Source: Nitrospira sp. (GTDB lineage Bacteria; Nitrospirota; Nitrospiria; Nitrospirales; Nitrospiraceae). From it: a DNA stretch of 64,000 nt. Below the pieces are notes generated by a model. It was given only the letters and a program-made list of their open reading frames with translations. It was not told the DNA's origin and did no database searches. Shown here piece by piece: positions 1 to 64,000 of the stretch. The first letter of the stretch is position 1. Each line of letters starts with the position of its first letter. The stretch is from the NCBI GenBank assembly GCA_013140455.1, contig JABFSU010000084.1, forward strand, positions 2,163 to 66,162. The letters are read 5' to 3'. Position numbers and translations under genes: made by a program.

Positions 1-1
1 T

Positions 2-274
2 CTGCTCAGACCGAACGCCCCTGCCACGCACCTCGTTCAGCGCATCCGCGACGAAGCCCACCGGTTCGCCATCACCTATCATCGCAAGCTGCGCGGCAAG
101 GCCTTCACCGCTTCCAAGCTGGATCAGATCATCGGAATCGGGAAAATCACGCGTACCAAGCTGCTCAAGGAATTCGGGAGTGTGGAGGGGATCGCTGAGG
201 CCACAGATGCCGCCCTTCATGCAGCGGGATTGGCCGAAGAGACCATCGCAAAGCTCCGTTCTACATTGCCATAG
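2..274 (+). CDS. uvrC: UvrC excinuclease ABC subunit C, C-terminal fragment (5' end lies outside the window)
   Basis: The frame is open from the window edge to TAG at 272-274. The translation ...RIRDEAHRFAITYHRKLRGK...IIGIGKITRTKLLKEFGSVEGIAEATDAAL carries the EAHRFAI motif and the C-terminal helix-hairpin-helix region typical of UvrC. Confidence 0.8.
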   Translation: MLRPNAPATHLVQRIRDEAHRFAITYHRKLRGKAFTASKLDQIIGIGKITRTKLLKEFGSVEGIAEATDAALHAAGLAEETIAKLRSTLP

Positions 275-547
275 ACACGAAGCCCCGTCCCCGGGGCCTG
301 CACTGGTATGGGATCCTGCACTCGCGACGCGAATGGCCCTACCCCGATAGATCGAGCTGGATTTCGTCCTTTCCATTGTGCTTAACTAGAGCCGTCTGGT
401 TCTTTGAATTCCCCCTCGTGGTCATGACGGTATGAGGACTCAACGGCCTTATATCCATCCCAAACTCCCACAGCGAGGAGTCAAGACACTCCCCGAGCAT
501 GTGCTATTATCGTGTCCGCTTGATGTCTTCGCTTTCTACCCCACCGG

Positions 548-1375
548 TTGGCGGAGAGGGAACAGCGTGCCGAGCCTAAAGGTGGTGCAGTGATTTTTCG
601 CGGTCCTGAAAGTCTTCAGTATCCGTCTCGCAAAGAATTTCAGCATCTGGCTGAAATCATGTACCAAGTCCGAGGAGTACAAACTCGCGATCAACTGCCT
701 TCCCTTGCCTCAGCTGTATCTCCTTTGATTCCGCACCAATTTGCTGCATGTGGTTTGTATAACACTCAGAAACGTGCCTTGCACGTCGCCTACACGTCCT
801 TTAACAAAGAACTCAACGAGCTATACGTTTCGCAAGGCTACGTCACAGACCCCTCTATCCAACTGCTCGATCGCACTCAGATTGGAACCGTTTCAAGTGA
901 AGACTCGCCGGAACTCACCATTCCAAGAGAAGTAACCAGTCTGAAGCTTGATTTCGGCGTCAAGACCTGCCTTTCGGTTGGCGTCCGTGGAGTCCTCGGC
1001 GCCTGTACATACTTTGCACTCAGCAATTTCGACCAACGCCAGATCTGGAAGCTTCGGAGCATGATGCAGATTCTGGCCCCGCATTTTCATCTGGCCTATA
1101 TGAGAGCGACGACATGGGCTCAGGGAACTCATGCATCGACCAAGCGGATAGATCTGACCGCGCGCGAAGAAGAAATTATGCGTTGGGTTGCGGAAGGCAA
1201 GACCAACTGGGAAATATCCATGATTCTGAAAGTGAGCCTGAACACCATTAAGTTTCACCTCAAGAACATCTATCAGAAGCTCGGAGGGGTGGAAAACCGC
1301 TGGTCGGCAGTCGCGCAATGGCAATATGCTTCCACAGAAATCCAGTTCCCCGACTCACCAGATAACGAGACATAG
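548..1375 (+). CDS. LuxR-family transcriptional regulator with a non-receiver N-terminal domain (a LuxR solo-like protein)
   Basis: The C-terminal HTH reads LTAREEEIMRWVAEGKTNWEISMILKVSLNTIKFHLKNIYQKLG. The roughly 190-aa N-terminal domain has no receiver signature. The start is uncertain: TTG 548 from the ORF track, GTG 590 after AAAGGTGG, or ATG 659. Confidence 0.75.
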   Translation: MAEREQRAEPKGGAVIFRGPESLQYPSRKEFQHLAEIMYQVRGVQTRDQLPSLASAVSPLIPHQFAACGLYNTQKRALHVAYTSFNKELNELYVSQGYVTDPSIQLLDRTQIGTVSSEDSPELTIPREVTSLKLDFGVKTCLSVGVRGVLGACTYFALSNFDQRQIWKLRSMMQILAPHFHLAYMRATTWAQGTHASTKRIDLTAREEEIMRWVAEGKTNWEISMILKVSLNTIKFHLKNIYQKLGGVENRWSAVAQWQYASTEIQFPDSPDNET

Positions 1376-1478
1376 TTCACCTCACACTCGGTTCATGTAG
1401 TACTACCCGCTCGGGAACGCTTCTCCAAGCCTTCGACAATCTCCCGTTTCCTCCCTATCGTCCCAACACCCCTCAGAT

Positions 1479-1553
1479 CACGTGTCCGATTGCAGACCGG
1501 TTGGCCCCTTCGTGTCTTTGCACGCGTGCTCATCTACCAAACTGGTCCACGTG
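1479..1553. promoter_or_regulatory. Cluster of three CACGTG-type palindromes upstream of the nitroreductase-like/KS/P450 operon
   Basis: The sites are CACGTG (1479-84), GCACGCGTGC (1520-29) and CCACGTGG (1547-54), all within 76 bp and 75-150 nt upstream of ATG 1628. Confidence 0.35.
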
Positions 1554-1627
1554 GGGGGCCTACCCATCCGGGTAGGTCCCTTCTTGTCGCACTTCCCCTA
1601 TCTTCTGCACCAACCAAGGAGGCGCCC

Positions 1628-2950
1628 ATGATCACCGCTGAATGTCAGATTGCTAAATCTGCTGCAGTACACACGTTGCTCGATCTCTTAGAGCAACGCA
1701 AGACACGCCGGTTCGGATGCGGGATGGAACTGCCCGGAGGGCCCCTCCGCTACCGAAGCACCATGCCTCCGATTCCTCTGAGCCAAGAAGAAATTCGCTA
1801 TCTCTTGTTCGCCGGCGTCGGCGAGACCGGGCGCCATCTGGCCGACATGCAATACGTCCGCCGGACAGGCCGCGAGGACGGTCAAGGAATGGCCATCATG
1901 AACTTCCAGGGCAGAACCGTGGCCAGCGCCTGTGCCGCCAATACAACCAAACTCTTCCTCACCGACGACGAAGGAGTCTATTTTGCGTCATCGGTCTCTC
2001 ATCCCGAGAGCGGAATTCCGCCCGAACTGGTGACGCTGCAGCAACGCCGGCTCGAGATTCCCCGTCGACTTCCCTACATGCTCTCGTTCAATCAGTGGTA
2101 CACCAACCGCCCCGGCACCCTCTACATGATCCCCGTCACGGAAGTGGCGCGGGTCTATATCAATCTCCTACTGGTTCTCCTGAGCGAAGAGTATGGCTAC
2201 TTTTTCGTTGATACCGACAACGGGAACGCCGGCTGCGGGCTGGATGCCTTCCGTCGCAGTCGCGGCGGGCATCTGCACGATGATCCTTCCACCAATCGAG
2301 TGATGACCCTTCGGGATCTCGACGCAGCGATCAACGATACGGCGCTCCAAGAACAAGGGTTGGTCTGCCAGAACCTGTTCTTGATGACCCAGGCGGTCGG
2401 CCTCGGCGGCGGCATCCAAAGCGTGGGCAGCGGGCGCCACCTGCTTGGCCTTGAGCCGCAGATATTTTCAGGCCTGGGATTTTCGTTTCAGCCATCGAGC
2501 GTGGCGGGAGTACGTTCGAACCCCGTCGGGATCGCGAATCTATGGGAAGGGCCGTGCCCGCCATTCACCTCTTCAATTGAAGAGGCCGTGCTCAGCCTTG
2601 TCGACTCAAAATTCGGGCTCGGCGGCATTTACACGACTCCCACAAGCCGGCCATGGATGAATCCCGATGGTGGATCGAAAATCGTACCGCACGAACAACG
2701 TACGATCGAGGCCGTGATTGAGTTCTGCAATTACGTCTATCGCACCTACGGGCGATTCCCGGCCCATGCCGATGCCTTCAAGACCGTCATTGCCTTTCAA
2801 GCCCATCACGTAGACGTCGGGTTCTACGACAAGTTCTATCCGAACGAATCAGTCCCTCAGGCACAACGGGATCACTTCGCCGCATGGCATCAGAGCCATC
2901 TTGATGAAGGCGCCGCCATATCGGCGATGCACGAGGAGGTGCTCTCATGA
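1628..2950 (+). CDS. Nitroreductase-superfamily (FMN oxidoreductase-like) protein, unusually large at about 440 aa
   Basis: ATG 1628 lies 5 nt after AAGGAGG (1616-1622), so the ORF-track start at 1490 is probably an upstream extension. The motifs RKTRRF and CQNLFLMTQAVGLGGGIQSVG resemble nitroreductase/SagB-type folds. The stop overlaps the next start (ATGA at 2947-2950). Confidence 0.6.
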   Translation: MITAECQIAKSAAVHTLLDLLEQRKTRRFGCGMELPGGPLRYRSTMPPIPLSQEEIRYLLFAGVGETGRHLADMQYVRRTGREDGQGMAIMNFQGRTVASACAANTTKLFLTDDEGVYFASSVSHPESGIPPELVTLQQRRLEIPRRLPYMLSFNQWYTNRPGTLYMIPVTEVARVYINLLLVLLSEEYGYFFVDTDNGNAGCGLDAFRRSRGGHLHDDPSTNRVMTLRDLDAAINDTALQEQGLVCQNLFLMTQAVGLGGGIQSVGSGRHLLGLEPQIFSGLGFSFQPSSVAGVRSNPVGIANLWEGPCPPFTSSIEEAVLSLVDSKFGLGGIYTTPTSRPWMNPDGGSKIVPHEQRTIEAVIEFCNYVYRTYGRFPAHADAFKTVIAFQAHHVDVGFYDKFYPNESVPQAQRDHFAAWHQSHLDEGAAISAMHEEVLS

Positions 2951-4302
2951 CACATCGTCGTCGTGTCGTTATTACCGGATTGGGGATCGTATCGCCGCTG
3001 GGCTGCGATCTGAGCATGTTTTGGCACCTGTTGAGCCGTGGCGAAAGCGGGATCAAGCCCATCACCAGCTTTGACACCTCTCCCTTCAACGCCTCGCTCG
3101 CCGGCGAAATCACGGATTTCGATCCGACCGATTTTATTCACCCCAAAAAAGCCCGGCGGATGGGTCGGGTTTCACAATTTGCCGTGGCATCGGCGCTGAT
3201 GGCCGGTCGAGATGCCGCGCTCGACCTGGACCAGGAGGACCGGGATCGTGTGGGCGTCTGCTTCGGCACATCGGTGGGCGGATTGAAGGAAGCCTTTGAA
3301 GCGCACGATTCGATGATCGCAAAACAATACAAACATACGAATCCCTTCACGATGACTACCACGTTCCCCAACGCCGTGTCGGCGGAAGTTTCCATCGCCC
3401 TGGGGACGCACGGCGAATGCGAAACCTACTCAATCGGCTGCTCCTCTACGGCGAACGCCATCGGGCGCGCGTACGATTTGATTCAGGGCCATGATGTCGA
3501 CATCGTCATCGCCGGCGGAGCCGAAGCCCCGCTGCATCCGACCATCTTTTCGGCAATGGATGCAGGCCGAACTCTGGCACCGGACCATGGCGGAAGCATC
3601 CGCAACCTTCCCCGCCCCTTCGACCAAACACGCTGCGGGATTGTCTTGGGAGAGGGCGCCGGATGCCTCATTCTTGAGGAGGCAGAGCATGCCGAGCGGC
3701 GCGGCGCACGGATCTACGCCGAGCTGGAAGGTTGGGCGTTTACCACGGACGCCTTCTCGATGGCGCGTCCCGAAGAAACCGGGAAAGAACATCGCCGCTC
3801 GATTGAGCGCGCGATCGCAGCGGCCCATTGGTTTCCAGAAGAGGTGGACTACATCAACGCCTGCGGACTGGGAACCGTTGAATTGGATCTGATTGAAACC
3901 TTGGCGATCAAAGCTGCGATGGGCTCCCAGGCCTATCGCCTCCCGATCAGTTCTTTTAAATCAGCCCTTGGACATGCGTTTGCGGCAAGCGGGGCCTTTC
4001 AACTGATCGGAACCGTTCTGGCGCTGCAACATCAGTTCATCCCTCCGACACTGCACCTGACACAGCCGGATCCTCAATGTGACCTGGACTACGTGGCATG
4101 CGTAGGACGGCCGCGCACGATGCAGCGGGCCTTGGTCAATAGTTTCGGCTTCGGCGGTAAGAACATTGTCCTTGCCGTATCGGGAGTAGACGTCGCCGCG
4201 TCCCAAGACAGACTGGTCCATGGTGGTGTCGGCGCGCTCTACCACGAGCCGATTGCGGCTCCGGCGTTGGCGAAGTCTCCGAGCACGGATCTGATTCAGT
4301 GA
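2947..4302 (+). CDS. Beta-ketoacyl synthase, FabF/KAS II-like, with an atypical active-site triad
   Basis: The N-terminus RRVVITGLGIVSPLG, active-site SIGCSST (Cys165), KSALGHAFAASGA (His343) and C-terminal NSFGFGGKN are KAS I/II hallmarks. The position of the first catalytic His reads INACGLGT (Cys306). The gene is translationally coupled to the upstream gene. Confidence 0.85.
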   Translation: MTHRRRVVITGLGIVSPLGCDLSMFWHLLSRGESGIKPITSFDTSPFNASLAGEITDFDPTDFIHPKKARRMGRVSQFAVASALMAGRDAALDLDQEDRDRVGVCFGTSVGGLKEAFEAHDSMIAKQYKHTNPFTMTTTFPNAVSAEVSIALGTHGECETYSIGCSSTANAIGRAYDLIQGHDVDIVIAGGAEAPLHPTIFSAMDAGRTLAPDHGGSIRNLPRPFDQTRCGIVLGEGAGCLILEEAEHAERRGARIYAELEGWAFTTDAFSMARPEETGKEHRRSIERAIAAAHWFPEEVDYINACGLGTVELDLIETLAIKAAMGSQAYRLPISSFKSALGHAFAASGAFQLIGTVLALQHQFIPPTLHLTQPDPQCDLDYVACVGRPRTMQRALVNSFGFGGKNIVLAVSGVDVAASQDRLVHGGVGALYHEPIAAPALAKSPSTDLIQ

Positions 4303-4369
4303 GTGAATGCAATCGACGTGCGCCCGTATTTTTGCGCGTCGCCCTCAGGATCATAGGGAGGATTGTAAA

Positions 4370-5575
4370 ATGAGCACGCTACCAATCACCGCAGACCAAC
4401 TGTCCACGCCGGACGTGATCGCCAATCCTTATCCTTGGTATCACGAGCTGCGCGAGCAATCGCCTCTGAACTATGAGTTTCTTCCAGCAGGAGCCGTCTC
4501 CGGCATGAATGAACCCGTGAAGGCCTGGGCCTTGATGAGGTATGCCGATGTGTACGGAGCCCTCCGGAACCATGAAACTTTCGCATCGAATCATTCGCTC
4601 GCGGGAAAAGTCGTTCCCCGTCTTGCGCTTATTCACGACGATCCTCCACGCCACACTCGTTTTCGCCACTTGGTCAACAAAGCGTTCACGCTGAAGCGGA
4701 TTGAGACACTGAAACCATGGATCACGACCGTGGTGAATGAGTTGGTCGACGAGATGGCGGCCTCGCAAGAAACCGAGTTCATGCAGGCCTACGCGATTCC
4801 TCTCCCTGTAAAGGTTATCGCGCGAATGCTCGGCATTCCAGGAGAGGACTACGTCAGATTCAAACTGTGGAGCGACACGTTCCTCGCCTTCAGCTCAATG
4901 ACCCCCGGAGAGCGCGCCAAGAGCAACCAGGAAATGATGGCGTATTTCGGCCAGATGGCTGCCGATCGACGAACACAGGCTGCGGAAGACCTCATTACCG
5001 CCCTGGTTGAAGCGAATGTCGATGGGGAGTCTCTTGCAGATGCTGAGATCATCGGTTTTTGCATGCTGGCCTTGATCGCCGGAAATGAAACGACCACCAA
5101 TCTGATCGGTAACATGCTCGGCATTCTGGTTGACCGCCCTGATCTCTGGCAGCAACTGCGGGCGGATCGAAGCCTGGTTGATAGAGTGATTGAAGAAACG
5201 CTCCGAATCGAAAGTCCATTCCAGCGGCTGTCCCGCATTGCGACTTGCGACACAGCGCTCTCCGGGGTCGCGATTCCACAAGGGTCCCTCGTGACCATCT
5301 ACTACGGCGCAGCGAACCGGGATCCCGCCGAGTTCCCCAATCCTGATGAATTCAGGCTGGACCGAGATTTACGCAACCACGTCGCCTTCGGAATGGGGAT
5401 TCACTACTGTCTGGGAGCGCCTCTCGCCCGAGCCGAAGCCTCCATTACGCTCAATACGCTCCTTGATCGCTTCCCGGTGATCGAACGAGGCCGCGAGCCG
5501 GCCCTTCGCCAAACAACGAGCCTGATGGTGTACGGCTATCAGCAATTGCCGCTCAATCTCAGAGCGTCGAATTAG
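4370..5575 (+). CDS. Cytochrome P450
   Basis: ATG 4370 follows GGGAGGA (4356-4362). It carries the I-helix motif LIAGNETTTN, the ExxR motif EETLRIESP and the heme-thiolate loop FGMGIHYCLGAPLA. Confidence 0.9.
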   Translation: MSTLPITADQLSTPDVIANPYPWYHELREQSPLNYEFLPAGAVSGMNEPVKAWALMRYADVYGALRNHETFASNHSLAGKVVPRLALIHDDPPRHTRFRHLVNKAFTLKRIETLKPWITTVVNELVDEMAASQETEFMQAYAIPLPVKVIARMLGIPGEDYVRFKLWSDTFLAFSSMTPGERAKSNQEMMAYFGQMAADRRTQAAEDLITALVEANVDGESLADAEIIGFCMLALIAGNETTTNLIGNMLGILVDRPDLWQQLRADRSLVDRVIEETLRIESPFQRLSRIATCDTALSGVAIPQGSLVTIYYGAANRDPAEFPNPDEFRLDRDLRNHVAFGMGIHYCLGAPLARAEASITLNTLLDRFPVIERGREPALRQTTSLMVYGYQQLPLNLRASN

Positions 5576-5615
5576 GACCACTGGACCTGTTTGTTTCGGA
5601 GAAACGAGGGCACAC

Positions 5616-6170
5616 ATGAAACACCACCCGGCAACCTCAGAGGCATGTATTCAATCTCTTGTGGCAGACGTATTTGGCGGGCTCTCAAGAGAAGAACTGC
5701 TGATGGCCTTATCCCTCATGCACCAGATTCTTGACGCGGACAGAAAGAGGGATGTGGAACACATCGTGACTTCACTGTCCAAGCTGCGCCGCGAGGCCGC
5801 CGGCTCCAAACTCTCGCCTCGGCACACTCCGAATGAGAGCCACAGGATGGCAACGCCGCCGGTACAGGGGAGTTATTCTCACCGTGTTGTGCGCTACTTC
5901 TTTTCCTGCCTCACGAAAATGCAAACGAGACTCGACGCCGAACCCAGGCACACTCATATTCCCAACAATACCTGCCATCTATCTCCCCGAGAGCTCACCG
6001 TCCTGCTATGGATGAAGGAAGGAAAGACCAACTGGGAGATCGCCCAGATCCTGGGGCTCAGTGAGCGGACCATTCGTTTTCACGTCGGCGGCATCTTCGA
6101 GAAGCTGGATGTCACGTCCCGCACGCAAGCAGTGGCCCGGGCATTGGGAGCAGGACTTATCGCCTCCTGA
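5616..6170 (+). CDS. LuxR-family transcriptional regulator (small, no receiver domain)
   Basis: The C-terminal HTH reads LSPRELTVLLWMKEGKTNWEIAQILGLSERTIRFHVGGIFEKLD. The roughly 120-aa N-terminal region has no recognisable domain. The gene starts 40 nt after the P450 stop. Confidence 0.8.
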   Translation: MKHHPATSEACIQSLVADVFGGLSREELLMALSLMHQILDADRKRDVEHIVTSLSKLRREAAGSKLSPRHTPNESHRMATPPVQGSYSHRVVRYFFSCLTKMQTRLDAEPRHTHIPNNTCHLSPRELTVLLWMKEGKTNWEIAQILGLSERTIRFHVGGIFEKLDVTSRTQAVARALGAGLIAS

Positions 6171-6298
6171 CGTGACTGCCTGATTGGGCAAACACGCGTG
6201 TCCGCTAAGAAAGGCCTTCGAGGTCTGCTCATCGCAGGCCTTGTTGAACCGGCTTTCGACCTTACCACTTAGACCATACCGGCCGGCCTTCCGCACAC

Positions 6299-6316
6299 CC
6301 TGGCGCATGCGCCAGG
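6299..6316. promoter_or_regulatory. Perfect 18-bp palindrome CCTGGCGCATGCGCCAGG between the second LuxR gene and the kinase gene
   Basis: The sequence is self-complementary over all 18 nt. It lies 129 nt after the LuxR stop and 105 nt before ATG 6421. Confidence 0.4.
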
Positions 6317-6420
6317 TGACGTGCCCCCTCCCAAACCTTCTATGATGACAACTAATTGTTCACCGCTCCTGCAGCGTAGGGGAGCCACCATGGCACTCAT
6401 CTCTTGCGAGGGATTTGAAA

Positions 6421-7224
6421 ATGGAGAAGGACTCCAAAGGGCTGCGTCTCATTCATGGTTCGGATCAACGAAGACCTGACATAGAACAGCCATCCCCCGT
6501 GTCTGGCTCTCGTATGAATCCGACCATGCGCCAGACGCCGCGCTCATCCGGCGACCTGATTATGTCGCTACGCGCAACGGAGGCCCGATTGAGCAGCCTC
6601 TTAGAGGATCGAAGCCGCATCAGCCGAGACCTCCACGACTCAGTCCTACAGTCGCTCTATGCCATCGGGCTCAGCCTGGAGACCTCCCACCGTACCAATA
6701 CTTCACCACAACCAGGAGCCGATCGCGCCTACAGCCATGCCGTGGATCAGCTCAATCGCTTGATTCACGAGGTGCGAGGCATCATCAAGGGGCTTGCGGA
6801 TGGATCGGTTCAGGACATGGACCTGTCTGAGGAACTCAGACAGTTGGCCGGCAGTTACGAGCAACTCAGTCATGTCACTATCACGCTCAGCCTGCAGCCG
6901 TCGGCACTCGACGTTCTCACCCGGGAAGAAGAGCAGGAAATTCTGAACATTGTGCGAGAGGCCTTGAGCAATTGCGTCCGCCATGCGCAGGCGACTCACG
7001 CCGAGGTGACGATCAGGACACACGGCAACCGAGTGCGTATCAGTATCTGCGACGACGGAAAGGGATTTGTTGAAACAGGCGCGCATCCCAAGGGATATGG
7101 CTTGATGAATATGGAAGCGCGGGCCAAGAAACTCGGCGGCAGGTTGCTGCTTCGCTCGAAGCCCGGCCAGGGCACTCGCCTTACCGCGGAATTTTTACTG
7201 GAACCGATTTTAGCGCCTGTATGA
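6421..7224 (+). CDS. Soluble NarL-class (HisKA_3) sensor histidine kinase without an obvious sensor domain
   Basis: ATG 6421 lies 7 nt after GAGGGA. It has the H-box ISRDLHDSVLQSLYAIGLSLE, the N-box ILNIVREALSNCVRHA and the G-boxes DDGKGF / GYGLMNMEARAKKLGG. I see no hydrophobic segments. Confidence 0.85.
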   Translation: MEKDSKGLRLIHGSDQRRPDIEQPSPVSGSRMNPTMRQTPRSSGDLIMSLRATEARLSSLLEDRSRISRDLHDSVLQSLYAIGLSLETSHRTNTSPQPGADRAYSHAVDQLNRLIHEVRGIIKGLADGSVQDMDLSEELRQLAGSYEQLSHVTITLSLQPSALDVLTREEEQEILNIVREALSNCVRHAQATHAEVTIRTHGNRVRISICDDGKGFVETGAHPKGYGLMNMEARAKKLGGRLLLRSKPGQGTRLTAEFLLEPILAPV

Positions 7225-7901
7225 AACCTGCACCCACGACACTTCTCATCGTCGATGACCACGAAGTCGTCCGGCAGGGTCTCCGAACACTCCTGGACCT
7301 TGAGCCGGATTTCCGGGTCATCGGTGAAGCCGCGTCGGTCGCGGAGGCCGTCACACAAACGGCACGTCTCCGACCAAATGTCGTGTTGCTCGATGTGAAA
7401 CTCTCCGACGGATCCGGGATCGCGGCCTGTCGCCGGCTTCTCGCAACCACGCCGGCCACCCGCGTCTTGATGCTGACCAGCTTTTCGGAGGAGGCCATGG
7501 TGGTCGAGGCCGTTCAAGGCGGGGCACACGGCTACGCACTCAAGGATGTCCGAGCCCAGGATCTGATTCAGGCTATTCGCACCGTCGCAAGCGGCCACGG
7601 CTACCTGGACCCGCGCGTGGCCCAACAGACATTGCACTGGATCCGCGATCGATCCCACCCGGCCTCCGGTCACTCCCCGGATCGCCTCACACGCCTTTCC
7701 CCGCAAGAGCGCGCCATTCTGCCCCTGCTCGCTGAAGGCAAAACCAACAAAGAAATTGCAGTCGATCTCCGCTTAAGCGATAAAACCGTCAAGAACTACC
7801 TCGCCAATATCTTCGACAAACTGCAAGTCAAACGGCGCACCGAAGCCGTGAGCTGGTATATCCGAACGACTCAGGCATCGTCGGAAGACTCCCGATTCTA
7901 G
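7221..7901 (+). CDS. NarL/FixJ-family response regulator (REC plus LuxR-type HTH)
   Basis: The start overlaps the kinase stop (ATGA). REC motifs are LLIVDDHEVV, VVLLDVKLSDGSG and GYALKD. The HTH reads LSPQERAILPLLAEGKTNKEIAVDLRLSDKTVKNYLANIFDKL. Confidence 0.9.
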   Translation: MKPAPTTLLIVDDHEVVRQGLRTLLDLEPDFRVIGEAASVAEAVTQTARLRPNVVLLDVKLSDGSGIAACRRLLATTPATRVLMLTSFSEEAMVVEAVQGGAHGYALKDVRAQDLIQAIRTVASGHGYLDPRVAQQTLHWIRDRSHPASGHSPDRLTRLSPQERAILPLLAEGKTNKEIAVDLRLSDKTVKNYLANIFDKLQVKRRTEAVSWYIRTTQASSEDSRF

Positions 7902-8068
7902 GTCTTGAGCATTCCCCCTTCTTTGGCTCCCATGCCCTCTAGAAATTCAGGGGTCTCAGGCCCTATGCTAGACACTCCGCCCTGGCCGTCGCAGGGATTG
8001 GATTGAATCACCCCGCAGGCGGACAGGTGGCCACCCCGGCTGACCAGCGAACCGAGGCACGAAGCGTT

Positions 8069-11000
8069 ATGCACCGTCCCCGCCCTTCCTCGCTGACTGA
8101 AACCGCGACGCAATCCAGCGACGACATCACGCCGGAACAGGCCGCGCTGTCGACCTCTTCCCCTGCCCATCGTGCCGTGGAAGCGGCGCAAATCGGCACA
8201 TGGGAATGGCGGCTTGCCACCGGACGGGTCGAGTGGTCCCCGCAGGCCGATGCCATTTTCGGGCTCACACCAGGCGATTTTTCCGGCACATTCGAAGGAT
8301 TCTTGAGCCTCGTGCATCCATCAGATCGCCCACAGTTACAGGCGGCGGTTCAGACCGCGATCGAAACCCATCAGCCCTACCACCTCGACCATCGGATCAT
8401 CACTCCGGACGGAATCATCCGATGGGTCTCCTGTCGAGGCCGCGCGGTGCTGGACTCAGACGGCCACGTTGCAGGCATGGCGGGAACGACCGAAGATATC
8501 ACCCGCCGGAAAGAAACCGAGCTGGCCCTGATTGATCTACAAGAAACCCTGGAACAACGAGTGCGTGAACGTACCGCCGGACTTGAACAAGCCGTGCGGG
8601 ATCTTCAAGAGGAAATCGGGCGGCGACGCCAAACTGAGGCCGCGCTGAAAGCCAGCGAACAACGGTATCACGCCCTCTACGAACAGAACCCCACGATGTA
8701 CTTCACCCTGACGCCTGACGGCACCGTCCTCTCCGTCAACCGATTCGGGGCAGAAGAATTGGGCTATCGCGAGAACGAATTAGTCGGGCAATCGGTGCTC
8801 GCCGTGTTCCAAGCCGCGGATCACCATACCGTCCTGGAACAACTGATCGTCTGCTCACAGAGCCCGGGGCGGACCTTCGACTGGGAAATCCAGAAAGTAC
8901 GGAAGGGCGGACAACGCCTCTGGGTCAAGGAACGGGCGCGGGCCATCACCGGACCGGACGGAAGCCCGATCATTCTCATCGTCTGTGAAGACATCACGGA
9001 ACAACGGCAGACGCAAGAGCTCATCCGGAATCGGGATCAGCAATTACAAGCCACAATGCAGTTCCTCCATACCCTGGTGCAGGAGTCCCCCCTTCCTATT
9101 GTCAGTCTGGATGCCGAGGCACGGGTCACCAGCTGGAACCAGGCCGCCACCAAACTGTTCGGCTGGACGGAAGAGGAGGTCCTGGGCCGGGAACTTCCGT
9201 ATGTCCCTCCCGGACAGGAAACAGAAGCCGATGCCCTCTGGAACCACGGCATGCACCACGAGATCCGTGGCCCGCTTTCGCTCCGCCGGCAGCGGAAAGA
9301 CGGGAAACTCCTGGACCTGTTGCTGTGGCCGGTGTTCGTCGAAGATCCTGCCGGCCAACTGTCGACGGCGGTCGGCCTCTATGTCGATCAGTCGGACCTT
9401 CGTCAGGCGGAAGATGCGCGCCTACACAGTGAAGAACGGCTCCGGTCCTTCTTGAATGCACTTGACGACCTGGCGTTTGAATTCGATAATCAGGGCACCT
9501 ATTTAAATGTGTGGACCAGGAACGAGGATATCCTCCTATTGCCGAAGGAGGAGATCGTCGGGAAAACACTGGCCGACCTACACGGAAAAGAAGCTGGCGA
9601 GCGGTACCGTCACATCCTCACCCGGGTGCTCAATTCAGGACAACCGGAAGCCATCGAGTATTCACTGACGATTCATGGGCAGCTTCGGCACTTCTCCGCA
9701 ATCCTCAGCCGTATTCCGGCGAGTGCCAGCACCCCGTCGACCGTGGCCTGCGTCGTCCGCGACATCACGGAGCAAAAACGCTCGGCGGAAGCGCTGCATC
9801 TGAGCAAGCACCATTTAAAGAGCATCATCGAAACATCGCCGGAATGCGTCAAGCTGGTGGCCGCTGACGGGACACTGCTCCAGATGAACACAGCCGGGCT
9901 GGCCATGATCGAGGCCGACGATATACGAAACGTACTCGGCCAATGTGTCTATCCGATTGTCGCCGAACCTCATCGCGAGGCCTTTCGTGCCATGAATGAA
10001 CGGGTCTGCCGGGGGCAGAAAGAATCTCTGGAATTTGAGGTCGTGGGCTTGCGGGGGACTCGCCGCTGGATGGAGACCCACGCCGTACCGTTACGTAATC
10101 CCGCCGACGGAGCCATGGTTCAGCTGGCCATCACTCGCGACATCACCGACCGCAAACAAGCCGAACTGGCGCTTCGTCTCAGCGAAGAACGCTTCGAAAT
10201 TGCCTTCCGGTCGAGTCCGCATCCCGTCGTGATTACCGAGTTGGCCACGGGACGCTGCATCGAAGTCAACGACACGGCGTTGCAGCTCTTTGGGTTCCAG
10301 CGCCACGAGGCGGTCGGGCACACGACCATCGCCATTGAGCTGTGGCCGAAGCCGGACGATCGGAGACGATTTGTCACGCAACTCCTGGCGAACGGAACTC
10401 TCCGAGGAGTGGAATTCACCTTCCAAACCAAAGACCGTCGCTTGCGGCACTGCCTGGTCTCGAGTGAATTGATCGAACTCAACGGTACGCGATGCATCCT
10501 CACCGTGGGCACGGATGTCACAGAAAAGAAAGAGGCTGAAGCCGCTCTGCGGGAGAGCGAGGAACGCTGGCAACGCTTCGTCGCCGACGCACCGGTTGGG
10601 CTGGTCGTCGTCGATGCCGACAAACACATCCTGAGCGCCAACAACGCCTTTTGCACCCTCACGGGCTATTCCGAGCAGGAAGTGATCAATAGCACCTACG
10701 CGCTCTACACCCATCCCGATGACCTGCCCAAGAATCTGCAGTTGACCGAGGAGTTTTTCTCAGGGCAGCGGGACGGGTATACCTACGAGAAACGGTATGT
10801 CCGAAAAAGCGGCGATATCATCTGGGTATCCATACGTGCGAGCCGTCTTACTGTCCACGGATATGGTGCACCGCTGTTGCTCGCAGTCGTGGAGGATATT
10901 ACCGACCGCAAACAGGCCCTCGCGGATCGGGAACGGATCAGCCAAGACCTGCACGACAACATTCTCCAGTCTCTCTACGCCGTCGGCATGCAGCTCGAAG

Positions 11001-11539
11001 CGGGAAAATTGTTGGTGGGGAAAGCCCCTCGCAAATCCAAGCAGCACGTCACCCAAGCCATCCGGCAGTTGAACCATCTCGTCTTGGAAGTCCGGCAGTT
11101 CATCACCGACCTCACCCACCGCACAGCGCCGACGCTGGATTTCTGTGTGGCCCTGAATCAACTCGTCGCCTCCTGCTCATCGGAAACTCGTACCACGCCC
11201 GCGCTGGACCTCGATCCGACCGCACTCACCGCCGTCACCCCGGCGATCGGCGAGCAGTTGCTGAACATTGCGCGGGAAGCCTTGAGCAACAGTGTCCGTC
11301 ATGCCGGCGCGACACACCGTTCTGTCAGCCTCACAAAAGCCGACCGTGCCATCCGGTTGTGCGTGGCCGATGACGGCAGAGGCTTTGACCCCGGCCGCAC
11401 ACGCCGCCGCGGAAACGGACTGGCCAATATGGCCGCACGGGCCAGAACCATCGGCGGGCAGTTCACCCTCGACAGTGCGCCGGACCGCGGCACCTCGATC
11501 ACGATCGACGTCCCCACAGGAGATCCGCATGCCTGCTAA
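8069..11539 (+). CDS. Multi-PAS sensor histidine kinase, HisKA_3 class
   Basis: There are at least six PAS/PAC-like modules, each ended by a DIT(E/D)xK boundary. The H-box is ISQDLHDNILQSLYAVGMQLE. The ATPase motifs are LLNIAREALSNSVRHA, DDGRGF and GNGLANMAARARTIGG. The start is uncertain: ATG 8069, or TTG 8003 as in the ORF track. Confidence 0.85.
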   Translation: MHRPRPSSLTETATQSSDDITPEQAALSTSSPAHRAVEAAQIGTWEWRLATGRVEWSPQADAIFGLTPGDFSGTFEGFLSLVHPSDRPQLQAAVQTAIETHQPYHLDHRIITPDGIIRWVSCRGRAVLDSDGHVAGMAGTTEDITRRKETELALIDLQETLEQRVRERTAGLEQAVRDLQEEIGRRRQTEAALKASEQRYHALYEQNPTMYFTLTPDGTVLSVNRFGAEELGYRENELVGQSVLAVFQAADHHTVLEQLIVCSQSPGRTFDWEIQKVRKGGQRLWVKERARAITGPDGSPIILIVCEDITEQRQTQELIRNRDQQLQATMQFLHTLVQESPLPIVSLDAEARVTSWNQAATKLFGWTEEEVLGRELPYVPPGQETEADALWNHGMHHEIRGPLSLRRQRKDGKLLDLLLWPVFVEDPAGQLSTAVGLYVDQSDLRQAEDARLHSEERLRSFLNALDDLAFEFDNQGTYLNVWTRNEDILLLPKEEIVGKTLADLHGKEAGERYRHILTRVLNSGQPEAIEYSLTIHGQLRHFSAILSRIPASASTPSTVACVVRDITEQKRSAEALHLSKHHLKSIIETSPECVKLVAADGTLLQMNTAGLAMIEADDIRNVLGQCVYPIVAEPHREAFRAMNERVCRGQKESLEFEVVGLRGTRRWMETHAVPLRNPADGAMVQLAITRDITDRKQAELALRLSEERFEIAFRSSPHPVVITELATGRCIEVNDTALQLFGFQRHEAVGHTTIAIELWPKPDDRRRFVTQLLANGTLRGVEFTFQTKDRRLRHCLVSSELIELNGTRCILTVGTDVTEKKEAEAALRESEERWQRFVADAPVGLVVVDADKHILSANNAFCTLTGYSEQEVINSTYALYTHPDDLPKNLQLTEEFFSGQRDGYTYEKRYVRKSGDIIWVSIRASRLTVHGYGAPLLLAVVEDITDRKQALADRERISQDLHDNILQSLYAVGMQLEAGKLLVGKAPRKSKQHVTQAIRQLNHLVLEVRQFITDLTHRTAPTLDFCVALNQLVASCSSETRTTPALDLDPTALTAVTPAIGEQLLNIAREALSNSVRHAGATHRSVSLTKADRAIRLCVADDGRGFDPGRTRRRGNGLANMAARARTIGGQFTLDSAPDRGTSITIDVPTGDPHAC

Positions 11540-12221
11540 GACAAAATCCTCACCCATTCGTTTACTGATCGTCGACGACCATGAGGTGGTTCGGATCGGG
11601 CTCGGCGCCGTACTCGATCTGACGCCGGGCATGAAAGTCGTCGGCCAAGCCCGGAGTAAGGCCGATGCCATCACGCAATGCCGTCGCACAAAGGCGGACG
11701 TCGTGCTGCTCGACATCCGCCTGCCGGACGGCAGCGGGATCGATGCCGCCCGCGAAATTCTATCGGCACACCCCAACATCCGCATCCTGTTCCTGACCAG
11801 CTTCGCCGACGAACACACCGTCCTTGAAGCGATCCTGTCCGGCGCCCAGGGCTATGTGCTGAAGGACATCGCCGCCGCCGCGCTGATCCGCGCCATCAAG
11901 ACTGTCGCTGCCGGACAACCCTTGATCGACCCGCGCCTGGCCCCCCATACGCTCTCGTGGATGAAGCACCTGTCGGCCGGCCAGACTCCTGCCAAGCGAT
12001 CACTCCTCTCCCCCCAAGAGCAACGCATCCTGCCGCATGTCGCCGGAGGCCTCACCAACAAAGAGATCGCGCAGCGCCTGGATCTGAGTGAGAAGACCGT
12101 GAAAAATTATCTGGCGAACATCTACTCCAAGCTCCAGATCGGACGGCGGTCTCAGGTCGCCGCCATGTACGCCGGGAGTTTCAAGGGCTCCCTCCCTCCG
12201 CTGGCCTCCAAATCCTCGTAA
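11529..12221 (+). CDS. NarL/FixJ-family response regulator, paralog of the gene at 7221-7901
   Basis: ATG 11529 gives MPAKTKSSPIRLLIVDDHEVV and overlaps the kinase 3' end by 11 nt. It carries VVLLDIRLPDGSG and the HTH LSPQEQRILPHVAGGLTNKEIAQRLDLSEKTVKNYLANIYSKL. The ORF-track start at 11292 is an in-frame extension inside the kinase gene. Confidence 0.9.
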   Translation: MPAKTKSSPIRLLIVDDHEVVRIGLGAVLDLTPGMKVVGQARSKADAITQCRRTKADVVLLDIRLPDGSGIDAAREILSAHPNIRILFLTSFADEHTVLEAILSGAQGYVLKDIAAAALIRAIKTVAAGQPLIDPRLAPHTLSWMKHLSAGQTPAKRSLLSPQEQRILPHVAGGLTNKEIAQRLDLSEKTVKNYLANIYSKLQIGRRSQVAAMYAGSFKGSLPPLASKSS

Positions 12222-12428
12222 GACCGGGCCTACCGGCACGCGCCCGCCTTAAGATTCTTCGGGAAACACCGATACAGAGCGGTCACAATCTGACAAGACA
12301 TCCGGCCCTCTCTTCCCTGCGATCCTCACTAGCCCGCGCGGTGGTTACCGCATCAAGTTTGTCCTGCTTCGATCCGAAAAAGATGTGGGTCTCCGCAGCA
12401 ATACGTCGGTCTCGGCCCCGAGGACGCC

Positions 12429-15400
12429 ATGTTCGATGTCTCCAAATTTCGGCTCCAGGACATGACCGCCTGCAGTGCGGCCTTGCGACAACTCGGCGCC
12501 GGAGCCTCATCCATCGACATGGCGGCAGACCGCATTACGCGATACCTCTATACCACCCTGACGACCGGCCCGGATGAAGATCCGGCCTGCGTCCTCGTGC
12601 GGTTGTTCAAAACTCACCCGTACGGCCGGCTCAGCCCCGAACTGCAAGCGCTGGTCGATGCCCGCCTTGGACATACGCCTGCCGATCCCGACATGAAGTG
12701 CTTGACCCTCCTTGCCAGCACGGGGGCCGTCGAAGGCTGGAACAACCCCGCTCAATCCAGCCGCTTCCGCGCGATCCCCCTGAGCGGGCCGGACGCCCTG
12801 GCCGAACTGCCGATGTTTTCGCAGCTCTTCGCCCAGTTTCACATTGATCTGCCGTTTCTCGAACAGGCCGGATCTTCCCTCTTGATGGATCAATACGCCA
12901 CCACCTTCAATACCTTCTACGTCCCGCAGGCGCTCGACAGCCCCTACGTTCCGGGCCAGACCGAATTCGTCGTGCCGTTCGGCGTGCAATCCGTGGTCGG
13001 CTATGGAGGCCTGTTGCCGACCGGAGACATGTTTGCGGTGATCCTCTTTACGAACGTGCCGATCTCCAGGGACACCGCCGACCTCTTTAAGACATTCGCC
13101 CTCTCGACCAAACTGACGCTCGCGCCGTTCGACCATGCACAACTGATCGCGCCGGCGCCGCCACAGCCCCAGCAACCCGGCCCGACCGAGCCTGACGACA
13201 CACTTGCCTTTCTGAAGCACCGGGTCGCAACGCTCGAATCCATTTTGGCCGTCCAAGAGCAGGCCGTCCAGCAGCAGTCGAGCCGCCTGGAAGCCAGTCT
13301 CGCGGATTCTCTCCGGCATGCCGAAAACCTACAGGCGCAAAGCCTGCGTTTTGAAACGCTCTCAGCGACCTCGCCCGTCGGAATTTTTCAAACCGACGCT
13401 GACGGTCAATGTCTCTATACCAATAGCGCCTGGCAGGAAATCGCCGGACGTTCCCTGACAGACTGCCTCGGAAACGGCTGGCGCCAGGCCGTCGCTGAAG
13501 AGGACCGCGCGGAAGTACTCTGCCAGTGGCAGGAAACGGTCCGACAGGGCAGGGATTGCGACGTAGAGTTCCGCATGCGGCGGCCTGACGGGACGATCCG
13601 GTGGGTCCACAGCCGGGCGCATCCGTTGCGGAACGACAGGGGAGAGACCGTCGGCCACGTCGGCACCACGGAAGACATCACCGAACGCAAGCGGGCGGAA
13701 GATGCGGTGACTCGGAGCCGCGACATGCTGAAGTTATTTGTCGAACACACACCAGCCGCGGTCGCGATGCTGGACAGAGATCTCCGCTACGTGGCGGTCA
13801 GCACACGCTGGCTACGGGATTACCGCCTTGGCGACCAGGACATCATCGGGAAACGTCACTACGACCTCTTCCCCGAAATCAACGCCATGCAGGAGTGGCA
13901 AGCCATTCATCAACGCTGTTTGGCCGGAGCGGTGGAGCAGAGTGAAGAAGATCATTTCGTCCGTGCCGACAAATCCGACGACTGGCTTCGATGGGAAGTG
14001 CGCCCCTGGCAGGACGGCACGGGAGCGATCGGCGGCATCATCATGTTTACGGAGGTCATTACCGAGCGCAAGCGGGCGGAAGAGGCGCTCCGTGAGAGCG
14101 AAACCCGGCTGCGGGAAGCCCAGGCTATGGTGCACCTCGGCAATTGGGAACTGGATCTGGCGAACGACCGGCTGCTGTGGTCGGACGAAATCTTTCGGAT
14201 CTTCGAGATCGACCAGGCGCAGTTCAGCGCCTCCTATGAAGCATTTCTCAACGCCGTCCATCCCGACGACCGGGCCCCTGTGAATGAGGCCTACAGGCGG
14301 TCGGTGCAAAACCGCACCCCCTATGCGATCGTCCATCGGCTGCTGATGCCGGATGGACGAATCAAGTATGTGCAGGAACGCGGTGAAACGTCCTACGATG
14401 GCAAGGGGCGCCCACTACGCTCTGTGGGGACGGTTCAGGACATCACGGAACGACGGGAAGATCAGCTGCAGCTGCAACACTCCCAGGCATTGCTGAACGC
14501 AGTGTTCGACCACCTCCCCAATATGGTGTTTGTGAAGGATGCCAAGACTCTGCGCTTCGTGGAATTCAATAAAGCGGGCGAGCGCCTTACCGGCTTTTCG
14601 CGTGAGGAATTGCTGGGGAAATCGGATTATGATTTCTTTCCCCAAGAAGAGGCCGATTTCTTTACCGGCAAAGACCGCGCCGTCCTGGCCAGTGGCTCCA
14701 TGCTGGACATTCCCGAGGAAGAGATCAAGACAAAGCACCGGGGCATCCGCATCCTCCAGACCAAGAAACTCCCGCTGTACGATGCCTACGGCACGCCGCA
14801 GTACCTCTTGGGCATTTCCGAAGACATCACCGATCGGAAAGCCGCCGAAGTACAATTCAAACAGGTATTCGAGTCGAGTTACGTCGGAATGATGATGGTG
14901 GCGGACGACGGACGGATCACTCTGGCGAACCCCCGGATCGAACAGACATTCGGCTATCGCCGCGACGAACTGATCGGACAACCGGTGGAGATCCTTCTTC
15001 CGGAGCGCTTCCGAACGACCCATCATAGTCAACGGATCTCGTTCATGGCCTCAGGTGCGTCCCGACCGATGGCCGAGGGCCGAGAACTCCACGGATGCCG
15101 CAAGGATGGAGGGGAGTTTCCCGTTGAGATCGGGCTGACTCCCGTCAATACTCCGCAAGGACGCCAGGTCCTCGCCTCGATCACCGATATCACGGAACGT
15201 AAGCAGAACGACGCCGCTCGCTTCAGGCTGCAGCAGGCCATCGAATATGCCCAAGACGGCATGGCCCTGCTCGACGACACCGGCCAATACATCTATATGA
15301 ACCGGGCCCACGCCTCAATATTCGGCTACACCGTTGACGACCTGCTCGGCAAGAGCTGGACATCGCTATACCCCGCTGAATGGGCTGCGATGATCGAGCA

Positions 15401-17216
15401 GATGTACCTCCCAATCCTACATTCGGCAGGACAATGGCAAGGCGAGGTGGTCGGGAAACAGAAATCGGGAAATGCTTTCCACATTGATCTCTCGCTGACC
15501 CTCTTGGAAGATCCGGGCACCGGCCGCCGGACCATCCTCTGTACCTGCCGCGATATCACCCACCGTAAACAGATGGAACGGGATCTGATCGATGCCAAGG
15601 ATGCCGCCGAAGCCGGCATTCTGGCGAAATCCGAGTTCCTCGCGACCATGAGCCACGAAATCCGCACGCCGATGAACGGCGTGCTCGGCATGACCGACCT
15701 CTTGATCGACACCACCCTCGCGCCGGAACAACGGGAGCTTGTCCATACGCTCAAGCATTCCGGCGAATCGCTCATGCGAATCATCAATGACATTCTGGAG
15801 TTTTCAAAAATCGAAGCCGGAAAGCTCACCATCGAATCCATCCCCTTCGACCTGCGCATGACCATTGAGGACATCCTGGATCTGCTCGCGCCCACAGCAC
15901 AGGGCAAACATCTTGAACTGGTGGGATTGATCGATGCGCAAGCCCCCAATGCCATGGTCGGAGACCCGGGACGCATCCGCCAGATCCTGACGAACCTGAT
16001 CGGCAACGCCATTAAGTTCACAGAGAGCGGGGAGGTCTTGGTGCAGGTGACGAAGACAGAGGAGGACGGCGCATCCGTCCTCCTGCGTTTTGAAATCGTC
16101 GACACCGGCATCGGCCTGACCGAAGAGACCAAGGCGAAACTCTTTCAATCCTTCACGCAGGCCGATAGCTCGACCGCTCGCAAGTATGGCGGAACCGGCC
16201 TCGGCCTCGCCATCTGCAAACGTCTGACGGAACTCATGGGGGGGCAGATCGGCCTGCAGTCCTCTCCTGGAACCGGCACCTGTGTCTGGTTCACCCTCCG
16301 ACTGTGCAAGCAGACTCCCGCCGCCACATCAGGCTCGCCCCCCACGCCCATCGACAGTCTGAGCGGCCTGCGTATTTGTCTCGTAGACGACAACGCCACC
16401 AATCGCAGCCTGCTTCAGTACCATACCTGCGACTGGAAGATGCACTACGAGAGCGCTGAGGATGGCCCTTCGGCCTTGGACCTCATCCGCCGTGCCGCGG
16501 CCGGGGGGAAGCCTTTCGACCTCGCCATTCTCGACATGCACATGCCAGGCATGAACGGGCTTCAGCTCGGCCAGGCGATCAGAGCAGATAGCCGCCTTGA
16601 CCATACGCGACTCGTCCTCCTGACTTCGCTGGGTCGGCGAGGCGATGCCAAGGTTGCTCATTCAACAGGATTTTCAGGCTACCTCACGAAACCCGTGCGC
16701 AAAACGCACCTCTATGATTGCTTACGTCTGGTCATGGGACAGTCGCCCGTTCCTCAGGCCGGCGAGCAGACCACCTTGGCCACTCCGGCACTCATCACTC
16801 GTCACCAGGTGGCGGAAATTCACGCCCAGAGACGACTCCTCGTGGTCGACGATAATCCTGTGAATCAAAAGGTGGCGGTGAAAATGCTGGAGAAGCTGGG
16901 CCTTCGCGTCGATGTCGCGGGCAACGGGAAAGAAGCGCTGCTGGCCCTGACCCGGCATCCCTACCACCTGGTCTTTATGGATTGTCAAATGCCGGAGATG
17001 GATGGATTTGAAACGACCAGATACATTCGTTCCCATGAGCGACCAGGCTGCCATCTTTCCATCATCGCCATGACCGCCAATGCAACGGCCGACGACCGCG
17101 AACACTGCCTGGCCTCAGGTATGGATGATTTTGTGAGTAAACCGGTCAAGAGTCAGGATCTCCACCGAGTGCTGACGCAGTGGCTGAACCCATCCGACAA
17201 CCGAGCGGCGGCGTAG
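12429..17216 (+). CDS. Hybrid sensor histidine kinase: unknown N-terminal domain, coiled coil, about six PAS modules, HisKA, HATPase and two receiver domains
   Basis: The H-box is LATMSHEIRTPMNGVLG. The ATPase motifs are LTNLIGNAIKFT, DTGIGL and GGTGLGLAI. REC1 reads ICLVDDNATN...LAILDMHMPGMNG and REC2 reads LLVVDDNPVN...LVFMDCQMPEMDG. I see no HPt segment. Confidence 0.9.
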   Translation: MFDVSKFRLQDMTACSAALRQLGAGASSIDMAADRITRYLYTTLTTGPDEDPACVLVRLFKTHPYGRLSPELQALVDARLGHTPADPDMKCLTLLASTGAVEGWNNPAQSSRFRAIPLSGPDALAELPMFSQLFAQFHIDLPFLEQAGSSLLMDQYATTFNTFYVPQALDSPYVPGQTEFVVPFGVQSVVGYGGLLPTGDMFAVILFTNVPISRDTADLFKTFALSTKLTLAPFDHAQLIAPAPPQPQQPGPTEPDDTLAFLKHRVATLESILAVQEQAVQQQSSRLEASLADSLRHAENLQAQSLRFETLSATSPVGIFQTDADGQCLYTNSAWQEIAGRSLTDCLGNGWRQAVAEEDRAEVLCQWQETVRQGRDCDVEFRMRRPDGTIRWVHSRAHPLRNDRGETVGHVGTTEDITERKRAEDAVTRSRDMLKLFVEHTPAAVAMLDRDLRYVAVSTRWLRDYRLGDQDIIGKRHYDLFPEINAMQEWQAIHQRCLAGAVEQSEEDHFVRADKSDDWLRWEVRPWQDGTGAIGGIIMFTEVITERKRAEEALRESETRLREAQAMVHLGNWELDLANDRLLWSDEIFRIFEIDQAQFSASYEAFLNAVHPDDRAPVNEAYRRSVQNRTPYAIVHRLLMPDGRIKYVQERGETSYDGKGRPLRSVGTVQDITERREDQLQLQHSQALLNAVFDHLPNMVFVKDAKTLRFVEFNKAGERLTGFSREELLGKSDYDFFPQEEADFFTGKDRAVLASGSMLDIPEEEIKTKHRGIRILQTKKLPLYDAYGTPQYLLGISEDITDRKAAEVQFKQVFESSYVGMMMVADDGRITLANPRIEQTFGYRRDELIGQPVEILLPERFRTTHHSQRISFMASGASRPMAEGRELHGCRKDGGEFPVEIGLTPVNTPQGRQVLASITDITERKQNDAARFRLQQAIEYAQDGMALLDDTGQYIYMNRAHASIFGYTVDDLLGKSWTSLYPAEWAAMIEQMYLPILHSAGQWQGEVVGKQKSGNAFHIDLSLTLLEDPGTGRRTILCTCRDITHRKQMERDLIDAKDAAEAGILAKSEFLATMSHEIRTPMNGVLGMTDLLIDTTLAPEQRELVHTLKHSGESLMRIINDILEFSKIEAGKLTIESIPFDLRMTIEDILDLLAPTAQGKHLELVGLIDAQAPNAMVGDPGRIRQILTNLIGNAIKFTESGEVLVQVTKTEEDGASVLLRFEIVDTGIGLTEETKAKLFQSFTQADSSTARKYGGTGLGLAICKRLTELMGGQIGLQSSPGTGTCVWFTLRLCKQTPAATSGSPPTPIDSLSGLRICLVDDNATNRSLLQYHTCDWKMHYESAEDGPSALDLIRRAAAGGKPFDLAILDMHMPGMNGLQLGQAIRADSRLDHTRLVLLTSLGRRGDAKVAHSTGFSGYLTKPVRKTHLYDCLRLVMGQSPVPQAGEQTTLATPALITRHQVAEIHAQRRLLVVDDNPVNQKVAVKMLEKLGLRVDVAGNGKEALLALTRHPYHLVFMDCQMPEMDGFETTRYIRSHERPGCHLSIIAMTANATADDREHCLASGMDDFVSKPVKSQDLHRVLTQWLNPSDNRAAA

Positions 17217-17222
17217 GCGGTC

Positions 17223-17894
17223 ATGAGAAACCACGAGCCCCCCTCTATAGTACTTCTTGGATCGGCAGTCTCCTCCACCGGAGCCGTCGACACCTGGCTG
17301 CGCGCCCACTTTGCCGAACCGCCGACGGTCGCAGCCGTGCACACGATCCCTGAGACGCTGGTCTATCTCCGGGCGCACCGAGTCGATCTGATCCTTGTCG
17401 ACGAAGTAACGGCACAGACCGAACTGCGTACGATCCACACCGCTTCACCCACCACTGCGATCATCGGATTGATCATGAAGATGGACGAATCGGTTCAGCT
17501 TCTCATGCTTCGGCAAGGTGTTCACGAGGTTCTTTGCCTGCTCCCGTCAACCGACACCAATCACGCTCACACTGTTAAACGAGCCCTGGCCCGTGTGAAT
17601 GGACGTGCCGGGCTGCTCAAATCGGATGACCCGCGCCCCGACATCGTGGCGGCTCCGCCCCGGTTGATCCACGATCTGAACAATCTCCTGACATCGATCA
17701 ACGGATTCGCTGATCTCCTCCTCGCTCAGCTCCCAGCCGATAACCCGGCGCGCATGGGAGTCGAGCAAATTCGTCTGGCCGGGAAACGTGCCACGACATT
17801 GCTGAAAGCGAACACGCCAACATCAGCAGGACCATCAGCCCCCTCGCCATCCGCGCCCCCTTCAGCACCGTCGATCATCGCGCGGGCCGCCTGA
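17223..17894 (+). CDS. Receiver-like domain fused to a DHp (HisKA) phosphoacceptor helix, without an ATPase domain
   Basis: The gene starts 7 nt after the hybrid kinase stop. The N-terminal half has a receiver-like layout (DLILVDE, IIGLIM) but lacks the N-terminal acidic pair. It is followed by the H-box-like LIHDLNNLLTSINGFADLLL and a low-complexity tail (PSAPSPSAPPSAPS). No N/G1/G2 ATP-binding boxes are present. Confidence 0.55.
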   Translation: MRNHEPPSIVLLGSAVSSTGAVDTWLRAHFAEPPTVAAVHTIPETLVYLRAHRVDLILVDEVTAQTELRTIHTASPTTAIIGLIMKMDESVQLLMLRQGVHEVLCLLPSTDTNHAHTVKRALARVNGRAGLLKSDDPRPDIVAAPPRLIHDLNNLLTSINGFADLLLAQLPADNPARMGVEQIRLAGKRATTLLKANTPTSAGPSAPSPSAPPSAPSIIARAA

Positions 17895-17935
17895 TCCGTC
17901 GGTCCCGGCAGCATTGCGCAACAATCCTCCTCTGA

Positions 17936-17964
17936 ATTGACAGGTCGTACGACGCACTTTAGGA
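17936..17964 (+). promoter_or_regulatory. Candidate sigma70-type promoter for the YqhA-like gene
   Basis: TTGACA (17936-17941), an exact 17-nt spacer, then TAGGAT (17959-17964). This lies about 50 nt upstream of ATG 18016, which has a GAGGAGG Shine-Dalgarno sequence. Confidence 0.35.
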
Positions 17965-18015
17965 TACGCGGCACACCGTGCCCTACGCGGGCATATGACT
18001 GGTTGAGGAGGCCTG

Positions 18016-18582
18016 ATGTCCAGCGAGCATTCGTCCCCGTCTCATACGCCTGTAACGGCACAACGAACCGCCGTGGCCCGAATCGAACATGTGTTTGAAA
18101 GCGTCGTGTTTGCCAGCCGCTGGATTCAAGCGCCTCTGTATGGAGGGCTCATCGTCGCGGAGCTGCTCTACGCCTACAAGTTTTTGATCGAGCTCTGGGA
18201 GATGGTCAGGCACATCAACCAGCAGGAAGAGACCATCTTCATGCTGGGCGTGCTGGGGTTGATCGATGTCACCATGGTCGCCAATCTGTTGACCATGGTC
18301 ATCATCGGCGGCTACGCCACGTTCGTCAGCAAGTTGGATCTGGAAGAGCATCCGGATCGGCCAGACTGGCTCACCCACATCGACCCCGGGACGATCAAGA
18401 TCAAGCTGGCGGCCTCGCTCATTGGTATTTCCAGCATTCATCTCTTGAAATCCTTCGTCAATATTCACAATGAAAACTATGAAGACATCAAGTGGAAGAT
18501 CTTCATCCACATCACCTTCCTCGGCTCCGCCATCCTCCTGGCCTGGACGGACAAGATCATGCAGAAAGATAAAAAGCACTGA
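18016..18582 (+). CDS. UPF0114/YqhA-family inner-membrane protein
   Basis: IEHVFESVVFASRWIQAPLYGGLIVAELLYAYKFLIELWEM and several hydrophobic helices match my recollection of the YqhA/TIGR00645 family. Confidence 0.65.
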   Translation: MSSEHSSPSHTPVTAQRTAVARIEHVFESVVFASRWIQAPLYGGLIVAELLYAYKFLIELWEMVRHINQQEETIFMLGVLGLIDVTMVANLLTMVIIGGYATFVSKLDLEEHPDRPDWLTHIDPGTIKIKLAASLIGISSIHLLKSFVNIHNENYEDIKWKIFIHITFLGSAILLAWTDKIMQKDKKH

Positions 18583-18782
18583 TCCGGTATCGAAACCCAT
18601 ACAGCGCCGTATCACTCTCGACCCATTGTTGAGCGCTTTATTCGATCTGCACGATCCCATCCCGGGAAACAGCTGAGTGTCCGGTCTTTCTGCCTGGACC
18701 TGTCAGGGCATGGCCCTTGCGAACCTTTCCGTCCCATATGCGGTCGTGCCCCCATTCTTATACTCTGCGATTGGAGACCATC

Positions 18783-19844
18783 ATGCGCCGCTTTGGTTTC
18801 GTCACGCTCCTGACGCTTCCGCTTCTGACCGGCTGTACATCGTCGTTCATCGATCTGCGGGAGAATCTCGATGTGCATCGGTCCTCGTTTGAAGAAAAGC
18901 TCGCGGGCGATTCAGCGAAGGAGGAACAATTCAGGGCCTGTACTCAACAGGCCCACGATGGCAGCAGCCTGCCCCTCAGCATTGCGACAGGCGTCACTCC
19001 GACAAGCACGACCGCATCGTACCTCGGGATCGGCGGCAGACTCCGAGCCCCCGTGCAAGCGTTGGTTGAACGGATTCACGGGCGGGTCGGAAACAATGCC
19101 ACGTCCTTCAGCGTCCTCTCCGACATGGTGGACGATTTCGCCGATCCTTCGCGTCGCCGGTTGGATCTGGACAAGCTCCGCCTGCTCACCGACGCCATCC
19201 GCCATTGGCATGTCCACCTCGATTTCGATGAAGATGCGTTGGCGCGAGACACCTCGCTCTTTGCTCAACTCCTCCTCGCATACAACCGGGCCTACTTCGG
19301 CGACGTGCGATATGCCATCGCCCCCAACACCACCTCAGGAACGGTGCGCGGGATCGTCCAAGTCACCTCGCGGGGCTTTGTAGACCGCAGTGGAGCCACC
19401 GTTCGATTTCCCGGCCTCTCCGCCGCCGCTCAAGTCGACGCGACTCGCGCCATCGAACTCGCCGCTACGTTCATCGACTCCAGGCGGGTGAGTGCCGACC
19501 TCACCCGCGTCTTTCTCGAAGCCTTCTTCGATGCCGCGTTCCGTGTTCCCGCCGTGCCACAGGCAACGGCCCTCCATCTGCCGACGGCGGCCTCCTCCTA
19601 TCCGACTTTCGATTTGTCTCACCCGCCCATTTCGCTTGAAGCTCTGGCCACAGTAACGCGCCAGGCGCTCAGAACTGAAGCCATCGTCACATCGCTGGCA
19701 GGGAAAGCCGTGCGCGGCGGGGGGCTGTTCGGCACGAACAACGAAACCGTCGCCGCCACGCTTGAAACAGCCGCGGGAGTTTTTGCAAAGAAACTCGTCG
19801 AGCACGAAGGCTTCTGCTATTTTCAAGTCACACAGCATCCCTAA
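18783..19844 (+). CDS. Lipoprotein of unknown function
   Basis: ATG 18783 follows GGAG. The signal peptide and lipobox read MRRFGFVTLLTLPLLTGC. I recognise no domain. Confidence 0.6.
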   Translation: MRRFGFVTLLTLPLLTGCTSSFIDLRENLDVHRSSFEEKLAGDSAKEEQFRACTQQAHDGSSLPLSIATGVTPTSTTASYLGIGGRLRAPVQALVERIHGRVGNNATSFSVLSDMVDDFADPSRRRLDLDKLRLLTDAIRHWHVHLDFDEDALARDTSLFAQLLLAYNRAYFGDVRYAIAPNTTSGTVRGIVQVTSRGFVDRSGATVRFPGLSAAAQVDATRAIELAATFIDSRRVSADLTRVFLEAFFDAAFRVPAVPQATALHLPTAASSYPTFDLSHPPISLEALATVTRQALRTEAIVTSLAGKAVRGGGLFGTNNETVAATLETAAGVFAKKLVEHEGFCYFQVTQHP

Positions 19845-19885
19845 TCGCTCAAGATCAGCGCATGTGACGAACTCACGAGGACGCA

Positions 19886-21325
19886 ATGACACGCATACTC
19901 TCATTCAGCTTGAGCCTCGGATGCCTTCTCGCTCTCAGCGGCTGTTTCGCCAAGATCCACCAACTCCCCGCTCATACCGAACAACACCAGCCGGTCTTTG
20001 CCTCGTTGCCCGATCGGGACACACTGGTCGGCTTGGCGGTCTCCGGGGGCGGGAGTCGCGCCGCAACCTTCGCGGCCGGCACGCTGGAGGCCCTGGCGAA
20101 TGTCCGCTTCATGGAGGGCGGACAGGAACGTAGCGTCCTGCAAGCGGTCACCCATATGTCGAGCGTCTCGGGCGGGAGTCTGGCGACGGCCTACTACGCC
20201 GTGAAGAAACCGGCAAAGACGGAACCCGTGTTTGCCGGCCAACAACTGTCTCCCGCCTATCGGCAGTTTTTCGGCCGCTTCAAAGATGACATGCAGAAGA
20301 ACTTTCAGATCCGCGCGCTCGGACGCCAGGTGCTGAACTTCCGGGTGGCCAACCCCACCAAATTCGCTCACTCGTTCGCCGACGTCTGGGATGCCAATTT
20401 TTTTGACGAGATCACCTTTGCCGGATTGTATGAGCGAACCAGTCGAGGGGATGCCCCGCAGATCATGCTAAACGGCACGATGTACAACTCAGGCCGGCGG
20501 TTAGTGCTGACCACGCTGGCCCCGGCGGACTTTGCCTACGATTTCACCGCAGAGTTGCGCGCCAAGCTGATCGCCAAGGGCCTCCAATTCACCCCGGAAG
20601 GCAAGGCCAGCTTCGACCGAAGCGTGGATCGAGCCAAGAACCAGTTCCTGCCGCTGACGATGGAAGACATCGGCGGTGATCACCGCCCGCTGCCGGTGTC
20701 GCTCGCCGTGGCCACCTCCGCGTCTTTTCCTCCGGTCGTCGGACCGGTCACCTATCAGACAGTCGGCTCAACCTCCTACACACATGTCGGCGACGGCGGC
20801 CTCTTCGACAACCTCGGCACGGAATCTCTGACCACCCTGTTTCTCAACAAATTAAACCCGGCTCACCCCAAGGCGAAACGCGGCCTGGTCATTGTCATCG
20901 ATGCCTCCTATCCGTTCGACGAAGGAGCTGCCGATCTCGACGACAGTGAAAAAGGGTTTGAAGTATTTATCGACGATCCTTCCAGGATTGTCGGCATCAT
21001 GGAAGAACGGGCCAACGCCTATCAGGCGATGCTCTGGCACAGTCTCAGGACAGAAGGGGTCCTCCTCCCGGATTACAATCAGCTGAAACTCATCATCCTT
21101 CGGCATACCGACGCCGAATGGACTCAACACGATCCGATCCCGGCCGGATGCCCATCCGGCCTGACCCCGGCTGACGTCAAACGGATTCTTCGGCAGATTC
21201 CGACTCTCTTCAAGATCGACGAAGATTGCCACGCGCCGCTGTTGATTGCTGCAGCCAAGAAAGTCGTGGACAAACAGCAGGACCGGATCGTGAAATTCCT
21301 CGAACAGTCCGCCACAATCCAATGA
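19886..21325 (+). CDS. Patatin-like phospholipase, predicted lipoprotein
   Basis: It has the lipobox LALSGC, the oxyanion motif SGGGSRAA, the nucleophile elbow SSVSGGSL (GxSxG) and the catalytic Asp motif VGDGGLFDNLG. Confidence 0.8.
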   Translation: MTRILSFSLSLGCLLALSGCFAKIHQLPAHTEQHQPVFASLPDRDTLVGLAVSGGGSRAATFAAGTLEALANVRFMEGGQERSVLQAVTHMSSVSGGSLATAYYAVKKPAKTEPVFAGQQLSPAYRQFFGRFKDDMQKNFQIRALGRQVLNFRVANPTKFAHSFADVWDANFFDEITFAGLYERTSRGDAPQIMLNGTMYNSGRRLVLTTLAPADFAYDFTAELRAKLIAKGLQFTPEGKASFDRSVDRAKNQFLPLTMEDIGGDHRPLPVSLAVATSASFPPVVGPVTYQTVGSTSYTHVGDGGLFDNLGTESLTTLFLNKLNPAHPKAKRGLVIVIDASYPFDEGAADLDDSEKGFEVFIDDPSRIVGIMEERANAYQAMLWHSLRTEGVLLPDYNQLKLIILRHTDAEWTQHDPIPAGCPSGLTPADVKRILRQIPTLFKIDEDCHAPLLIAAAKKVVDKQQDRIVKFLEQSATIQ

Positions 21326-21344
21326 GCCAGCCGGAGGGCCTGCC

Positions 21345-23348
21345 ATGACATGGTCGTGGGAAACGGTGCAACGAATCCTCGCCGTCCTACACCCTGCATG
21401 GTTCGCAGCACTGGTGATTCTCGGGACAAGCTTGACCTTCCAAGCGCCTCAAACGCTGGATGTCATGGACGCCGTCGCGATTGAGCACGGCGCACTCTCT
21501 CCGCAACATGTCGCGCTCGCCATGTTCCTGCTGATTCTCGCGGTCAGCGGCTGGTATTTCCCGCGCGCTTTGCTGTCCGTGAAATACTGGAACACCCCGG
21601 AACCCGAACATGACCGCGAGCACCAGCACTTTGAGCGATGGCGCCGCTACGTGCCTCGCGGACTGGGGACCGCCCCCATTGCCTCCGTGTCCGTTGCGTT
21701 CTTCCGGGTCGGAAACCCCAGCTACGGACTCTTCTACCTGGCGCTGGCCGCGGCCTTCTTGGCAAGTGTCATCCTGCGCCGGCGGCGGTTTCTGGCTGAA
21801 AAGACCATCGTCGTGTCCGAGCCCACACTTTCGACGGCCACGTTCAGAAGTCTGCTGGCACTGCTGCTATTATCCTTCGTCATCTTCTGGGTCTTCGTCC
21901 TGGCGCCGATCGAAGCGCCGACGCTCCTCGGGTCGGCGGCGATCCTCGTGTATGCCGCCGCCGCCTGGATCGCGTTCGGATGCCTGGTCCTGATCCATCC
22001 CACGTACCGCTACCGGCTGCCGTCGCTCTTCCTGATCATGATCGCGCTCTCCGGCCTGTTCGGCCTATGGAACGACAACCACGCCATCCGCCAGGCCGCC
22101 GCAGAATCAGATCCCTGGATTCGGCAATCGATCGACGACCATCTCGACGCCTGGCTCGATGCCAGACAGGCACAATGGAGAGCCTCAACCAGCGCCTACC
22201 CGGTCTATATTGCGTCCGCAGAAGGTGGTGGAATTCGCGCCGGCTATTGGACCGCTTCCGTCCTGGGCAAACTGGAGGATACGCATCCCGGCTTTGCCTG
22301 CCATCTATTGGCCATCAGCGGGGTCTCAGGGGGAAGCTTGGGAGGGGGAGTCTTCTCCGCTCTGATTGCCGACCGTATTCAGCATAATGGCTACGAGTGT
22401 GCGGAGGCCCCTCATACAACACGCGCGCCGTTTCTGCCTCTGATCAGGCAGATGCTCGGACAGGACTTTCTCGCGCCGACGCTGGCGGGCTTGTTCTTTC
22501 CCGATCTGGTTCAACGACTGGCCCCGCTCTCTGGAGCCTGGGCCTTCCCTGACCGCGCTTCCTACCTTGAGCGGTCTTGGGAACAGGCCTGGGCTGAGAC
22601 AACCGGGACCGATCGATTCCATGAAAGCTTCCGACGGCTCTGGGAAGGGGCACAGGCCCGCTATGCGGTTCCATCTCTCTTTTTGAACGCCACCTGGGTC
22701 GATTCCGGCGATCGGACCATTGCCAGCAACATCGCACTCGATCCAATCCGCTTTGCCCGCGCCGACGATCTCGTCGCTTTTTCGTCTGTCCCCATCCCGA
22801 CCAGTGCCGCCATCCATACCAGCGCCCGATTCACCTACGTCAGCCCGCCGGGCACGGTTCAAGGGATGACGCGGGTGAGGCAGGTCGTCGACGGAGGGTA
22901 CTTCGAGAACTCCGGCACTCTCACCGCCGGTGAAATCGCGCGCGCGCTAGTCACGGCGCGAGACCGCTACTGTATCCGGCAGCCTCAACCGGAAGCGGCC
23001 CGCTGCATCACCCCACCGATCGAACCCGTGCTGCTCATCCTCAGCAACGACCCCAAGAATCCTAACAACGAATCGGCAAAGGGAACCCTTCCTCCATCAA
23101 GCGGCGGCCGTTTTCTCACGGAAACGCTGGCTCCCTGGCAGACCCTCTTCAATACCCGTAGCGCGCGCGGTTACGGATCTGAACATGCGGTCGCCCGCGA
23201 GTTCACGACCGTCCGATTCGCGCTGGGGGACTACAAACATGCGGACGTACCGCTGGGATGGATGCTGTCACGGGAGACGAGGATGCTGATCGATGAGCAA
23301 ATCGACCAGTTGAGAGGGCTGACCGAGCTGGCGCACGAAGGGCACTGA
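21345..23348 (+). CDS. Integral-membrane patatin-like phospholipase
   Basis: The roughly 270-aa N-terminal region has multiple hydrophobic helices. It is followed by AEGGGIRAGYW, ISGVSGGSLGG and VVDGGYFENSG. Confidence 0.8.
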   Translation: MTWSWETVQRILAVLHPAWFAALVILGTSLTFQAPQTLDVMDAVAIEHGALSPQHVALAMFLLILAVSGWYFPRALLSVKYWNTPEPEHDREHQHFERWRRYVPRGLGTAPIASVSVAFFRVGNPSYGLFYLALAAAFLASVILRRRRFLAEKTIVVSEPTLSTATFRSLLALLLLSFVIFWVFVLAPIEAPTLLGSAAILVYAAAAWIAFGCLVLIHPTYRYRLPSLFLIMIALSGLFGLWNDNHAIRQAAAESDPWIRQSIDDHLDAWLDARQAQWRASTSAYPVYIASAEGGGIRAGYWTASVLGKLEDTHPGFACHLLAISGVSGGSLGGGVFSALIADRIQHNGYECAEAPHTTRAPFLPLIRQMLGQDFLAPTLAGLFFPDLVQRLAPLSGAWAFPDRASYLERSWEQAWAETTGTDRFHESFRRLWEGAQARYAVPSLFLNATWVDSGDRTIASNIALDPIRFARADDLVAFSSVPIPTSAAIHTSARFTYVSPPGTVQGMTRVRQVVDGGYFENSGTLTAGEIARALVTARDRYCIRQPQPEAARCITPPIEPVLLILSNDPKNPNNESAKGTLPPSSGGRFLTETLAPWQTLFNTRSARGYGSEHAVAREFTTVRFALGDYKHADVPLGWMLSRETRMLIDEQIDQLRGLTELAHEGH

Positions 23349-23411
23349 TGGGCTTGCGCCGTTTTCCCACCTATTGACAGACCACGCACGCGACACGACC
23401 TGGACGACCCA

Positions 23412-25916
23412 TTACATCCACGCAGACGTCGTCATCCCCTTTGAATCCCGCCACTGCGGGGTCCACGCAAGAGCGACGAGCTTCACCGCGATATTGGATT
23501 TGGTGGGCTTGATGGAGATGGCCTCGAGCTGTTCGTTCAATGGATCTGTCGCTGCAGCCAAGGCGTCGCTCTCGGTTTTGAACTGCGCTTCGAGATCGGC
23601 CAGCTGTTGCTGCAACACCGCCACGTTTTCTTCGGCGTGACCAACTTCCTGGGATTCCTTCATGACGCGGCCGGCGCTCTTGATCGCCGTCGTCGCGCGC
23701 CCGATGTTCGTGGCACTGATGGTCTTCCGGCCGAGAAATGCGCCAAGAATCGAAGCTCCCACTGAAATCGCCGCCTGCACCTGACTGGAACGGGACTCCG
23801 CCTGCTGCTTGGCCTTCATCTGTTCGGCTCGCCGGATGCGATCCTGCAGCGCGGTGATCTTGGGCGCGTACTTCCGGCGCAACGACTCGACCGCCTTGTC
23901 CCGCAACTCGCGGCCGGACTGTTGGAGCCGCACGCGGAAATCCCGTTCGGACTCGCCCGGCTTGGACACGTCTTTTGTCGTCGGGCTTTTCAACAACTCG
24001 AGTTTCTGGGTCCTGAACAGCCAGCCGCCGAAGTCTTTATTCCAGTCGGCATAACTCTTGGCCTTGCTCGCACTGGCTGGAAGCGGAAGGAACTGCGCAC
24101 CACTCTCCGGCGACTGCTCCAAATCCGCGACAGCGAGATCGGCAGCAGCGGCATGATCCCAATCGACCGGCACGGCGCCGTCGGTCATGGGCGCCAACAC
24201 CGTCACATCCTGCATCTGATCGATGCCGCTTTTCGTCTCGGAGAAACGAATCTGGGCCGACCCCAGCAGCATGGGGGCATACAGGAATTCACTGCCCTCC
24301 GGCTTGGAACCGCGCAGCGGCACAAACTGCTGCGGCACGTCTGGCGGGACGATGGGACGAGAGGCGGAAGGGTTGAGGTGTGAGATGTGAGGTGTGAGCC
24401 CGGAAGTCCCTGCCTCCAACCTCCCCCCTCCAGCCTCTGTCCGTCTTCGCGGATCCATCAGCTGCTTGATCTGCGTTCTCGTCAGAGGTCCGCGCAAGTA
24501 GGACAGGCACCAGCGGGTTTCGAATACGACCGGCTCATCCTCATGGACGTTGTTCATCAGGAAGATGCGGTTGCCCAGGCCGGCCAGCGTCTGTTCCATG
24601 CGCCCCTTGTCGAACTTCTTCCCCGCGCTGGAGGAGGCGCCTTCCAGCCCTTCCAACACCCGCGCCTTGTCGCGCTCCGTCTGCAACCGTCCGATGAACC
24701 AGGTACCGGTATTGGCCAGCCCCTTGTAGTCCAGATCGACGGGATTCTGCGTCGCCAGCACCACGCCCAGTCCGAAGGCGCGGGCCTGCTTGAGCAGGGT
24801 CATCAGCGGCAGCTTCGACGGCGGATTCGCCACCGGCGGGAAATAGCCGAAGATTTCATCCATATAGAGGAGCGCGCGCAGACTCGTCGTGCCCGATTGC
24901 GCCCGCATCCATCCCACCATCTGACTCAATAAGAGCGTCACGAAGAACATGCGCTCGGCGTCGTTCAGATGAGCGATGGAAAAAATCGCCAGGCGCGGCT
25001 TGCCCTCCGGCGTATAGAGGAGCGACTGAATGTCGAGGGCCTCGCCTTCAAGCCAGGATTGGAAGCCGGGCGCGGCGAGCAGATTATTCAATTTCATCGC
25101 CAGCGTGAAACGGTCTTTCGACGGGAAGAATGAGTCCACGTCCATCACGCCGATCTTCGTGACCGGCGGAGTTTGAATCGCGTGGATCAGCGAGGCGAGA
25201 TCCAGATCTTCCTCCTTCCTCCAGGTGCGATCCAGAATCGTCGAGAGCAGAATGTGTTCGCGGCTCTGGATCGGATCGGCTTCGATCCCGAGCAAGCCGA
25301 GCAGACTGGTCACGGTGGTGCTGATCCGTTCGCGGAAGAGTTCGGCATCTTCGCGCACGTCAGCGGCCGGCGCGGCAAAAGACTTCAGAATGGAGACCGG
25401 AAGCCCTGCGTTGCTCCCCGGCGTATAGATGGCGACGTCGGCCGCATCACGCAGCCGCTGAATGCGCGCGCCGTCCTGCTGCCAGCCGGCCAGCCCTTTG
25501 ATCCAAAGCTCGGCCTGTGCTTTGGCGAAGTCGGCCGGCGACAATCCCTTCTTGCGCGCGTCGTCCTCATTGATCCAGGGCTGAAAGTCTTCGCCTTTGA
25601 GGCCGGGGAATGTGAGCATCAGATTGCCCAGGTCGCCCTTGGGGTCGATGATGATGGCAGGAATGTTATCGATGGCCGCTTCTTCCAGTAGCGAGAGACA
25701 GAGGCCGGTCTTTCCGCTGCCGGTCATGCCGACGCAGACCGCGTGAGTCACCAGATCTTTCGAATCGTAGAGCAACCAGCCCGGCTTCGCTTGCTTCGCC
25801 GCCATGTCGTACGGGCGGCCGAGATAGAAGACACCGAGTTTTTCAAAGTCTTCGGCAGTGCTCGACGGTTTGGCGGCAACAGCGGACTTGGCTGAATCTT
25901 TCTTCTTGGTCGCCAT
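23412..25916 (-). CDS. HerA/FtsK-like (DUF87-type) P-loop ATPase with a long C-terminal coiled-coil region
   Basis: Walker A is VCVGMTGSGKTGL and the Walker B-like motif is LLYMDEIFGYFP. VVLATQNPVDLDYK is typical of HerA/VirB4-like ATPases. The C-terminal 200 aa or so are rich in heptad-like R/K/E/Q/A sequence. The gene is monocistronic between convergent and divergent neighbours. Confidence 0.7.
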   Translation of the reverse strand: MATKKKDSAKSAVAAKPSSTAEDFEKLGVFYLGRPYDMAAKQAKPGWLLYDSKDLVTHAVCVGMTGSGKTGLCLSLLEEAAIDNIPAIIIDPKGDLGNLMLTFPGLKGEDFQPWINEDDARKKGLSPADFAKAQAELWIKGLAGWQQDGARIQRLRDAADVAIYTPGSNAGLPVSILKSFAAPAADVREDAELFRERISTTVTSLLGLLGIEADPIQSREHILLSTILDRTWRKEEDLDLASLIHAIQTPPVTKIGVMDVDSFFPSKDRFTLAMKLNNLLAAPGFQSWLEGEALDIQSLLYTPEGKPRLAIFSIAHLNDAERMFFVTLLLSQMVGWMRAQSGTTSLRALLYMDEIFGYFPPVANPPSKLPLMTLLKQARAFGLGVVLATQNPVDLDYKGLANTGTWFIGRLQTERDKARVLEGLEGASSSAGKKFDKGRMEQTLAGLGNRIFLMNNVHEDEPVVFETRWCLSYLRGPLTRTQIKQLMDPRRRTEAGGGRLEAGTSGLTPHISHLNPSASRPIVPPDVPQQFVPLRGSKPEGSEFLYAPMLLGSAQIRFSETKSGIDQMQDVTVLAPMTDGAVPVDWDHAAAADLAVADLEQSPESGAQFLPLPASASKAKSYADWNKDFGGWLFRTQKLELLKSPTTKDVSKPGESERDFRVRLQQSGRELRDKAVESLRRKYAPKITALQDRIRRAEQMKAKQQAESRSSQVQAAISVGASILGAFLGRKTISATNIGRATTAIKSAGRVMKESQEVGHAEENVAVLQQQLADLEAQFKTESDALAAATDPLNEQLEAISIKPTKSNIAVKLVALAWTPQWRDSKGMTTSAWM

Positions 25917-26027
25917 GCGAATCCTCCCGGGCGAATGTGCGCGGTCATTCTAGTAATCAGTACGCCGCACTGCAAGCGGATGCCCTGACATTATTTCCCC
26001 TTGCGTGAACCCCCGATCCCTAGCAAG

Positions 26028-26972
26028 ATGCCGCCTATGAAATTTCCCGAACTCATCCGGCTCACTCTACTTGCTACGGCCCTCCTCATGTCGCTGCCTG
26101 CTGCCGGCCATGCCGAGCCCCCGGCCCAAAGCATCCACTGGGGAGCGATCGGCTATCCCGACCACGACCGCACACTGGCGCTCGGACTCACCGTCGTCGA
26201 CCGGTTCACGGAGTTCGACGGAGCAGGCAAGCGCTACAACGACATCCGGGAAACGATGGGATTCAATTTCTTTTCGCTCAGCTGGACGGAACGGCTCGAA
26301 ACCTTGAAGGGCTGGAACGCCAATTTCACCGCCGGCGGAGGGCCGACGCGCGACGGATTCAGCCGCTTCCTGCAAAACGACGTGATTCATAAACTGCGCG
26401 GCTTCGATCCCGTTCCTGTGGGCAACAAACGGGAGACGGACGACTTCATGATCAGCAGTTCACTTACGCGCTGGATGAGCCTGTGGGGATCGGACGACGT
26501 ATTCTTTGCCGGAGTGGGGGCCGCCGGCGGATCGCTCTACTATGAGCCTTACGCCCAGGCCGGGTTCCGCCGACTGTCCCCGTTCGCCGCGGTGCCGTGG
26601 GTTTCCGACCATCTACGGATTTCCGCGATGGGCCGCGTGGGACGGCCATTCGGCGGAGCGGCATTCCGGGAAGTAGCCGCCACCTCCTGGATCGCGCAGG
26701 GCTCGGTCGGAGTCGGCAACTACGCCGACTGGGGCTGCTCCTGTCGCACTCCATGGGAAATCGAGATCGCGGCCACGATCGACTCAGGACTGTTCGTGGA
26801 TACGAAGAAAGCGTCGCTGGAAGAGCGGTTTGTCTCCGTCGCAATCCGCTATGCCGCCGTAACCTTTGAAACCTGGAACGACTTGATCAACCAGAAAGAC
26901 TACGGCCCGACCTTCGGCGCCCGCCTGACGTTCGATCTGCTGTATCTCTACGACCGCTGGTTCCTGAATTAG
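26028..26972 (+). CDS. Secreted protein of unknown function
   Basis: The signal peptide reads MPPMKFPELIRLTLLATALLMSLPAAGHA. I recognise no domain. The start could also be TTG 26001 or ATG 26037. Confidence 0.5.
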   Translation: MPPMKFPELIRLTLLATALLMSLPAAGHAEPPAQSIHWGAIGYPDHDRTLALGLTVVDRFTEFDGAGKRYNDIRETMGFNFFSLSWTERLETLKGWNANFTAGGGPTRDGFSRFLQNDVIHKLRGFDPVPVGNKRETDDFMISSSLTRWMSLWGSDDVFFAGVGAAGGSLYYEPYAQAGFRRLSPFAAVPWVSDHLRISAMGRVGRPFGGAAFREVAATSWIAQGSVGVGNYADWGCSCRTPWEIEIAATIDSGLFVDTKKASLEERFVSVAIRYAAVTFETWNDLINQKDYGPTFGARLTFDLLYLYDRWFLN

Positions 26973-27097
26973 CAGGCTGTTGAAAAAGTCCGCCAGCGGC
27001 GTTCTCGCCGCACTCAGAGGCTCACCGTACCACAAGGGTACGCCTCGCCTCTTCGATTGCTGCGGCCTTGCTGGACGGCCTTTTTGAACAGCCTGAG
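26971..27097 (-). repeat. Intergenic palindromic repeat, copy A (inverted relative to copies B and C)
   Basis: Terminal inverted arms are CAGGCTGTTGAAAAAGTCC (26973-26991) and GGCCTTTTTGAACAGCCTG (27077-27095). The apex hairpin CGTACC-ACAAG-GGTACG is at 27026-42. Read in reverse complement it carries the shared blocks CCAGCAAGGCCGCAG, GAGGCGTACCC, GGTACGGTGAG and GAGAACGCCGCTGG. It starts within the stop codon of the upstream gene. Confidence 0.8.
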
Positions 27098-27182
27098 AAT
27101 GCGGCTGAACGCAGCTGTGATGCTCCTGGCTTCCACGCTTCCACCGTGAACAAGCTGTTTGCCAAAAGCCTGTTAGCCCGCG

Positions 27183-27512
27183 TTACCACTCTTTGAAGAT
27201 CAAAAAGACTGCCCCGATCATCAGGCCGAACCCGGCCAGATAATTCCACTTGAGCGGCTCTTTGAGATAGAGGACCGAGAACACACAGAACACCACAAGG
27301 GTGATGACTTCCTGAATGGTCTTCAACTGCGCCGCCGTGAATTCATAGTGGCCGATGCGATTCGCCGGCACTTGAAAACAATACTCGAAGAACGCAATCC
27401 CCCAACTCGCCACGATCACGATCCACAAAGGCGAATCCTTGTACTTCAAATGCCCGTACCAGGCAAAGGTCATGAAGATGTTGGAGATGGTGAGCAATAG
27501 GATTGTGTGCAT
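27183..27512 (-). CDS. Small DMT-superfamily membrane protein (DUF486-like)
   Basis: ATG 27512 follows GAGGGA. The protein is 109 aa with four hydrophobic helices: MHTILLLTISNIFMTFAWYGHLKY...PLKWNYLAGFGLMIGAVFLIF. The ORF-track start at 27599 is an extension. Confidence 0.65.
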   Translation of the reverse strand: MHTILLLTISNIFMTFAWYGHLKYKDSPLWIVIVASWGIAFFEYCFQVPANRIGHYEFTAAQLKTIQEVITLVVFCVFSVLYLKEPLKWNYLAGFGLMIGAVFLIFKEW

Positions 27513-27778
27513 GAATTCCCTCTTCTCTTCTTGCTGGGTGGGAGGTCGGAGCTTTCGGGAGTCGGCATGGCAACGCAGCCAGATGACAGCCGAGAACATA
27601 CCGCCGTGCGACGGCCTGCGATTCTTATCGCGCTTTAGAGTCGCACGCGGAGAGTACGGAGCCAGAAGCAGCCTCCACTCATCGCATCATGGCGACTTCC
27701 GAACCTCCGCCCTTCCACCCCTGCTCCCCTCTCGCTTCCTAACAGGGCCAGACACCACCGGACGGCGAAGCCAGTCCC

Positions 27779-30286
27779 CTATAACCCAGATTCCTTGAGC
27801 ACTTGCCCCGTATAGGACCGCTTGGACTTGGCCACTTCGCGGGGCGGACCTTCGACGACAATTTCGCCGCCGCGATCGCCGCCCTCTGGACCAAGATCGA
27901 TGACCCAGTCGGCGTTCTTGATGACGTCGAGATTGTGCTCAATGACAAGGACGGTATTGCCCGCTTCAACCAATCGATCCAACACATCGATCAGCCGCTG
28001 CACGTCGGCAAAATGGAGACCGGTGGTCGGCTCGTCGAGGATATACATCGTGCGTCCAGTCGGACGTTTCGAGAGTTCGCGCGACAGTTTCACGCGCTGA
28101 GCCTCGCCGCCGGAAAGCGTGGTGGCGGACTGGCCGAGCTTCACATAGTGCAACCCGACATCATGCAGCGTTTCCAGCTTCCGCTTGATGAACGGAATGT
28201 GCTCGAAGAATTCCCCCGCGTCGTCGACGGTCATGTTCAACACATCGGCGATGCTCTTGCCCTTATGCAAAATCTCCATCGTCTCACGGTTGTACCGCTG
28301 GCCCTTGCAGACCTCGCAGGTCACATAGACATCGGGCAGGAAATGCATCTCGATCTTGATCAGCCCGTCGCCCTGACAGGCTTCGCACCGCCCGCCCTTG
28401 ACGTTGAAACTGTACCGACCGGGCTTGTACCCGCGGACACGGGACTCGGGCAGATTGGAATAGAGATCCCGGATGAAACTGAACAGGCCGGTATAAGTGG
28501 CCGGATTGGAGCGCGGCGTCCGTCCGATCGGGGATTGATCGATGTCGATCACCTTATCGAGCGCATCCACGCCGCGCAGCTCCTTACAGCCGTCGATCTT
28601 GGGCTTCTTCTGATAGAGCATCTGCGACAGCGAATGGAACAGAACTTCGAGGACGAGCGTGCTCTTCCCTGAACCGGAGACGCCGGTCACACAGGTCAAC
28701 ATGCCCAGGGGAATCTTCGCCGTTACATTTTTGAGGTTGTGCTTCTGCGCGTTCACGACCGAGAGATAGCCCTTCGGTTTGCGCTCGCGCTGCGGCAGCG
28801 AGACCGTCTGAATGCCGCGCAGATACTGGCCGGTGATGGAATCTGGATTGCCCATCACTTCTTGCGGCGTACCCTGAGCGATGACATGGCCGCCCTGTGT
28901 GCCGGCGCCGGGCCCCATGTCGAGCAGGTGATCCGCCGCCATCATCGTTTCGGCGTCATGCTCCACGACCACCACGGTGTTACCCAGATCGCGAAGCCGC
29001 AACAGTGTCTGCAACAGGCGCCGGTTGTCCCGCTGGTGCAACCCGATCGACGGCTCATCGAGAATGTAGAGGACGCCGACGAGGCCCGACCCGATCTGTG
29101 TCGCCAGGCGGATCCGCTGCCCTTCGCCGCCGGACAGCGTGGCAGCCGCCCGATCCAGCGTCAGATAGTCCAGCCCCACATTCACCAGAAAGCCGAGCCG
29201 CTCGCGAATCTCTTTCAGAATGCGATGCGCGATGACCAGCTCACGATCGGTAAACTTCAGCGAAACAAAAAACTCCGCCGCCGCCCGGATCGACAGACTC
29301 GTGACCTCGGCAATGGATTTCTTCTCCAACTTGATTGCGAGACTTTCCGGCTTGAGCCTGGCGCCCTGGCAGACCTCGCAGGCATCCAGTAATGTAAAGT
29401 CTTCTTCTTCGGGACAGCCGGGCGTCATAGCGTAGCCGATGCCGTCACAGGCGGGGCAGGCGCCGTGCGGGCTGTTGAAGGAAAAAATGCGCGGTTCGAC
29501 TTCCGGATAGCTCACGCCGCACTTGATGCAGGCCAGCTTGTCGCTGTAGAGCCGGGTCTTGCCGTTGTCGGTCAGGACCGCCACCAACCCACCGGTGAGT
29601 TTCAACGAGGTCTCGACCGAGTCGGCCAGACGCCGCATCAGCGCATCCCCCGCCTTCATCACGAGGCGATCGACGATGATTTCAATCGTATGTTTCTTTT
29701 GTTTATCGAGAACGATGTCCTCGCCGAGGTCGACGATCTCGCCGTTTACCCGCGCTCGTACATAGCCGGCCTTGCGCATCTCCAGCAGTTCTTTGCGGTA
29801 TTCCCCTTTGCGCCCCCGGACAATCGGAGCCAGAATCTGAAATTTACTTCCCTCCGGGAGTCCCGCAATCGCATCCACCATCTGCTGCACCGTCTGCGCG
29901 GCGATTTCTTCTCCGCACTGGAAACAGTAGGGCCGTCCGACCCGCGCAAACAACAACCGCAGATAGTCGTAAATCTCCGTGACCGTCCCAACGGTGGAGC
30001 GGGGGTTGTGACTGGTGCTCTTCTGTTCGATGGAAATCGCAGGCGACAAGCCTTCGATGGAATCGACATCGGGCTTGCCCATCTGCTCCAGAAACTGCCG
30101 GGCATAGGCCGACAGCGATTCGACATAGCGCCGCTGCCCTTCGGCATATATGGTGTCGAACGCCAGTGAAGACTTGCCCGATCCGCTCAAGCCGGTGATG
30201 ACGACCAGCTTGTCGCGTGGAATGACGACATCAATGTTTTTGAGATTGTGTTCGCGGGCGCCTTTTATGGTGATCGTATTGCTCAT
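27779..30286 (-). CDS. uvrA: UvrA excinuclease ABC subunit A (835 aa, short form lacking the insertion domain)
   Basis: [54 protein letters not shown], two ABC modules ([24 protein letters not shown]) and zinc CxxC pairs are all present. See the finding on the missing domain. Confidence 0.95.
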
Positions 30287-30295
30287 AGACGCGGG

Positions 30296-30304
30296 ATTAT
30301 ACCA
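30296..30304 (-). promoter_or_regulatory. Candidate extended -10 element (TGGTATAAT) for uvrA, implying a near-leaderless mRNA
   Basis: The minus strand reads CCATGGTATAATcccgcgtctATG. There are only 9 nt between the -10 element and the start codon, and no Shine-Dalgarno sequence. Confidence 0.3.
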
Positions 30305-30357
30305 TGGCCGTCCTGTTGCCTTGACAAAGTCTGAAAGCAGGTGCTACCACGGCTGCC

Positions 30358-31134
30358 ATGGTACAAACGCGACAGCCCTCTGCTTCATCCGGCACCCAGG
30401 CCCCCGCGCAGGCGGTGTCGACCTGGTCCGGACCGGCGCGCGAACAGGCTGTGCAGCGGATGTTCACCGCGATTGCGGGCGTCTACGACCTGAACAACAC
30501 ACTCCTCAGCTTCGGACTCCATTACCGCTGGAAAAAGATTACGGCGTCGTTCGTCCCGCAAGTCGAAGAGGGAACGGCGCTCGATGTGGGCGCCGGCACG
30601 GCCGACCTGGCCCTGTTGGTCGAACCCCGCATGGGGACCAACGGCCGCGTCGTCGCGTCCGATCTCAATCACGCGATGCTCGCCGAAGGGCTCAAGAAGG
30701 TGGACCTCAACGGTCGCACGGGCAAAATCGCCTGCCTGCAAGCCAATGCGGAACATCTCGGATTCACGGACAACACGTTCGATGCAGTGACGACCGGCTT
30801 TTGCATGCGGAATGTCGGGAACCTCCCGCAAGCGGTCGGAGAGATTCGCCGCGTAATGAAACCGGGCGGCACGTTTGTCTGTCTGGAGTTCTCCCGACCG
30901 GTCTTCGGCTGGCTGCGCGCGCTCTATGATTGGTATTCGTTTAAATTGCTGCCCTGGATCGGAACGAAGGTCGCGCGGGATACCACCGGCGTCTATGAGT
31001 ATCTGCCCGCCTCGATCCGCACGTTCCCCGATCAAGAGCGGCTCTGCCAGGTCCTGCGCGAGGCCGGCTTCCGCCAGGTGTCCTATAAGAACCTGACCGG
31101 CGGCATTGTGGCGATCCATGTGGCGGTGAAATAA
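30358..31134 (+). CDS. ubiE: Demethylmenaquinone / ubiquinone C-methyltransferase (UbiE/MenG family)
   Basis: RMFTAIAGVYDLNNTLLSFGLHYRWKK, the SAM motif LDVGAGTADLA and FCMRNV are all present. Confidence 0.85.
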   Translation: MVQTRQPSASSGTQAPAQAVSTWSGPAREQAVQRMFTAIAGVYDLNNTLLSFGLHYRWKKITASFVPQVEEGTALDVGAGTADLALLVEPRMGTNGRVVASDLNHAMLAEGLKKVDLNGRTGKIACLQANAEHLGFTDNTFDAVTTGFCMRNVGNLPQAVGEIRRVMKPGGTFVCLEFSRPVFGWLRALYDWYSFKLLPWIGTKVARDTTGVYEYLPASIRTFPDQERLCQVLREAGFRQVSYKNLTGGIVAIHVAVK

Positions 31135-31138
31135 GCAC

Positions 31139-32782
31139 ATGAATTCCGTTCTCTACGTTTTTCTGCCCTGTAAGAAGGTCTACCCGATCGGGATCACCTA
31201 TCTGGCTGACTTCATTCACCGCCGCCAACCGGACGTGCGCCAGCAGATCCTCGACCTGTCGCTCTTTCCCGTTTCGCAGCGCAGCCAGGCCCTTCGCGAT
31301 GCGGCGACCGCCTTTAAGCCGGACCTGGTCTGTTTCTCCTGGCGGGACATTCAGATTTTCTCGCCCCACGAGGGCGATTCGTCGCTGGAGCATGCGTTTA
31401 ATTTTTATTTCGCCAGCAATCCGCTCAAGCGCGTGGTGGCCTCGTTCGCGGGCGTGCAGCAGCTCTATCGCTATTACAGCCACATCTATAAGATTCTGTC
31501 GTATCCCTGGCTGATCCGGAAAGAGTTCTCCAAGGCGCAGATCATGATCGGGGGTGGAGCCTTTACAGCCTTTGCCGACCAGCTCATCGAGAAATTGCCG
31601 GAGGGGACGATCGGCCTGCTCGGCGAAGGTGAAGATGCGATCCTGAAAGTGATCGAAGGGCGTTCGATTGAAGACGAGCGCTATATCATTAAAGAAGGCG
31701 GAAAAGTCCGGAAAGGCCAGCAGGGCTCACCGGCGCTGCTTGATGCCTTGACGGTCGACCTTCCTTATCTGACGTCGATTTTCCCTCAGCATCGCGAATT
31801 TATCGGCGAATCCATCGGTGTGCAGACCAAGCGGGGCTGTCCCTACGACTGCGCCTTCTGCCTGTACCCCTATATCGAAGGAAAGCGGGTCCGCTATCGA
31901 CCTCCCTCCATGGTCGTGAAAGATATATCCCAGCATTATCACCAGTGGGGCGCGCGGCGATTCTGGTTTACCGATGCGCAGTTCATTACCGGGAAAGAAG
32001 CCTATCCGCAATGCACGGAGATTCTGGAACGAATTGTCAGTGAAAAGCTGGAGATCGAATGGTCCGGCTATATCCGCACCTCTCTCATTACGCCCGAGCT
32101 GGCGAAGCTGATGGTCCGGTCCGGTGTCGGAGACCTTGAAGTGGCCATCACGTCCGGCTCTCAGGAGGTGCTGAACAACCTCCACATGGGGTTTAAGCTC
32201 GAGCGCCTCTATGATGGGTGCCGCTACCTGGCCGAAGCCGGATTCAAGGGCAAAGTTATCCTGAACTATTCGCTCAACTCCCCCAAGGAGACGGAAGAGA
32301 CGCTTTTACAAAGCGTGGAATCCTATAAGATCGTGGCCTCGATCCTGGGAGAGGAACGGGTATTCCCCCTGATGTTCTTCCTGGGCATCCAGCCGAATAC
32401 CGACCTTGAACAGCGCTTGCTCGAAGAAGGCTACCTGTCGGCCGGCTATAACCCCTTGATGCTCACCCCGACCAGCATCCGGAAGCTGCTCTATAACCCG
32501 GCCCCTCTCAACAGCTTCATTGCCAAAGCCTGCCTGAAGGCATGGGAAAGGAAGGAAGGCAGTCGCGATCCCAGGAAATGGACCGGCTCCCTTTCCCAAA
32601 CAGCTTCCGCCGACAACACGGGTCAATCCGGCCAATACGCCGACAAGAGCCTGCTCAAAGGGATCGAAGGGAACTCCGGCCGGGATGCTTTGCTCTCACT
32701 GGAAGAAATTCTCCGGTCCCGCAAAGCTCAGTCGGCTTCTGTCGCCTCCGACCCCAAATCAATGGCAACACCCGCGCCCTGA
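31139..32782 (+). CDS. B12-binding-domain radical SAM protein (class B, BchE-like architecture)
   Basis: The N-terminal Rossmann-like region reads LYVFLPCKKVYPIGITYLADF...LVCFSWRD. The radical SAM cluster motif is KRGCPYDCAFCLYP (CxxxCxxC). The gene starts 4 nt after the ubiE stop. Confidence 0.8.
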   Translation: MNSVLYVFLPCKKVYPIGITYLADFIHRRQPDVRQQILDLSLFPVSQRSQALRDAATAFKPDLVCFSWRDIQIFSPHEGDSSLEHAFNFYFASNPLKRVVASFAGVQQLYRYYSHIYKILSYPWLIRKEFSKAQIMIGGGAFTAFADQLIEKLPEGTIGLLGEGEDAILKVIEGRSIEDERYIIKEGGKVRKGQQGSPALLDALTVDLPYLTSIFPQHREFIGESIGVQTKRGCPYDCAFCLYPYIEGKRVRYRPPSMVVKDISQHYHQWGARRFWFTDAQFITGKEAYPQCTEILERIVSEKLEIEWSGYIRTSLITPELAKLMVRSGVGDLEVAITSGSQEVLNNLHMGFKLERLYDGCRYLAEAGFKGKVILNYSLNSPKETEETLLQSVESYKIVASILGEERVFPLMFFLGIQPNTDLEQRLLEEGYLSAGYNPLMLTPTSIRKLLYNPAPLNSFIAKACLKAWERKEGSRDPRKWTGSLSQTASADNTGQSGQYADKSLLKGIEGNSGRDALLSLEEILRSRKAQSASVASDPKSMATPAP

Positions 32783-32951
32783 GTGCACCGTCCTTAAAGC
32801 CATTGACTCTCGATCCTCACCTTGCATTCCAGAACTGGCCAATGCTATCATCCGACCTCTTTTATGCCGGTGACCTTCGTCAACCGTTTGGTTTTTCTGA
32901 CAATTATGACGGTCACCCCCGGCAAGAAGTGCCCCTGGAGGAGGCGTCTCG

Positions 32952-35057
32952 ATGTATAAGACCATCTATATCCCGGTCGATAATTCCGACCATTCCAATA
33001 CAGCGGTCGACGTGGGCGTCGAGTTCGCGAAGACCTTTGGCTCCAAGATTGTCGGCAGCCACGTGTACGCGGCGAAGATGCACGACAAGCGCTTCAAGCA
33101 AATGGAAGCGGGACTGCCTGAGGAATATCACGATGAAAAGGAACTGGACCGCCAGCGGCAGATCCACGATTCGCTGATTACGCGCGGGCTTCAGATCATT
33201 ACGGACTCCTATCTCGACTACGTCGACAAGAAGTGCAACGAGTCCAACCTCCCGATCGAGCGGAAATCCCTTGAGGGGCGTAATTGGAAGGTGCTCGTCG
33301 AAGATATCAATACCAACGCCTACGATCTGGTCATCATGGGTGCCCTGGGCGTCGGCGCCGTAAAGGATAGCGTGATCGGGAGCAATACCGAGCGCGTGAT
33401 CCGCCGCATCCGCAACTCAGACATGTTCATCATCAAGAACACCGAGCCGATGAACAACGGCAAGATCGTGGTGGCCGTCGACGGCAGCCCCTACTCTTTC
33501 GGCGGATTGATGACAGGCCTGGCCCTCGGCAAGGCCTTCAATCGTCCGGTCGAAGCCATTGCGGCGTTCGATCCCTATTTCCACTATGCCGCCTTCCACA
33601 GCATCTCTGGCGTATTGAACGAAGAAGCCGGTAAGGTCTTCCGCTTTAAAGAACAGGAAAAGCTCCACGAAGAAATCATCGACAGCGGCCTGGCCAAGAT
33701 CTACCAGTCGCACCTCGATATTTCCCGTGAAATTGCCCAGGCCGAGAAAACCGATGTCAAGACGACGCTGCTCGACGGCAAAGCCTTTGAAAAAATTATC
33801 CAGTATGTCCGCAAAGATGTCCCGTGGCTGTTGATTGTCGGCCGCATCGGCGTCCATAGCGATGAAGACATGGATATCGGCAGCAACACCGAGAATCTCT
33901 TGCGCAGCGCCCCGTGCAACGTCCTGGTGTCCAATCGCAAGTACGTGCCGCCGATCGATACGCAGGCCGAGTACACCATCGCCTGGACGGAAGAGTCCCT
34001 CCGCCGTATGGAAAAGATTCCGATCTTCGCCCGCGGCGTCGCCAAGACGGCCATTCACCGTTACGCGATCGAAAAGGGCCACACGATCATCAGCAACACC
34101 GTGATTGATGCCGCAGTCGGCCATATTCTTCCCAAAGGCGCAATGGATGCCATGCGCGCATTGGGCGGCAATCTTGAAGCGGCCGGAATCGATCGTGACA
34201 AGATGCAGGCGGATGATTCGGTCGCCAAGGACCTCATGGGGAACACCCTGAGCGGCATGATGACCGGCATCGTGGAAGAAAAGCCAAAGAACTCAGTTGG
34301 GACCCAGGCCTATCTCGACCGCATGAGCCAGAATTACTTCGTCTGCGACGGTTGCGGATACATCGGGAAGGGCGACACGCCGGTGAAATGCCCGGTCTGC
34401 TCCGCCGACGGCGACAAGTTCAAGCTCGTCGATAAGCAGATTTTCGAAGCGGCCGCCAAAGCCGAAGGCGAACTGGAAACCGATCTGGCCTATGACGACG
34501 TCCCCATGCAATGGACCAAGGACGCCAAGGAAGCGATCCGGGCGGTTCCCGCCGGCTTCCAGCGCCGCCGCGCCAAAGCCAGAATCGAAAAGAGCGCCAG
34601 AAAGCTCGGCATGACGACGATTACACTCGAATACGCCGCCCCCACGATCAAGGAAGCGGCCGACGAAGATTATCAGCCGATTTTCGCCAACAAGGGCACC
34701 GGCACCGCGCCGGCCGCTGAGGTCAAGCTCGCCACAACGACCACTAATGGTACGAATGGCACGAACGGCGAGCATGCGAACGGTAACGGCGCCGCCAAAC
34801 CGGAAGAAACCTCTCCGTTTACCTGGAGCGCTGATGCCCAGGCTCGGCTGGAGCGGGCTCCGGAAGGTTTCATGCGCGATTGCACCAAGGCATTGATCGA
34901 GAAGCACGCGGAGAAGATCGGAGCGACCCTCATCACGGCTGAAGTGGCCAATGAAGGCATCGAACAGGCCAAGGGTTATATGGCCGATGCGATGAAGACG
35001 GGCAATCTGAAGGATATGATTGCCAATCTGACCGGTTCGAAGTCCGGGGCCAACTGA
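32952..35057 (+). CDS. Multidomain protein: two USP domains, three PCP_red-like modules and a rubredoxin-like zinc ribbon
   Basis: USP-like segments are IYIPVDNSDHS...VIMGALGVG...GSNTERV and IVVAVDGSPYS...LLIVGRIGV...GSNTENL. The zinc ribbon is CDGCGY...CPVCS. Three roughly 50-aa modules begin at WTEESLRRMEKIPIFARG, WTKDAKEAIRAVPAGFQR and WSADAQARLERAPEGFMR. Confidence 0.75.
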   Translation: MYKTIYIPVDNSDHSNTAVDVGVEFAKTFGSKIVGSHVYAAKMHDKRFKQMEAGLPEEYHDEKELDRQRQIHDSLITRGLQIITDSYLDYVDKKCNESNLPIERKSLEGRNWKVLVEDINTNAYDLVIMGALGVGAVKDSVIGSNTERVIRRIRNSDMFIIKNTEPMNNGKIVVAVDGSPYSFGGLMTGLALGKAFNRPVEAIAAFDPYFHYAAFHSISGVLNEEAGKVFRFKEQEKLHEEIIDSGLAKIYQSHLDISREIAQAEKTDVKTTLLDGKAFEKIIQYVRKDVPWLLIVGRIGVHSDEDMDIGSNTENLLRSAPCNVLVSNRKYVPPIDTQAEYTIAWTEESLRRMEKIPIFARGVAKTAIHRYAIEKGHTIISNTVIDAAVGHILPKGAMDAMRALGGNLEAAGIDRDKMQADDSVAKDLMGNTLSGMMTGIVEEKPKNSVGTQAYLDRMSQNYFVCDGCGYIGKGDTPVKCPVCSADGDKFKLVDKQIFEAAAKAEGELETDLAYDDVPMQWTKDAKEAIRAVPAGFQRRRAKARIEKSARKLGMTTITLEYAAPTIKEAADEDYQPIFANKGTGTAPAAEVKLATTTTNGTNGTNGEHANGNGAAKPEETSPFTWSADAQARLERAPEGFMRDCTKALIEKHAEKIGATLITAEVANEGIEQAKGYMADAMKTGNLKDMIANLTGSKSGAN

Positions 35058-36460
35058 TGGGTAAATCGCTCCCGATGCTGAGCCTCCCCTCGTTGCAGGG
35101 AGCGCTCGGGTCGCTTCAACAGCAGATCACGCAGTTCATGACCCCAGGGCCGAAGGGTGAGGGAGTGCATGACGGCCGGACCGTCGATGACTTCAAGCCT
35201 TATCTCGTTGCGCTCAATCTGACGAAGCGCTGCAATCTGAAGTGCGATCATTGCTACCTTGACGCCACCACCAAATCAGCCGGCGGCGACGACGAGCTTT
35301 CGACTGAAGAGTGCTACACACTTATCGATCAAATTGCTGAGGTCAACAAGGGCTGCCTCCTGGTCATTACCGGTGGAGAGCCGCTGGTCCGTCCCGACAT
35401 TCTCGACATCGCCCGTCATGCGGTGAAGCTCGGCTTCATGGTGGTCTTCGGGACCAACGGCATGCTCATCAACGACCAGATGGCCAAGGCCCTCGTCGAG
35501 ATCGGCGTCATGGGCGTCGGCATCAGCATCGATTCGCTCGATGCCGCCAAACACAATTCTTTCCGTGGCGTCCCGGGAGCCTGGGAAGCCGCCGTCGCCG
35601 GCATTGAAGCCAGCAAACGGAACGGCCTTCAATTCCAGGTCCATTTCAGCGCGCAGCCGATGAACTACCAGGAGCTGCCTGCGGTCATTGAGTGGTCGCA
35701 TCAACTCGGTGCGCGAGTCCTCAATGTCTTCTTCATGGTCTGCACGGGCCGCGGCGAAGAACTCACGGACATCACGCCGGCGCAGTATGAGGAAGTGTTG
35801 GGCTATCTGGTCAATTGCCAGGACAATTACAAGGGCATGCTGGTCCGCGCCCGTTGCGCTCCTCACTTCAAGCGATTGGCGTATGAGAAGGATCCCAACT
35901 CCCCCATCACGAAAGCCACCGGCTACATGGGCGGCGGCTGCCTCGCCGGCACGAACTACGCACGTGTGACGCCGAACGGCGAATTGACGCCCTGTCCGTA
36001 TATGCCGCTTTCTGCCGGCAATATCCGCCAGAACAGCTTCGTCGATCTGTGGGAAAAATCGGACGTGTTCAATTCTTTCCGCTACCCGCAGCTCAAGGGG
36101 AAATGCGGCGACTGCGAATATACCGATATCTGCGGTGGCTGCCGCGCCCGTCCCTACGTGGATCACGGCGACTGGCTGGACGAAGACGAATGGTGCCTCT
36201 ACACGCCTAAGGGCGGAGAAAAGATTAAAGTCGCCTTCAACGTCGCGGAAGAATCTGCAATCCCCTGGGACGAGGCATCCGAGCTGCGCTTGAGCCGCAT
36301 CCCCTATTTTCTCCGCGCGATGGTCAAGAAGGGTGTCGAGAAGCACGCCCGAGAGAATCACGTTCCTCTGATCACTATCGAGCTGATGGAAGAGCTGAGG
36401 AAAAAGCGATTCGGCAACGACGCACCCGTCTTCAATTTCGATATGAAGGGTAAGGAGTGA
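35057..36460 (+). CDS. Radical SAM/SPASM-domain protein (NirJ/AhbD-like) with a C-terminal PCP_red-like module
   Basis: It carries LTKRCNLKCDHCYLD (CxxxCxxC), the SPASM-type Cys cluster CGDCEYTDICGGCRARPY, and the C-terminal module IPWDEASELRLSRIPYFLRAMVKKGVEKHARENHVPLITIE. The ATG overlaps the upstream stop by 1 nt. Confidence 0.8.
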   Translation: MGKSLPMLSLPSLQGALGSLQQQITQFMTPGPKGEGVHDGRTVDDFKPYLVALNLTKRCNLKCDHCYLDATTKSAGGDDELSTEECYTLIDQIAEVNKGCLLVITGGEPLVRPDILDIARHAVKLGFMVVFGTNGMLINDQMAKALVEIGVMGVGISIDSLDAAKHNSFRGVPGAWEAAVAGIEASKRNGLQFQVHFSAQPMNYQELPAVIEWSHQLGARVLNVFFMVCTGRGEELTDITPAQYEEVLGYLVNCQDNYKGMLVRARCAPHFKRLAYEKDPNSPITKATGYMGGGCLAGTNYARVTPNGELTPCPYMPLSAGNIRQNSFVDLWEKSDVFNSFRYPQLKGKCGDCEYTDICGGCRARPYVDHGDWLDEDEWCLYTPKGGEKIKVAFNVAEESAIPWDEASELRLSRIPYFLRAMVKKGVEKHARENHVPLITIELMEELRKKRFGNDAPVFNFDMKGKE

Positions 36461-36466
36461 GGTCGT

Positions 36467-36490
36467 AACGCAGGCGATTTTCGCTGCGTT
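36467..36490 (+). other. Intra-operon hairpin between the radical SAM gene and the membrane-protein gene
   Basis: AACGCAG-G-CGA-TTT-TCG-CTGCGTT forms 10 bp with one bulge. There is no U-tract, so I do not call it a terminator. Confidence 0.3.
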
Positions 36491-36506
36491 CCCTCATGAA
36501 TGCTCT

Positions 36507-37016
36507 ATGGACGCCCTCCAAAGCATCGTCACTGATCTGAATACCCTGATTCCGATCATCAATCACTGGTTCCACCTGCTGTCCGCCATCATTTGGATCG
36601 GCGGGCTGGCATTTCTCGTGATGGCCGTGACGCCGGGCCTGAAGAAAGCCGTTGCCAAGGAACAGATCAAGCCCATCAGCGATGTGTTTTACCAGCACTA
36701 TAAGAAAATCGCCGGAATCCTCTTGGTGGTGCTCCTGTTCACCGGCGGGATCAATCTGCACTACGTCAATCAAGTGATGACCTCGCAGACACAACTGGGC
36801 ATCCAACACAATGCGAAGTATTTGACCATTTTCTTTATCAAGCTTGGCCTGGTCCTCTGCCTCCTCACCCTGTTTCTCTACACCGTCATCTTCAAGTCCG
36901 ACGATGAAGCCGAGGACGACGAAGACTATGAAGTCATCCCCTATCAACGTGCGGCTCTCTGGATGGGTTTTTTCATCGTTCTCTGCGCCGCAGCGATGAA
37001 ACATCTTCACCTATAA
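36507..37016 (+). CDS. Integral membrane protein (CopD-like four-helix protein)
   Basis: It has four hydrophobic segments, and HWFHLLSAIIWIGGLAFLVMAV resembles CopD-type proteins. An acidic loop (DDEAEDDEDYE) is present. GC is lower than in the neighbouring genes. Confidence 0.45.
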   Translation: MDALQSIVTDLNTLIPIINHWFHLLSAIIWIGGLAFLVMAVTPGLKKAVAKEQIKPISDVFYQHYKKIAGILLVVLLFTGGINLHYVNQVMTSQTQLGIQHNAKYLTIFFIKLGLVLCLLTLFLYTVIFKSDDEAEDDEDYEVIPYQRAALWMGFFIVLCAAAMKHLHL

Positions 37017-37438
37017 TTTCTTCGTCCTCCCTCTCACCTGCACGCTGTATCAAAGCCGATAGCGCTCGTACTGTTTCAGATACATTGATTCGCCGTCGAT
37101 TATTTCCTCTCGCCAGAATCATCGTCGCCTCAATTCTGCATCATAAGAAATCAACGATTTAGAACTCATTCGCTCGAATGAGTGACGCGATCCGCCTGGT
37201 ACGTCCATTGCTTTACCACCGGTTAATATTTGTTCTCCCATACGCACATTCGAGGAAAGGATCGTTCATTTTTACTATGACGACTTTTTCGTTCATCACT
37301 CCATTCGATCTGATATGGCATGGCACGACGCTGCCAGTTACGCACCTTGTCTCTGAGGGTTCCCCTCTGCAGGGTGATGCTGTTTTTGGATTGTGCCCAT
37401 CCAGAAGCACGCTGGTGCCTTCGTCCATGGCCATGAGC

Positions 37439-37464
37439 GCCGTGCCTCCGAAAGGAGGCACGGC
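37439..37464 (+). other. Perfect 11-bp stem with a GAAA tetraloop in a non-coding region
   Basis: The sequence is GCCGTGCCTCC-GAAA-GGAGGCACGGC. No clear U-tract follows on either strand. Confidence 0.5.
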
Positions 37465-37536
37465 CTATTGTGACCATTGTTTCAAACGGACTCGGTATGA
37501 GTCTTTACGTATCGCCTTCATCATGAAAGGACTGCC

Positions 37537-38007
37537 ATGTTGATGACCAATCCTCCCGCAGAATCGACCGTGGAGAACAACTCAAGACCGGAGCGGTCTC
37601 AAGCTCAAAAAGACCCACAGCGGGTCTCCTTACATCGCAAGCCGACCACCAGGCTGACGATCACGCTGCCCTTGCAGTTGGTCGATCAACTGCGGGATGC
37701 CGCCTACTGGACACCGCACACCACACTGGCCTGGCTTGTTGAAGATGCCCTTCGTGCAACCCTCACGACGATGGAAATCGCAAACCGAGGCCCATTCCCC
37801 CCTCGCGAGCAGGAATTGAAAGCCGGGCGCCCGCGCGGAGTGCGGAGAGCAGGACAAACCAAGACGCTCCTGATACGACAACCGGTATCCAGGCCGCCCG
37901 GCAGAGAGACAGCAATTTCGTCGAAGCAATGGCCCGCGTCACCAAGTCACAGCAGAATCAACGCGCAGGCCGTCGCATCCGGCGCAGAAGAACGCGTGAG
38001 AAGCTGA
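37537..38007 (+). CDS. Ribbon-helix-helix (CopG/ParG-like) DNA-binding protein
   Basis: [62 protein letters not shown] follows the pattern I recall for RHH centromere-binding partners of ParA. The C-terminal third is low-complexity and Arg/Pro-rich. Confidence 0.5.
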
Positions 38008-38054
38008 GCGCCTCTACGGTGCTATTATCTGGGAGGGATTCGTTGAACAGGAAA

Positions 38055-38816
38055 TTAGGATGTACGCTGGCCGGAGAAGGCCCGCTTGAACACGGCCTTC
38101 AACCCGAAATAGGCGAACGAATCTTTCAGATTTGAGTAGAGACGTTTGAACCGGCCCATCTCAGGATTCGTCACATATTCCATCGTCAGCGCCACCCGCT
38201 CCTCACCTTCCGCAAGAGGGGTGACCGCATGCCAGAGTTTGTCGCCGTTGAAGATCACCATGTCACCGGGTTCGGTGATGAGTTCCAGATGCTGCGTCTC
38301 CTTCTCCGGATCGTCCTTAAACAGATCGCACACCAGCTTGCAGTGCGATGACCGATCGACCAACCCCATCAAAATCGTATAGCGCGCGCCGTTGTAATAC
38401 GACGTGTCGTAATGAAATCCGATGTGGTCACCCGGCTCCATGTAGTAGTAGAGCGCGCAGGAATGCGGGTCATTGTCCGGACATAACAGCAGATTCGCGT
38501 GAACCAGCCGGTTCAGAAAGCTGCGATAGGCGGACGAGCGGTAGAGGTCGAGAAACAACGGTGCCTGCTCCTGCACCGTGTAGTAGCTGACGCTGCCGCC
38601 CTTCTTGTGGCCGGGAATATAGTTGCGATTGATACGCGGCTTGAGCCCGTTCGCTTGCGGCACAAACGTTGATTCGACAAACGACCGCGGAAGAAATTGC
38701 TTGATGACGAGAAACTCGTTCTGTTCCCAGTAGGTCTTGTGCAACCGGTCGAAATCGAGCGCCGCAACGGCTTGGGCGACAGCTTCCGTCACTGATATTG
38801 TGCTGGCCGATTGCAT
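38055..38816 (-). CDS. 2OG-Fe(II) oxygenase-superfamily protein
   Basis: It has a facial-triad-like GFHYD ... KLWHAV followed by RVALTMEY. Size and spacing are consistent with a double-stranded beta-helix dioxygenase. Confidence 0.55.
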   Translation of the reverse strand: MQSASTISVTEAVAQAVAALDFDRLHKTYWEQNEFLVIKQFLPRSFVESTFVPQANGLKPRINRNYIPGHKKGGSVSYYTVQEQAPLFLDLYRSSAYRSFLNRLVHANLLLCPDNDPHSCALYYYMEPGDHIGFHYDTSYYNGARYTILMGLVDRSSHCKLVCDLFKDDPEKETQHLELITEPGDMVIFNGDKLWHAVTPLAEGEERVALTMEYVTNPEMGRFKRLYSNLKDSFAYFGLKAVFKRAFSGQRTS

Positions 38817-38878
38817 GGCTTCGCCCCTATTCCTCCCCCGTCACGTTCCCGCCGATTCAACCCGCCGGACTACAGGCG

Positions 38879-39592
38879 CTAATTCAATACCGGAGCCTTG
38901 ACCACTTCGACATCGGCGGGAGCCTTGAAATCAAAGACCTCTTCCCCCAGTCCGAGATTCGGCTTCAACGACGAAAATTCGAACGTCGCGACATTCCCGC
39001 TGATTTCGTGCAACCACACGGTACGAATGAAATAGGTCTTCGGGAAGACCTCCACGACGATTCGCTGTACATGCCGCGTCGGATCCGACTCCCGTCCCTT
39101 CGGCACGAGACTCAGGAGGCGAAGCCCGCCCACACCACGCTCTTTCTTCCCGGTCGCCGGAGCTATTTCAAACGACTCTTCCAGTTTTGCTGCGCCCTGG
39201 AGAAGTTCCAACGGAGCTTGCGAGGCAGCCATGTGCGTCAGCTTGCCGATGAGCACCTGCTTATGCTCGGGCACATACACTTTGACGTCGTCATGATTCA
39301 CGTAAATCTGCTCATTCGCCGGGTCGAGATAATCCCACCGCAGCCGTCCCGGCTTCTTGATGTACACCTTGCCCGAGGACGTCACCGGCCGCTCAAATCC
39401 TTCGATTCTGGTCTTTTGCGTAAAGTCCGCCTGAAGATCCTTCGTTTTCTCATAGCGGGCCTGCAGCTGCTTCACCACCTCGTGCACTTCCTGCATGGCC
39501 TTCTCATCAGGCACGCCATCGGCACCCCAAGCAGGCCAAACCGGCACGCAGGCGACAATCCCAACGAACACCAAGGCTTTCCAGACCATCAT
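38879..39592 (-). CDS. lolA: Outer-membrane lipoprotein carrier protein LolA
   Basis: A signal peptide is followed by LQADFTQKTRIEGFERPVTSSGKVYIKKPGRLRWDY. The start overlaps the ftsK stop by 4 nt. Confidence 0.8.
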   Translation of the reverse strand: MMVWKALVFVGIVACVPVWPAWGADGVPDEKAMQEVHEVVKQLQARYEKTKDLQADFTQKTRIEGFERPVTSSGKVYIKKPGRLRWDYLDPANEQIYVNHDDVKVYVPEHKQVLIGKLTHMAASQAPLELLQGAAKLEESFEIAPATGKKERGVGGLRLLSLVPKGRESDPTRHVQRIVVEVFPKTYFIRTVWLHEISGNVATFEFSSLKPNLGLGEEVFDFKAPADVEVVKAPVLN

Positions 39593-42012
39593 GCTTCAGT
39601 CGCTCCCACCGGACCGCGGCGACCAAGTACTTCCCGGCGTCCGTCACGTCCCGCCGCTCCAACGATGCCATCCGCTTCCATTTGCTCGATCATCCGGGCG
39701 GCGCGGGGATAGCCGACACGCAACCGCCTTTGAATCAATGATGCGGAGGCCTGGCCGGTCGAGAGCACCAAATCTTTCGCCTGCTCGTAGACTTCGTCTT
39801 TCGCTTCCTCTTCCGCCGCGTCTTCCTGTTTCAACGATTGCAACTCAGGATCGTATTTGGGAAGCGCCTGTTTCTTCACAAAGTCCACGACACGCCGCAC
39901 ATCGTCATCGGAGACGAACGAGCCATGCAGTCTGGCCAGCCGGCCCGTGCCTGACGCCAGGTACAGCATGTCGCCGCGGCCCAGCAACGCCTCGGCGCCG
40001 TTGGCGTCAAGAATCGTGCGCGAGTCGGTCTTCGATGAAACCTGGAAAGCGATCCGGGCGGGAAAGTTTGCCTTGATCAAGCCTGTCAGCACATCCACCG
40101 ATGGCCGCTGCGTCGCCAGCACGAGATGGATGCCGGAGGCCCTGGCCATCTGCGCCAAGCGGGCGATCTTGTCCTCGACATCCTTCGGCGCCACCATCAT
40201 CAAATCGGCCAGCTCATCGATCATCACGACAATATAGGGCAGCGGCTCGGGCGGCGTCGGGCGATCCCGCGGACCGGGGGCAACCTCGGGATCCGTCGAT
40301 TCACCGGCAGAAAGGCGCTGCTCTTCCGTCAGGAACTGCATCGGCAATTCCGGCTGATTCGCCGCCGCCGTCTCTTCCGCAAACACCTCGTGCAACCCTG
40401 CCACCTTGCGATTGTACGCGTCGATATTCCGCACGCCGGCTTCCGACAGCAACTTGTACCGCCGTTCCATCTCGGCCACCACCCATCCCAACCCGCGCGC
40501 CGCCGACTTCGCATCGGTAATGACGGGCCGCAGCAAGTGGGGGATACCGTCATACGATGAAAACTCCAGCATTTTCGGATCGATCAATAACAGTTTGACC
40601 TCGCTCGGCCGAGCGGAGAACAGAATACTCAACAACATCGTATTGAGCCCGACGCTCTTGCCGGCCCCAGTGGCGCCGGCCACCAGCAGATGCGGCATCG
40701 TTTTCAGATCCGCGATCGCCGGAGCGCCGAAGATATCTTTGCCCAACGCCAGCGTGAGCTTCGAGCGGGCCTTCGTAAAGGTCTCGCTCATCACGACTTC
40801 TTTCATCGACACCGTTTCGCGAGCCAGGTTCGGCACTTCGATCCCGACCACCGATTTTCCCGGGATCGGCGCGACAATGCGCAAACTGATCGCCTTCAGC
40901 CCCAGAGCCAGATCGTCAGCCAGATTCACAATCCTCGCCACCTTCGTTCCCGGCGACGGTTCAAACTCATACATCGTCACGACCGGCCCGGGCCGTACTT
41001 CCGTCACCTTGCCGATGATGCCAAAACTCGCCAGGGCGCGGGTCAACACATCCGACTGGGCCTTCAACTCATCATCCGACATGCGCGTGATCGGACCAGT
41101 CGGATCACTCAGCAACTCATCCGGATCGGGAAGTTCATAATCCCCGGCATCGACCTGCGCTGAAACTACTTCCACTTCCGGTTCATTCGCTTCGGCAGGA
41201 GTGGGAAAGGACGCGATCGGCGGCTGAATCACCGGCCACTCCGTCACCGCTGGCGATTCATTCTCCGTGAGTGCTGCGTCGGCCGAAGCTTGTTCCGGTT
41301 CGGGCTCAGGACGTTCCTTCACCGCCCGGCTTCGCTGCCGTCGGTTACCCGACTCCACCGGCGGTTCAACCGCCGGTTCCGGCATCAATGCCGCAAGTTT
41401 CTCCCTCCAGGCCGCCCAGCGTTCCGGGAAGCCCTGAACCAGCTCGGTCAGCGACAGCGGTGTCGTGAACAGGAGTGAGACTAAAAAACTAGCCAGTATG
41501 ACAATGTGGGCGCCGGTACTGGCAAACCAGGACCGGAGTCCATCTGCCAGGACTTGTCCGAATACTCCACCCGCCATCCCTCGATGGACGAAACCGCTGC
41601 TCAACGTAGGCACTGCGGTGGCTTCGAGATGCAGAAAGGCGCTCAGGAACAAGACCGCCCCGAGCGAACTGACGGCCGTGCGCAACCGGATACCGACGGG
41701 ACTCTGAGAAAAACAGCGCAAGCCGAGTTTGCCGAGCAAGGGAGGAAACAGGTACGCCGCCCCGCCGATCAGGAAAAAGAATCCCCCGGCGAGGACCGCC
41801 CCGAAGGAACCGATCAAATTGCGCGGAGGGGCCGCTGCCGGAGCGCCGGACGCCACCGTCTCGGCTTCCCCCGGCACAAATGACAACAGACTCAACAGCG
41901 TGAGCAAGCTTAGCGCGATTAAGATCACGCCGATGACTTCACGCTGAATATGGGAAGGAGGAGCAGGGGCGCGGCGGGCTTCTCCCCGCTTCGCCGACGT
42001 AGTATCACCCAT
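39589..42012 (-). CDS. ftsK: DNA translocase FtsK
   Basis: It has N-terminal TM helices, an acidic/Pro-rich linker, Walker A VAGATGAGKSVGLN, Walker B YIVVMIDELADLM and the gamma domain SASLIQRRLRVGYPRAARMIEQME. I chose ATG 42012; the ORF track extends to 42072. Confidence 0.95.
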   Translation of the reverse strand: MGDTTSAKRGEARRAPAPPSHIQREVIGVILIALSLLTLLSLLSFVPGEAETVASGAPAAAPPRNLIGSFGAVLAGGFFFLIGGAAYLFPPLLGKLGLRCFSQSPVGIRLRTAVSSLGAVLFLSAFLHLEATAVPTLSSGFVHRGMAGGVFGQVLADGLRSWFASTGAHIVILASFLVSLLFTTPLSLTELVQGFPERWAAWREKLAALMPEPAVEPPVESGNRRQRSRAVKERPEPEPEQASADAALTENESPAVTEWPVIQPPIASFPTPAEANEPEVEVVSAQVDAGDYELPDPDELLSDPTGPITRMSDDELKAQSDVLTRALASFGIIGKVTEVRPGPVVTMYEFEPSPGTKVARIVNLADDLALGLKAISLRIVAPIPGKSVVGIEVPNLARETVSMKEVVMSETFTKARSKLTLALGKDIFGAPAIADLKTMPHLLVAGATGAGKSVGLNTMLLSILFSARPSEVKLLLIDPKMLEFSSYDGIPHLLRPVITDAKSAARGLGWVVAEMERRYKLLSEAGVRNIDAYNRKVAGLHEVFAEETAAANQPELPMQFLTEEQRLSAGESTDPEVAPGPRDRPTPPEPLPYIVVMIDELADLMMVAPKDVEDKIARLAQMARASGIHLVLATQRPSVDVLTGLIKANFPARIAFQVSSKTDSRTILDANGAEALLGRGDMLYLASGTGRLARLHGSFVSDDDVRRVVDFVKKQALPKYDPELQSLKQEDAAEEEAKDEVYEQAKDLVLSTGQASASLIQRRLRVGYPRAARMIEQMEADGIVGAAGRDGRREVLGRRGPVGATEA

Positions 42013-42098
42013 GCCGCGGATGCTAACACAGGGGGGAAATCGTTTCAAACAACGACAACAAGGCAAGACCAACCCCGACGCATCCGGACGCCTCAGAT

Positions 42099-42914
42099 TT
42101 ACGCCGGGGAGAGCATGCAGCGCGTGAGCTGAATGAGTTGCTCAAGCGAAAGCACCTCCGCCCTGACGGAAGGAGAGAGAGTCAGCCGTTCAAGCGCTCC
42201 GGCAATGCGCATCTGGTCATAACCTTCGTCCTTGAGCGAGTTCACCAGCGTCTTTCGCCGGTGGGCGAAGGCGGCCTTCACGAACGACGCAAACTTTGGC
42301 TCCTCTTCCGGACTGAGCTCCCGCCGTTCTCTCGTCCGCAGCAATACGACGGCGGACCCGACTTCTGGCCTGGGCCGGAAACATTGGGCGGAGACACGGA
42401 ACGCTTTGGTGATCTCGGCGGCATACTGCGCCATGACGGACAAGACACCATAGTCGGAGCTGCCTGGCTTGGCGACCAACCGATCGGCCACTTCATTCTG
42501 GAGCATCAGGACTAAGCGCGGGAATCGATCGCGTTGATCCAGCAATCTGAACAACAACGGCGTCGAAATGTAGTACGGCAAATTGGCGACCACGATGGTC
42601 CCGACCGGCAGACTCTCCACGGAATAGACCAATGCGTCATCAAGCACGAGCGTCAGGTTGGGAAACTCCGCCTGCCGTTCAGCGAGATAGGCATGAAGTC
42701 GTGGATCAATCTCCACGGCCGTAACATGGCCCGCGGCTTCGCAGAGCACCTCGGTCAAAACCCCGCGGCCGGGGCCGATTTCGAGGACCCGGTCGTTCGG
42801 GGAAATTTCCGCCAGCGCGACGATTTTGCGCACGATGTTGGGATCGATGAGAAAGTTTTGACCGAGCCGTTTGATCGCGGCGGGAGGATCGGCAGGAGAA
42901 TCCGGACGTCCCAC
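42099..42914 (-). CDS. rsmA: 16S rRNA (adenine1518/1519-N6)-dimethyltransferase RsmA/KsgA
   Basis: The motifs LGQNFLIDPNIVRKIV, EIGPGRGVLT and NLPYYISTP are present. Confidence 0.9.
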   Translation of the reverse strand: MGRPDSPADPPAAIKRLGQNFLIDPNIVRKIVALAEISPNDRVLEIGPGRGVLTEVLCEAAGHVTAVEIDPRLHAYLAERQAEFPNLTLVLDDALVYSVESLPVGTIVVANLPYYISTPLLFRLLDQRDRFPRLVLMLQNEVADRLVAKPGSSDYGVLSVMAQYAAEITKAFRVSAQCFRPRPEVGSAVVLLRTRERRELSPEEEPKFASFVKAAFAHRRKTLVNSLKDEGYDQMRIAGALERLTLSPSVRAEVLSLEQLIQLTRCMLSPA

Positions 42915-42917
42915 GCT

Positions 42918-43241
42918 TCACGCACCGGGAGCAGGACGTGGGGTCGCCGCCAACTGCTTAGCCAGCGCCGCCAACGGCGTGCGATAGCCGTCGATCAAGT
43001 CGTTGAACTCTTCGACCAGATCATTGGTAAATGACGGACCCGGGTGAATTGCGGCAAACTTCTGCCCCTCCGCAGCCCCCACCGCCTCAGTAATGAGTGT
43101 GACCGTGCGGACTTTCCACTTCGCCACCCGCTCGTCACCTGCCACCGTGTTCAAATCCTCGAGCGTTTGCTTGGCCAGCGCGTCCAGTTCTTTGATCTGC
43201 TGTTGGATCACTGCCAGTCCCTTAGATACTTCCTGCGACAT
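42918..43241 (-). CDS. Small hypothetical protein (107 aa), predicted helical
   Basis: It is tightly packed between pdxA (a 21-nt gap) and rsmA (a 3-nt gap) on the same strand. I recognise no domain. Confidence 0.5.
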   Translation of the reverse strand: MSQEVSKGLAVIQQQIKELDALAKQTLEDLNTVAGDERVAKWKVRTVTLITEAVGAAEGQKFAAIHPGPSFTNDLVEEFNDLIDGYRTPLAALAKQLAATPRPAPGA

Positions 43242-43262
43242 ATCGGTGGTGTCCTTCCTATT

Positions 43263-44300
43263 TCAGCGCGCCATCGCACGACTCTGGGCAATCCCGGCGG
43301 CCAGCTTGATTGCTTCCAACAGGCTGCCGGGATCAGCCACGCCTTTCCCGACAATATCGAACGCCGTGCCGTGATCGACGGAGGTGCGGATGATCGGAAG
43401 TCCGACCGTCAGATTCACGCAGGTCCCGAAGGCCACGAGCTTCAACGGGATCAAACCCTGGTCATGATACATCGCCACGATGCCGTCATACTGCCCCTTG
43501 ACCGCTTTGCCGAACAGCGTATCGGCCGGCTGAGGGTCGCTGGCCAGAATCCCCTGTGCCTGCGCGGCGCGGGCGGCCGGAAAAATCACCCGGGCCTCCT
43601 CATTGCCGAACAGCCCATGTTCACCGGCATGGGGGTTCAACGCGGCGACTCCGATTCTGGGTTTCTTGATGCCGTACAGCCTGGTGAGGGCCTGATGGGC
43701 GAGCCGGATCGCCTTTTCAATCTTCGCCTGCGTCAGGAGCTTGGGCAAATCCTTGATCGCGACATGCGTCGTGACGAACATGATGCGAAGCGGCCCGCCG
43801 ACGATCATCATGCCGGACTCTTTGGCGTGGGTCAGATCGGCCAGCAGTTCAGTATGGCCCGGATAGTGACAGCCCGCCATATTGATGGCTTCTTTGTTGA
43901 TCGGTGCCGTGACGATGCCGTCGATGCAGCCGATTTCTGCCAGATGCACGGCTTTCTTGATGAACTCGACGGACGCCGCGCCGGTTTCAGCCGCCGCAAT
44001 GCCTAATGCAAATTTCTTCAGCGGCCTCTCCATCGGATCGAGGACCGCCACCGTATTCCCCTTCAGCGGAACGGGATCATGACCATGCACCGGCACCACA
44101 TTCAGCTTGAGCCGTAACTTCTTGACGGTCCGCTCCATCACCGGCACAGACCCGATGACCAGCGGCAGGCAAAGACGCTGCACCTCGCGACCCGCCAGCG
44201 CTTTGGCAATCACCTCCGGTCCGATCCCGGCAGGGTCGCCCATGGTGATGCCGAGCAGCGGCAAAGACGGTCCTGTCCTGACTGAACGTTTAGAAGGCAT
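43263..44300 (-). CDS. pdxA: 4-hydroxythreonine-4-phosphate dehydrogenase PdxA
   Basis: The motifs ITMGDPAGIGPEV, YPGHTELLA, NPHAGE and IRTSVDHGTAFD are present. I chose ATG 44300; the ORF track extends to 44369. Confidence 0.9.
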   Translation of the reverse strand: MPSKRSVRTGPSLPLLGITMGDPAGIGPEVIAKALAGREVQRLCLPLVIGSVPVMERTVKKLRLKLNVVPVHGHDPVPLKGNTVAVLDPMERPLKKFALGIAAAETGAASVEFIKKAVHLAEIGCIDGIVTAPINKEAINMAGCHYPGHTELLADLTHAKESGMMIVGGPLRIMFVTTHVAIKDLPKLLTQAKIEKAIRLAHQALTRLYGIKKPRIGVAALNPHAGEHGLFGNEEARVIFPAARAAQAQGILASDPQPADTLFGKAVKGQYDGIVAMYHDQGLIPLKLVAFGTCVNLTVGLPIIRTSVDHGTAFDIVGKGVADPGSLLEAIKLAAGIAQSRAMAR

Positions 44301-45294
44301 AGAGATACACCGTATACCCCAGATAAAGGATGGCGCCGGCGCCCAGCAACAACGGTTGCCATCGGCCACCGACGAGAATTTGGAGCAGGCAGAGGCCTGC
44401 TGCGACCACAGCCAGCACCATGGTCAGCATCGCCGACGGCGCCAGTGCCCACCCGGTTCCGATCAACCCCACCGAAACGGGAAAGGTTCCCTGGAATACC
44501 ATAGCCCCGGTGACATTCCCGATCGCGAGACGATCCTTCTTTCGATAGAGCCAGAGAAAGCTGTTCGACATTTCCGGCAATTCCGTCGCCAGGGGAGCAA
44601 TCAACAACGCCAGGATCAACGGGGAGATGGCAAACGTGGCCGCCACAGTTTCCGCGGCGGTCACAAACAAGTGCGCTCCCGCAATCAACCCGCCGAGACC
44701 TGCCACAGCCTGTAGACCGATCATCGTGTAAGAGGGCGTCTGGGCCTGCTTGGCAAACAACAGCGGCTCCAGCGAACCGTCGCCACCTTCTTCATCCTCG
44801 GCGCTGAATTTGATCTTCATGTAGTAGACATAGAGACTCATCAGCCCGATGGCTGCCGCGACATGAATCGCATGGGATGGAACAAACACGCAGCCCAAGG
44901 CGACGGCATAGCCGATTGTGAAGAACGTCAAATCCGTCCTGACCTCACCGTAGTTCAAATGGAACTGTGCCGTCCGCTTGCCGGCGCGGGCGAACAGGAT
45001 CAGCAGCAGGGCGAGGATCGGCAGCACCAACGTACTGAGCATGAATGGCGCCCCGAGAATCGCACCCAAACCGACTTCCGCTTCCTGCTGACTTTTCCCG
45101 AAAAAGATCGCGATGACAGGAATTGACGTTTCCGGCAAGGTGGTTCCGATTGCCGCGAAGATGCTGCCGACCGCGCCTTCGGAAATACCAAGCCGCTTCC
45201 CCAACCACTCAATGGCATTCGTGAATAAGCTACATCCACCCAACGTGACGGCCACTGACACAAGAAACAGCAACACGTAGAAGAGCAGAGTCAC
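44290..45294 (-). CDS. Sodium/calcium exchanger (CaCA family) membrane protein
   Basis: Two alpha-repeat-like segments are present (GSIFAAIGTTLPETSIPV and LIAPLATELPEMSNS) with about 10 hydrophobic helices. The start overlaps the larC stop by 4 nt. Confidence 0.7.
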   Translation of the reverse strand: MTLLFYVLLFLVSVAVTLGGCSLFTNAIEWLGKRLGISEGAVGSIFAAIGTTLPETSIPVIAIFFGKSQQEAEVGLGAILGAPFMLSTLVLPILALLLILFARAGKRTAQFHLNYGEVRTDLTFFTIGYAVALGCVFVPSHAIHVAAAIGLMSLYVYYMKIKFSAEDEEGGDGSLEPLLFAKQAQTPSYTMIGLQAVAGLGGLIAGAHLFVTAAETVAATFAISPLILALLIAPLATELPEMSNSFLWLYRKKDRLAIGNVTGAMVFQGTFPVSVGLIGTGWALAPSAMLTMVLAVVAAGLCLLQILVGGRWQPLLLGAGAILYLGYTVYLYAF

Positions 45295-46508
45295 GAACGA
45301 GCCCCCTTCTTGCCCTTCCGTGGCGCCAACCGGGAGTACACCACCCGCGCATCATCCATGACATCTTTCAACGGACGTCCGGTCCGAACGGCAATCTTCT
45401 GGCAATCGACATATTCCGGAGCCGCTTTTTCCCACCCGGCTCCGACCTCACCGATTTTCATCCGCACCGATCCGCCCGTCACTTTCACCGTCACAAACCG
45501 CCGCGGGAGCACCTGCCGGTCGAGTTCCTGAATCCGGACACCCAGCGCCGTGGTTTCCTGCAAGACCACCTCCAATACCGCATCGGTATGTTCGCGCGGC
45601 GCGAGACAACTCAGGATGACGCCGGGCCGGCTGCGTTTCATAATGACGGGAATCAATGCCACATCGAGCGCTCCGACGGCAAATAACTGCGCCATCACAT
45701 GCTCGTAAGCCTGGGGGTTCAGATCGTCGAGATTGGTTTCGATCTGCACCACTCGATCGGTCGGCCGCCCGCTCGACGCTGCCTCATCGGCCAGAAACAC
45801 CCGCAGCGCATTGGGCCAGCCATCAGGATCAGCGTCTCCTGCACCGTACCCGACTTGGGCAGACTCCAGCACGGGCATCGACCCGAACGAAGTAGCCAGC
45901 GTACGCAACAGAGCCATCCCCGTCGGCGTCGCCAATTCACAGCGCGGCCCTTCCGAATAGATGGGAATTCCCTTTGCGAGCGCGGCGACTGCCGGTCCGG
46001 GAACCGGGAGCAAGCCGTGAGCGGTTCGAATCGTCCCGGCTCCGACATTCACCGGAGAGGATGTGACCTTCGTGACTCCCAGCAGATGACAGCCCAACAC
46101 TCCCCCGACGACATCGATAAACGAATCGATCACACCGACTTCATGAAAATGGACATCGCGCGTTGCAACTTGATGAGCCTGCCCTTCGGCTTCCGCCAGA
46201 TGGTCGAACACGGTCCGACTCTGCTCTTTCACGACCGCCGGCAATGTGCTGGCCGCCAGAATCTTTTGAATGCGGGAGAGCGGGAGCGGGCGATCGAATC
46301 CGCGTTGGATCGCAACAGTGATCTTGGTCGCATGCAGCGCCCCGCGATGCACCTGCCGCTGCTCAAGACGATACCCGGTCAACTTCAGGCGCTTCAGTGC
46401 GGTGCGCAGCCGGGCCAGCGGAAGCCCGACATCGACCAGGGCACCGAGCACCATGTCACCGCTCACGCCCGAGAAACAATCGAAATGCAACCGTCGTCCC
46501 ACTCGCAC
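45291..46508 (-). CDS. larC: Nickel-pincer cofactor nickel insertion protein LarC (DUF111)
   Basis: The N-terminus reads LHFDCFSGVSGDMVLGALVDVGLP. Length and C-terminal domain are consistent with LarC. Confidence 0.85.
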   Translation of the reverse strand: MRVGRRLHFDCFSGVSGDMVLGALVDVGLPLARLRTALKRLKLTGYRLEQRQVHRGALHATKITVAIQRGFDRPLPLSRIQKILAASTLPAVVKEQSRTVFDHLAEAEGQAHQVATRDVHFHEVGVIDSFIDVVGGVLGCHLLGVTKVTSSPVNVGAGTIRTAHGLLPVPGPAVAALAKGIPIYSEGPRCELATPTGMALLRTLATSFGSMPVLESAQVGYGAGDADPDGWPNALRVFLADEAASSGRPTDRVVQIETNLDDLNPQAYEHVMAQLFAVGALDVALIPVIMKRSRPGVILSCLAPREHTDAVLEVVLQETTALGVRIQELDRQVLPRRFVTVKVTGGSVRMKIGEVGAGWEKAAPEYVDCQKIAVRTGRPLKDVMDDARVVYSRLAPRKGKKGARS

Positions 46509-46619
46509 TCCTTATCGACACGTCGTGACAGGGCGCTCATCTTACCCAAGGCGCCGCACAACGGCAATCGCTTCTGCTCTTTCATTGACACCCTCTGGAG
46601 GCTATGTTATCCCCCGTAC

Positions 46620-47186
46620 ATGACGCACACATGTTTCGAGTTCGCTTTCTCAGCCGCACGGGCTTCTTTGATCGCACACGCGAGCCGCTCAACCCCAATC
46701 TTTCTCCTGATTGGATGCCTGATCGGCCTTATGGCGATCGCTCCTGCCGACGGATTTGCCAAGACAAAGCCGCCGCGTGTCCCGCGCCCTGAGCCAGAGT
46801 TGAAGATCCTGGACTTACGGATCGCCCCGATGCCCTACGAAGCAGGAAACGGGCCCTTGGAGTTCTCCGTGAATGTCCAGCTCCCGAAAGAGCTGAACGG
46901 CGCGACCGTCCTCGAAGTCTCCTCCCTGATCAGTTCCCCTTCGAAGACATCCTTGCGCTTTCTAACACATCGCCAGGCACTTCAGCCGCAATCAATCAAG
47001 CCAGGCGAAGCACGAACGACACTCCCGATCCGCCTGTCCTGGGACGGGAAAGATCACCGGAAGCAACTGGCTGGCCCGGGTGCCTATGCGTACGAAGTCC
47101 GCATTAAATTGCTGGCGAACAGCGAGAAAGGGCTGCGCACGATGATGGTGGCCTGGCCTAAACGCGGGGAACTGACCGTCAAGTAG
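46620..47186 (+). CDS. Membrane-anchored or secreted hypothetical protein
   Basis: Only the last 188 codons of the 495-codon ORF lie outside larC. ATG 46620 is followed by the hydrophobic segment IFLLIGCLIGLMAIAPA and then a beta-rich domain. I recognise no domain. Confidence 0.45.
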   Translation: MTHTCFEFAFSAARASLIAHASRSTPIFLLIGCLIGLMAIAPADGFAKTKPPRVPRPEPELKILDLRIAPMPYEAGNGPLEFSVNVQLPKELNGATVLEVSSLISSPSKTSLRFLTHRQALQPQSIKPGEARTTLPIRLSWDGKDHRKQLAGPGAYAYEVRIKLLANSEKGLRTMMVAWPKRGELTVK

Positions 47187-47952
47187 CTGCCGGCAGACGG
47201 GCGGCGTTGCCCATCAGATTGATGCGATGGGCGAGACATCCCGCCCCGAATCCATTATCGATATTCATCACCCCGACACCCGCCGCGCAGGAATTCAGCA
47301 TCGTGAGCAACGCGGCAAGACCGCCGAAGCTCGCGCCGTAGCCCCGGCTCGTCGGCACCGCCACGACAGGGCAATCGACCAGTCCTCCGACAACGCTTGG
47401 CAACACACCATCCATCCCGGCGACCACAATCGCCACGCGCGCCTCGAAAAGCCGATCTTTCCGGCCTAACAACCGATGCAGTCCCGCAACGCCCACATCG
47501 TACAGCGTTTCGACATGACTGCCCATCACCTCCGCCGTCACTCGCGCCTCTTCTGCCACCGGCACATCCGCGGTCCCGGCGGTCAGAACCAGAATATGCC
47601 CTGCACGACGCGCGGGTTTGCGGTCGATCGCCACGATGCGCGCATCGGCATGATAGCGAGCCCGGCGATCGAGCTTCATGATGGCTTTGGCGACTGCCGG
47701 CTCGGCACGGGTTGCCAGAAACGGCCCGCCCTTCTTGATCAAAGCACGGGCAATGGCCACTGACTGTTTCGCCGTCTTGCCTTCGCACAACAGCACTTCA
47801 GGAAATCCCTGGCGGAGCGACCGATGATGATCCAGGGAGGCAAAGCCGAGATTTTCGAACGGCAGGCTGCGCAGCCGTTGGACAGCGCGTGCGACGGTCA
47901 CCCGACCGGTACGCACATCCGTTAACAGCAGCTCAATCCCCTCCGGACTCAT
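47179..47952 (-). CDS. larB: Nickel-pincer cofactor biosynthesis protein LarB (AIR-carboxylase-like)
   Basis: It carries LVLTAGTADVPVAEEARVTAEVMG and AIVVAGMDGVLPSVVGGL. The start overlaps the gpsA stop by 4 nt. Confidence 0.85.
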   Translation of the reverse strand: MSPEGIELLLTDVRTGRVTVARAVQRLRSLPFENLGFASLDHHRSLRQGFPEVLLCEGKTAKQSVAIARALIKKGGPFLATRAEPAVAKAIMKLDRRARYHADARIVAIDRKPARRAGHILVLTAGTADVPVAEEARVTAEVMGSHVETLYDVGVAGLHRLLGRKDRLFEARVAIVVAGMDGVLPSVVGGLVDCPVVAVPTSRGYGASFGGLAALLTMLNSCAAGVGVMNIDNGFGAGCLAHRINLMGNAARLPAAT

Positions 47953-48968
47953 ATCCGTCCCTTCTCCGGCTTTGCATCCCGCTCCATGAGATCACTCACC
48001 GCCTTGCGGCAGGATTTTCCCTCGAACAACACCGCATTGATCTCCTGCGTGATCGGCATCTCGACCTGATGCCGCAGCGCGAGGCCCAACGCCGCCCGAG
48101 CCGTGCGAACGCCCTCCGCCACGGCCTGCATCCCACCCAAAATGGCATCGAGGGATTCGCCCTGGCCCAACCGTACCCCAACCGTGTGGTTCCGGCTGAG
48201 CGAACCGGTGCAGGTCAATACCAGATCGCCGACGCCGGAGAGCCCATATAGTGTTCGCGGATCTGCTCCCATGGCCACGCCTAATCGCACAATCTCCGCG
48301 AGCCCGCGGGTAATCAGAGCCGCTCGCGCATTGTGACCCAGGTCTAACCCGTCGACCACTCCGGCGGCCAGCGCCATAACATTCTTCAACGCACCGCCGA
48401 GTTGCAATCCGATGAGATCGGTATCGGCATAGACCCGCAAAGCCGGTGTCATCAAGGCAGTCTGAAACCGCGCCACCAGCTGCGCATCCCGCCCGGCCAG
48501 ACAGACCGCCGTCGGCTTCCCGGCGCTGAGTTCACTGGCGAAGCTCGGCCCGGATAGCGCCATCAGATATTGTTCCATGGATTCCGGGAGCACCTCGTCC
48601 ATGATCTGCGTCATCAGCTTTGAGCTGTCCTCCTCCACCCCTTTGGTGGCACTGATGAGCGGAATCGGCTGTGGCAGACAGGCGGCCATCTTTCGGAGCA
48701 CCGGTCTCGTCACATGGGACGGGACCACAAACAGAATGCCGTCACGCTGCTTGATCGCCTCCGTTAAAGACGTGGTTGCGATCAACGTGCGAGGAAGCGA
48801 AACACCGGGAAGGAACACTCGATTCTCGTGTGTCGTATTGATGGAATCGACCACCTCACGTTCATGGGCCCAGAGGCGAATCTCCAACCCCTTCTCGGCC
48901 AGGTGTTTGGCCAGAGCGGTCCCCCAAGCACCGGCTCCAATGACTCCGAGTGATCTGATCTCCTGCAT
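47949..48968 (-). CDS. gpsA: NAD(P)H-dependent glycerol-3-phosphate dehydrogenase
   Basis: The motifs LGVIGAGAWGTALA, LKNVMALAAG and GDLVLTCTGSLSRN are present. Confidence 0.95.
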   Translation of the reverse strand: MQEIRSLGVIGAGAWGTALAKHLAEKGLEIRLWAHEREVVDSINTTHENRVFLPGVSLPRTLIATTSLTEAIKQRDGILFVVPSHVTRPVLRKMAACLPQPIPLISATKGVEEDSSKLMTQIMDEVLPESMEQYLMALSGPSFASELSAGKPTAVCLAGRDAQLVARFQTALMTPALRVYADTDLIGLQLGGALKNVMALAAGVVDGLDLGHNARAALITRGLAEIVRLGVAMGADPRTLYGLSGVGDLVLTCTGSLSRNHTVGVRLGQGESLDAILGGMQAVAEGVRTARAALGLALRHQVEMPITQEINAVLFEGKSCRKAVSDLMERDAKPEKGRI

Positions 48969-49230
48969 CCCGGATCAATCCTATGGTGAAAATGGAAGCG
49001 ACTGCAGACCATACAACCAAGCGGCGCGGATTATAGGAAGCCCCTGGCTAGGAGTCAACGAACGGAACGGCGCTCTCGGAACTGTCAAGCCAGGAGCAGG
49101 AACATCCTCTCAAGGCTCGCCGACATGGCACATGCCTTGCTCTATCTATGCATGGTTTTGCAAAAATCCTTCGCCGGAATCAAGTCGGGACTTAGGATAG
49201 ATCAATCACTGCTGGAGTCGGAGGAAGCCC

Positions 49231-49962
49231 ATGACGCAACGATTGAGAACAAGACGCACCCGGGCGGGAGCCGTCCTTGCCGGACTCTTGTCATTCCTCA
49301 TAGCTACCCCCTACGCGTATCCTGAGGCCTACATCGGGGGACAGATCGGAACCACATTAGCAGGCAACACACTCAAGGGTGTCGAGCTAACAGACTTCTC
49401 GCCGCCAGGAACCATGTCCGACCGGGAACTGGCAAAGTCGGCACTCCTCGGTGTGAAGGTGGGGTACTATTTCCCGCGGGCCCGCTGGTTTGGTATCGAG
49501 TCGGAGTTTTTCCAAACCACTCCGCATATCAAACAGCAGAACACCCGCATCACAATCCCCAACGGCGCCACCCTCAAAGATTTCGGCCCAGTCGCGGGAG
49601 GAACCGTGGAAGGCACGCTTTCCGGAGACCATTTCCGAGTTCGCGCATTTGTCCCTGTAAATTTAATGTTTCGCTACCATAAGACCAGATTGCAACCCTA
49701 TCTCGGAGTCGGCCTCGGCATCTTCATGGCTAACATCACAACAACGGCGACGGGCTTCGAAGGCTCCCAGAGCTCAACGAGTATCGGGTTCAACACAAAA
49801 GCAGGCCTCGAATATTACATTACCCGGCATCTCAGTGCGTTCGGCGAGTGGAAACATAGCCGGGCCAGTTTCAATTTTGAGGGGAATAGCACCGGCGGAT
49901 TCGGATTCAAGGCTGACTATAATCCACACTTCATCGCGTTCGGTCTCAACTACCACTTCTAG
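49231..49962 (+). CDS. Outer-membrane beta-barrel protein (OmpW/OmpA-like porin family)
   Basis: It has a signal peptide, alternating hydrophobic beta-strand patterning and the C-terminal sequence FIAFGLNYHF ending in Phe. Confidence 0.7.
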   Translation: MTQRLRTRRTRAGAVLAGLLSFLIATPYAYPEAYIGGQIGTTLAGNTLKGVELTDFSPPGTMSDRELAKSALLGVKVGYYFPRARWFGIESEFFQTTPHIKQQNTRITIPNGATLKDFGPVAGGTVEGTLSGDHFRVRAFVPVNLMFRYHKTRLQPYLGVGLGIFMANITTTATGFEGSQSSTSIGFNTKAGLEYYITRHLSAFGEWKHSRASFNFEGNSTGGFGFKADYNPHFIAFGLNYHF

Positions 49963-50088
49963 ACAGTCGCCGCGCTGTCATGAACCAGCGGCGCGGCGCA
50001 TACCCTCGCCACACATATCCGATACTATTTCCCGCTGCCGTAAATACTCTGTCCCGCCGGTTTACGTGGAGCTCCGTTTCGCCGTAGT

Positions 50089-50460
50089 ATGCAGGGTATG
50101 CAGATCTGTCCAAGCTGTCACCAGTCGCTGCCGGAGATCAATCGCTTCTGTACCCGGTGCGGACAACGGCTCGCGGCGACCGCATCACCCTCACCAGCTC
50201 CGGCCCCGCCCCCTCAGCCGACAACCCCGGAGCAACTGAACCTGAATGTGCTCTATGGCATGGTGGGCACGTTGATCCTCGCCGTGTTGCTCCCCCCATG
50301 GGAAACCCCGCCGAGTCAGCCTCCGGAATTCCTCGGTTTTCACAGCGTCCTCTCCCCGCCAACCCCCGAGGCGATCGTCAGCCGCATGTTGCTCACCATC
50401 GAGCTGACTACTGTGACGATTGCGGGCCTCTATGCTGCCTTCTTTTTCAGAAAGCGCTGA
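50089..50460 (+). CDS. Zinc-ribbon protein with a Pro-rich linker and C-terminal transmembrane helices
   Basis: The N-terminal zinc ribbon is CPSCHQSL...FCTRCGQ. Two hydrophobic segments follow. Confidence 0.5.
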   Translation: MQGMQICPSCHQSLPEINRFCTRCGQRLAATASPSPAPAPPPQPTTPEQLNLNVLYGMVGTLILAVLLPPWETPPSQPPEFLGFHSVLSPPTPEAIVSRMLLTIELTTVTIAGLYAAFFFRKR

Positions 50461-50472
50461 CCCGCCCTCGTT

Positions 50473-50597
50473 GCAGCTCCTCAAAATGGTCGCCAGCAAG
50501 GCCGCAGGCGAGACACCAACCGGAGGCGTACCCTCTGGGGTACGTTGAGGATTGTGGCGAACCGAGAACGATGCTGGAGATCATTTTCAGGAGCTGC
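50473..50597 (+). repeat. Intergenic palindromic repeat, copy B
   Basis: The arms are GCAGCTCCTCAAAATGGTC (50473-91) and GATCATTTTCAGGAGCTGC (50579-97). The shared blocks CCAGCAAGGCCGCAG, GAGGCGTACCC-TCTG-GGGTACGTTGAGG and GAGAACGATGCTGG are present. It fills the spacer between two convergent stop codons. Confidence 0.8.
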
Positions 50598-50602
50598 CTA
50601 AA

Positions 50603-51403
50603 TCAGTCGAGCGCGAGCGTCAAACATTTCGCCGACCCACCCGACTTCATGAATTCGTCCAGCGGTAGAGAGTGGATTAGATATCCACGTGACTGAAGCT
50701 GCCGTTCCGTCTCGGGACATCCGGCAGGCAACACCACGTGTTTCCCTACGCACACAGCATTGCACGCGAACCTGAGCGCTTCGTTTTCGGGAACAACGAG
50801 ACGCGACCCATCGGGCACCCGCTCCATGATGACCTCCTGCCCATCCGTATCGAACGCAGCCGGGAAATAGAGCAACTCGCCACCGGACAGAGGACAGAAA
50901 CACGTATCGAGATGGTAAAAACGTCCATCGACAAGTTCCAGGGGAATGATCTCACGCGTGAAGACGTCGCTGAGTAGCGGGAACACCCGTATGTCCGATC
51001 GCTGGCGATAGCCCCCAAACCAACAATCGGAAAACCCTAACAGGTCTCCTGCACCTTCGAAAAAGAACTCGGGCTCCAACGTCACCACGTCATAGCCGAC
51101 ACTGCGAAACCAATCCTCAAAATAGGCTTCCTCCCGTTGGCGCTCGGGATAGCGAAACCGGCTGACGACCGCCCGTCGGCCGACGACCACACCGGCATTG
51201 GCGGTAAACACCAAATCCGGCAACCCCGGCACGGGTCGCATCCGCTCCAGTACTGCTCCAACCTCCCGCTCAAGCACATGCATGAGACCATGCCACTGCG
51301 TCACAGCACTGACATGATCGACCGTGTTTGAGCGCCGCATCCAGGGATTGATCTCGTACTCGATGTCGAAATAGTCCGGTGGGCAGACCAACAGCCGGCT
51401 CAC
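50603..51403 (-). CDS. Guanidino-group-modifying enzyme fold protein (amidinotransferase / arginine dihydrolase-like)
   Basis: It carries MSRLLVCPPDYFDIEYEINPWM, DLVFTANAG, FYHLDTCF and the C-terminal catalytic-Cys context GGSAKCLTL. Confidence 0.7.
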   Translation of the reverse strand: MSRLLVCPPDYFDIEYEINPWMRRSNTVDHVSAVTQWHGLMHVLEREVGAVLERMRPVPGLPDLVFTANAGVVVGRRAVVSRFRYPERQREEAYFEDWFRSVGYDVVTLEPEFFFEGAGDLLGFSDCWFGGYRQRSDIRVFPLLSDVFTREIIPLELVDGRFYHLDTCFCPLSGGELLYFPAAFDTDGQEVIMERVPDGSRLVVPENEALRFACNAVCVGKHVVLPAGCPETERQLQSRGYLIHSLPLDEFMKSGGSAKCLTLALD

Positions 51404-52644
51404 AGGGACCTCCCGAGCTGCCTGGCCAGTTCGTTGAGAAAGGAGGCCGCATCCATCACCAGACCGACGGCTTGAAAACTACCCCGATCGGCAAGCTTCG
51501 TGGGAACCGACGCATTGATGTCGACACAGACCGTCGGAACTGCAGCAGGTAACAGATTACCGGTGGCCACCGCGTGCAGCGTGGAAGCGACCAGGAGCGC
51601 CAGCCCGACACCCGGAATCGCCTCCCGCATGGCCGCTTGCGCTTGCATGGAATCTGTAATGACACCGGGCAATGGGCCATCGTCTCTGATCGTGCCGGCC
51701 ATCACGACATGAACCCCGGCCCTGATACAGGCCGCCATGATGCCGCGCTTGATCACGCCGGATTCGACGGCATTCCGAATGCTGCCGATGGCTCGAATCC
51801 GGTTGATCGTTCGCAGATGATGCGCATGCCCGTGCGGAACCGCATGCCCGACAGTCAACGCGTAGCCTAACGAGGTTCCGTAGAGATCGGCCTCCATGTC
51901 ATGAGCGGCCAAGGCATTGCCGCAAAACAAGACATGGATGAACCCTTCCTCGACCAGCCAGGTCAGCGCATCCCGGCCGCCGGCGTGGATGATCGCGGGT
52001 CCTCCTGCCAGCAGTACCTTGGCTTGCCCGCTTCCCGCTCGCCGGTCATCGCGAAGCAGGCGCATTCGCCGGGCCACGTCGGCAATGACATGGCTATGCG
52101 GACGCTCGGCGGAGACCGTGGACTCCATGAAGGCAAAGACATCGCGTTCACGAGGCCGTTGCATCGGAACAACGCGCACTCCAGCCTGCCCGGTCACAAT
52201 CAGATCTCCCTTGCGGACATCGGCCATCGGAACAGTCCTGGCAGTCATGCGCTGCAAATCCACGGTAATGCCCAGATCCATCTCGACCCTTTGGACATCG
52301 ATCCAGGTGTCGTTCAGACGAACTTCGGTCGGCAAATGGGTGGTGGAGTAGAATTCGTCAGGGAACACGCCATCGGCAGGTGCCGGCTGCACGACGCAGT
52401 CGTACTCGCGCTCGACCACGGCGCCGTGCGGCTGTATCGCACGCAGGATATGGTTCAGCGTTGCGAGCGTCGGAGCCCGTACGATAATCCGCGCATGGGA
52501 CGGGTCCTCCCGGGTGCGGCCGATCTCGACCTGATCGAGGTCAAAGGAGCCCCCCATCATCAGAATCAGATCCAGAACCTTCGCCAGGATCAGTGAATCG
52601 ATAATGTGGCCACGCAGGACGATCGTTTCTTGAGCCGTCGTCAT
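51400..52644 (-). CDS. LOR/SDH-like (TIGR00300-type) protein
   Basis: The N-terminus reads LRGHIIDSLILAKVLDLILMMGG.F. and the C-terminal half is Rossmann-like. The stop overlaps the downstream start by 4 nt. Confidence 0.65.
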   Translation of the reverse strand: MTTAQETIVLRGHIIDSLILAKVLDLILMMGGSFDLDQVEIGRTREDPSHARIIVRAPTLATLNHILRAIQPHGAVVEREYDCVVQPAPADGVFPDEFYSTTHLPTEVRLNDTWIDVQRVEMDLGITVDLQRMTARTVPMADVRKGDLIVTGQAGVRVVPMQRPRERDVFAFMESTVSAERPHSHVIADVARRMRLLRDDRRAGSGQAKVLLAGGPAIIHAGGRDALTWLVEEGFIHVLFCGNALAAHDMEADLYGTSLGYALTVGHAVPHGHAHHLRTINRIRAIGSIRNAVESGVIKRGIMAACIRAGVHVVMAGTIRDDGPLPGVITDSMQAQAAMREAIPGVGLALLVASTLHAVATGNLLPAAVPTVCVDINASVPTKLADRGSFQAVGLVMDAASFLNELARQLGRSL

Positions 52645-52740
52645 CCAACGCTCCCCGCTGTCATATCAGAATTCTACCACCCTCCGGATCTGCATCGGCA
52701 GGTTAGTCGGAGGGGTCGAGGAAGGATCTGCCCGAATCCT

Positions 52741-53784
52741 TCAGAGCCCGGCGGACGGTTTCATGACCTCTCGCAAGACGCTCGTCGCATAGGCTCCGGG
52801 AGGCAGCGCGAACGTAAGCGTGAGCGCCGTCCCCTCGAGCGACCACTCCAATTCAGCCAGCGGAATGCGCAAAGCCCGTCGTTCGCCGCGAAAACCACAA
52901 TCTTTGGCTGCCGCGACCAATGCCTCCTGCGTCGTGCCGGCCTCGGCCACCACCGCTTGTTCAATCAAGCCCGGCTCACCCTCGGCCCAGGACACGCGTG
53001 AGCCGAATAAGATGCCTGTCGGACTGATCTCGAAACAATCGGCGCGGATCTGTTCTTTCTCCGCATCCTCGACTAAGAAACACGCGCCATTCTGCGACTT
53101 CATCGCCCAGTCGCCGACGAAGAGCCGATCAATCGAATCGATGCGGCGGGCCAGGATGCGGTTGAACAAATAGGATTGATAGCTATTCAAGTACCACATC
53201 CGCTTGGCCCGGCTCATCTTGTCGCGTCGACGGGCATCTTGCAGTAACACGGCGCCGACTTCATAGTTGTCCCCACGTTTCCCCTGGCGCTGCGGGCCGA
53301 AGTAATTCGGGACGCCGCGGCGTCCCAGCTCGGCGAGGATAGCCGGCACCGATTCTGCCGCATGCGACGCCACCTCACGAACCACCAGGCGAAACCGGTT
53401 CCCCGCATGATGGCCGGTCCTCAGACGATTGCGGTGCCGTCCCAGCACCTCCACCTTTAACAACTGTTCGTCGATCGCCAGCCGGGAGATGCGGTCTTGA
53501 TCGACGCCTTGAACCGAAACCATTTGGGTCGTCACGGCGCGCGCATCTTTCAATCCCGCCACACCGATCGCCTGCGCTTTCACCCCCAAGACCGACGAAA
53601 AGTTCTTCACCAGATCCGGTGTCGACAGTCCGCGCTTGGTCACGCTCAGATACAGATGCTCGCCGTCCCCGCAAGGGAGATACAACGGACGCTCTTCGAC
53701 CTGAAAATCTTCGTGGGTCGCACGCATCACCCCGCCGATGCCGGGGATTGAGGCGGTAAGAAACGGCTCGGCTTGTGTGTTCAC
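52741..53784 (-). CDS. truD: tRNA pseudouridine(13) synthase TruD
   Basis: It carries DFQVEE, the catalytic motif AGLKDARAVTTQ and NYFGPQRQG. Confidence 0.9.
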   Translation of the reverse strand: MNTQAEPFLTASIPGIGGVMRATHEDFQVEERPLYLPCGDGEHLYLSVTKRGLSTPDLVKNFSSVLGVKAQAIGVAGLKDARAVTTQMVSVQGVDQDRISRLAIDEQLLKVEVLGRHRNRLRTGHHAGNRFRLVVREVASHAAESVPAILAELGRRGVPNYFGPQRQGKRGDNYEVGAVLLQDARRRDKMSRAKRMWYLNSYQSYLFNRILARRIDSIDRLFVGDWAMKSQNGACFLVEDAEKEQIRADCFEISPTGILFGSRVSWAEGEPGLIEQAVVAEAGTTQEALVAAAKDCGFRGERRALRIPLAELEWSLEGTALTLTFALPPGAYATSVLREVMKPSAGL

Positions 53785-53851
53785 TCTTCACCATCCGATG
53801 GTTGCGTCATGTACAAATCTCTACACTTGCTTCAGGGAAGGCCAAAGCCCA

Positions 53852-53860
53852 TGGTATATT
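53852..53860 (+). promoter_or_regulatory. Candidate extended -10 element (TGGTATATT) abutting the start codon
   Basis: The sequence is CCATGGTATATTgaattATG. There are 5 nt between the -10 element and ATG 53866, and no Shine-Dalgarno sequence. Confidence 0.3.
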
Positions 53861-53865
53861 GAATT

Positions 53866-54543
53866 ATGTTGAAGCGCGTACAGCCAAGTCTGCCCGATCA
53901 TACCGGAAACGTTCCGGCGATGCCGCTGCTCATCGCGATCGCCTGTGCCTGCTTGGCAGGCCTGTATCCGCTTTCCGTCTCAGCCGATCCTGATCGGCCG
54001 GGGAAACAATCCGACGTCTTCCGCCAATTCACGCAACATATTCAACGGCAAATCGAGTTGGACAAGACGGCCTTCGCACAGGCCAGCGGCTGCACCAATT
54101 GGTTCTATCATCAAGAGAAACAGCCCTCGGCGCCACCGATCGCCCAACCTATCCGCATGGATCTGGTCCTCCAGCCTCCCAGCAAGGAGGAATGTCTGCG
54201 AATCTATCCACGCGGCCTGGAGTCCGTCCGCCAGGATTTTCACCGTACCCAAACATCGTTGTCCGTCAGCCTGACGTTCTATGAGTATGCCCTGGTGGGC
54301 GACCGCAATGACGATGGCCGCTACAGCCGTGAGGAATTGCAAGATATCTTCCCGGCATTGGCCCTCACGTTCGATCCCAGCCGCTCTCCCGGCGCCCAGG
54401 CCGCCTCACTCGCCGGACGCTTCGACGACTGGTATCGCCTGCGAAATCTGGAACACCTGATGACTGGCATGGCCCAACTCTACGAAAAAGGCTATCGGGT
54501 CTCACCGGCCGACCGGGCCGAACTTGACCGAGTCACCAAATGA
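53866..54543 (+). CDS. Secreted protein with one EF-hand-like calcium-binding loop
   Basis: The signal-like segment is MPLLIAIACACLAGLYPLSVSA. The loop DRNDDGRYSREE fits the DxNxDGxxxxxE consensus. The start could also be ATG 53920. Confidence 0.5.
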   Translation: MLKRVQPSLPDHTGNVPAMPLLIAIACACLAGLYPLSVSADPDRPGKQSDVFRQFTQHIQRQIELDKTAFAQASGCTNWFYHQEKQPSAPPIAQPIRMDLVLQPPSKEECLRIYPRGLESVRQDFHRTQTSLSVSLTFYEYALVGDRNDDGRYSREELQDIFPALALTFDPSRSPGAQAASLAGRFDDWYRLRNLEHLMTGMAQLYEKGYRVSPADRAELDRVTK

Positions 54544-55400
54544 GGGTGGTCCATTCGTGGCCCGATCGCGCCCGGGCATTTGCCGGCGCCTGTCTGAGTG
54601 AACCCTTCTATCGCCTCTTCAGCCTGTTTCCGCAGTGCGAAATCGGCTTGTCGCAACATGCCGTCACCCGCCTGACCTTTCCCCATCGGGTGCTGGCCGG
54701 CCATCGGGCCGTCCATCTGAGTGATCTCCATCTCGATCGCTACCAGCCTCGCCACGAACTGATCGCCGACGAGGTACGAGGATTGGAGCCGGACTGGATT
54801 TTCATTACCGGCGACCTGCTGAATGTCCCGGAGGGTCTGCCCCACCTCTTTCGATTTCTCGCGCAACTGCGCACCATCGCCCCGGTCTATGTCACGCTGG
54901 GCAATCACGACCACTACAGCGGCATCCCCGTCGAGCAGTTCCGCCACTGGGCGGATCGGCATCAGATTACGCTGCTCATCAACGAATCGGCGACGATTCA
55001 CGCGAACGGCGGCGAACTGGCCCTTGTCGGGGTGGATGATCCGTCGCTGCACCGGGCCGATCTCAGATGCTTACCCGCACAGGCACAACATCGATTTACG
55101 CTGCTGCTCGCGCATGCCCCGAACATTCTCGATCAAATGGAACCGCATCATCACGCCAACCTGATTTTGTGCGGGCACAGCCACGGAGGTCAGTGGAGGA
55201 TTCCTGGGATTCCGACTATCTGGCTCCCGCCCGGCTGCAATGGCCGGATTGCCGGACACCACGAGAAGCGCGGCCATCGGCTGTATGTCAATCGAGGACT
55301 CGGCTGGTCGTTTCTCCCGCTGCGGTGGAACTGCCGGCCGGAGATCGCTCTGATCGAGTGGACCCTCGAATCAGCCGCACCGGCCATTATGGCGGCGTGA
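54540..55400 (+). CDS. Metallophosphoesterase (calcineurin-like)
   Basis: The motifs VHLSDLHLD, ITGDLLN, LGNHDHY and CGHSHGG are present. The start overlaps the upstream stop (ATGA). Confidence 0.85.
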   Translation: MRVVHSWPDRARAFAGACLSEPFYRLFSLFPQCEIGLSQHAVTRLTFPHRVLAGHRAVHLSDLHLDRYQPRHELIADEVRGLEPDWIFITGDLLNVPEGLPHLFRFLAQLRTIAPVYVTLGNHDHYSGIPVEQFRHWADRHQITLLINESATIHANGGELALVGVDDPSLHRADLRCLPAQAQHRFTLLLAHAPNILDQMEPHHHANLILCGHSHGGQWRIPGIPTIWLPPGCNGRIAGHHEKRGHRLYVNRGLGWSFLPLRWNCRPEIALIEWTLESAAPAIMAA

Positions 55401-56025
55401 GCCGTTCCAACGCTTCCTTGGCGCGACTGCGCGTCGTCTGATCCCAATCTTCCTTCATCACTTCTTCAAGTTTTGCCCGGGCCTCGGAGGCACGCAAGCG
55501 GCCCAATCCCAAGGCCGCACAGGACCGGACATAGGCATGATCGTCTTCGAGCGCGGCAAGTAACAACGGGACGAGCGAGCGATCCTGCAGCACGCCCAAG
55601 TGACTGGCCGCCATCCCGCGAATGCGATGTTGTTTCTCCCCGACCGCACGGCGCAACGTGCTCACCCAGAGCTCTCTGAGCGCGGGCACTACCGCTTCAA
55701 GCCCGTTCACCCGATACCCGTTCACCTCCGCCAGTGCGAATGACAGCTCGAGCTTCTTGTCGCGAACGGATTCCCGCTGAAAGGCCGCGAGCAAACGATC
55801 CCGCTTGTGCCTTTGCTGCACACGCCGACGGATCTTCTTGATGACCACCATCACCAGCACGCCGATGCCCAGCACCGTAGCGGCAAGAGGAATGGCCTGG
55901 TCGATCACGTATTCCTGCGATTCCAGCGACAGCCGTTTCCACACCCACACCGAGGTAATGACGATCCCCAGGAGGATGACAATGGCGCTCAGATTGGCCT
56001 GGCCCTGGTCAGCGCGTCGCAGCAT
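55387..56025 (-). CDS. Membrane-anchored HEAT-repeat protein
   Basis: It has two N-terminal hydrophobic helices followed by HEAT-like repeats: VRGMAASHLGVLQDRSLVPLLLAALEDDHAYVRSCAALGLGRL. Confidence 0.6.
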   Translation of the reverse strand: MLRRADQGQANLSAIVILLGIVITSVWVWKRLSLESQEYVIDQAIPLAATVLGIGVLVMVVIKKIRRRVQQRHKRDRLLAAFQRESVRDKKLELSFALAEVNGYRVNGLEAVVPALRELWVSTLRRAVGEKQHRIRGMAASHLGVLQDRSLVPLLLAALEDDHAYVRSCAALGLGRLRASEARAKLEEVMKEDWDQTTRSRAKEALERLTPP

Positions 56026-56062
56026 GGGAGCGGATCATACGGGCGCATCCCTCGCGCCGTCA

Positions 56063-56605
56063 ATGAAGGATCCCCCTGCCATGCCCGCAAAAAATTATGT
56101 CACACCGTCGTCCCTTGACCCCTTGCCCGCGGCAGAATATGCTCCGTCCATGGAGCTTCCCGATCTGAAAGACGACCCGTATCTCAAGTTGGTCAGACCC
56201 CTGGTGGAAGCCTACCAGGCGTTCTGGCTGGCAGATAACCGCCATATCCGTTCATTGAAGCTGACGCCCTCGCAGTTCGACGTCATCGCAACGTTGGGCG
56301 ATACCGACGGCATGACCTGCTCTGAATTATCCGCCAGAACTCTGGTGACCAAAGGGACCCTCACGGGCGTACTCGACCGGCTGGTGGCCAAGGGATTGAT
56401 TCGCCGTGAGTCCGTCGACAGCGATCGCCGCCAAATCAGGATTCAACTCACCGAGAAGGGCGACCGGATGTTCCGCAAAACATACGCGGCCCACATCGCG
56501 TTTCTGAAACCGTTTTTCGAACAGGCATTGAGTCCGAAAGAGGTTGACGACGCACGGCGGCTGCTGCTCCGGCTTCGTGACAGTTTCAAACGAGGAACGG
56601 CCTAG
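56063..56605 (+). CDS. MarR-family transcriptional regulator
   Basis: The winged HTH reads LTPSQFDVIATLGDTDGMTCSELSARTLVTKGTLTGVLDRLVAKGLIRRESVDSDRRQIRIQLTEKG. The start is uncertain (ATG 56063, 56081 or 56150); the ORF-track start at 55805 overlaps the HEAT gene. Confidence 0.8.
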   Translation: MKDPPAMPAKNYVTPSSLDPLPAAEYAPSMELPDLKDDPYLKLVRPLVEAYQAFWLADNRHIRSLKLTPSQFDVIATLGDTDGMTCSELSARTLVTKGTLTGVLDRLVAKGLIRRESVDSDRRQIRIQLTEKGDRMFRKTYAAHIAFLKPFFEQALSPKEVDDARRLLLRLRDSFKRGTA

Positions 56606-56607
56606 TC

Positions 56608-57363
56608 ATGCGGCTGACCATTCTCGGCTCGGGCACGAATCTCCATCCGGCAAGAGCCGCCGCCGGCTATCTGGTCCGTACCGACCAGACTATGCTGTTG
56701 GACTTCGGTCCCAGGACACTTTCCAATTTGCTGAAAACGGGCGTCGATCGCCATCGCATCACCCACATCCTCTTCTCGCACTTTCACGCCGATCACTTTT
56801 CCGATTTCATCACCTTCTACTTTGACGCGGTCATCTACACGAAGCATGGCGGTGGGTGGCGACCCGATCTCACCCTGATCGGCCCGCGCGGGGCGAAAGC
56901 CCTGTTCCGCAGCATCATGGCCACATTCCCCAGCTTTGCGGATCCACCGTTCCGGGTCCATCTGAAAGAAGTGACGGACCGAGCCTTTTGGGTCGGTGAG
57001 ACCCTCATTACTCCCCGCCGGGTCGTTCATGTTCCGGATCTGAATAGTGTGGGGTATCGCATCGAGCACAAGAGAAAGACACTGGTCTACTCAGGCGATG
57101 CCCAATATTGTGACAGCCTGGTGCGCCTGTGCCGGGAAGCCGATGTGGCCGTGCTGGACTGCTCGTTCCCGGCCACAAAGCCGGGGCCGGTGCACATGCA
57201 TGCGGGGGAATGCGGCCAGGTGGCGGAGGAGGCCGGCGTCGATCGCCTGGTGCTGTCGCATTTCTATCCGCCCGCGGATCGAGCCGACGTGAAAGCTCAG
57301 GCAGCGGAGAATTTTCGCGGAACCGTGACAAAGGGGAAAGATCTATTGACGATAAGAATGTGA
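56608..57363 (+). CDS. MBL-fold metallo-hydrolase (RNase Z-like)
   Basis: It carries MRLTILGSGT and the HxHxDH motif LFSHFHADHFSDF. Confidence 0.8.
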   Translation: MRLTILGSGTNLHPARAAAGYLVRTDQTMLLDFGPRTLSNLLKTGVDRHRITHILFSHFHADHFSDFITFYFDAVIYTKHGGGWRPDLTLIGPRGAKALFRSIMATFPSFADPPFRVHLKEVTDRAFWVGETLITPRRVVHVPDLNSVGYRIEHKRKTLVYSGDAQYCDSLVRLCREADVAVLDCSFPATKPGPVHMHAGECGQVAEEAGVDRLVLSHFYPPADRADVKAQAAENFRGTVTKGKDLLTIRM

Positions 57364-57385
57364 GGTGAGAGAGAAACCGGCCGGA

Positions 57386-58249
57386 CTACAAGCCTTCTTC
57401 GCGAGGCTCTCCGCCGAGAATTTCAATCAGCGTCGTGAATCGCGCCGTCTTCACCGGCTCATCCAGCTTCGAATAGATCGCCAGGAGATTCTTCACCATG
57501 CGGGAGAGGATGCCCCGAACCTGGCTGTGCTGCAGATACTTGTCATCGAATCCATACCCGGCTTCCGTTAAGAACCGGGCGCAGTTCTTTTCCGTCAACA
57601 GCGCTCCGCCGTTGAAACAATCAATGAAAATCTTGTAGCGATCCGACTCGTACTTCACCAGAAAATGGCCCGGCATCCCGATGCCGTGCAGCGGCAGACC
57701 CAGCCGCTGCCCGATGAGGAGATATACCACCGACAAGCTGATGGGGATCCCCACCCGCCGATCGATCACACGATTCAGATAGCTGTTCTCGACTTCGTAA
57801 TAGTTTTTGGTATTGCCCTTGAAGCCCTGTTCGGTGAACACGTAACGGTTCAGCGCATTCACCGTTTCTTCACCGGACGCGCGCGGACCGATCCGTTCCC
57901 GGACTTCCTGCGCCATCGTATCCAAAAGCCGCCCGTACTCCGCCGTATCGAGCAGGGGATACGTGTACCGGGCAATGAGAAACGCCCCCTGTTCCAGATT
58001 CATGGTCTCATCAGGGCCTGCGGCCATGGCCCGCATTTCGTCCTCGAGCTTGCCCCAACGAATCTCTTCCAGAATCGTCGCGATGCGATCCGCCATCTCC
58101 GGCTGCTCGATCTCGGCTTCCTGAAGCAGCGGCACGGCCGAGGGACCGATGTCGATCAGCTTGTCGCTGATCGTTTCGACAATACGCGCATCTTCATCCG
58201 ACAATAGCCGGATGAGAGCGCGAATCTGACTCTCTGGAATCACCATCAT
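57386..58249 (-). CDS. SirB1 / transglutaminase-like UPF0162 family protein
   Basis: YYEVENSYLNRVIDRRVGIPISLSVVYLLIGQRLGLPLHGIGMPGHFLVKY is present. ATG 58249 follows GAAGGA; the ORF-track start at 58498 runs through the repeat. Confidence 0.7.
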   Translation of the reverse strand: MMVIPESQIRALIRLLSDEDARIVETISDKLIDIGPSAVPLLQEAEIEQPEMADRIATILEEIRWGKLEDEMRAMAAGPDETMNLEQGAFLIARYTYPLLDTAEYGRLLDTMAQEVRERIGPRASGEETVNALNRYVFTEQGFKGNTKNYYEVENSYLNRVIDRRVGIPISLSVVYLLIGQRLGLPLHGIGMPGHFLVKYESDRYKIFIDCFNGGALLTEKNCARFLTEAGYGFDDKYLQHSQVRGILSRMVKNLLAIYSKLDEPVKTARFTTLIEILGGEPREEGL

Positions 58250-58274
58250 TGCAAATCCTTCTCTACCCTCAATC

Positions 58275-58434
58275 GGCAGGATGCTCAAAAAGACTGTCCA
58301 GCAAGGCCGCAGCGAGTGAAGGCCCGAGGTGTACCCTCTGGGTACGTTGAGGGTCTGAACGATGCGACCTGCCTGCGCGAAGCGCTTCGGCGAAGGCAGG
58401 GAACGCCGCTGGGCGGCAAGTTCACCATCCTGCC
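58275..58434 (+). repeat. Intergenic palindromic repeat, copy C (with a nested 37-nt hairpin insertion)
   Basis: The outer arms are GGCAGGATG (58275-83) and CATCCTGCC (58426-34). The shared blocks CCAGCAAGGCCGCAG, GAGGTGTACCC-TCT-GGGTACGTTGAGG and GGGAACGCCGCTGG are present. It also contains an extra palindrome CCTGCCTGCG-CGAAGCGCTTCG-GCGAAGGCAGG. It ends 2 nt before the stop codon of the ABC permease gene. Confidence 0.75.
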
Positions 58435-58436
58435 TG

Positions 58437-59216
58437 CTAGCCCATCGCCCGGCGGAACGCCTTCGCTCCACCGTACAAACAGAGCGCATCAAAAACAAGC
58501 ATCACGACAACCGCCATCCCCACATGCGGCAGCGCATCGCCCCAATTGGTGAGAATCAGCGGCCGTACAGCGTCGATCGCCCAGGTCATGGGATTGAATT
58601 GCGCCAGGACACTCATCCAGGTCGGCATGGCCGTCAGCGGCACCAGCGCCGAGCTGAGGAAAATCATCGGCAGCGACAGGAATCCGAGAACGGAGAAAAA
58701 GTCGCCGTGGCTCTTCACCGAAAAGGCCATCGCCATCGAGATCGCCGTCAGCCCCACACCGAACAGCATGCCGATCAAGAGGATCATGGCCACACCGAGC
58801 AAGCCCGTCGCCGGATGCACGCCGAAGAGAAATGCGATGCCGAGAATCACCAATACTTGCAGGGACGTGATCGTCATCACGAAGATAAACCGGCTGAGGA
58901 TCACCGAACTCCGGTGGATCGGTGCGGACATCAACCGTTCGAGAAACCCGTTTTCCTTGTCGAACAACAGATCCACGCCGCCGGCCAACCCGTTATTCAG
59001 CACCGTCATTACAACTACACCGGCCGCCAGGAAGCTGATGTAATTGGGCGCCTGAGTCACCTGCACGTCCGCGGCGCGCTGAAACAGATTGCCGAAGAAG
59101 ATCAGCCAGAACAGCATCGGCTGGACCAGCGTAAAGAGCATGCTGAATTTTTCCCGACTCAGTCGGCGGACCCACCGCAACGTCAGAGCCTCAATTTCTT
59201 GCCAATAGTGCGCCAT
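58437..59216 (-). CDS. ABC-2 type transporter permease
   Basis: The protein is 259 aa with six hydrophobic helices, directly downstream of the ABC ATPase. Confidence 0.8.
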   Translation of the reverse strand: MAHYWQEIEALTLRWVRRLSREKFSMLFTLVQPMLFWLIFFGNLFQRAADVQVTQAPNYISFLAAGVVVMTVLNNGLAGGVDLLFDKENGFLERLMSAPIHRSSVILSRFIFVMTITSLQVLVILGIAFLFGVHPATGLLGVAMILLIGMLFGVGLTAISMAMAFSVKSHGDFFSVLGFLSLPMIFLSSALVPLTAMPTWMSVLAQFNPMTWAIDAVRPLILTNWGDALPHVGMAVVVMLVFDALCLYGGAKAFRRAMG

Positions 59217-59224
59217 GTATCTCC

Positions 59225-60205
59225 CTACGTTGTTTCTTCCGCCGGCGCCGCGTCGCGGAGCGAGCGGCCCGTATGGGCGATAAAGACATCGTCCAACCGG
59301 GGACGGTGATAATCAATAAAATCGAGGCGGCAGTCCAACTTGTTCGCCGCCTCTAAGATGGCCGGAAGGGCTTTTTCAGCGGACTCCACGCGAATGTCCA
59401 GCCCGGTGGCTGTCGTATTCACGGTGCGAATCGCGGGCTGGCCTGTGATCGCAGCGGCCAACGAGCCGAGCCGCCCGGTTTCCTTGATCGTGAGCGACAC
59501 GATGTCGCCGCCGAGCGCCACTTTCAGTTCGGCCGGAGAGCCGATCGTTTTCACCTTGCCGCAATCGATGATCGCCAGGCGATCGCACAATTGATCGGCT
59601 TCGTCAAGATAGTTAGTCGTCATGACCACCGTCATGCCGCGGGCTTTGAGCATCCGGATATAGTCCCAGATCCGCAGCCGGCTCTGCACATCCAACCCCA
59701 ACGTCGGCTCGTCCAAAAAGAGGATCTTCGGATTCGGCAACAGGCCGCAGGCGATATCGAGCTTCCGCTTCATGCCGCCCGAATAGGTCTTCGCCGGCCG
59801 GTCCGCGTGCTCTTCGAGTTCGACCAGCTTGAGCAGTTCGGCAATCCGCTTCGCGGCTTCTTCCTTGGTCAGATGATAGAGCGCCCCGAGCAATTCCAGA
59901 TGTTCCCGCCCGGTGAGAAAGCGATCGATCGCCCGTTCTTGCGGCACATAGCCGAACAGCGTCCGGACCAGATCCGCCTCGCGCACCGTATCGTGCCCGA
60001 GCACCGTGGCGGTGCCGGACGTCGGATGCAGCAAGGTGATGAGCGTGCGCAGGGTCGTGCTTTTGCCGGCGCCGTTGGGCCCCAGCAAGCCGAAGATTTC
60101 GCCCGCATACACCTGAAAAGAAAGATCGTCGACCGCTTTATGGCCGTCATAGCTCTTACAGAGCCGATTCACATCGATCGCAATTGTCCGGTCCATTACC
60201 CCCAA
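59225..60205 (-). CDS. ABC transporter ATP-binding protein (DrrA-like exporter ATPase)
   Basis: Walker A is GLLGPNGAGKST, the signature motif is YSGGMKRKLDIA and Walker B is ILFLDEPTLGLD. Confidence 0.9.
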   Translation of the reverse strand: MGVMDRTIAIDVNRLCKSYDGHKAVDDLSFQVYAGEIFGLLGPNGAGKSTTLRTLITLLHPTSGTATVLGHDTVREADLVRTLFGYVPQERAIDRFLTGREHLELLGALYHLTKEEAAKRIAELLKLVELEEHADRPAKTYSGGMKRKLDIACGLLPNPKILFLDEPTLGLDVQSRLRIWDYIRMLKARGMTVVMTTNYLDEADQLCDRLAIIDCGKVKTIGSPAELKVALGGDIVSLTIKETGRLGSLAAAITGQPAIRTVNTTATGLDIRVESAEKALPAILEAANKLDCRLDFIDYHRPRLDDVFIAHTGRSLRDAAPAEETT

Positions 60206-60885
60206 CCCTTCGCGCCTTGTTGATCATGCACCATGAACTGGATCAGGTCGCTTAGACGACGCGCCCGCTGGTGGAGACCTTCGGCTTCTATAAGAAATTG
60301 TTTTTCCAATGGTGTGCAGTCCAAATAGGTCGAAAGCGTATTGACGAGCACTTCGTCCTTCACATCGTCGCGGAACAATCCTTCCCAGATCGCGGCATCT
60401 TCCCGCGCCCTCAGATATTTCTCTAACACCTTCATCAAGGCCTGACGCACTTCGGGGGCGAGTGAAGGTTCGACCATCGCCTTCTTCAGCGCTACTCTGG
60501 CTTCCCGATAGGGCTTCTCAAAAAACTCTTCCTGAATTTCGTACCGCTCCAATCCCTGGAGCAAAATATTCGACCGTCCGTCCGGCAATGGTTCCACACT
60601 GAGCAGCCGCCCCACACAGCCGATCGGGTAGATCGCAGGATGGCCATAGTAATCCGTCTCCCATCCTTCCTTCAGCAGCGCCATCGCCACGCACTGGCCA
60701 CCCGCCGCGGCATCCGCCACCATCTGACGATAGCGCGGCTCGAAAATATGGAGCGGCAGATAGGTCTTCGGGAAAAAGACCACGTTGGGCAACGCAAAGA
60801 CCGGAACACGTTCCGGGATGGTGAACGGGACAGCGTTGTCGTAGGGGTCGCTTGTGGGTTGGTCGCGCTCGCGATCAATCTGCAT
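60196..60885 (-). CDS. Lon protease N-terminal (substrate-binding) domain protein
   Basis: VPVFALPNVVFFPKTYLPLHIFEPRYRQMV is present. The protein has no AAA or protease domain. Confidence 0.8.
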   Translation of the reverse strand: MQIDRERDQPTSDPYDNAVPFTIPERVPVFALPNVVFFPKTYLPLHIFEPRYRQMVADAAAGGQCVAMALLKEGWETDYYGHPAIYPIGCVGRLLSVEPLPDGRSNILLQGLERYEIQEEFFEKPYREARVALKKAMVEPSLAPEVRQALMKVLEKYLRAREDAAIWEGLFRDDVKDEVLVNTLSTYLDCTPLEKQFLIEAEGLHQRARRLSDLIQFMVHDQQGAKGWG

Positions 60886-60965
60886 GGCTCACGATAGCCG
60901 AGAGTTGTGAAAATTGTCAACGCTGAGACCGGCGCTCATCTGCACGTGAGATAGCGTGAAAGACC

Positions 60966-60981
60966 TCACCAATACTGGTGA
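60966..60981. promoter_or_regulatory. Inverted repeat TCACCA-N4-TGGTGA in a divergent promoter region
   Basis: Perfect 6-bp arms lie just upstream of a weak promoter-like TTGTGC-18 nt-TATAAG (60983-61012) ahead of ATG 61047. Confidence 0.25.
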
Positions 60982-61046
60982 TTTGTGCGCGATCTTTCTC
61001 GCATGCTATAAGCCGTGGAAGAAATAGATCTCCCTGATGGTGAGCT

Positions 61047-62204
61047 ATGGCATCCCTTACTATTCGTCTCGCAAGACAGCTGAAGCGAATCGCGATCACC
61101 GGACTCTGCCTGATCCCTGTGCTCGCAGGTGCAGCGCCGGCAGCGCCGATCGATCAGCCAGCCACTCCGTTTCGTCTGGCGCAAGAAGGGTATCGATACG
61201 AATTCCCGCGTGACCACGGCGCGCACGACGCCTTCCGCACCGAATGGTGGTACTACACCGGCCATCTGAAAACTACTGAGGGTCGGCGATTCGGATTTGA
61301 GCTCACGTTCTTTCGCCGCGCGATTGCGCCCGATCAAGTCGAGACGCACCCCTCTCGCTGGTCGGTCGATCAACTCTATCTGGCCCATCTGGCCGTCACC
61401 GATGTCACAGGCCAACGCTTTCACTTTCGCGACCGCATCAGTCGCGCCGGTTTGGGCAAGGCCGGAGCCGACGCCACCCGTCTCCACGTCTGGCTCGATC
61501 AGTGGCGCGCAGAATCGTCCGGACAGAGCGACCAGCAAAAGCTCGAAGCCAAAGCCGATGGTGTTGCGCTCACGCTGACCCTCACTCCCGCCAAACCGCT
61601 GGTCGTGCACGGCGAGCGAGGGATCAGCAAAAAAGGAGCGGCGGTAGGACAGGCCTCGCACTACTATTCGTTCACCAACCTCACGACAGCAGGCAATTTG
61701 ACAATCGGCACCGAAACCTACCGGGTCACCGGCACCAGCTGGATGGATCATGAATTCGGCTCAGCAGACTTGGGCGCAGATCTCGCCGGGTGGGATTGGT
61801 TCAGCATCCAACTCGCCGACAAGCGTGAACTCATGATCTATCGCCTCCGTCATACCGATGGTTCATCGGACGCAGCCTCCAGCGGAACGCTCGTGTTTCC
61901 TGACGGCCGCACGCAACACCTGTCAGCCATCGACATCCAATTGATCCCGCTCGATACCTGGACCAGCCCAACGAGCAAGGGCACCTACCCCAGCCGCTGG
62001 CAGGTCTCGATTCCGTCTCTGGAACTGTCGTTGAAACTGACCCCCCTCCTGGCCGATCAGGAATTGCGCACGACGCGCAGCACGCAAGTCACCTATTGGG
62101 AAGGAGCGGTAGATGTAACGGGGGCGGAGCAGGGAAAGCCCTTCAAAGGCCAAGGCTATGTCGAACTAACGGGGTATGCGGAGCGGATTGAGAAGAAGCT
62201 GTAG
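61047..62204 (+). CDS. AttH/CrtC-like lipocalin-fold protein (carotenoid 1,2-hydratase family)
   Basis: A signal peptide is followed by FPRDHGAHDAFRTEWWYYTGHLKTTEGRRFGFELTFFR and WMDHEF. Confidence 0.75.
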   Translation: MASLTIRLARQLKRIAITGLCLIPVLAGAAPAAPIDQPATPFRLAQEGYRYEFPRDHGAHDAFRTEWWYYTGHLKTTEGRRFGFELTFFRRAIAPDQVETHPSRWSVDQLYLAHLAVTDVTGQRFHFRDRISRAGLGKAGADATRLHVWLDQWRAESSGQSDQQKLEAKADGVALTLTLTPAKPLVVHGERGISKKGAAVGQASHYYSFTNLTTAGNLTIGTETYRVTGTSWMDHEFGSADLGADLAGWDWFSIQLADKRELMIYRLRHTDGSSDAASSGTLVFPDGRTQHLSAIDIQLIPLDTWTSPTSKGTYPSRWQVSIPSLELSLKLTPLLADQELRTTRSTQVTYWEGAVDVTGAEQGKPFKGQGYVELTGYAERIEKKL

Positions 62205-62214
62205 CTGATGGGGA

Positions 62215-62231
62215 AAGGGGCCTGACCCCTT
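62215..62231. terminator. Short hairpin between convergent genes (possible bidirectional terminator)
   Basis: AAGGGG-CCTGA-CCCCTT lies 10 nt after the TAG of the AttH-like gene and 22 nt beyond the stop of the minus-strand gene. There is no strong U-tract. Confidence 0.3.
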
Positions 62232-62252
62232 ATCTCCCCTCCAAATAAAGTA

Positions 62253-62822
62253 TTAGAACTCTTTGGGCCGCCTCCTTGTAATCGTGGGAGTGGGAAGCCG
62301 CTTCAATGGTCGGCTGAACTCGTTTATACAGCCAATAACTTCTCGCCTACCAAACCGATATTTTTGCTGCCTCCCATCGGCGATGAATACGAAAGTGAAA
62401 TCGCTCCAAGTTTGAAGAAACTTTTCTTCCTCGATTCCCTCACGTGGAGATGTTGGATCTCGGAATAGAGCTTGAATAAAGAAACGGCATTTAGCGGGCA
62501 CACCATTGGTTTCCTCCGGTGCCATCCCCTCCATGGTGAGCGGCAGGCGAAAACCCGTGATATCTGATTCGATATAGCCGCTGATCTTGTGAATGGGCAA
62601 CTTGGATTTATTAGTACCAAAACCCTGCAAACAAGTGATGTATACCGGCCCGTTGCCTTCAGCGAACATTCCTAAGAAACCGCTGAAGTCCCAACAAAGA
62701 CCCCACCATTTAAGACTTTGAACATACCTAAACGCGACGTAGGGTTTCTTGACAATGAATGCCAACCCCCTCCAAACGGAATGGAAAATTCGAACGACGG
62801 TAAAGACTGATATGTCAGCCAT
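62253..62822 (-). CDS. Hypothetical protein (189 aa) in a low-GC segment
   Basis: This is a clean ORF, third in a co-directional trio. The N-terminus is hydrophobic and I recognise no domain. Confidence 0.4.
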   Translation of the reverse strand: MADISVFTVVRIFHSVWRGLAFIVKKPYVAFRYVQSLKWWGLCWDFSGFLGMFAEGNGPVYITCLQGFGTNKSKLPIHKISGYIESDITGFRLPLTMEGMAPEETNGVPAKCRFFIQALFRDPTSPREGIEEEKFLQTWSDFTFVFIADGRQQKYRFGRREVIGCINEFSRPLKRLPTPTITRRRPKEF

Positions 62823-62885
62823 GAGCTCTAACTGTCCTGCAATTCACCGGCAGACGCGGAGCTGTTTGGGTGACACAAAGCGTCG

Positions 62886-63536
62886 TTACACCCCGATAAT
62901 TGCCGACATGTCTTTAGCGTATTGATCATAGGACCGCCAATCAATCAATGCTGTGACGTTGCTAGAGAAATTAATGAGATACTCGTTCCGCAAGTCGAAA
63001 GCTGGGTCGCGAACTGCTGGGTCAGTGGAGTAGCCATGTTTGGTGGCAAGACGTTCAAACACAGTAAGGTTCGGCTCTCGGAGTGAATTCTCATCAAGGT
63101 GCGCAAATTGATTCCGCCCAGCATAGATGATTAGTCCGATTGGCACCATCCGTACACGGCGTCCGACACAGAACGGTACGGCCTTAGACGAAGGCTTGAT
63201 GACACTTCCGAAGTCTGCGGGCACAGCCCTGTTATGCGAAAACCACTGGATTCCGGTGGCCGCAATTTGAAGCACGCATCCGCACAATGTAGCTAGCGCG
63301 AAACTCTCGGCTGAGAAATCGTGTTGTGCTTTTAGCGAAAGCCGCACTTGCTCTTCGTGCTCCGTAAACCAACGCTCCAAGGCAACTCGATGGTCTGCAT
63401 CGTTAGCAATCGACTCTGAGAAGATAGGAGGCGGTGCTTTTGCAAGAGCGGAAACGTAAGTGTCAATGCTGTCAAACAACTTTCTCGTGGCGCTTTCGGT
63501 GCGGCACAGATATTCGTTAGCGGACTGCATAGGCAT
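62886..63536 (-). CDS. Hypothetical protein with an RNxxxH (HEPN-like) motif
   Basis: The ORF is 216 aa. IIYAGRNQFAHLDEN (R141-H146, nt 63099-63116) fits the Rx4-6H HEPN signature with the Asn after Arg. The assignment is tentative. Confidence 0.4.
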   Translation of the reverse strand: MPMQSANEYLCRTESATRKLFDSIDTYVSALAKAPPPIFSESIANDADHRVALERWFTEHEEQVRLSLKAQHDFSAESFALATLCGCVLQIAATGIQWFSHNRAVPADFGSVIKPSSKAVPFCVGRRVRMVPIGLIIYAGRNQFAHLDENSLREPNLTVFERLATKHGYSTDPAVRDPAFDLRNEYLINFSSNVTALIDWRSYDQYAKDMSAIIGV

Positions 63537-63629
63537 CGGGGTCTAACTCCGGCGCTCACTTGCGCAAATGATGCGCGAGCTTGCGAACGCACCATAAAGC
63601 GTCGGTTACAGCGGCTGGTTGCAAAGCAT

Positions 63630-63920
63630 TCATTTCCCCTTGAAAGGCGGATTCAGGTTGTAGCCAACAGATGGATCGTTAGAACGCTCGGAAAGGATGT
63701 ACTCAATCTCTTTCTTATTCACTTCCGCCAACGTCGCTGTATCCGATGACCAAAGAATCTCCTTAGTCAGAGTAAAACGCTTGCGCTGTTCCGGAGTGAA
63801 GTCCTTTGCGACATATTCGTCTTTAGGACTTCCCATGTAGGTGAGGCTATTCGTGCGGTCTTGCCCAACGTAAATCTTTCCATTGGGGTAGGTGACCTTG
63901 CAGATGACACTCGTGCTCAT
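63630..63920 (-). CDS. Small GIY-YIG-like nuclease-domain protein (96 aa)
   Basis: SVICKVTYPNGKIYVGQ aligns by eye with the GIY-N(9-11)-YVG motif (I-TevI GIYQIKNTLNNKVYVGS). KKEIEYIL and GYNLN align with the conserved Glu and the GYN region. The canonical Arg/His after YIG are not obvious. Confidence 0.45.
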   Translation of the reverse strand: MSTSVICKVTYPNGKIYVGQDRTNSLTYMGSPKDEYVAKDFTPEQRKRFTLTKEILWSSDTATLAEVNKKEIEYILSERSNDPSVGYNLNPPFKGK

Positions 63921-64000
63921 GCTCTAAAGGAAAAACCCGCGACCTTCTGTGCATGCCTTATAATCCAAGCTTCTTCAGTTTGCGAACAATACGCCACAAT

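Follow-up and report, generated by a model that had tools for sequence, protein, structure and literature searches.

A LuxR-type regulator beside a ketosynthase–flavoenzyme operon in Nitrospira, with a possible non-homoserine-lactone signal or lipid as its product

In Photorhabdus, two LuxR-type receptors with substituted AHL-contacting residues stand next to a ketosynthase-type enzyme rather than LuxI: PluR beside the photopyrone synthase PpyS, and PauR beside DarABC, which makes dialkylresorcinols. Each receptor detects an acyl-derived signal that is not an AHL. The locus described here has the same layout, and its regulator, LuxR1, likewise carries substitutions of AHL-contacting residues; from its sequence the same logic can be predicted, and the analogy, drawn already in the original prediction, appears reasonable. 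There are also differences: PpyS and DarB are KAS III (FabH-like) enzymes, whereas the ketosynthase (KS) considered here is of the KAS II (FabF-like) type with a Cys-Cys-His site, its partner is a nitroreductase-fold flavoenzyme (ORF2), no ACP gene is present, and the host belongs to the phylum Nitrospirota.

Nitrospira are nitrite-oxidising bacteria. AHL quorum sensing has been described in the genus (N. moscoviensis aubI/aubR, NjpI, NspI/NspR1; PMC8553950, PMC5767232), and the lux box of NspR1, ACCTGGCGGTTCCGCCAGGT, has been validated experimentally (PMC8553950). This AHL system occupies the same chromosomal neighbourhood as the locus analysed here.

Gene content and distribution

We analysed a 64-kb stretch of DNA (hereafter the window) from a Nitrospira closely related to MAG S2bin.15. 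The five genes previously proposed, in the order LuxR, ORF2, KS, P450, LuxR, are all present as ORFs (table 1). The suggested translational coupling of ORF2 and KS is indeed seen in the overlap of the KS ATG with the ORF2 stop codon (ATGA, 2947-2950), and the gaps of 67 nt (KS to P450) and 40 nt (P450 to LuxR2) are correct. The NarL-type two-component genes expected downstream are a HisKA_3 kinase and a response regulator, beyond which lie more PAS kinases and regulators. A tblastn search across the whole 64-kb window detected no homologue of LuxI or of ACP (best E = 3.7), no second KS occurs within it, and no KR or DH genes lie near KS. The absence of an ACP, a thioesterase and an exporter from the cluster counts against its reading as a signal synthase.

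Table 1. Coordinates of the genes and predicted regulatory elements in the window.
Feature	Position	Strand	Description
LuxR1	548..1375	+	LuxR-family; divergent autoinducer-binding-like N-terminal domain and GerE helix-turn-helix
Box A	1558..1577	.	20-bp lux-box-like dyad GCCTACCC-ATCC-GGGTAGGT; predicted LuxR1 operator
Predicted -10 hexamer TATCTT	1599..1604	+	ORF2 operon promoter
Shine-Dalgarno AAGGAGG	1616..1622	+	Of ORF2; read from sequence
ORF2	1628..2950	+	440-aa nitroreductase-superfamily (FMN-type) oxidoreductase; His/Asp-rich C-terminal extension
KS	2947..4302	+	FabF-derived; Cys165-Cys306-His343 active site and Lys338; translationally coupled to ORF2
P450	4370..5575	+	Class I cytochrome P450 (CYP107/109-like); PF00067; same operon; putative lineage-specific tailoring enzyme
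LuxR2	5616..6170	+	Truncated NmuR-type AHL receptor; helix-turn-helix and short N-terminal helix, without ligand-binding core
Box B	6298..6317	.	CCCTGGCG-CATG-CGCCAGGT; Nitrospira AHL-type lux box, probably left after luxI loss
Predicted -10 hexamer TATGAT	6341..6346	+	Kinase/regulator operon; 23 nt after Box B
HisKA_3 histidine kinase, small	6415..7224	+	Pfam HisKA_3 and HATPase_c; predicted Box B target
NarL-type response regulator	7221..7901	+	Pfam Response_reg and GerE; overlaps kinase stop codon

A synteny scan returned 69 loci from species-representative genomes. The core LuxR1–ORF2–KS is present in all of the approximately 65 Nitrospira loci with enough flanking sequence, an arrangement repeated in dozens of species and thus more than chance. 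Outside the genus, a small clade related to Sulfurirhabdus has the core too, and a betaproteobacterial contig carries the same module near a LuxR gene, its KS being 86% identical to that of Sulfurirhabdus autotrophica. The trio of nitroreductase, KS and P450, envisaged as a unit, holds only in part: ORF2 and KS are always co-localised, with a LuxR-family gene always upstream, but the P450 is accessory rather than core. It follows KS in the window's clade only; lineage I lacks it, and N. moscoviensis-type genomes have instead an unrelated, divergently transcribed P450 (515 aa in N. moscoviensis) to which that of the window is not orthologous. By lineage, three unrelated oxidative enzymes adjoin the core, namely the two P450 types and a vanadium-haloperoxidase-like gene. 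As judged by sequence, the two P450s have been recruited in separate lineages, both under Box A.

The missing LuxI, correctly noted for the window, is a lineage-limited feature: luxI/luxR genes lie immediately after KS in N. moscoviensis and a few other species (L003-5/L062, L065) and upstream in one locus (L017), but most module loci, including all lineage I loci in the set, have no luxI in their 7-kb flanks. The position of luxI/luxR after KS in relatives suggests that the window holds a decayed AHL locus beside a conserved module. In N. moscoviensis, this module coexists with a working AHL system and may therefore have a role other than signal synthesis.

The enzymes of the operon

KS shares the thiolase fold of FabF (KAS II) over its full length, with approximately 40% identity to bacterial FabFs. 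It matches PF00109 and PF02801 and exceeds the cut-off of NF005589 (421.7 against 387), but falls below that of the fabF equivalog TIGR03150 (427 against 494). Of the conserved FabF residues, KS retains the gating Phe (NSFGFGG), the Lys, the nucleophilic Cys and the second His. In every KS orthologue, however, Cys takes the place of the first catalytic His (H303 of E. coli FabF, HGT motif), HGT of B. subtilis FabF aligning with CGL, and GFGGHN has become GFGGKN. The Cys-Cys-Lys-His pattern was found in all 69 KS orthologues scored at all four sites, and a sharp boundary, with identity of at most 44%, separates them from canonical NAHGT FabFs. Moreover, unlike FabF, KS lies outside a fab operon and under a LuxR-type promoter. 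The lost His, the TIGR03150 score and the lack of ACP, KR and DH genes nearby all agree with the earlier view that this is not a fab operon. In N. moscoviensis, KS is not the sole fabF-like gene, a separate fabF (NITMOv2_0661) lying elsewhere and a separate fabH being present as well (PMC6606698 supplement).

No Pfam, NCBIfam or PDB sequence match was obtained for ORF2. Of the Pfam assignments expected for the cluster, those of KS, of the P450 and of both LuxR proteins (GerE) were recovered, but not PF00881 for ORF2, a family matched by 6 of 49 distant ORF2 relatives. The nitroreductase fold itself was confirmed by structure prediction: Foldseek searches with the AF2 model of ORF2 (pLDDT 91.8, pTM 0.91; 72-sequence alignment) retrieved FMN nitroreductases first and then the FMN-dependent azoline oxidases BmdC, ThcOx and McbC, with probability 1.0, a value reached also by the uncharacterised nitroreductases 3hoi, 8cqs and 3hj9. 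ORF2 has, as does the superfamily, an N-terminal R-x-[ST]-x-R-type motif and a QN..L...A.GLGG motif; an N-terminal R-K-T-R-R-F is conserved among its homologues, which begin at the same Met, and the family profile matches FRP and NfsA at QN..LAA.A.GLGG. It departs from the superfamily in its lack of a PF00881 match, its length, a C-terminal extension of about 130 aa with invariant His/Asp, and its pairing with KS. The wider ORF2 family (at most 42% identity) is found elsewhere without KS or LuxR, and the family is thus not signal-specific.

The closest PDB relatives of the P450 are bacterial CYP109, PikC and TamI types. At its longest the ORF would begin at 4307, but the lengths of 400-401 aa annotated for orthologues favour a start at 4370. 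In N. moscoviensis, the ORF2, KS and P450 orthologues are expressed at 2.1-3.0 log2 above the median, and the luxI/luxR homologues (annotated aubI/aubR) in the same range (PMC6606698 supplement).

The two regulators and their boxes

What had been described as an unknown ligand-type domain in LuxR1 turned out to be a divergent autoinducer-binding domain: the orthologue profile aligns full-length with the AHL receptors CviR, RhlR, SdiA, LasR and TraR (E 1e-21 to 2e-9), although in Pfam searches GerE (3e-18) is accompanied only by a weak Autoind_bind match (23.4 bits against a cut-off of 23). As orthologues start at MIFRGPES, the true start is probably GTG 590. AHL-pocket residues Tyr72, Asp81 and Pro82 (RhlR numbering) are retained, so that AHL binding is still possible, whereas Trp68 has given way to variable residues and Trp96 to an invariant Ser; replaced Trp residues are likewise found in known non-AHL LuxR solos. 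The best full-length NCBIfam match is EpsA (TIGR03020), an XrtB/PEP-CTERM-associated LuxR-family regulator, with 96.5 bits over residues 29-257. This score is below the 170-bit cut-off and, in contrast to EpsA, no PEP-CTERM or exopolysaccharide genes occur among the genes flanking the locus.

The sequences support a lux-box-type promoter as the probable head of the ORF2 operon. Box A, a palindrome with the consensus RCCTACCC-N4-GGGTAGGT, occurs as a single copy per locus in 73 loci, always upstream of ORF2, with its 16 half-site positions almost invariant and the central four variable; the window has one copy against 0.11 expected. In 66/66 unique loci, Box A is followed after 21-22 nt by a TANNNT -10 hexamer; in the window, this puts the Box A centre near -42.5. 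A second -10 on the opposite side is present in all 20 loci with a divergent P450, compared with 5 of 25 without one. Box A deviates in two loci only (L027, L068), which are also the sole two with substitutions in the LuxR1 recognition helix (VSLNTxKFHLKN to MSLNTVKTHLKN), a coincidence that makes LuxR1 the likely binder. The betaproteobacterial locus (L080) yielded no palindrome. Box A has the 20-bp dyad design and the ACCT/AGGT ends of the validated Nitrospira lux box, but its inner half-site bases are ACCC/GGGT, not GGCG/CGCC, and it is paired with LuxR1, and with ORF2-KS in place of luxI. Its dyad symmetry extends past the 20-bp core in lineage-specific sequence, more than a simple operator would need: the flanks form on average 3.04 of six Watson-Crick pairs against 1.96 after permutation (0/2000 permutations reach the observed value), and the N. 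moscoviensis element is a perfect 44-nt palindrome.

LuxR2 can no longer be regarded as a second regulator bracketing the cluster, as it is a truncated NmuR-type receptor with a different box of its own. It matches GerE only in Pfam; its C-terminal 73 aa, with the helix-turn-helix, are 66% identical to the AHL-receptor homologue of N. moscoviensis, while the N-terminal match is faint and the AHL-binding core is missing. Its ORF is uninterrupted in 15 distinct sequences, drawn from several Nitrospira lineages, and encodes a conserved N-terminal motif. N-terminally truncated LuxR of Vibrio fischeri (LuxR-deltaN) is a ligand-independent activator. Such engineered constitutive fragments resemble LuxR2 in keeping the DNA-binding domain without most of the autoinducer-binding domain, but LuxR2, known from sequence, is natural and retains a conserved N-terminal helix.

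The half-sites of Box B differ from those of the validated NspR1 box by one base (C for the first A). Where luxI is present, Box B sits between luxI (on the minus strand) and the kinase gene (on the plus strand), whose downstream position is conserved, and the box is confined to loci with LuxRb or LuxR2, the one exception being a contig (L016) whose sequence begins only a short way upstream of it. In 12 of 17 unique loci, a -10-like TANNNT (mostly TATGAT) follows Box B in the direction of the kinase gene at a distance of 21-23 nt. NITMOv2_0515, the kinase orthologue of N. moscoviensis, ranks 16th in expression among the genes of that organism (PMC6606698 supplement).

Possible roles of the locus

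The best explanation of the locus as a whole may be two LuxR-type circuits side by side, the product of the first being the ligand of LuxR1, a reading whose probability we put only just short of even. We are considerably confident in the regulatory architecture, and regard the signal nature of the product as tentative, somewhat below an even chance. In the genus-wide circuit 1, LuxR1, a full-length divergent homologue of autoinducer receptors, would bind Box A as a class-II-type activator of ORF2-KS-P450, probably with read-through into LuxR2, although Box A could also be a repressor site. The operon would yield a hydrophobic, fatty-acyl-derived small molecule. KS could still be acylated on Cys165; as Cys306 replaces the His for malonyl decarboxylation, a non-canonical acyl transfer or condensation is probable. 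ORF2, as an FMN enzyme of the nitroreductase/azoline-oxidase type, would oxidise or reduce the product, which the lineage-specific oxygenase (the P450 in the window) may tailor, and ORF2-KS would thus fill the place of luxI in a classical LuxI/LuxR autoinduction loop, with a product that is most likely a non-AHL ligand of LuxR1. Circuit 2 would be the AHL system (luxI, receptor, Box B) of genomes of the N. moscoviensis type, decayed in the window by the loss of luxI and the trimming of the receptor to LuxR2, which would presumably occupy Box B in ligand-free form and switch on the kinase/regulator pair next to it.

With an identical architecture, LuxR1 might control the operon while sensing foreign AHLs or an unknown cue, the product being an output (such as a surfactant, an antimicrobial, a lipid linked to biofilms or a modification of membrane lipids) rather than a signal. 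We consider this a serious possibility, with perhaps a third of the probability on its side. The AHL-pocket Tyr, Asp and Pro that LuxR1 retains, the EpsA match, EpsA being a regulator of exopolysaccharide genes, and accessory oxygenases that differ by lineage, as in secondary-metabolite clusters, are all compatible with it, and Kop et al. (2025; PMC12342949) raised the possibility that, in lineage I genomes lacking luxI, LuxR homologues detect AHLs made by other organisms. However, LuxR1 lacks both Trp residues of the homoserine-lactone contact, one being exchanged for an invariant Ser, the strict genus-wide pairing of one regulator, one box and one operon mirrors the luxR/lux box/luxI topology, and the single Box A of each 15-kb locus, as of the entire 64-kb window, fits a dedicated loop.

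P450s are known to oxidise AHLs. This, the adjacency of luxI/luxR to the module in some genomes and their similar expression in N. moscoviensis would suit an accessory of the AHL system, with ORF2-KS supplying or modifying the LuxI acyl chain, or modifying or inactivating AHLs; the lack of a nearby luxI in the window and most other module loci and the module's own regulator and box, distinct from the AHL box, make this improbable. Still less probable is that Box A is an RNA/DNA hairpin (a LuxR1 terminator or a 5'-UTR stem-loop) instead of an operator: its palindrome often exceeds 20 bp, with complementary lineage-specific flanks, and many unrelated metagenome matches to its pattern resemble hairpins with GNRA or UUCG loops, but the spacing to the -10 is fixed, on both sides in divergent loci, Box A covaries with the LuxR1 recognition helix, its G-U-type pairs have no consistent strand bias, and no T-run follows it in the window. 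Finally, despite the strong FabF-like similarity and public annotations as beta-ketoacyl-ACP synthase or fabF, we find it scarcely credible that KS is just another FabF paralogue, elongating fatty acids amid unrelated neighbours, given the Cys in place of the first catalytic His, the sub-threshold TIGR03150 score, the coupling to a flavoenzyme gene under a lux-type promoter, and the separate fabF and fabH of N. moscoviensis.

The original prediction is thus partly supported. As a LuxR-type regulator lies beside a KS–flavoenzyme operon in every examined Nitrospira genome, the product of this operon may be an unknown non-homoserine-lactone signal or lipid.

Gene content and distribution of the locus

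The five co-directional genes of the original prediction are all present, as judged from the ORF list and translations, with the 3' end of uvrC as their upstream neighbour, and the proposed coupling of the ketosynthase gene (KS) to ORF2, which encodes a 440-aa protein, is borne out by the overlap of the two genes. The expected NarL-type two-component genes indeed follow downstream, and no LuxI, ACP or second ketosynthase was found in the 64-kb window, as had been claimed for LuxI and ACP. The domain assignments fared less evenly: HMM searches recovered PF00196, PF00109/PF02801 and PF00067, but PF00881 did not match ORF2. The true start of LuxR1, the regulator upstream of ORF2, is likely GTG 590, since its orthologues begin (MIFRGPES) at the equivalent position; the start assigned previously is thus probably about 42 nt too early.

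Genes and predicted operators of the locus (positions in the window)
Feature	Position	Strand	Remarks
LuxR1	548-1375	+	longest ORF, start TTG 548
Box A (predicted operator)	1558-1577		20-bp dyad RCCTACCC-N4-GGGTAGGT, upstream of ORF2
ORF2	1628-2950	+	preceded by AAGGAGG at 1616-1622
KS	2947-4302	+	ATG overlapping the ORF2 stop codon
P450	4370-5575	+	start backed by orthologue gene calls of 400-401 aa
LuxR2	5616-6170	+	from ORF list and translations
Box B (AHL-type lux box)	6298-6317		CCCTGGCGCATGCGCCAGGT; NspR1 half-sites with one mismatch at the first base
HisKA_3 kinase	6415-7224	+	downstream of the five genes
NarL-type regulator	7221-7901	+	downstream; followed by further PAS kinases and regulators

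Farther downstream (8003-17216 and the region of 19886-21325) the window encodes two very large multi-PAS histidine kinases of 1178 and 1595 aa, the second being a hybrid with two receiver domains, as well as more NarL-type regulators, a patatin-like phospholipase and several ORFs of 220-670 aa without a Pfam match.

Close homologues of ORF2 all belong to Nitrospira, that of the metagenome-assembled genome Nitrospira sp. S2bin.15 being 99% identical to the window protein. A scan of one genome per GTDB species yielded 69 loci, whose neighbouring genes were mapped by tblastn. The order LuxR1, ORF2, KS occurs in every locus with enough flanking sequence, in lineage I (N. defluvii) as well as in lineage II (N. 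moscoviensis). As to the question whether a nitroreductase-KS-P450 trio is syntenic next to LuxR genes, the enzyme pair and the upstream LuxR gene are, but the P450 varies by lineage. In the clade of the window a P450 of about 400 aa follows KS, usually succeeded by LuxR2 (the small second LuxR gene) and the kinase/regulator pair; N. moscoviensis-type genomes carry a different, 515-aa P450 gene, oriented divergently between LuxR1 and ORF2; and lineage I loci are devoid of a P450. The two P450 types share only 27% identity over 198 residues and thus represent independent recruitments. N. moscoviensis and a few other species possess a full-length AHL receptor gene and luxI directly after KS; among related species, those with luxI beside the module are a minority. 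In N. moscoviensis this arrangement is the AHL locus already described in print (PMC6606698, PMC5767232). We found no mention of the ORF2/KS pair in the literature examined on Nitrospira AHL systems, and nothing relevant in that on nitroreductases combined with a ketosynthase and LuxR or on Cys-substituted KAS II sites.

Outside Nitrospira, one contig (L080) has the ORF2/KS pair in the vicinity of genes for a LuxR protein and a vanadium-haloperoxidase-like protein; its KS shares 86% identity with the counterpart from the betaproteobacterium Sulfurirhabdus autotrophica. The pair is followed there (9205-10632) by a gene for a 142-aa protein and the haloperoxidase-like gene (VCPO_2nd/DUF6851), without a P450, while an AhpC/TSA-like gene and a canonical-looking LuxR gene lie on the upstream side; no palindromes were found in this locus. 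More distant relatives of ORF2 (at most 42% identity) reside in unrelated contexts with no KS or LuxR seen, and the wider family gives no functional clue past 'oxidoreductase'.

Published expression data for N. moscoviensis place the ORF2, KS and P450 orthologues 2.1-3.0 log2 units above the median, with the luxI and luxR homologues at similar levels (PMC6606698 supplement). The orthologue of the small HisKA_3 kinase, NITMOv2_0515, is the 16th most highly expressed gene in continuous culture, 5.6 log2 units above the median and far above the rest of the locus (PMC6606698 supplement); this kinase has no obvious sensor domain.

The enzymes of the module

The ORF2 sequence itself gave no match in Pfam, NCBIfam or PDB. 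PF00881 is matched by 6 of 49 distant family members (best E 4.5e-5), the window protein not being among them, and the family profile matches FRP and NfsA (E 9e-4) over a single motif, QN..LAA.A.GLGG. A first AlphaFold2 model built from Nitrospira sequences only reached a pLDDT of 65 and gave marginal Foldseek matches; with a 72-sequence alignment the values rose to pLDDT 91.8 and pTM 0.91, and every Foldseek match with E < 0.001 was a nitroreductase-fold protein. The best-ranked were FMN nitroreductases (3hoi, 8cqs, 3hj9; E 1e-5, probability 1.0), ahead of the azoline oxidases BmdC and ThcOx, with McbC behind these; target-normalised TM-scores reached 0.64. The alpha+beta nitroreductase fold proposed for this protein is therefore upheld by the structure prediction. 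Conserved motifs are R24-K-T-R-R-F29, which we take to resemble the FMN-phosphate motif of NfsA-type enzymes, and QN..LM.QA.GLGGG; at the level of these motifs, FMN binding and a homodimeric active site are predicted. Invariant His and Asp residues occur in the last ~130 residues. Several of them cluster at about residues 380-440 (window 2767-2950; H380, D382, H393, H394, D396, H416 and H421), several of these positions are nearly invariant across the wider family of 1400 representatives, and the cluster might constitute a metal or second cofactor site.

KS has full-length ketoacyl-synthase domains (PF00109, 2.7e-42; PF02801, 2.3e-32) and B. subtilis FabF as its best PDB match (2.8e-97). Its score against the curated fabF equivalog TIGR03150 is 427.4, below the cut-off of 493.75, while that against the looser subfamily model NF005589 (421.7) exceeds the cut-off of 387. 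Aligned with B. subtilis FabF, KS retains the Cys nucleophile along with the Lys and the second His, but the first His is replaced by Cys, so that the site reads Cys165-Cys306-His343 instead of the Cys-His-His triad; the replaced residue is the His of the HGT motif (H303 of E. coli FabF). Every one of the 69 orthologues that were scored at all four sites, the betaproteobacterial one (55% identical) among them, has Cys-Cys-Lys-His, with NAHGT changed to NACGL. In a search of 5.8 billion proteins, matches of at least 50% identity whose motif was located carry NACGLGT, apart from two with SACGLGT and one with NACGIGT, and the next ones, at 44% identity or less, are canonical FabFs with NAHGT(S/G)T. 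The first catalytic His of KAS I/II enzymes is required for decarboxylation of malonyl-ACP, and its replacement by Cys makes ordinary chain elongation by KS unlikely. Separate fabF (NITMOv2_0661) and fabH (NITMOv2_0711) genes exist in N. moscoviensis, so KS is not the only FabF there; together with the lack of ACP and fab genes in the window, this agrees with the original view that the genes are not a fab operon. No FabH-like gene is present in the locus.

The P450 (PF00067, 3.4e-38) shows the heme-thiolate motif FxxGxxxCxG as FGMGIHYCLG and ExxR as EETLR, and its closest PDB relatives are of the CYP109/107 type.

Regulators and their predicted operators

LuxR1 has a GerE/LuxR helix-turn-helix (PF00196, 3e-18), a borderline score for the autoinducer-binding domain PF03472 (23.4 bits against a cut-off of 23) and a full-length but sub-threshold match to EpsA (NCBIfam). 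A profile of its orthologues matches the structurally solved AHL receptors CviR, RhlR, SdiA, LasR, QscR and TraR over residues 12-233 (E 1e-21 to 2e-9). The full set of AHL-contact residues (TraR W57, Y61, D70, P71 and W85) is not preserved: in RhlR numbering, LuxR1 keeps Y72, D81 and P82, but W68 is variably L, F, C or H and W96 is invariably Ser. In AHL receptors, both Trp residues are contacts of the homoserine lactone. No cognate luxI adjoins LuxR1 in the window.

Box A occurs once per locus in 73 loci, always before ORF2, with almost invariant half-sites and a variable centre. A TANNNT hexamer follows exactly 21-22 nt later in 66 of 66 unique loci, a spacing that puts the centre of the box near a predicted -42.5, the classical lux-box position. 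A second hexamer is found at the same distance on the other side in 20/20 loci with the divergent P450, as opposed to 5/25 loci without a divergent gene, which suggests that one Box A serves both promoters and that both P450 types share the ORF2-KS regulon. The only two loci with a deviant Box A (ACTACCCC..GGGTGAGT) are also the only two with a changed LuxR1 recognition helix (MSLNTVKTHLKN, elsewhere VSLNT(I/V)KFHLKN), and from this regulator-operator covariation LuxR1 is likely to bind Box A.

The sole other Box A-like match in the window lies at 50527-50544 (CGTACCCTCTGGGGTACG, two mismatches), and a metagenome scan returned mostly unrelated matches (chance, hairpins, terminators) that defined no regulon. 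An unrelated low-GC (46%) metagenome contig (L143) carries the same ACCTACCC-N4-GGGTAGGT dyad at 5012-5031, ~50-85 nt upstream of a luxI homologue that has luxR in convergent orientation. This copy could be a hairpin, or else a lux box with matching specificity from a different phylum. The dyad symmetry of Box A often extends beyond the 20-bp core into flanks that are lineage-specific yet complementary (window 1546-1589), amounting in N. moscoviensis to a perfect 44-nt palindrome (L028, 6859-6902). Flanks form on average 3.04 of 6 Watson-Crick pairs versus 1.96 in permutations, none of 2000 attaining as high a mean. Such symmetry goes beyond what a simple operator model explains and might stem from a wider protein footprint, from cruciform formation or from hairpin-templated mutation.

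LuxR2 (PF00196, 4.7e-21) has the GerE domain only, with no autoinducer-binding domain detected. It is 66% identical to the AHL receptor over the helix-turn-helix, has a faint N-terminal remnant, and its ORF is intact and conserved across 15 distinct sequences. The validated Nitrospira lux box, that of NspR1 (ACCTGGCGGTTCCGCCAGGT), equals Box A in length and in its ACCT/AGGT ends but differs in the inner bases (PMC8553950). In the window, Box B precedes a TATGAT hexamer by 23 nt and the kinase gene by ~100 nt; across loci the distance to the -10-like hexamer (TATGAT in most) is 21-23 nt. It sits between luxI and the kinase gene in luxI-positive species and is restricted to loci with an AHL receptor or LuxR2, save for one whose contig starts just upstream of the box. 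The truncation of LuxR2 and the retention of Box B suggest that the window holds a decayed AHL circuit, with luxI lost, the receptor trimmed and the box kept. In an 80%-identity relative (L007, 14112-14890) the receptor downstream of the P450 is split into two called ORFs (137 aa with Autoind_bind, 98 aa with GerE), luxI is missing and Box B is perfect; the split reflects either a circuit caught midway in its decay or a frameshift in the assembly.

A possible signalling role

Comparison of the loci gives good support to two predicted architectures: LuxR1 acting at Box A on ORF2-KS plus an oxygenase, and LuxR2 or an AHL receptor acting at Box B on the kinase/regulator pair. The chemistry and biological role of the module are inferred. 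We favour the reading that the ORF2-KS product would be a fatty-acyl-derived small molecule serving as the ligand of LuxR1, because ORF2-KS occupies the place of luxI in a classical loop, LuxR1 lacks the lactone-contacting Trp residues, regulator, box and operon are paired one to one across the genus, and the added oxygenases differ between lineages, as signal variants would lead one to expect. In the main rival reading the two enzymes and their regulation are the same, but the product would be an output and LuxR1 would sense something else. That ORF2-KS is an accessory of the AHL system is unlikely, as most sampled species show no luxI near the module. A housekeeping FabF is contradicted by specific tests (Cys for His, the score below cut-off, the separate fabF), and we reject the RNA-hairpin reading of Box A, since the box keeps a constant distance to the -10 hexamer, on one side or on both, and covaries with the LuxR1 recognition helix.

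LuxR solos with ketosynthase-type synthases are known in Photorhabdus (PpyS/PluR, DarABC/PauR), as are AHL systems in Nitrospira; PpyS and DarB, however, are of the KAS III type, whereas the Nitrospira KS is of the KAS II type rather than a homologue of these. Returning to the product as LuxR1 ligand, we tentatively suggest, as something possible rather than probable, that ORF2 and the Cys-Cys-His KS represent an unrecognised type of autoinducer synthase with LuxR1 and Box A as cognate receptor and operator, forming a private non-AHL quorum-sensing channel in every Nitrospira, the luxI-less lineage I organisms that dominate wastewater plants among them, with P450- or haloperoxidase-made signal 'dialects' by lineage.

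What appears to be new is the genus-wide LuxR1-ORF2-KS module, a KAS II of the Cys-Cys-His type that is coupled to a nitroreductase-fold partner, Box A together with its precise promoter spacing, and the decay series seen in the neighbouring AHL circuit. A FabF descendant in which Cys invariably replaces the His of decarboxylation, and which is coupled to an azoline-oxidase-like flavoenzyme, points to chemistry undescribed for KAS II, and the window offers a natural decay series in which luxI was lost, the receptor became a DNA-binding stub and the lux box was kept before a two-component pair. In soils, waters and treatment plants, nitrite oxidation and complete ammonia oxidation are mainly the work of Nitrospira, whose cell-cell signalling is, to our knowledge, known only via AHL systems, which are absent from most genomes analysed. 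Should the product prove to be the LuxR1 ligand, the module would represent a new signal class. Kop et al. 2025 (PMC12342949) expressly left open which input the LuxR homologues of lineage I genomes without luxI respond to. For that question the locus offers a testable candidate, with a genus-wide regulator, a defined operator and promoter, and a two-enzyme operon at the position of luxI.

Follow-up and report, generated by a model that had tools for sequence, protein, structure and literature searches.

Three small genes beside a conserved CrtC-like gene

At the distal end of the window (the whole 64,000-nt stretch of Nitrospira sp. DNA analysed here) lie three ORFs on the minus strand, gene A (63630–63920, encoding 96 aa), gene B (62886–63536, 216 aa) and gene C (62253–62822, 189 aa), with intergenic spacers of 93 nt between A and B and 63 nt between B and C. 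They were found where a sequence-only reading of the same DNA had placed them, and the switch of coding strand that it described was also seen, the upstream neighbour being a plus-strand CrtC/lipocalin-like gene (61047–62204; Pfam CrtC and Lipocalin_9). Gene A is preceded by a conserved 5' leader (minus strand, 63921–63965; TAAGGCATNCACA..GG.CG...CYTTTAGARY-ATG); no sigma-70-like promoter was called within the leader, and nothing convincing was seen upstream of A.

The genes occupy a low-GC island of 1873 nt, whose GC is 0.498, the genome averaging 0.576 (sd 0.0295; z = -2.66); a value this low is reached in just 2.0% of genome windows of equal size. Within the segment, GC in 400-nt windows drops to 0.46–0.54, and GC3 is 0.52–0.59 for genes A, B and C compared with 0.67–0.76 for their neighbours. 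The computed profile thus bears out the earlier description of this DNA as compositionally foreign. The island had also been taken to be truncated by the window edge, which is not so: the trio is uncut and the contig continues for another 1.8 kb, over which GC is back to ~0.58. That remainder encodes an HTH protein and a HigA/HigB pair, the latter bracketed by a 121-nt hairpin repeat whose core has copies on other contigs. Of the features for which an extension beyond the edge had been suggested, direct repeats are present, around HigBA, and a tRNA is not; an Rfam search gave no family. We considered the 121-nt direct repeats as attC sites and rejected them because of the dispersal of the core over several contigs and their lack of R''/R' geometry. 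What they share with another hairpin-repeat family of the window is confined to a 17-nt core, whose score is no better than the best of 200 shuffles. Toxin–antitoxin modules are common in cassette arrays (PMC10661359).

The CrtC-like gene, conserved in 27 of 31 relatives, is the core-genome flank on one side of a variable hotspot, with a glycosylhydrolase-like gene (on the next contig) on the other; we set these edges by synteny with genome G014 and a 41-nt contig overlap. At the syntenic site beside the CrtC-like gene, A, B, C and HigBA were absent from all eight relatives inspected, and other small genes occupy the same site in relatives. The hotspot is lineage-specific and also holds the HigBA module, and the looser idea of a site accumulating small nuclease, toxin-like and toxin–antitoxin genes still fits.

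A GIY-YIG domain and two orphan proteins

Protein A had been called GIY-YIG-like, and this assignment held. Residues Y17, Y28, G30, R46, E71 and N88 are invariant in an alignment of 32 sequences, and the AF2 model (pLDDT 90.9) has the order beta-beta-alpha-beta-alpha. Foldseek against viral models (BFVD) gave 27 matches at E <= 1e-3, most of the named ones annotated as GIY-YIG, homing or intron-associated endonucleases, and the best being the phage Gaia GIY-YIG nuclease (E = 8.6e-9, TM 0.82), a protein known as gp105 in the Mycobacterium phages Gaia and Nebkiss and, like A, small. Searches with tblastn returned phage GIY-YIG and Seg-like endonucleases at 36–41% identity. It was the viral library alone that resolved the fold, Foldseek of A against the PDB giving nothing significant; a profile search of the A family against PDB sequences gave chance-level matches, and scans of A against NCBIfam and PHROGs were negative. 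Against Pfam GIY-YIG (PF01541), A had no match at E <= 1 and does not reach the gathering score, and matches were weak in 9 of the 32 relatives (best E = 0.026); hhalign against GIY-YIG domains harvested from the genus gave 6.5%, with an A alignment of low diversity. The A family comprises at least 620 clusters, some of which carry the NCBI name 'GIY-YIG nuclease family protein'.

The predicted fold confirms that protein A is a GIY-YIG catalytic domain, one belonging to the homing-endonuclease (I-TevI/Seg-like) branch. With those enzymes it shares the catalytic fold and the GIY, YIG, R, E and N residues, but at ~95 aa it consists of the catalytic domain only and, lacking linker and DNA-binding domains, it does not have the architecture of a homing endonuclease. 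Since the DNA-binding domain is missing, cleavage by the protein is probably of low specificity or dependent on a partner.

The family of protein B comprises 137 clusters when 90% identity is the threshold and 530 representative clusters when it is 50%; it is found in Cyanobacteria, Proteobacteria, Nitrospirota and Bacteroidota-group lineages and on plasmids, and its members are almost all stand-alone proteins of ~210 aa. Across 42 aligned sequences, R141, N142 and H146 (R-N-x3-H), C123, G125, R126, N193 and W200 are invariant, and a DPAFDL block is nearly so. The RNQFAH string that had been picked out at 63099–63116 does correspond to residues 141–146. The AF2 model (pLDDT 89.6) is all-alpha with eight helices, in keeping with the earlier expectation of a probably all-helical protein, and places RNQxxH at the C terminus of a helix preceded by a beta-hairpin.

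From an Rx4-6H signature, B had been taken for a HEPN RNase. The RNQxxH motif is real and invariant, but neither Pfam, hhalign nor Foldseek supported the assignment, and the Rx4-6H string itself is present in 72% of the genome's 180–260-aa ORFs, with four occurrences in B. Searches of B against Pfam, NCBIfam, PHROGs, PADLOC and PDB sequence profiles gave nothing significant, the PDB matches being at chance level; no HEPN-clan Pfam family was among the matches of the 42 members at E <= 10, PADLOC returned no Abi or HEPN model, and hhalign of the B and HepT (PF01934) alignments gave 0.1–0.2%. An exhaustive profile search listed close relatives only, with no link to a named family. Foldseek against 350,542 PDB chains gave a best E of 0.8 (TM 0.25) and no HEPN protein among the top 50, a structural null that is not an absolute exclusion of HEPN because all-alpha folds are hard for Foldseek. 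B resembles the HEPN RNases (HepT/DUF86 toxins, Abi, Cas13/Csm6) in being all-helical and in an R-N-x3-H similar to the RNxxxH of many of their families, but it differs from them in showing neither profile similarity nor a structural match in the PDB, and in having no MNT or antitoxin partner among its neighbours.

B would be an enzyme-like, all-helical protein with a fold that lacks a solved relative, and the invariance of RNQxxH suggests catalysis, possibly on nucleic acid. It is conceivable, if rather doubtful, that the family is a previously undescribed, single-gene effector family borne on cassettes and spread by integrons, with RNQxxH, CxGR and DPAFDL forming the active site of a stand-alone nucleic-acid-cleaving toxin or abortive-infection protein, be it a very divergent HEPN-like RNase or something new.

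Protein C, described earlier as featureless, is still an orphan: its comparison with Pfam, NCBIfam, PHROGs, PADLOC and PDB sequence profiles gave nothing significant. Its family has only 24 clusters, with a conserved core at about residues 52–182 and final residues that differ from those of 187-aa relatives. ORFs of 133 aa upstream of C homologues at two loci (L068 and L080) were considered as a partner for C, and their sequences are unrelated to each other.

Cassette boundaries in intact arrays and at the locus

A C homologue with 71% identity occupies the fourth cassette position in a true integron at locus L068, where the integron integrase scores 476 bits against TIGR02249 (cut-off 265) and at least 15 canonical attC sites have stems with compensatory changes. 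The 5' boundary of C, G|TTAGAACTC-ATG, recurs at L066, L068, L080 and L082. The consensus G|TTAGA(A/G)CTC-ATG at the 5' side, together with GAGTTCTAA(C/T) and L'' at the 3' side, is common to the window and these four loci, and the sequence beyond the boundaries differs.

Homologues of B also occur in integron contexts. At L011, attC-like sites stand on both sides of a B homologue, and an IntI of 361 bits (same cut-off of 265) is ~1.1 kb away from it, so that the same gene is found attC-bounded beside an IntI for C (through L068) and for B (through L011). Two custom attC detectors, one too strict and the other unspecific (6 matches against 2.4 expected, P = 0.03), were replaced by a test of box enrichment. 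GTTRRRY was present <=40 nt 5' of the ORF in 11 of 63 B homologues and 28 of 967 other ORFs (odds ratio 7.1, P = 8e-6), and RYYYAAC at the stop in 9 of 62 and 49 of 984, respectively (P = 0.005). Matches of a covariance model built solely from the L068 attCs abut B homologues at L057, L005, L055, L011 and L031; this very host-specific model did not generalise and had no match in the window. For A, attC-like contexts were judged by eye in ~15 of 80 loci. A clear attC context is thus seen for a minority of A and B homologues only.

At the locus itself, the A–B junction (minus strand, 63537–63629) appears to be an attC-like remnant and to move together with gene A. Its elements in order are an R''-like TGCAAC/TGTAAC (also written CTGTAAC), CCGACGCT...AGCGCCGG and the R' box GTTAGAC (63541–63547), which agrees with GTTRRRY at 7/7 positions and ends 4 nt before the ATG of B. 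A homologous element follows A at L078, L083 and L136, and no covariation-supported hairpin was found in it; the 5' leader likewise recurs at these three loci, upstream of A homologues of 73–88% protein identity in unrelated contexts. Homology upstream of A extends ~40 nt past the putative crossover point, and the 5' cassette boundary of A is therefore undefined. The B–C junction (minus strand, 62823–62891) is a degenerate attC-like spacer in which an R''-like GTGTAAC (62885–62891) overlaps the stop of B and an R'-like GTTAGAG (62826–62832; 6/7) lies 3 nt before the ATG of C, at the conserved 5' cassette boundary of that gene. After C, alignment with the complete attCs of L068, L080 and L082 identifies a truncated attC (minus strand, 62205–62259): its R''-like box GTTCTAAT overlaps the stop and L'' and the central hairpin (62210–62239) are kept, but the 3' end of the CrtC-like gene stands in place of the distal L' and R' box. 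The R''-like boxes (TGCAAC/CTGTAAC, GTGTAAC and GTTCTAAT) match RYYYAAC at 5–6/7 positions. Compared with shuffled sequences, the A–B spacer folds no better (z = +0.3 / -0.6) and the B–C spacer poorly (z = +1.4 / +1.0), so neither shows the hairpin folding of a CALIN attC; only the hairpin after C folds well (z = -2.4 / -2.6), though without an R'.

No integron integrase was found in the 95.5%-complete draft genome, where the best TIGR02249 score was 87 bits, below the cut-off of 265, and tblastn with the L068 IntI returned Xer-like genes only (28–29% identity); a complete integron, with intI, attI and Pc adjoining the array, was accordingly not seen, although an unassembled piece of the draft may carry an integrase.

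A CALIN is a cluster of attC sites that has no integron integrase (Cury et al. 2016). As in such clusters and in sedentary chromosomal integron arrays, the genes here are co-oriented, low-GC, compact single-ORF units with short spacers; R'-type GTTAGAC or GTTAGAG immediately precedes the following start codon; for two of the three genes, homologues are cassettes in arrays with an IntI, the boundaries being identical in the case of C; and a toxin–antitoxin module is adjacent with no integrase nearby. The locus differs in comprising only three cassettes, in two junctions that have lost convincing hairpins and consensus R'' boxes, in a terminal attC without R', and in a draft genome without any integrase.

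We therefore think it likely that this segment forms the distal end of a small CALIN-like cassette cluster in the lineage-specific hotspot, a cluster acquired horizontally, lacking an integrase and partly decayed, and that A, B and C are unrelated single-gene cassettes, adjacent by chance. The A, B and C families would each move between genomes independently, in other hosts by integron-integrase recombination at attC with crossover at the G|TT of the R' box; such a crossover would explain why homology between contexts begins exactly at the TTAGA before the ATG of C. Here the sites seem to have degenerated after capture, leaving weak hairpins, a lost last R' box and no integron integrase, so that the cassettes are probably now fixed in place, and any expression of them would need read-through or the conserved leader of A.

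An island unrelated to integrons is in our view unlikely. It would be a generic hotspot insertion, made for example by homologous recombination in the flanks after transformation or by REP/MITE-associated activity, of ordinary orphan accessory genes, with GTTAGA strings that are coincidental or related to translation. The weak junction hairpins, the off-consensus R'' boxes and the lack of an IntI are as this explanation would have it, as are the HigBA-bracketing repeat with its core copies on other contigs, the other small genes at the site in relatives and the lack of a clear attC at most A and B homologues. It does not account for the boundaries of C, which agree to the base with the attC-delimited boundaries of three independent arrays, including one adjacent to an IntI above the curated cut-off, nor for the enrichment of R' and R'' boxes at B homologues, one of which is in an IntI array. 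The two explanations are partly compatible, as cassettes made elsewhere could have arrived by ordinary recombination.

Co-occurrence of the genes and what the cluster means

The sequence-only reading had proposed that the three genes form a defence or toxin module, and we consider this very improbable. In its full form, A, B and C would be one operon-like anti-phage or toxin unit in which a GIY-YIG DNase and a HEPN RNase work with an accessory protein, and the co-directional genes, the short spacers, the foreign DNA, the true GIY-YIG domain of A and the invariant RNQxxH of B are all consistent with that. The co-occurrence that had been suggested as a check gave another picture. C was present in none of 63 genome loci of the B family and an A-like sequence in one (L038); neither B nor C was present in any of 80 metagenome loci of the A family. 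No ORF cluster was common to more than 4 of the 63 B loci, and neighbour counts revealed no conserved partner for the trio, whether a type II toxin–antitoxin or a named defence system. Close relatives also differ in their neighbours: the gene that follows an 88% relative of A is DUF1801, an 82% relative of A is flanked by an NMT1 gene and a convergent gene, a 67% relative of B adjoins a ParE toxin–antitoxin pair, and a 73% relative of C sits inside a different small-ORF array.

The trio is intact, at 96–98% identity, at L066, which comes from essentially the same strain population and is therefore not independent evidence for a module. At L038, in a distant genome, the A-then-B order is repeated, an A-like gene lying a short way upstream of a B homologue, with restriction-enzyme-like and primase-like genes in the same region; this speaks for a joint function, but the A copy is frameshifted and the B copy intact. 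PADLOC matched none of A, B or C, and the HEPN component is unsupported. The module reading is largely refuted already by the co-occurrence counts.

Least credible of all is that A is a free-standing, homing-endonuclease-type selfish gene inserted alone, with its leader and trailer, beside two cassettes: its nearest relatives in structure and sequence are phage homing, Seg-like and intron-associated GIY-YIG endonucleases, its 5' and 3' non-coding flanks travel with it and several homologues stand singly between ordinary genes (L083–L085), but its 96 aa lack the DNA-binding domains that give a target, the phage proteins matching it are mostly 180–350 aa, and some A homologues are in attC contexts.

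Among known systems, the bacteriophage-resistance integron cassettes (BRiCs) offer a comparison. Their homologues outside integrons have no attC or a pseudo-attC, and one cassette with defence activity encodes HigAB (bioRxiv 10.1101/2024.07.02.601719). Small size, the lack of an assigned function and, in some cases, a nuclease-type domain are common to BRiCs and to A, B and C; BRiCs differ in being on mobile integrons of clinical plasmids, whereas A, B and C are environmental chromosomal cassettes that match no PADLOC model and have no known defence phenotype. Because unknown-function integron cassettes have repeatedly proved to be compact phage-defence genes (bioRxiv 10.1101/2024.07.02.601719), B and A merit bench tests, the candidates being the widespread B family, with a confident model that finds no neighbour in the PDB, and protein A, a minimal GIY-YIG domain that is highly conserved.

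Our main result is a correction, in which a supposed defence system becomes the chance juxtaposition of independently mobile cassettes, and calling neighbouring small genes a module needs co-occurrence counts over many contexts first. The locus is an illustration of an integron cassette cluster from which the integrase and most attC structure have disappeared, and it suggests a practical way of recognising such fossil cassettes, by comparing gene boundaries with those of homologues in intact arrays. Integrase-less cassette clusters of this sort are nothing unusual among the accessory DNA of bacteria.

Foreign genes and the company they keep

Three minus-strand ORFs, gene A (96 aa, 63630-63920), gene B (216 aa, 62886-63536) and gene C (189 aa, 62253-62822), were found at the positions claimed by the sequence-only reading, with spacers of 93 and 63 nt between them, and the coding strand does switch on passing to them from their upstream neighbour, a plus-strand CrtC/lipocalin-like gene. 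The low GC claimed for this terminal segment was borne out against the whole genome (a 3.79-Mb draft of 143 contigs, GC 0.576, in which the window is C17:2163-66162). GC falls to 0.46-0.54 at the trio in 400-nt windows, and the 1873-nt island has a GC of 0.498 (z = -2.66 against all equal-sized genome windows, only 2% of which are as low), while GC3 is 0.52-0.59 in A, B and C compared with 0.67-0.76 in neighbouring genes. The DNA of the trio is foreign, as had been proposed.

The proposal that the three genes form one defence or toxin module did not survive a survey of their relatives in other genomes. Each of the three has a recurring family, with at least 620 clusters for A, 24 for C and, for B, 137 at 90% identity and 530 (representatives) at 50%. 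C was absent from all 63 genome loci encoding a B relative, an A-like sequence was present at one of these (L038), and neither B nor C occurred at any of 80 metagenome loci encoding an A relative. Any given ORF family neighboured B at 4 or fewer of the 63 loci, such cases coming from closely related genomes. Neighbours differed even for close relatives: a DUF1801 gene follows A's 88% relative, A's 82% relative has an NMT1-type gene on one side and a convergent gene on the other, a ParE toxin–antitoxin pair adjoins B's 67% relative, and C's 73% relative sits within a different array of small ORFs. The full trio recurred only at L066 and L067, which are 96-98% identical and have the same CrtC junction as the window, and thus represent the same population. 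The A/B/C trio is not a system.

At just one other place, L038 (3931-5215; Kineobactrum sediminis F02, NZ_PKLZ01000008.1), does a B homologue directly follow an A-like gene with the order and strand seen in the window. There, a frameshift divides A into 57 and 56 aa and B is intact; by eye, the pair is flanked by a 1088-aa type I restriction R subunit-like ORF and a 716-aa primase-like ORF. This may be coincidence in accessory DNA or may point to occasional pairing.

Probable integron cassettes and their decayed junctions

Homology starting at the crossover point (G|TT of the R' box of an attC site) is the signature of integron cassettes. The boundaries of C are identical in the window and at L066, L068, L080 and L082, where all sequence outside differs: G|TTAGA(A/G)CTC-ATG on the 5' side, and GAGTTCTAA(C/T) and then the L'' arm on the 3' side. 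C's 71%-identical relative at L068 is part of a series of at least 14 small ORFs, all in one direction, next to a divergent recombinase, which is an integron integrase (TIGR02249, 476 bits against a curated cut-off of 265). At least 15 canonical attC sites (YCTAAC...GTTAGRY) were recognised in the spacers of this series; in their consensus fold, the R''/R' and L''/L' stems have bulged bases and show compensatory changes.

At L011, about 1.1 kb separates the B homologue from an integron integrase (361 bits), and a covariance model built from the L068 attCs alone detected sites directly abutting B homologues at L057, L005, L055, L011 and L031. The canonical box GTTRRRY preceded the start of 11/63 B homologues compared with 28/967 of the remaining ORFs at the same loci (odds ratio 7.1, P = 8e-6), and RYYYAAC was found at the stop of 9/62 compared with 49/984 (P = 0.005). 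About 15 of 80 contexts of A relatives appeared attC-bounded when judged by eye; the cassette evidence is weaker for A than for B and C.

Between integrase and B cassette, L011 (5190-5995, a Bacterioplanes MAG) also carries two tandem near-identical ~380-nt units with no clear forward ORF, both finishing in the same attC-like site (…CAATCAAAC…GCTGATCGTT). These may be duplicated ORF-less or antisense cassettes.

In the window, R' boxes lie 4 nt ahead of B's ATG (GTTAGAC) and 3 nt ahead of C's ATG (GTTAGAG), and the R'' boxes are off-consensus. The A-B and B-C spacers folded no better than shuffles (z = +0.3 to +1.4) and gave no match to the L068-derived model. Of the attC after C, R'', L'' and a significant central hairpin (z about -2.5) remain, with the 3' end of the CrtC-like gene standing in place of the distal L' and R'. 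Window C ends ...ITRRRPKEF (189 aa; 62253-62270); an ending of ...ITRRAAQ or similar (187 aa) is found in its 98%-identical relative and in most of the family. In the window the stop has moved into the R''-like box GTTCTAAT, and the very end of the gene has therefore undergone a small change.

No integron integrase was found in the draft genome, where the best TIGR02249 match scored 87 bits and tblastn returned only Xer-like genes (28-29% identity). Because of this, we read the trio as a putative decayed, integrase-less (CALIN-like) cassette cluster, probably now immobile. Residual uncertainty comes from the window's junctions, which are poor attCs, from the draft state of the genome and from the A-then-B order at L038. 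Our verdict is integron cassettes in a decayed CALIN-like cluster. Cassette homologues that lie outside integrons and have pseudo-attC sites have been described, as have toxin–antitoxin genes inside cassette arrays (bioRxiv 10.1101/2024.07.02.601719; PMC10661359).

The contig end and its repeats

The suggested search beyond position 64000 for a tRNA, an integrase or direct repeats was answered in part: the contig has 1.8 kb more, GC returns to about 0.58, and three genes lie between copies of a 121-nt direct repeat. Directly upstream of the trio and, like it, on the minus strand, these encode (coordinates in L002, the locus covering the contig end) an HVO_A0114-family winged-helix (HTH) protein (6547-6915; Pfam E = 5e-27), the antitoxin HigA (6959-7243; TIGR02607 E = 9e-32) and the toxin HigB (7256-7543; PF05015 E = 3e-18), with a promoter-like site ahead of higB. 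The repeat copies (L002 6278-6398 = C17:66277-66397 and L002 7683-7803 = C17:67682-67802) are 90% identical, and C17 ends just past the second. The repeat can form a long imperfect hairpin by itself, and its ~50-nt core also occurs on contigs C91, C142 (several copies), C32, C78 and C12. Any kinship with the window's hairpin-repeat family would rest on a shared 17-nt core (CAGCAAGGCSGCWGGCG), whose alignment score is matched by the top one of 200 shuffles.

C17 ends with the 41 nt that open C16, and their putative adjacency is supported by synteny with a related genome, G014: the G014 gene 4.7 kb downstream of CrtC has a 73%-identity orthologue at C16:84-1130, which resembles an F510_1955-family glycosylhydrolase, below the curated cut-off. 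From this synteny and the 41-nt identity, the island spans ~3.6 kb, in the order CrtC, then C, B, A, repeat, HTH gene, HigA, HigB and second repeat. The CrtC-like gene is kept in 27/31 relatives, and A, B, C and HigBA were absent beside it in all eight inspected. The island lies in a hotspot, which is occupied by different small genes in other species. In the equivalent variable region of G014 (L099 5550-6219) there are two small ORFs, of 97 and 119 aa, and 81-85% identical copies of these lie at C121:18051-18719 in the window's genome, so small gene pairs move between hotspots within the genus.

Proteins C, A and B

Protein C has a conserved core of ~135 aa in its family alignment and gave no family or PDB match.

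The assignment of A as a GIY-YIG nuclease holds. Y17, Y28-x-G30, R46, E71 and N88 are invariant and map to the GIY-YIG catalytic set. Sequence-profile matches were weak (PF01541 in 9/32 relatives, best E = 0.026; hhalign against local GIY-YIG domains, 6.5%; PHROG 314, homing endonuclease, E = 0.07). Foldseek of the model (pLDDT 90.9) against the PDB gave nothing significant, the best whole-domain match being 1zg2, a UPF0213 protein, which we take to be a member of a stand-alone GIY-YIG family. Among predicted viral structures, 27 matched at E <= 1e-3. The best was the Mycobacterium phage Gaia GIY-YIG nuclease (E = 8.6e-9, TM 0.82, 36% identity); next came GIY-YIG endonucleases of Seg-like, intron-associated and homing types, most of them 180-350 aa long. 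By tblastn, A matched the gp105 proteins of Gaia and Nebkiss (38% identity, E = 7e-13) as well as Seg-like proteins of Rhizobium phages. On these viral-structure and tblastn matches, A is a bare catalytic domain without the DNA-binding part.

Gene A has a conserved, non-coding leader of ~40 nt (TAAGGCATNCACA...CYTTTAGARY-ATG; 63921-63965) that lacks an obvious Shine-Dalgarno sequence; its trailer of 35 nt (ATGCYTTNYAACCAGCCGCTGYACCCGACGC; 63595-63629) is conserved too and has no covariation-supported hairpin. Both travel with the gene in unrelated contexts (L078, L083, L136), down to 73% protein identity, and neither matched Rfam.

B had been taken for a HEPN RNase on its Rx4-6H motif. R141, N142 and H146 are indeed invariant, as are C123, G125, R126, N193 and W200, with a nearly invariant DPAFDL block, but apart from this motif the assignment failed in every test: no HEPN-clan match in 42 family members, 0.1-0.2% in hhalign against the HepT family, no PDB neighbour of the model (pLDDT 89.6) and no PADLOC match. 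The bare pattern is present in 72% of comparable ORFs of this genome. The family is also found on four plasmids, annotated as hypothetical every time, and its function is the most interesting point of the locus.
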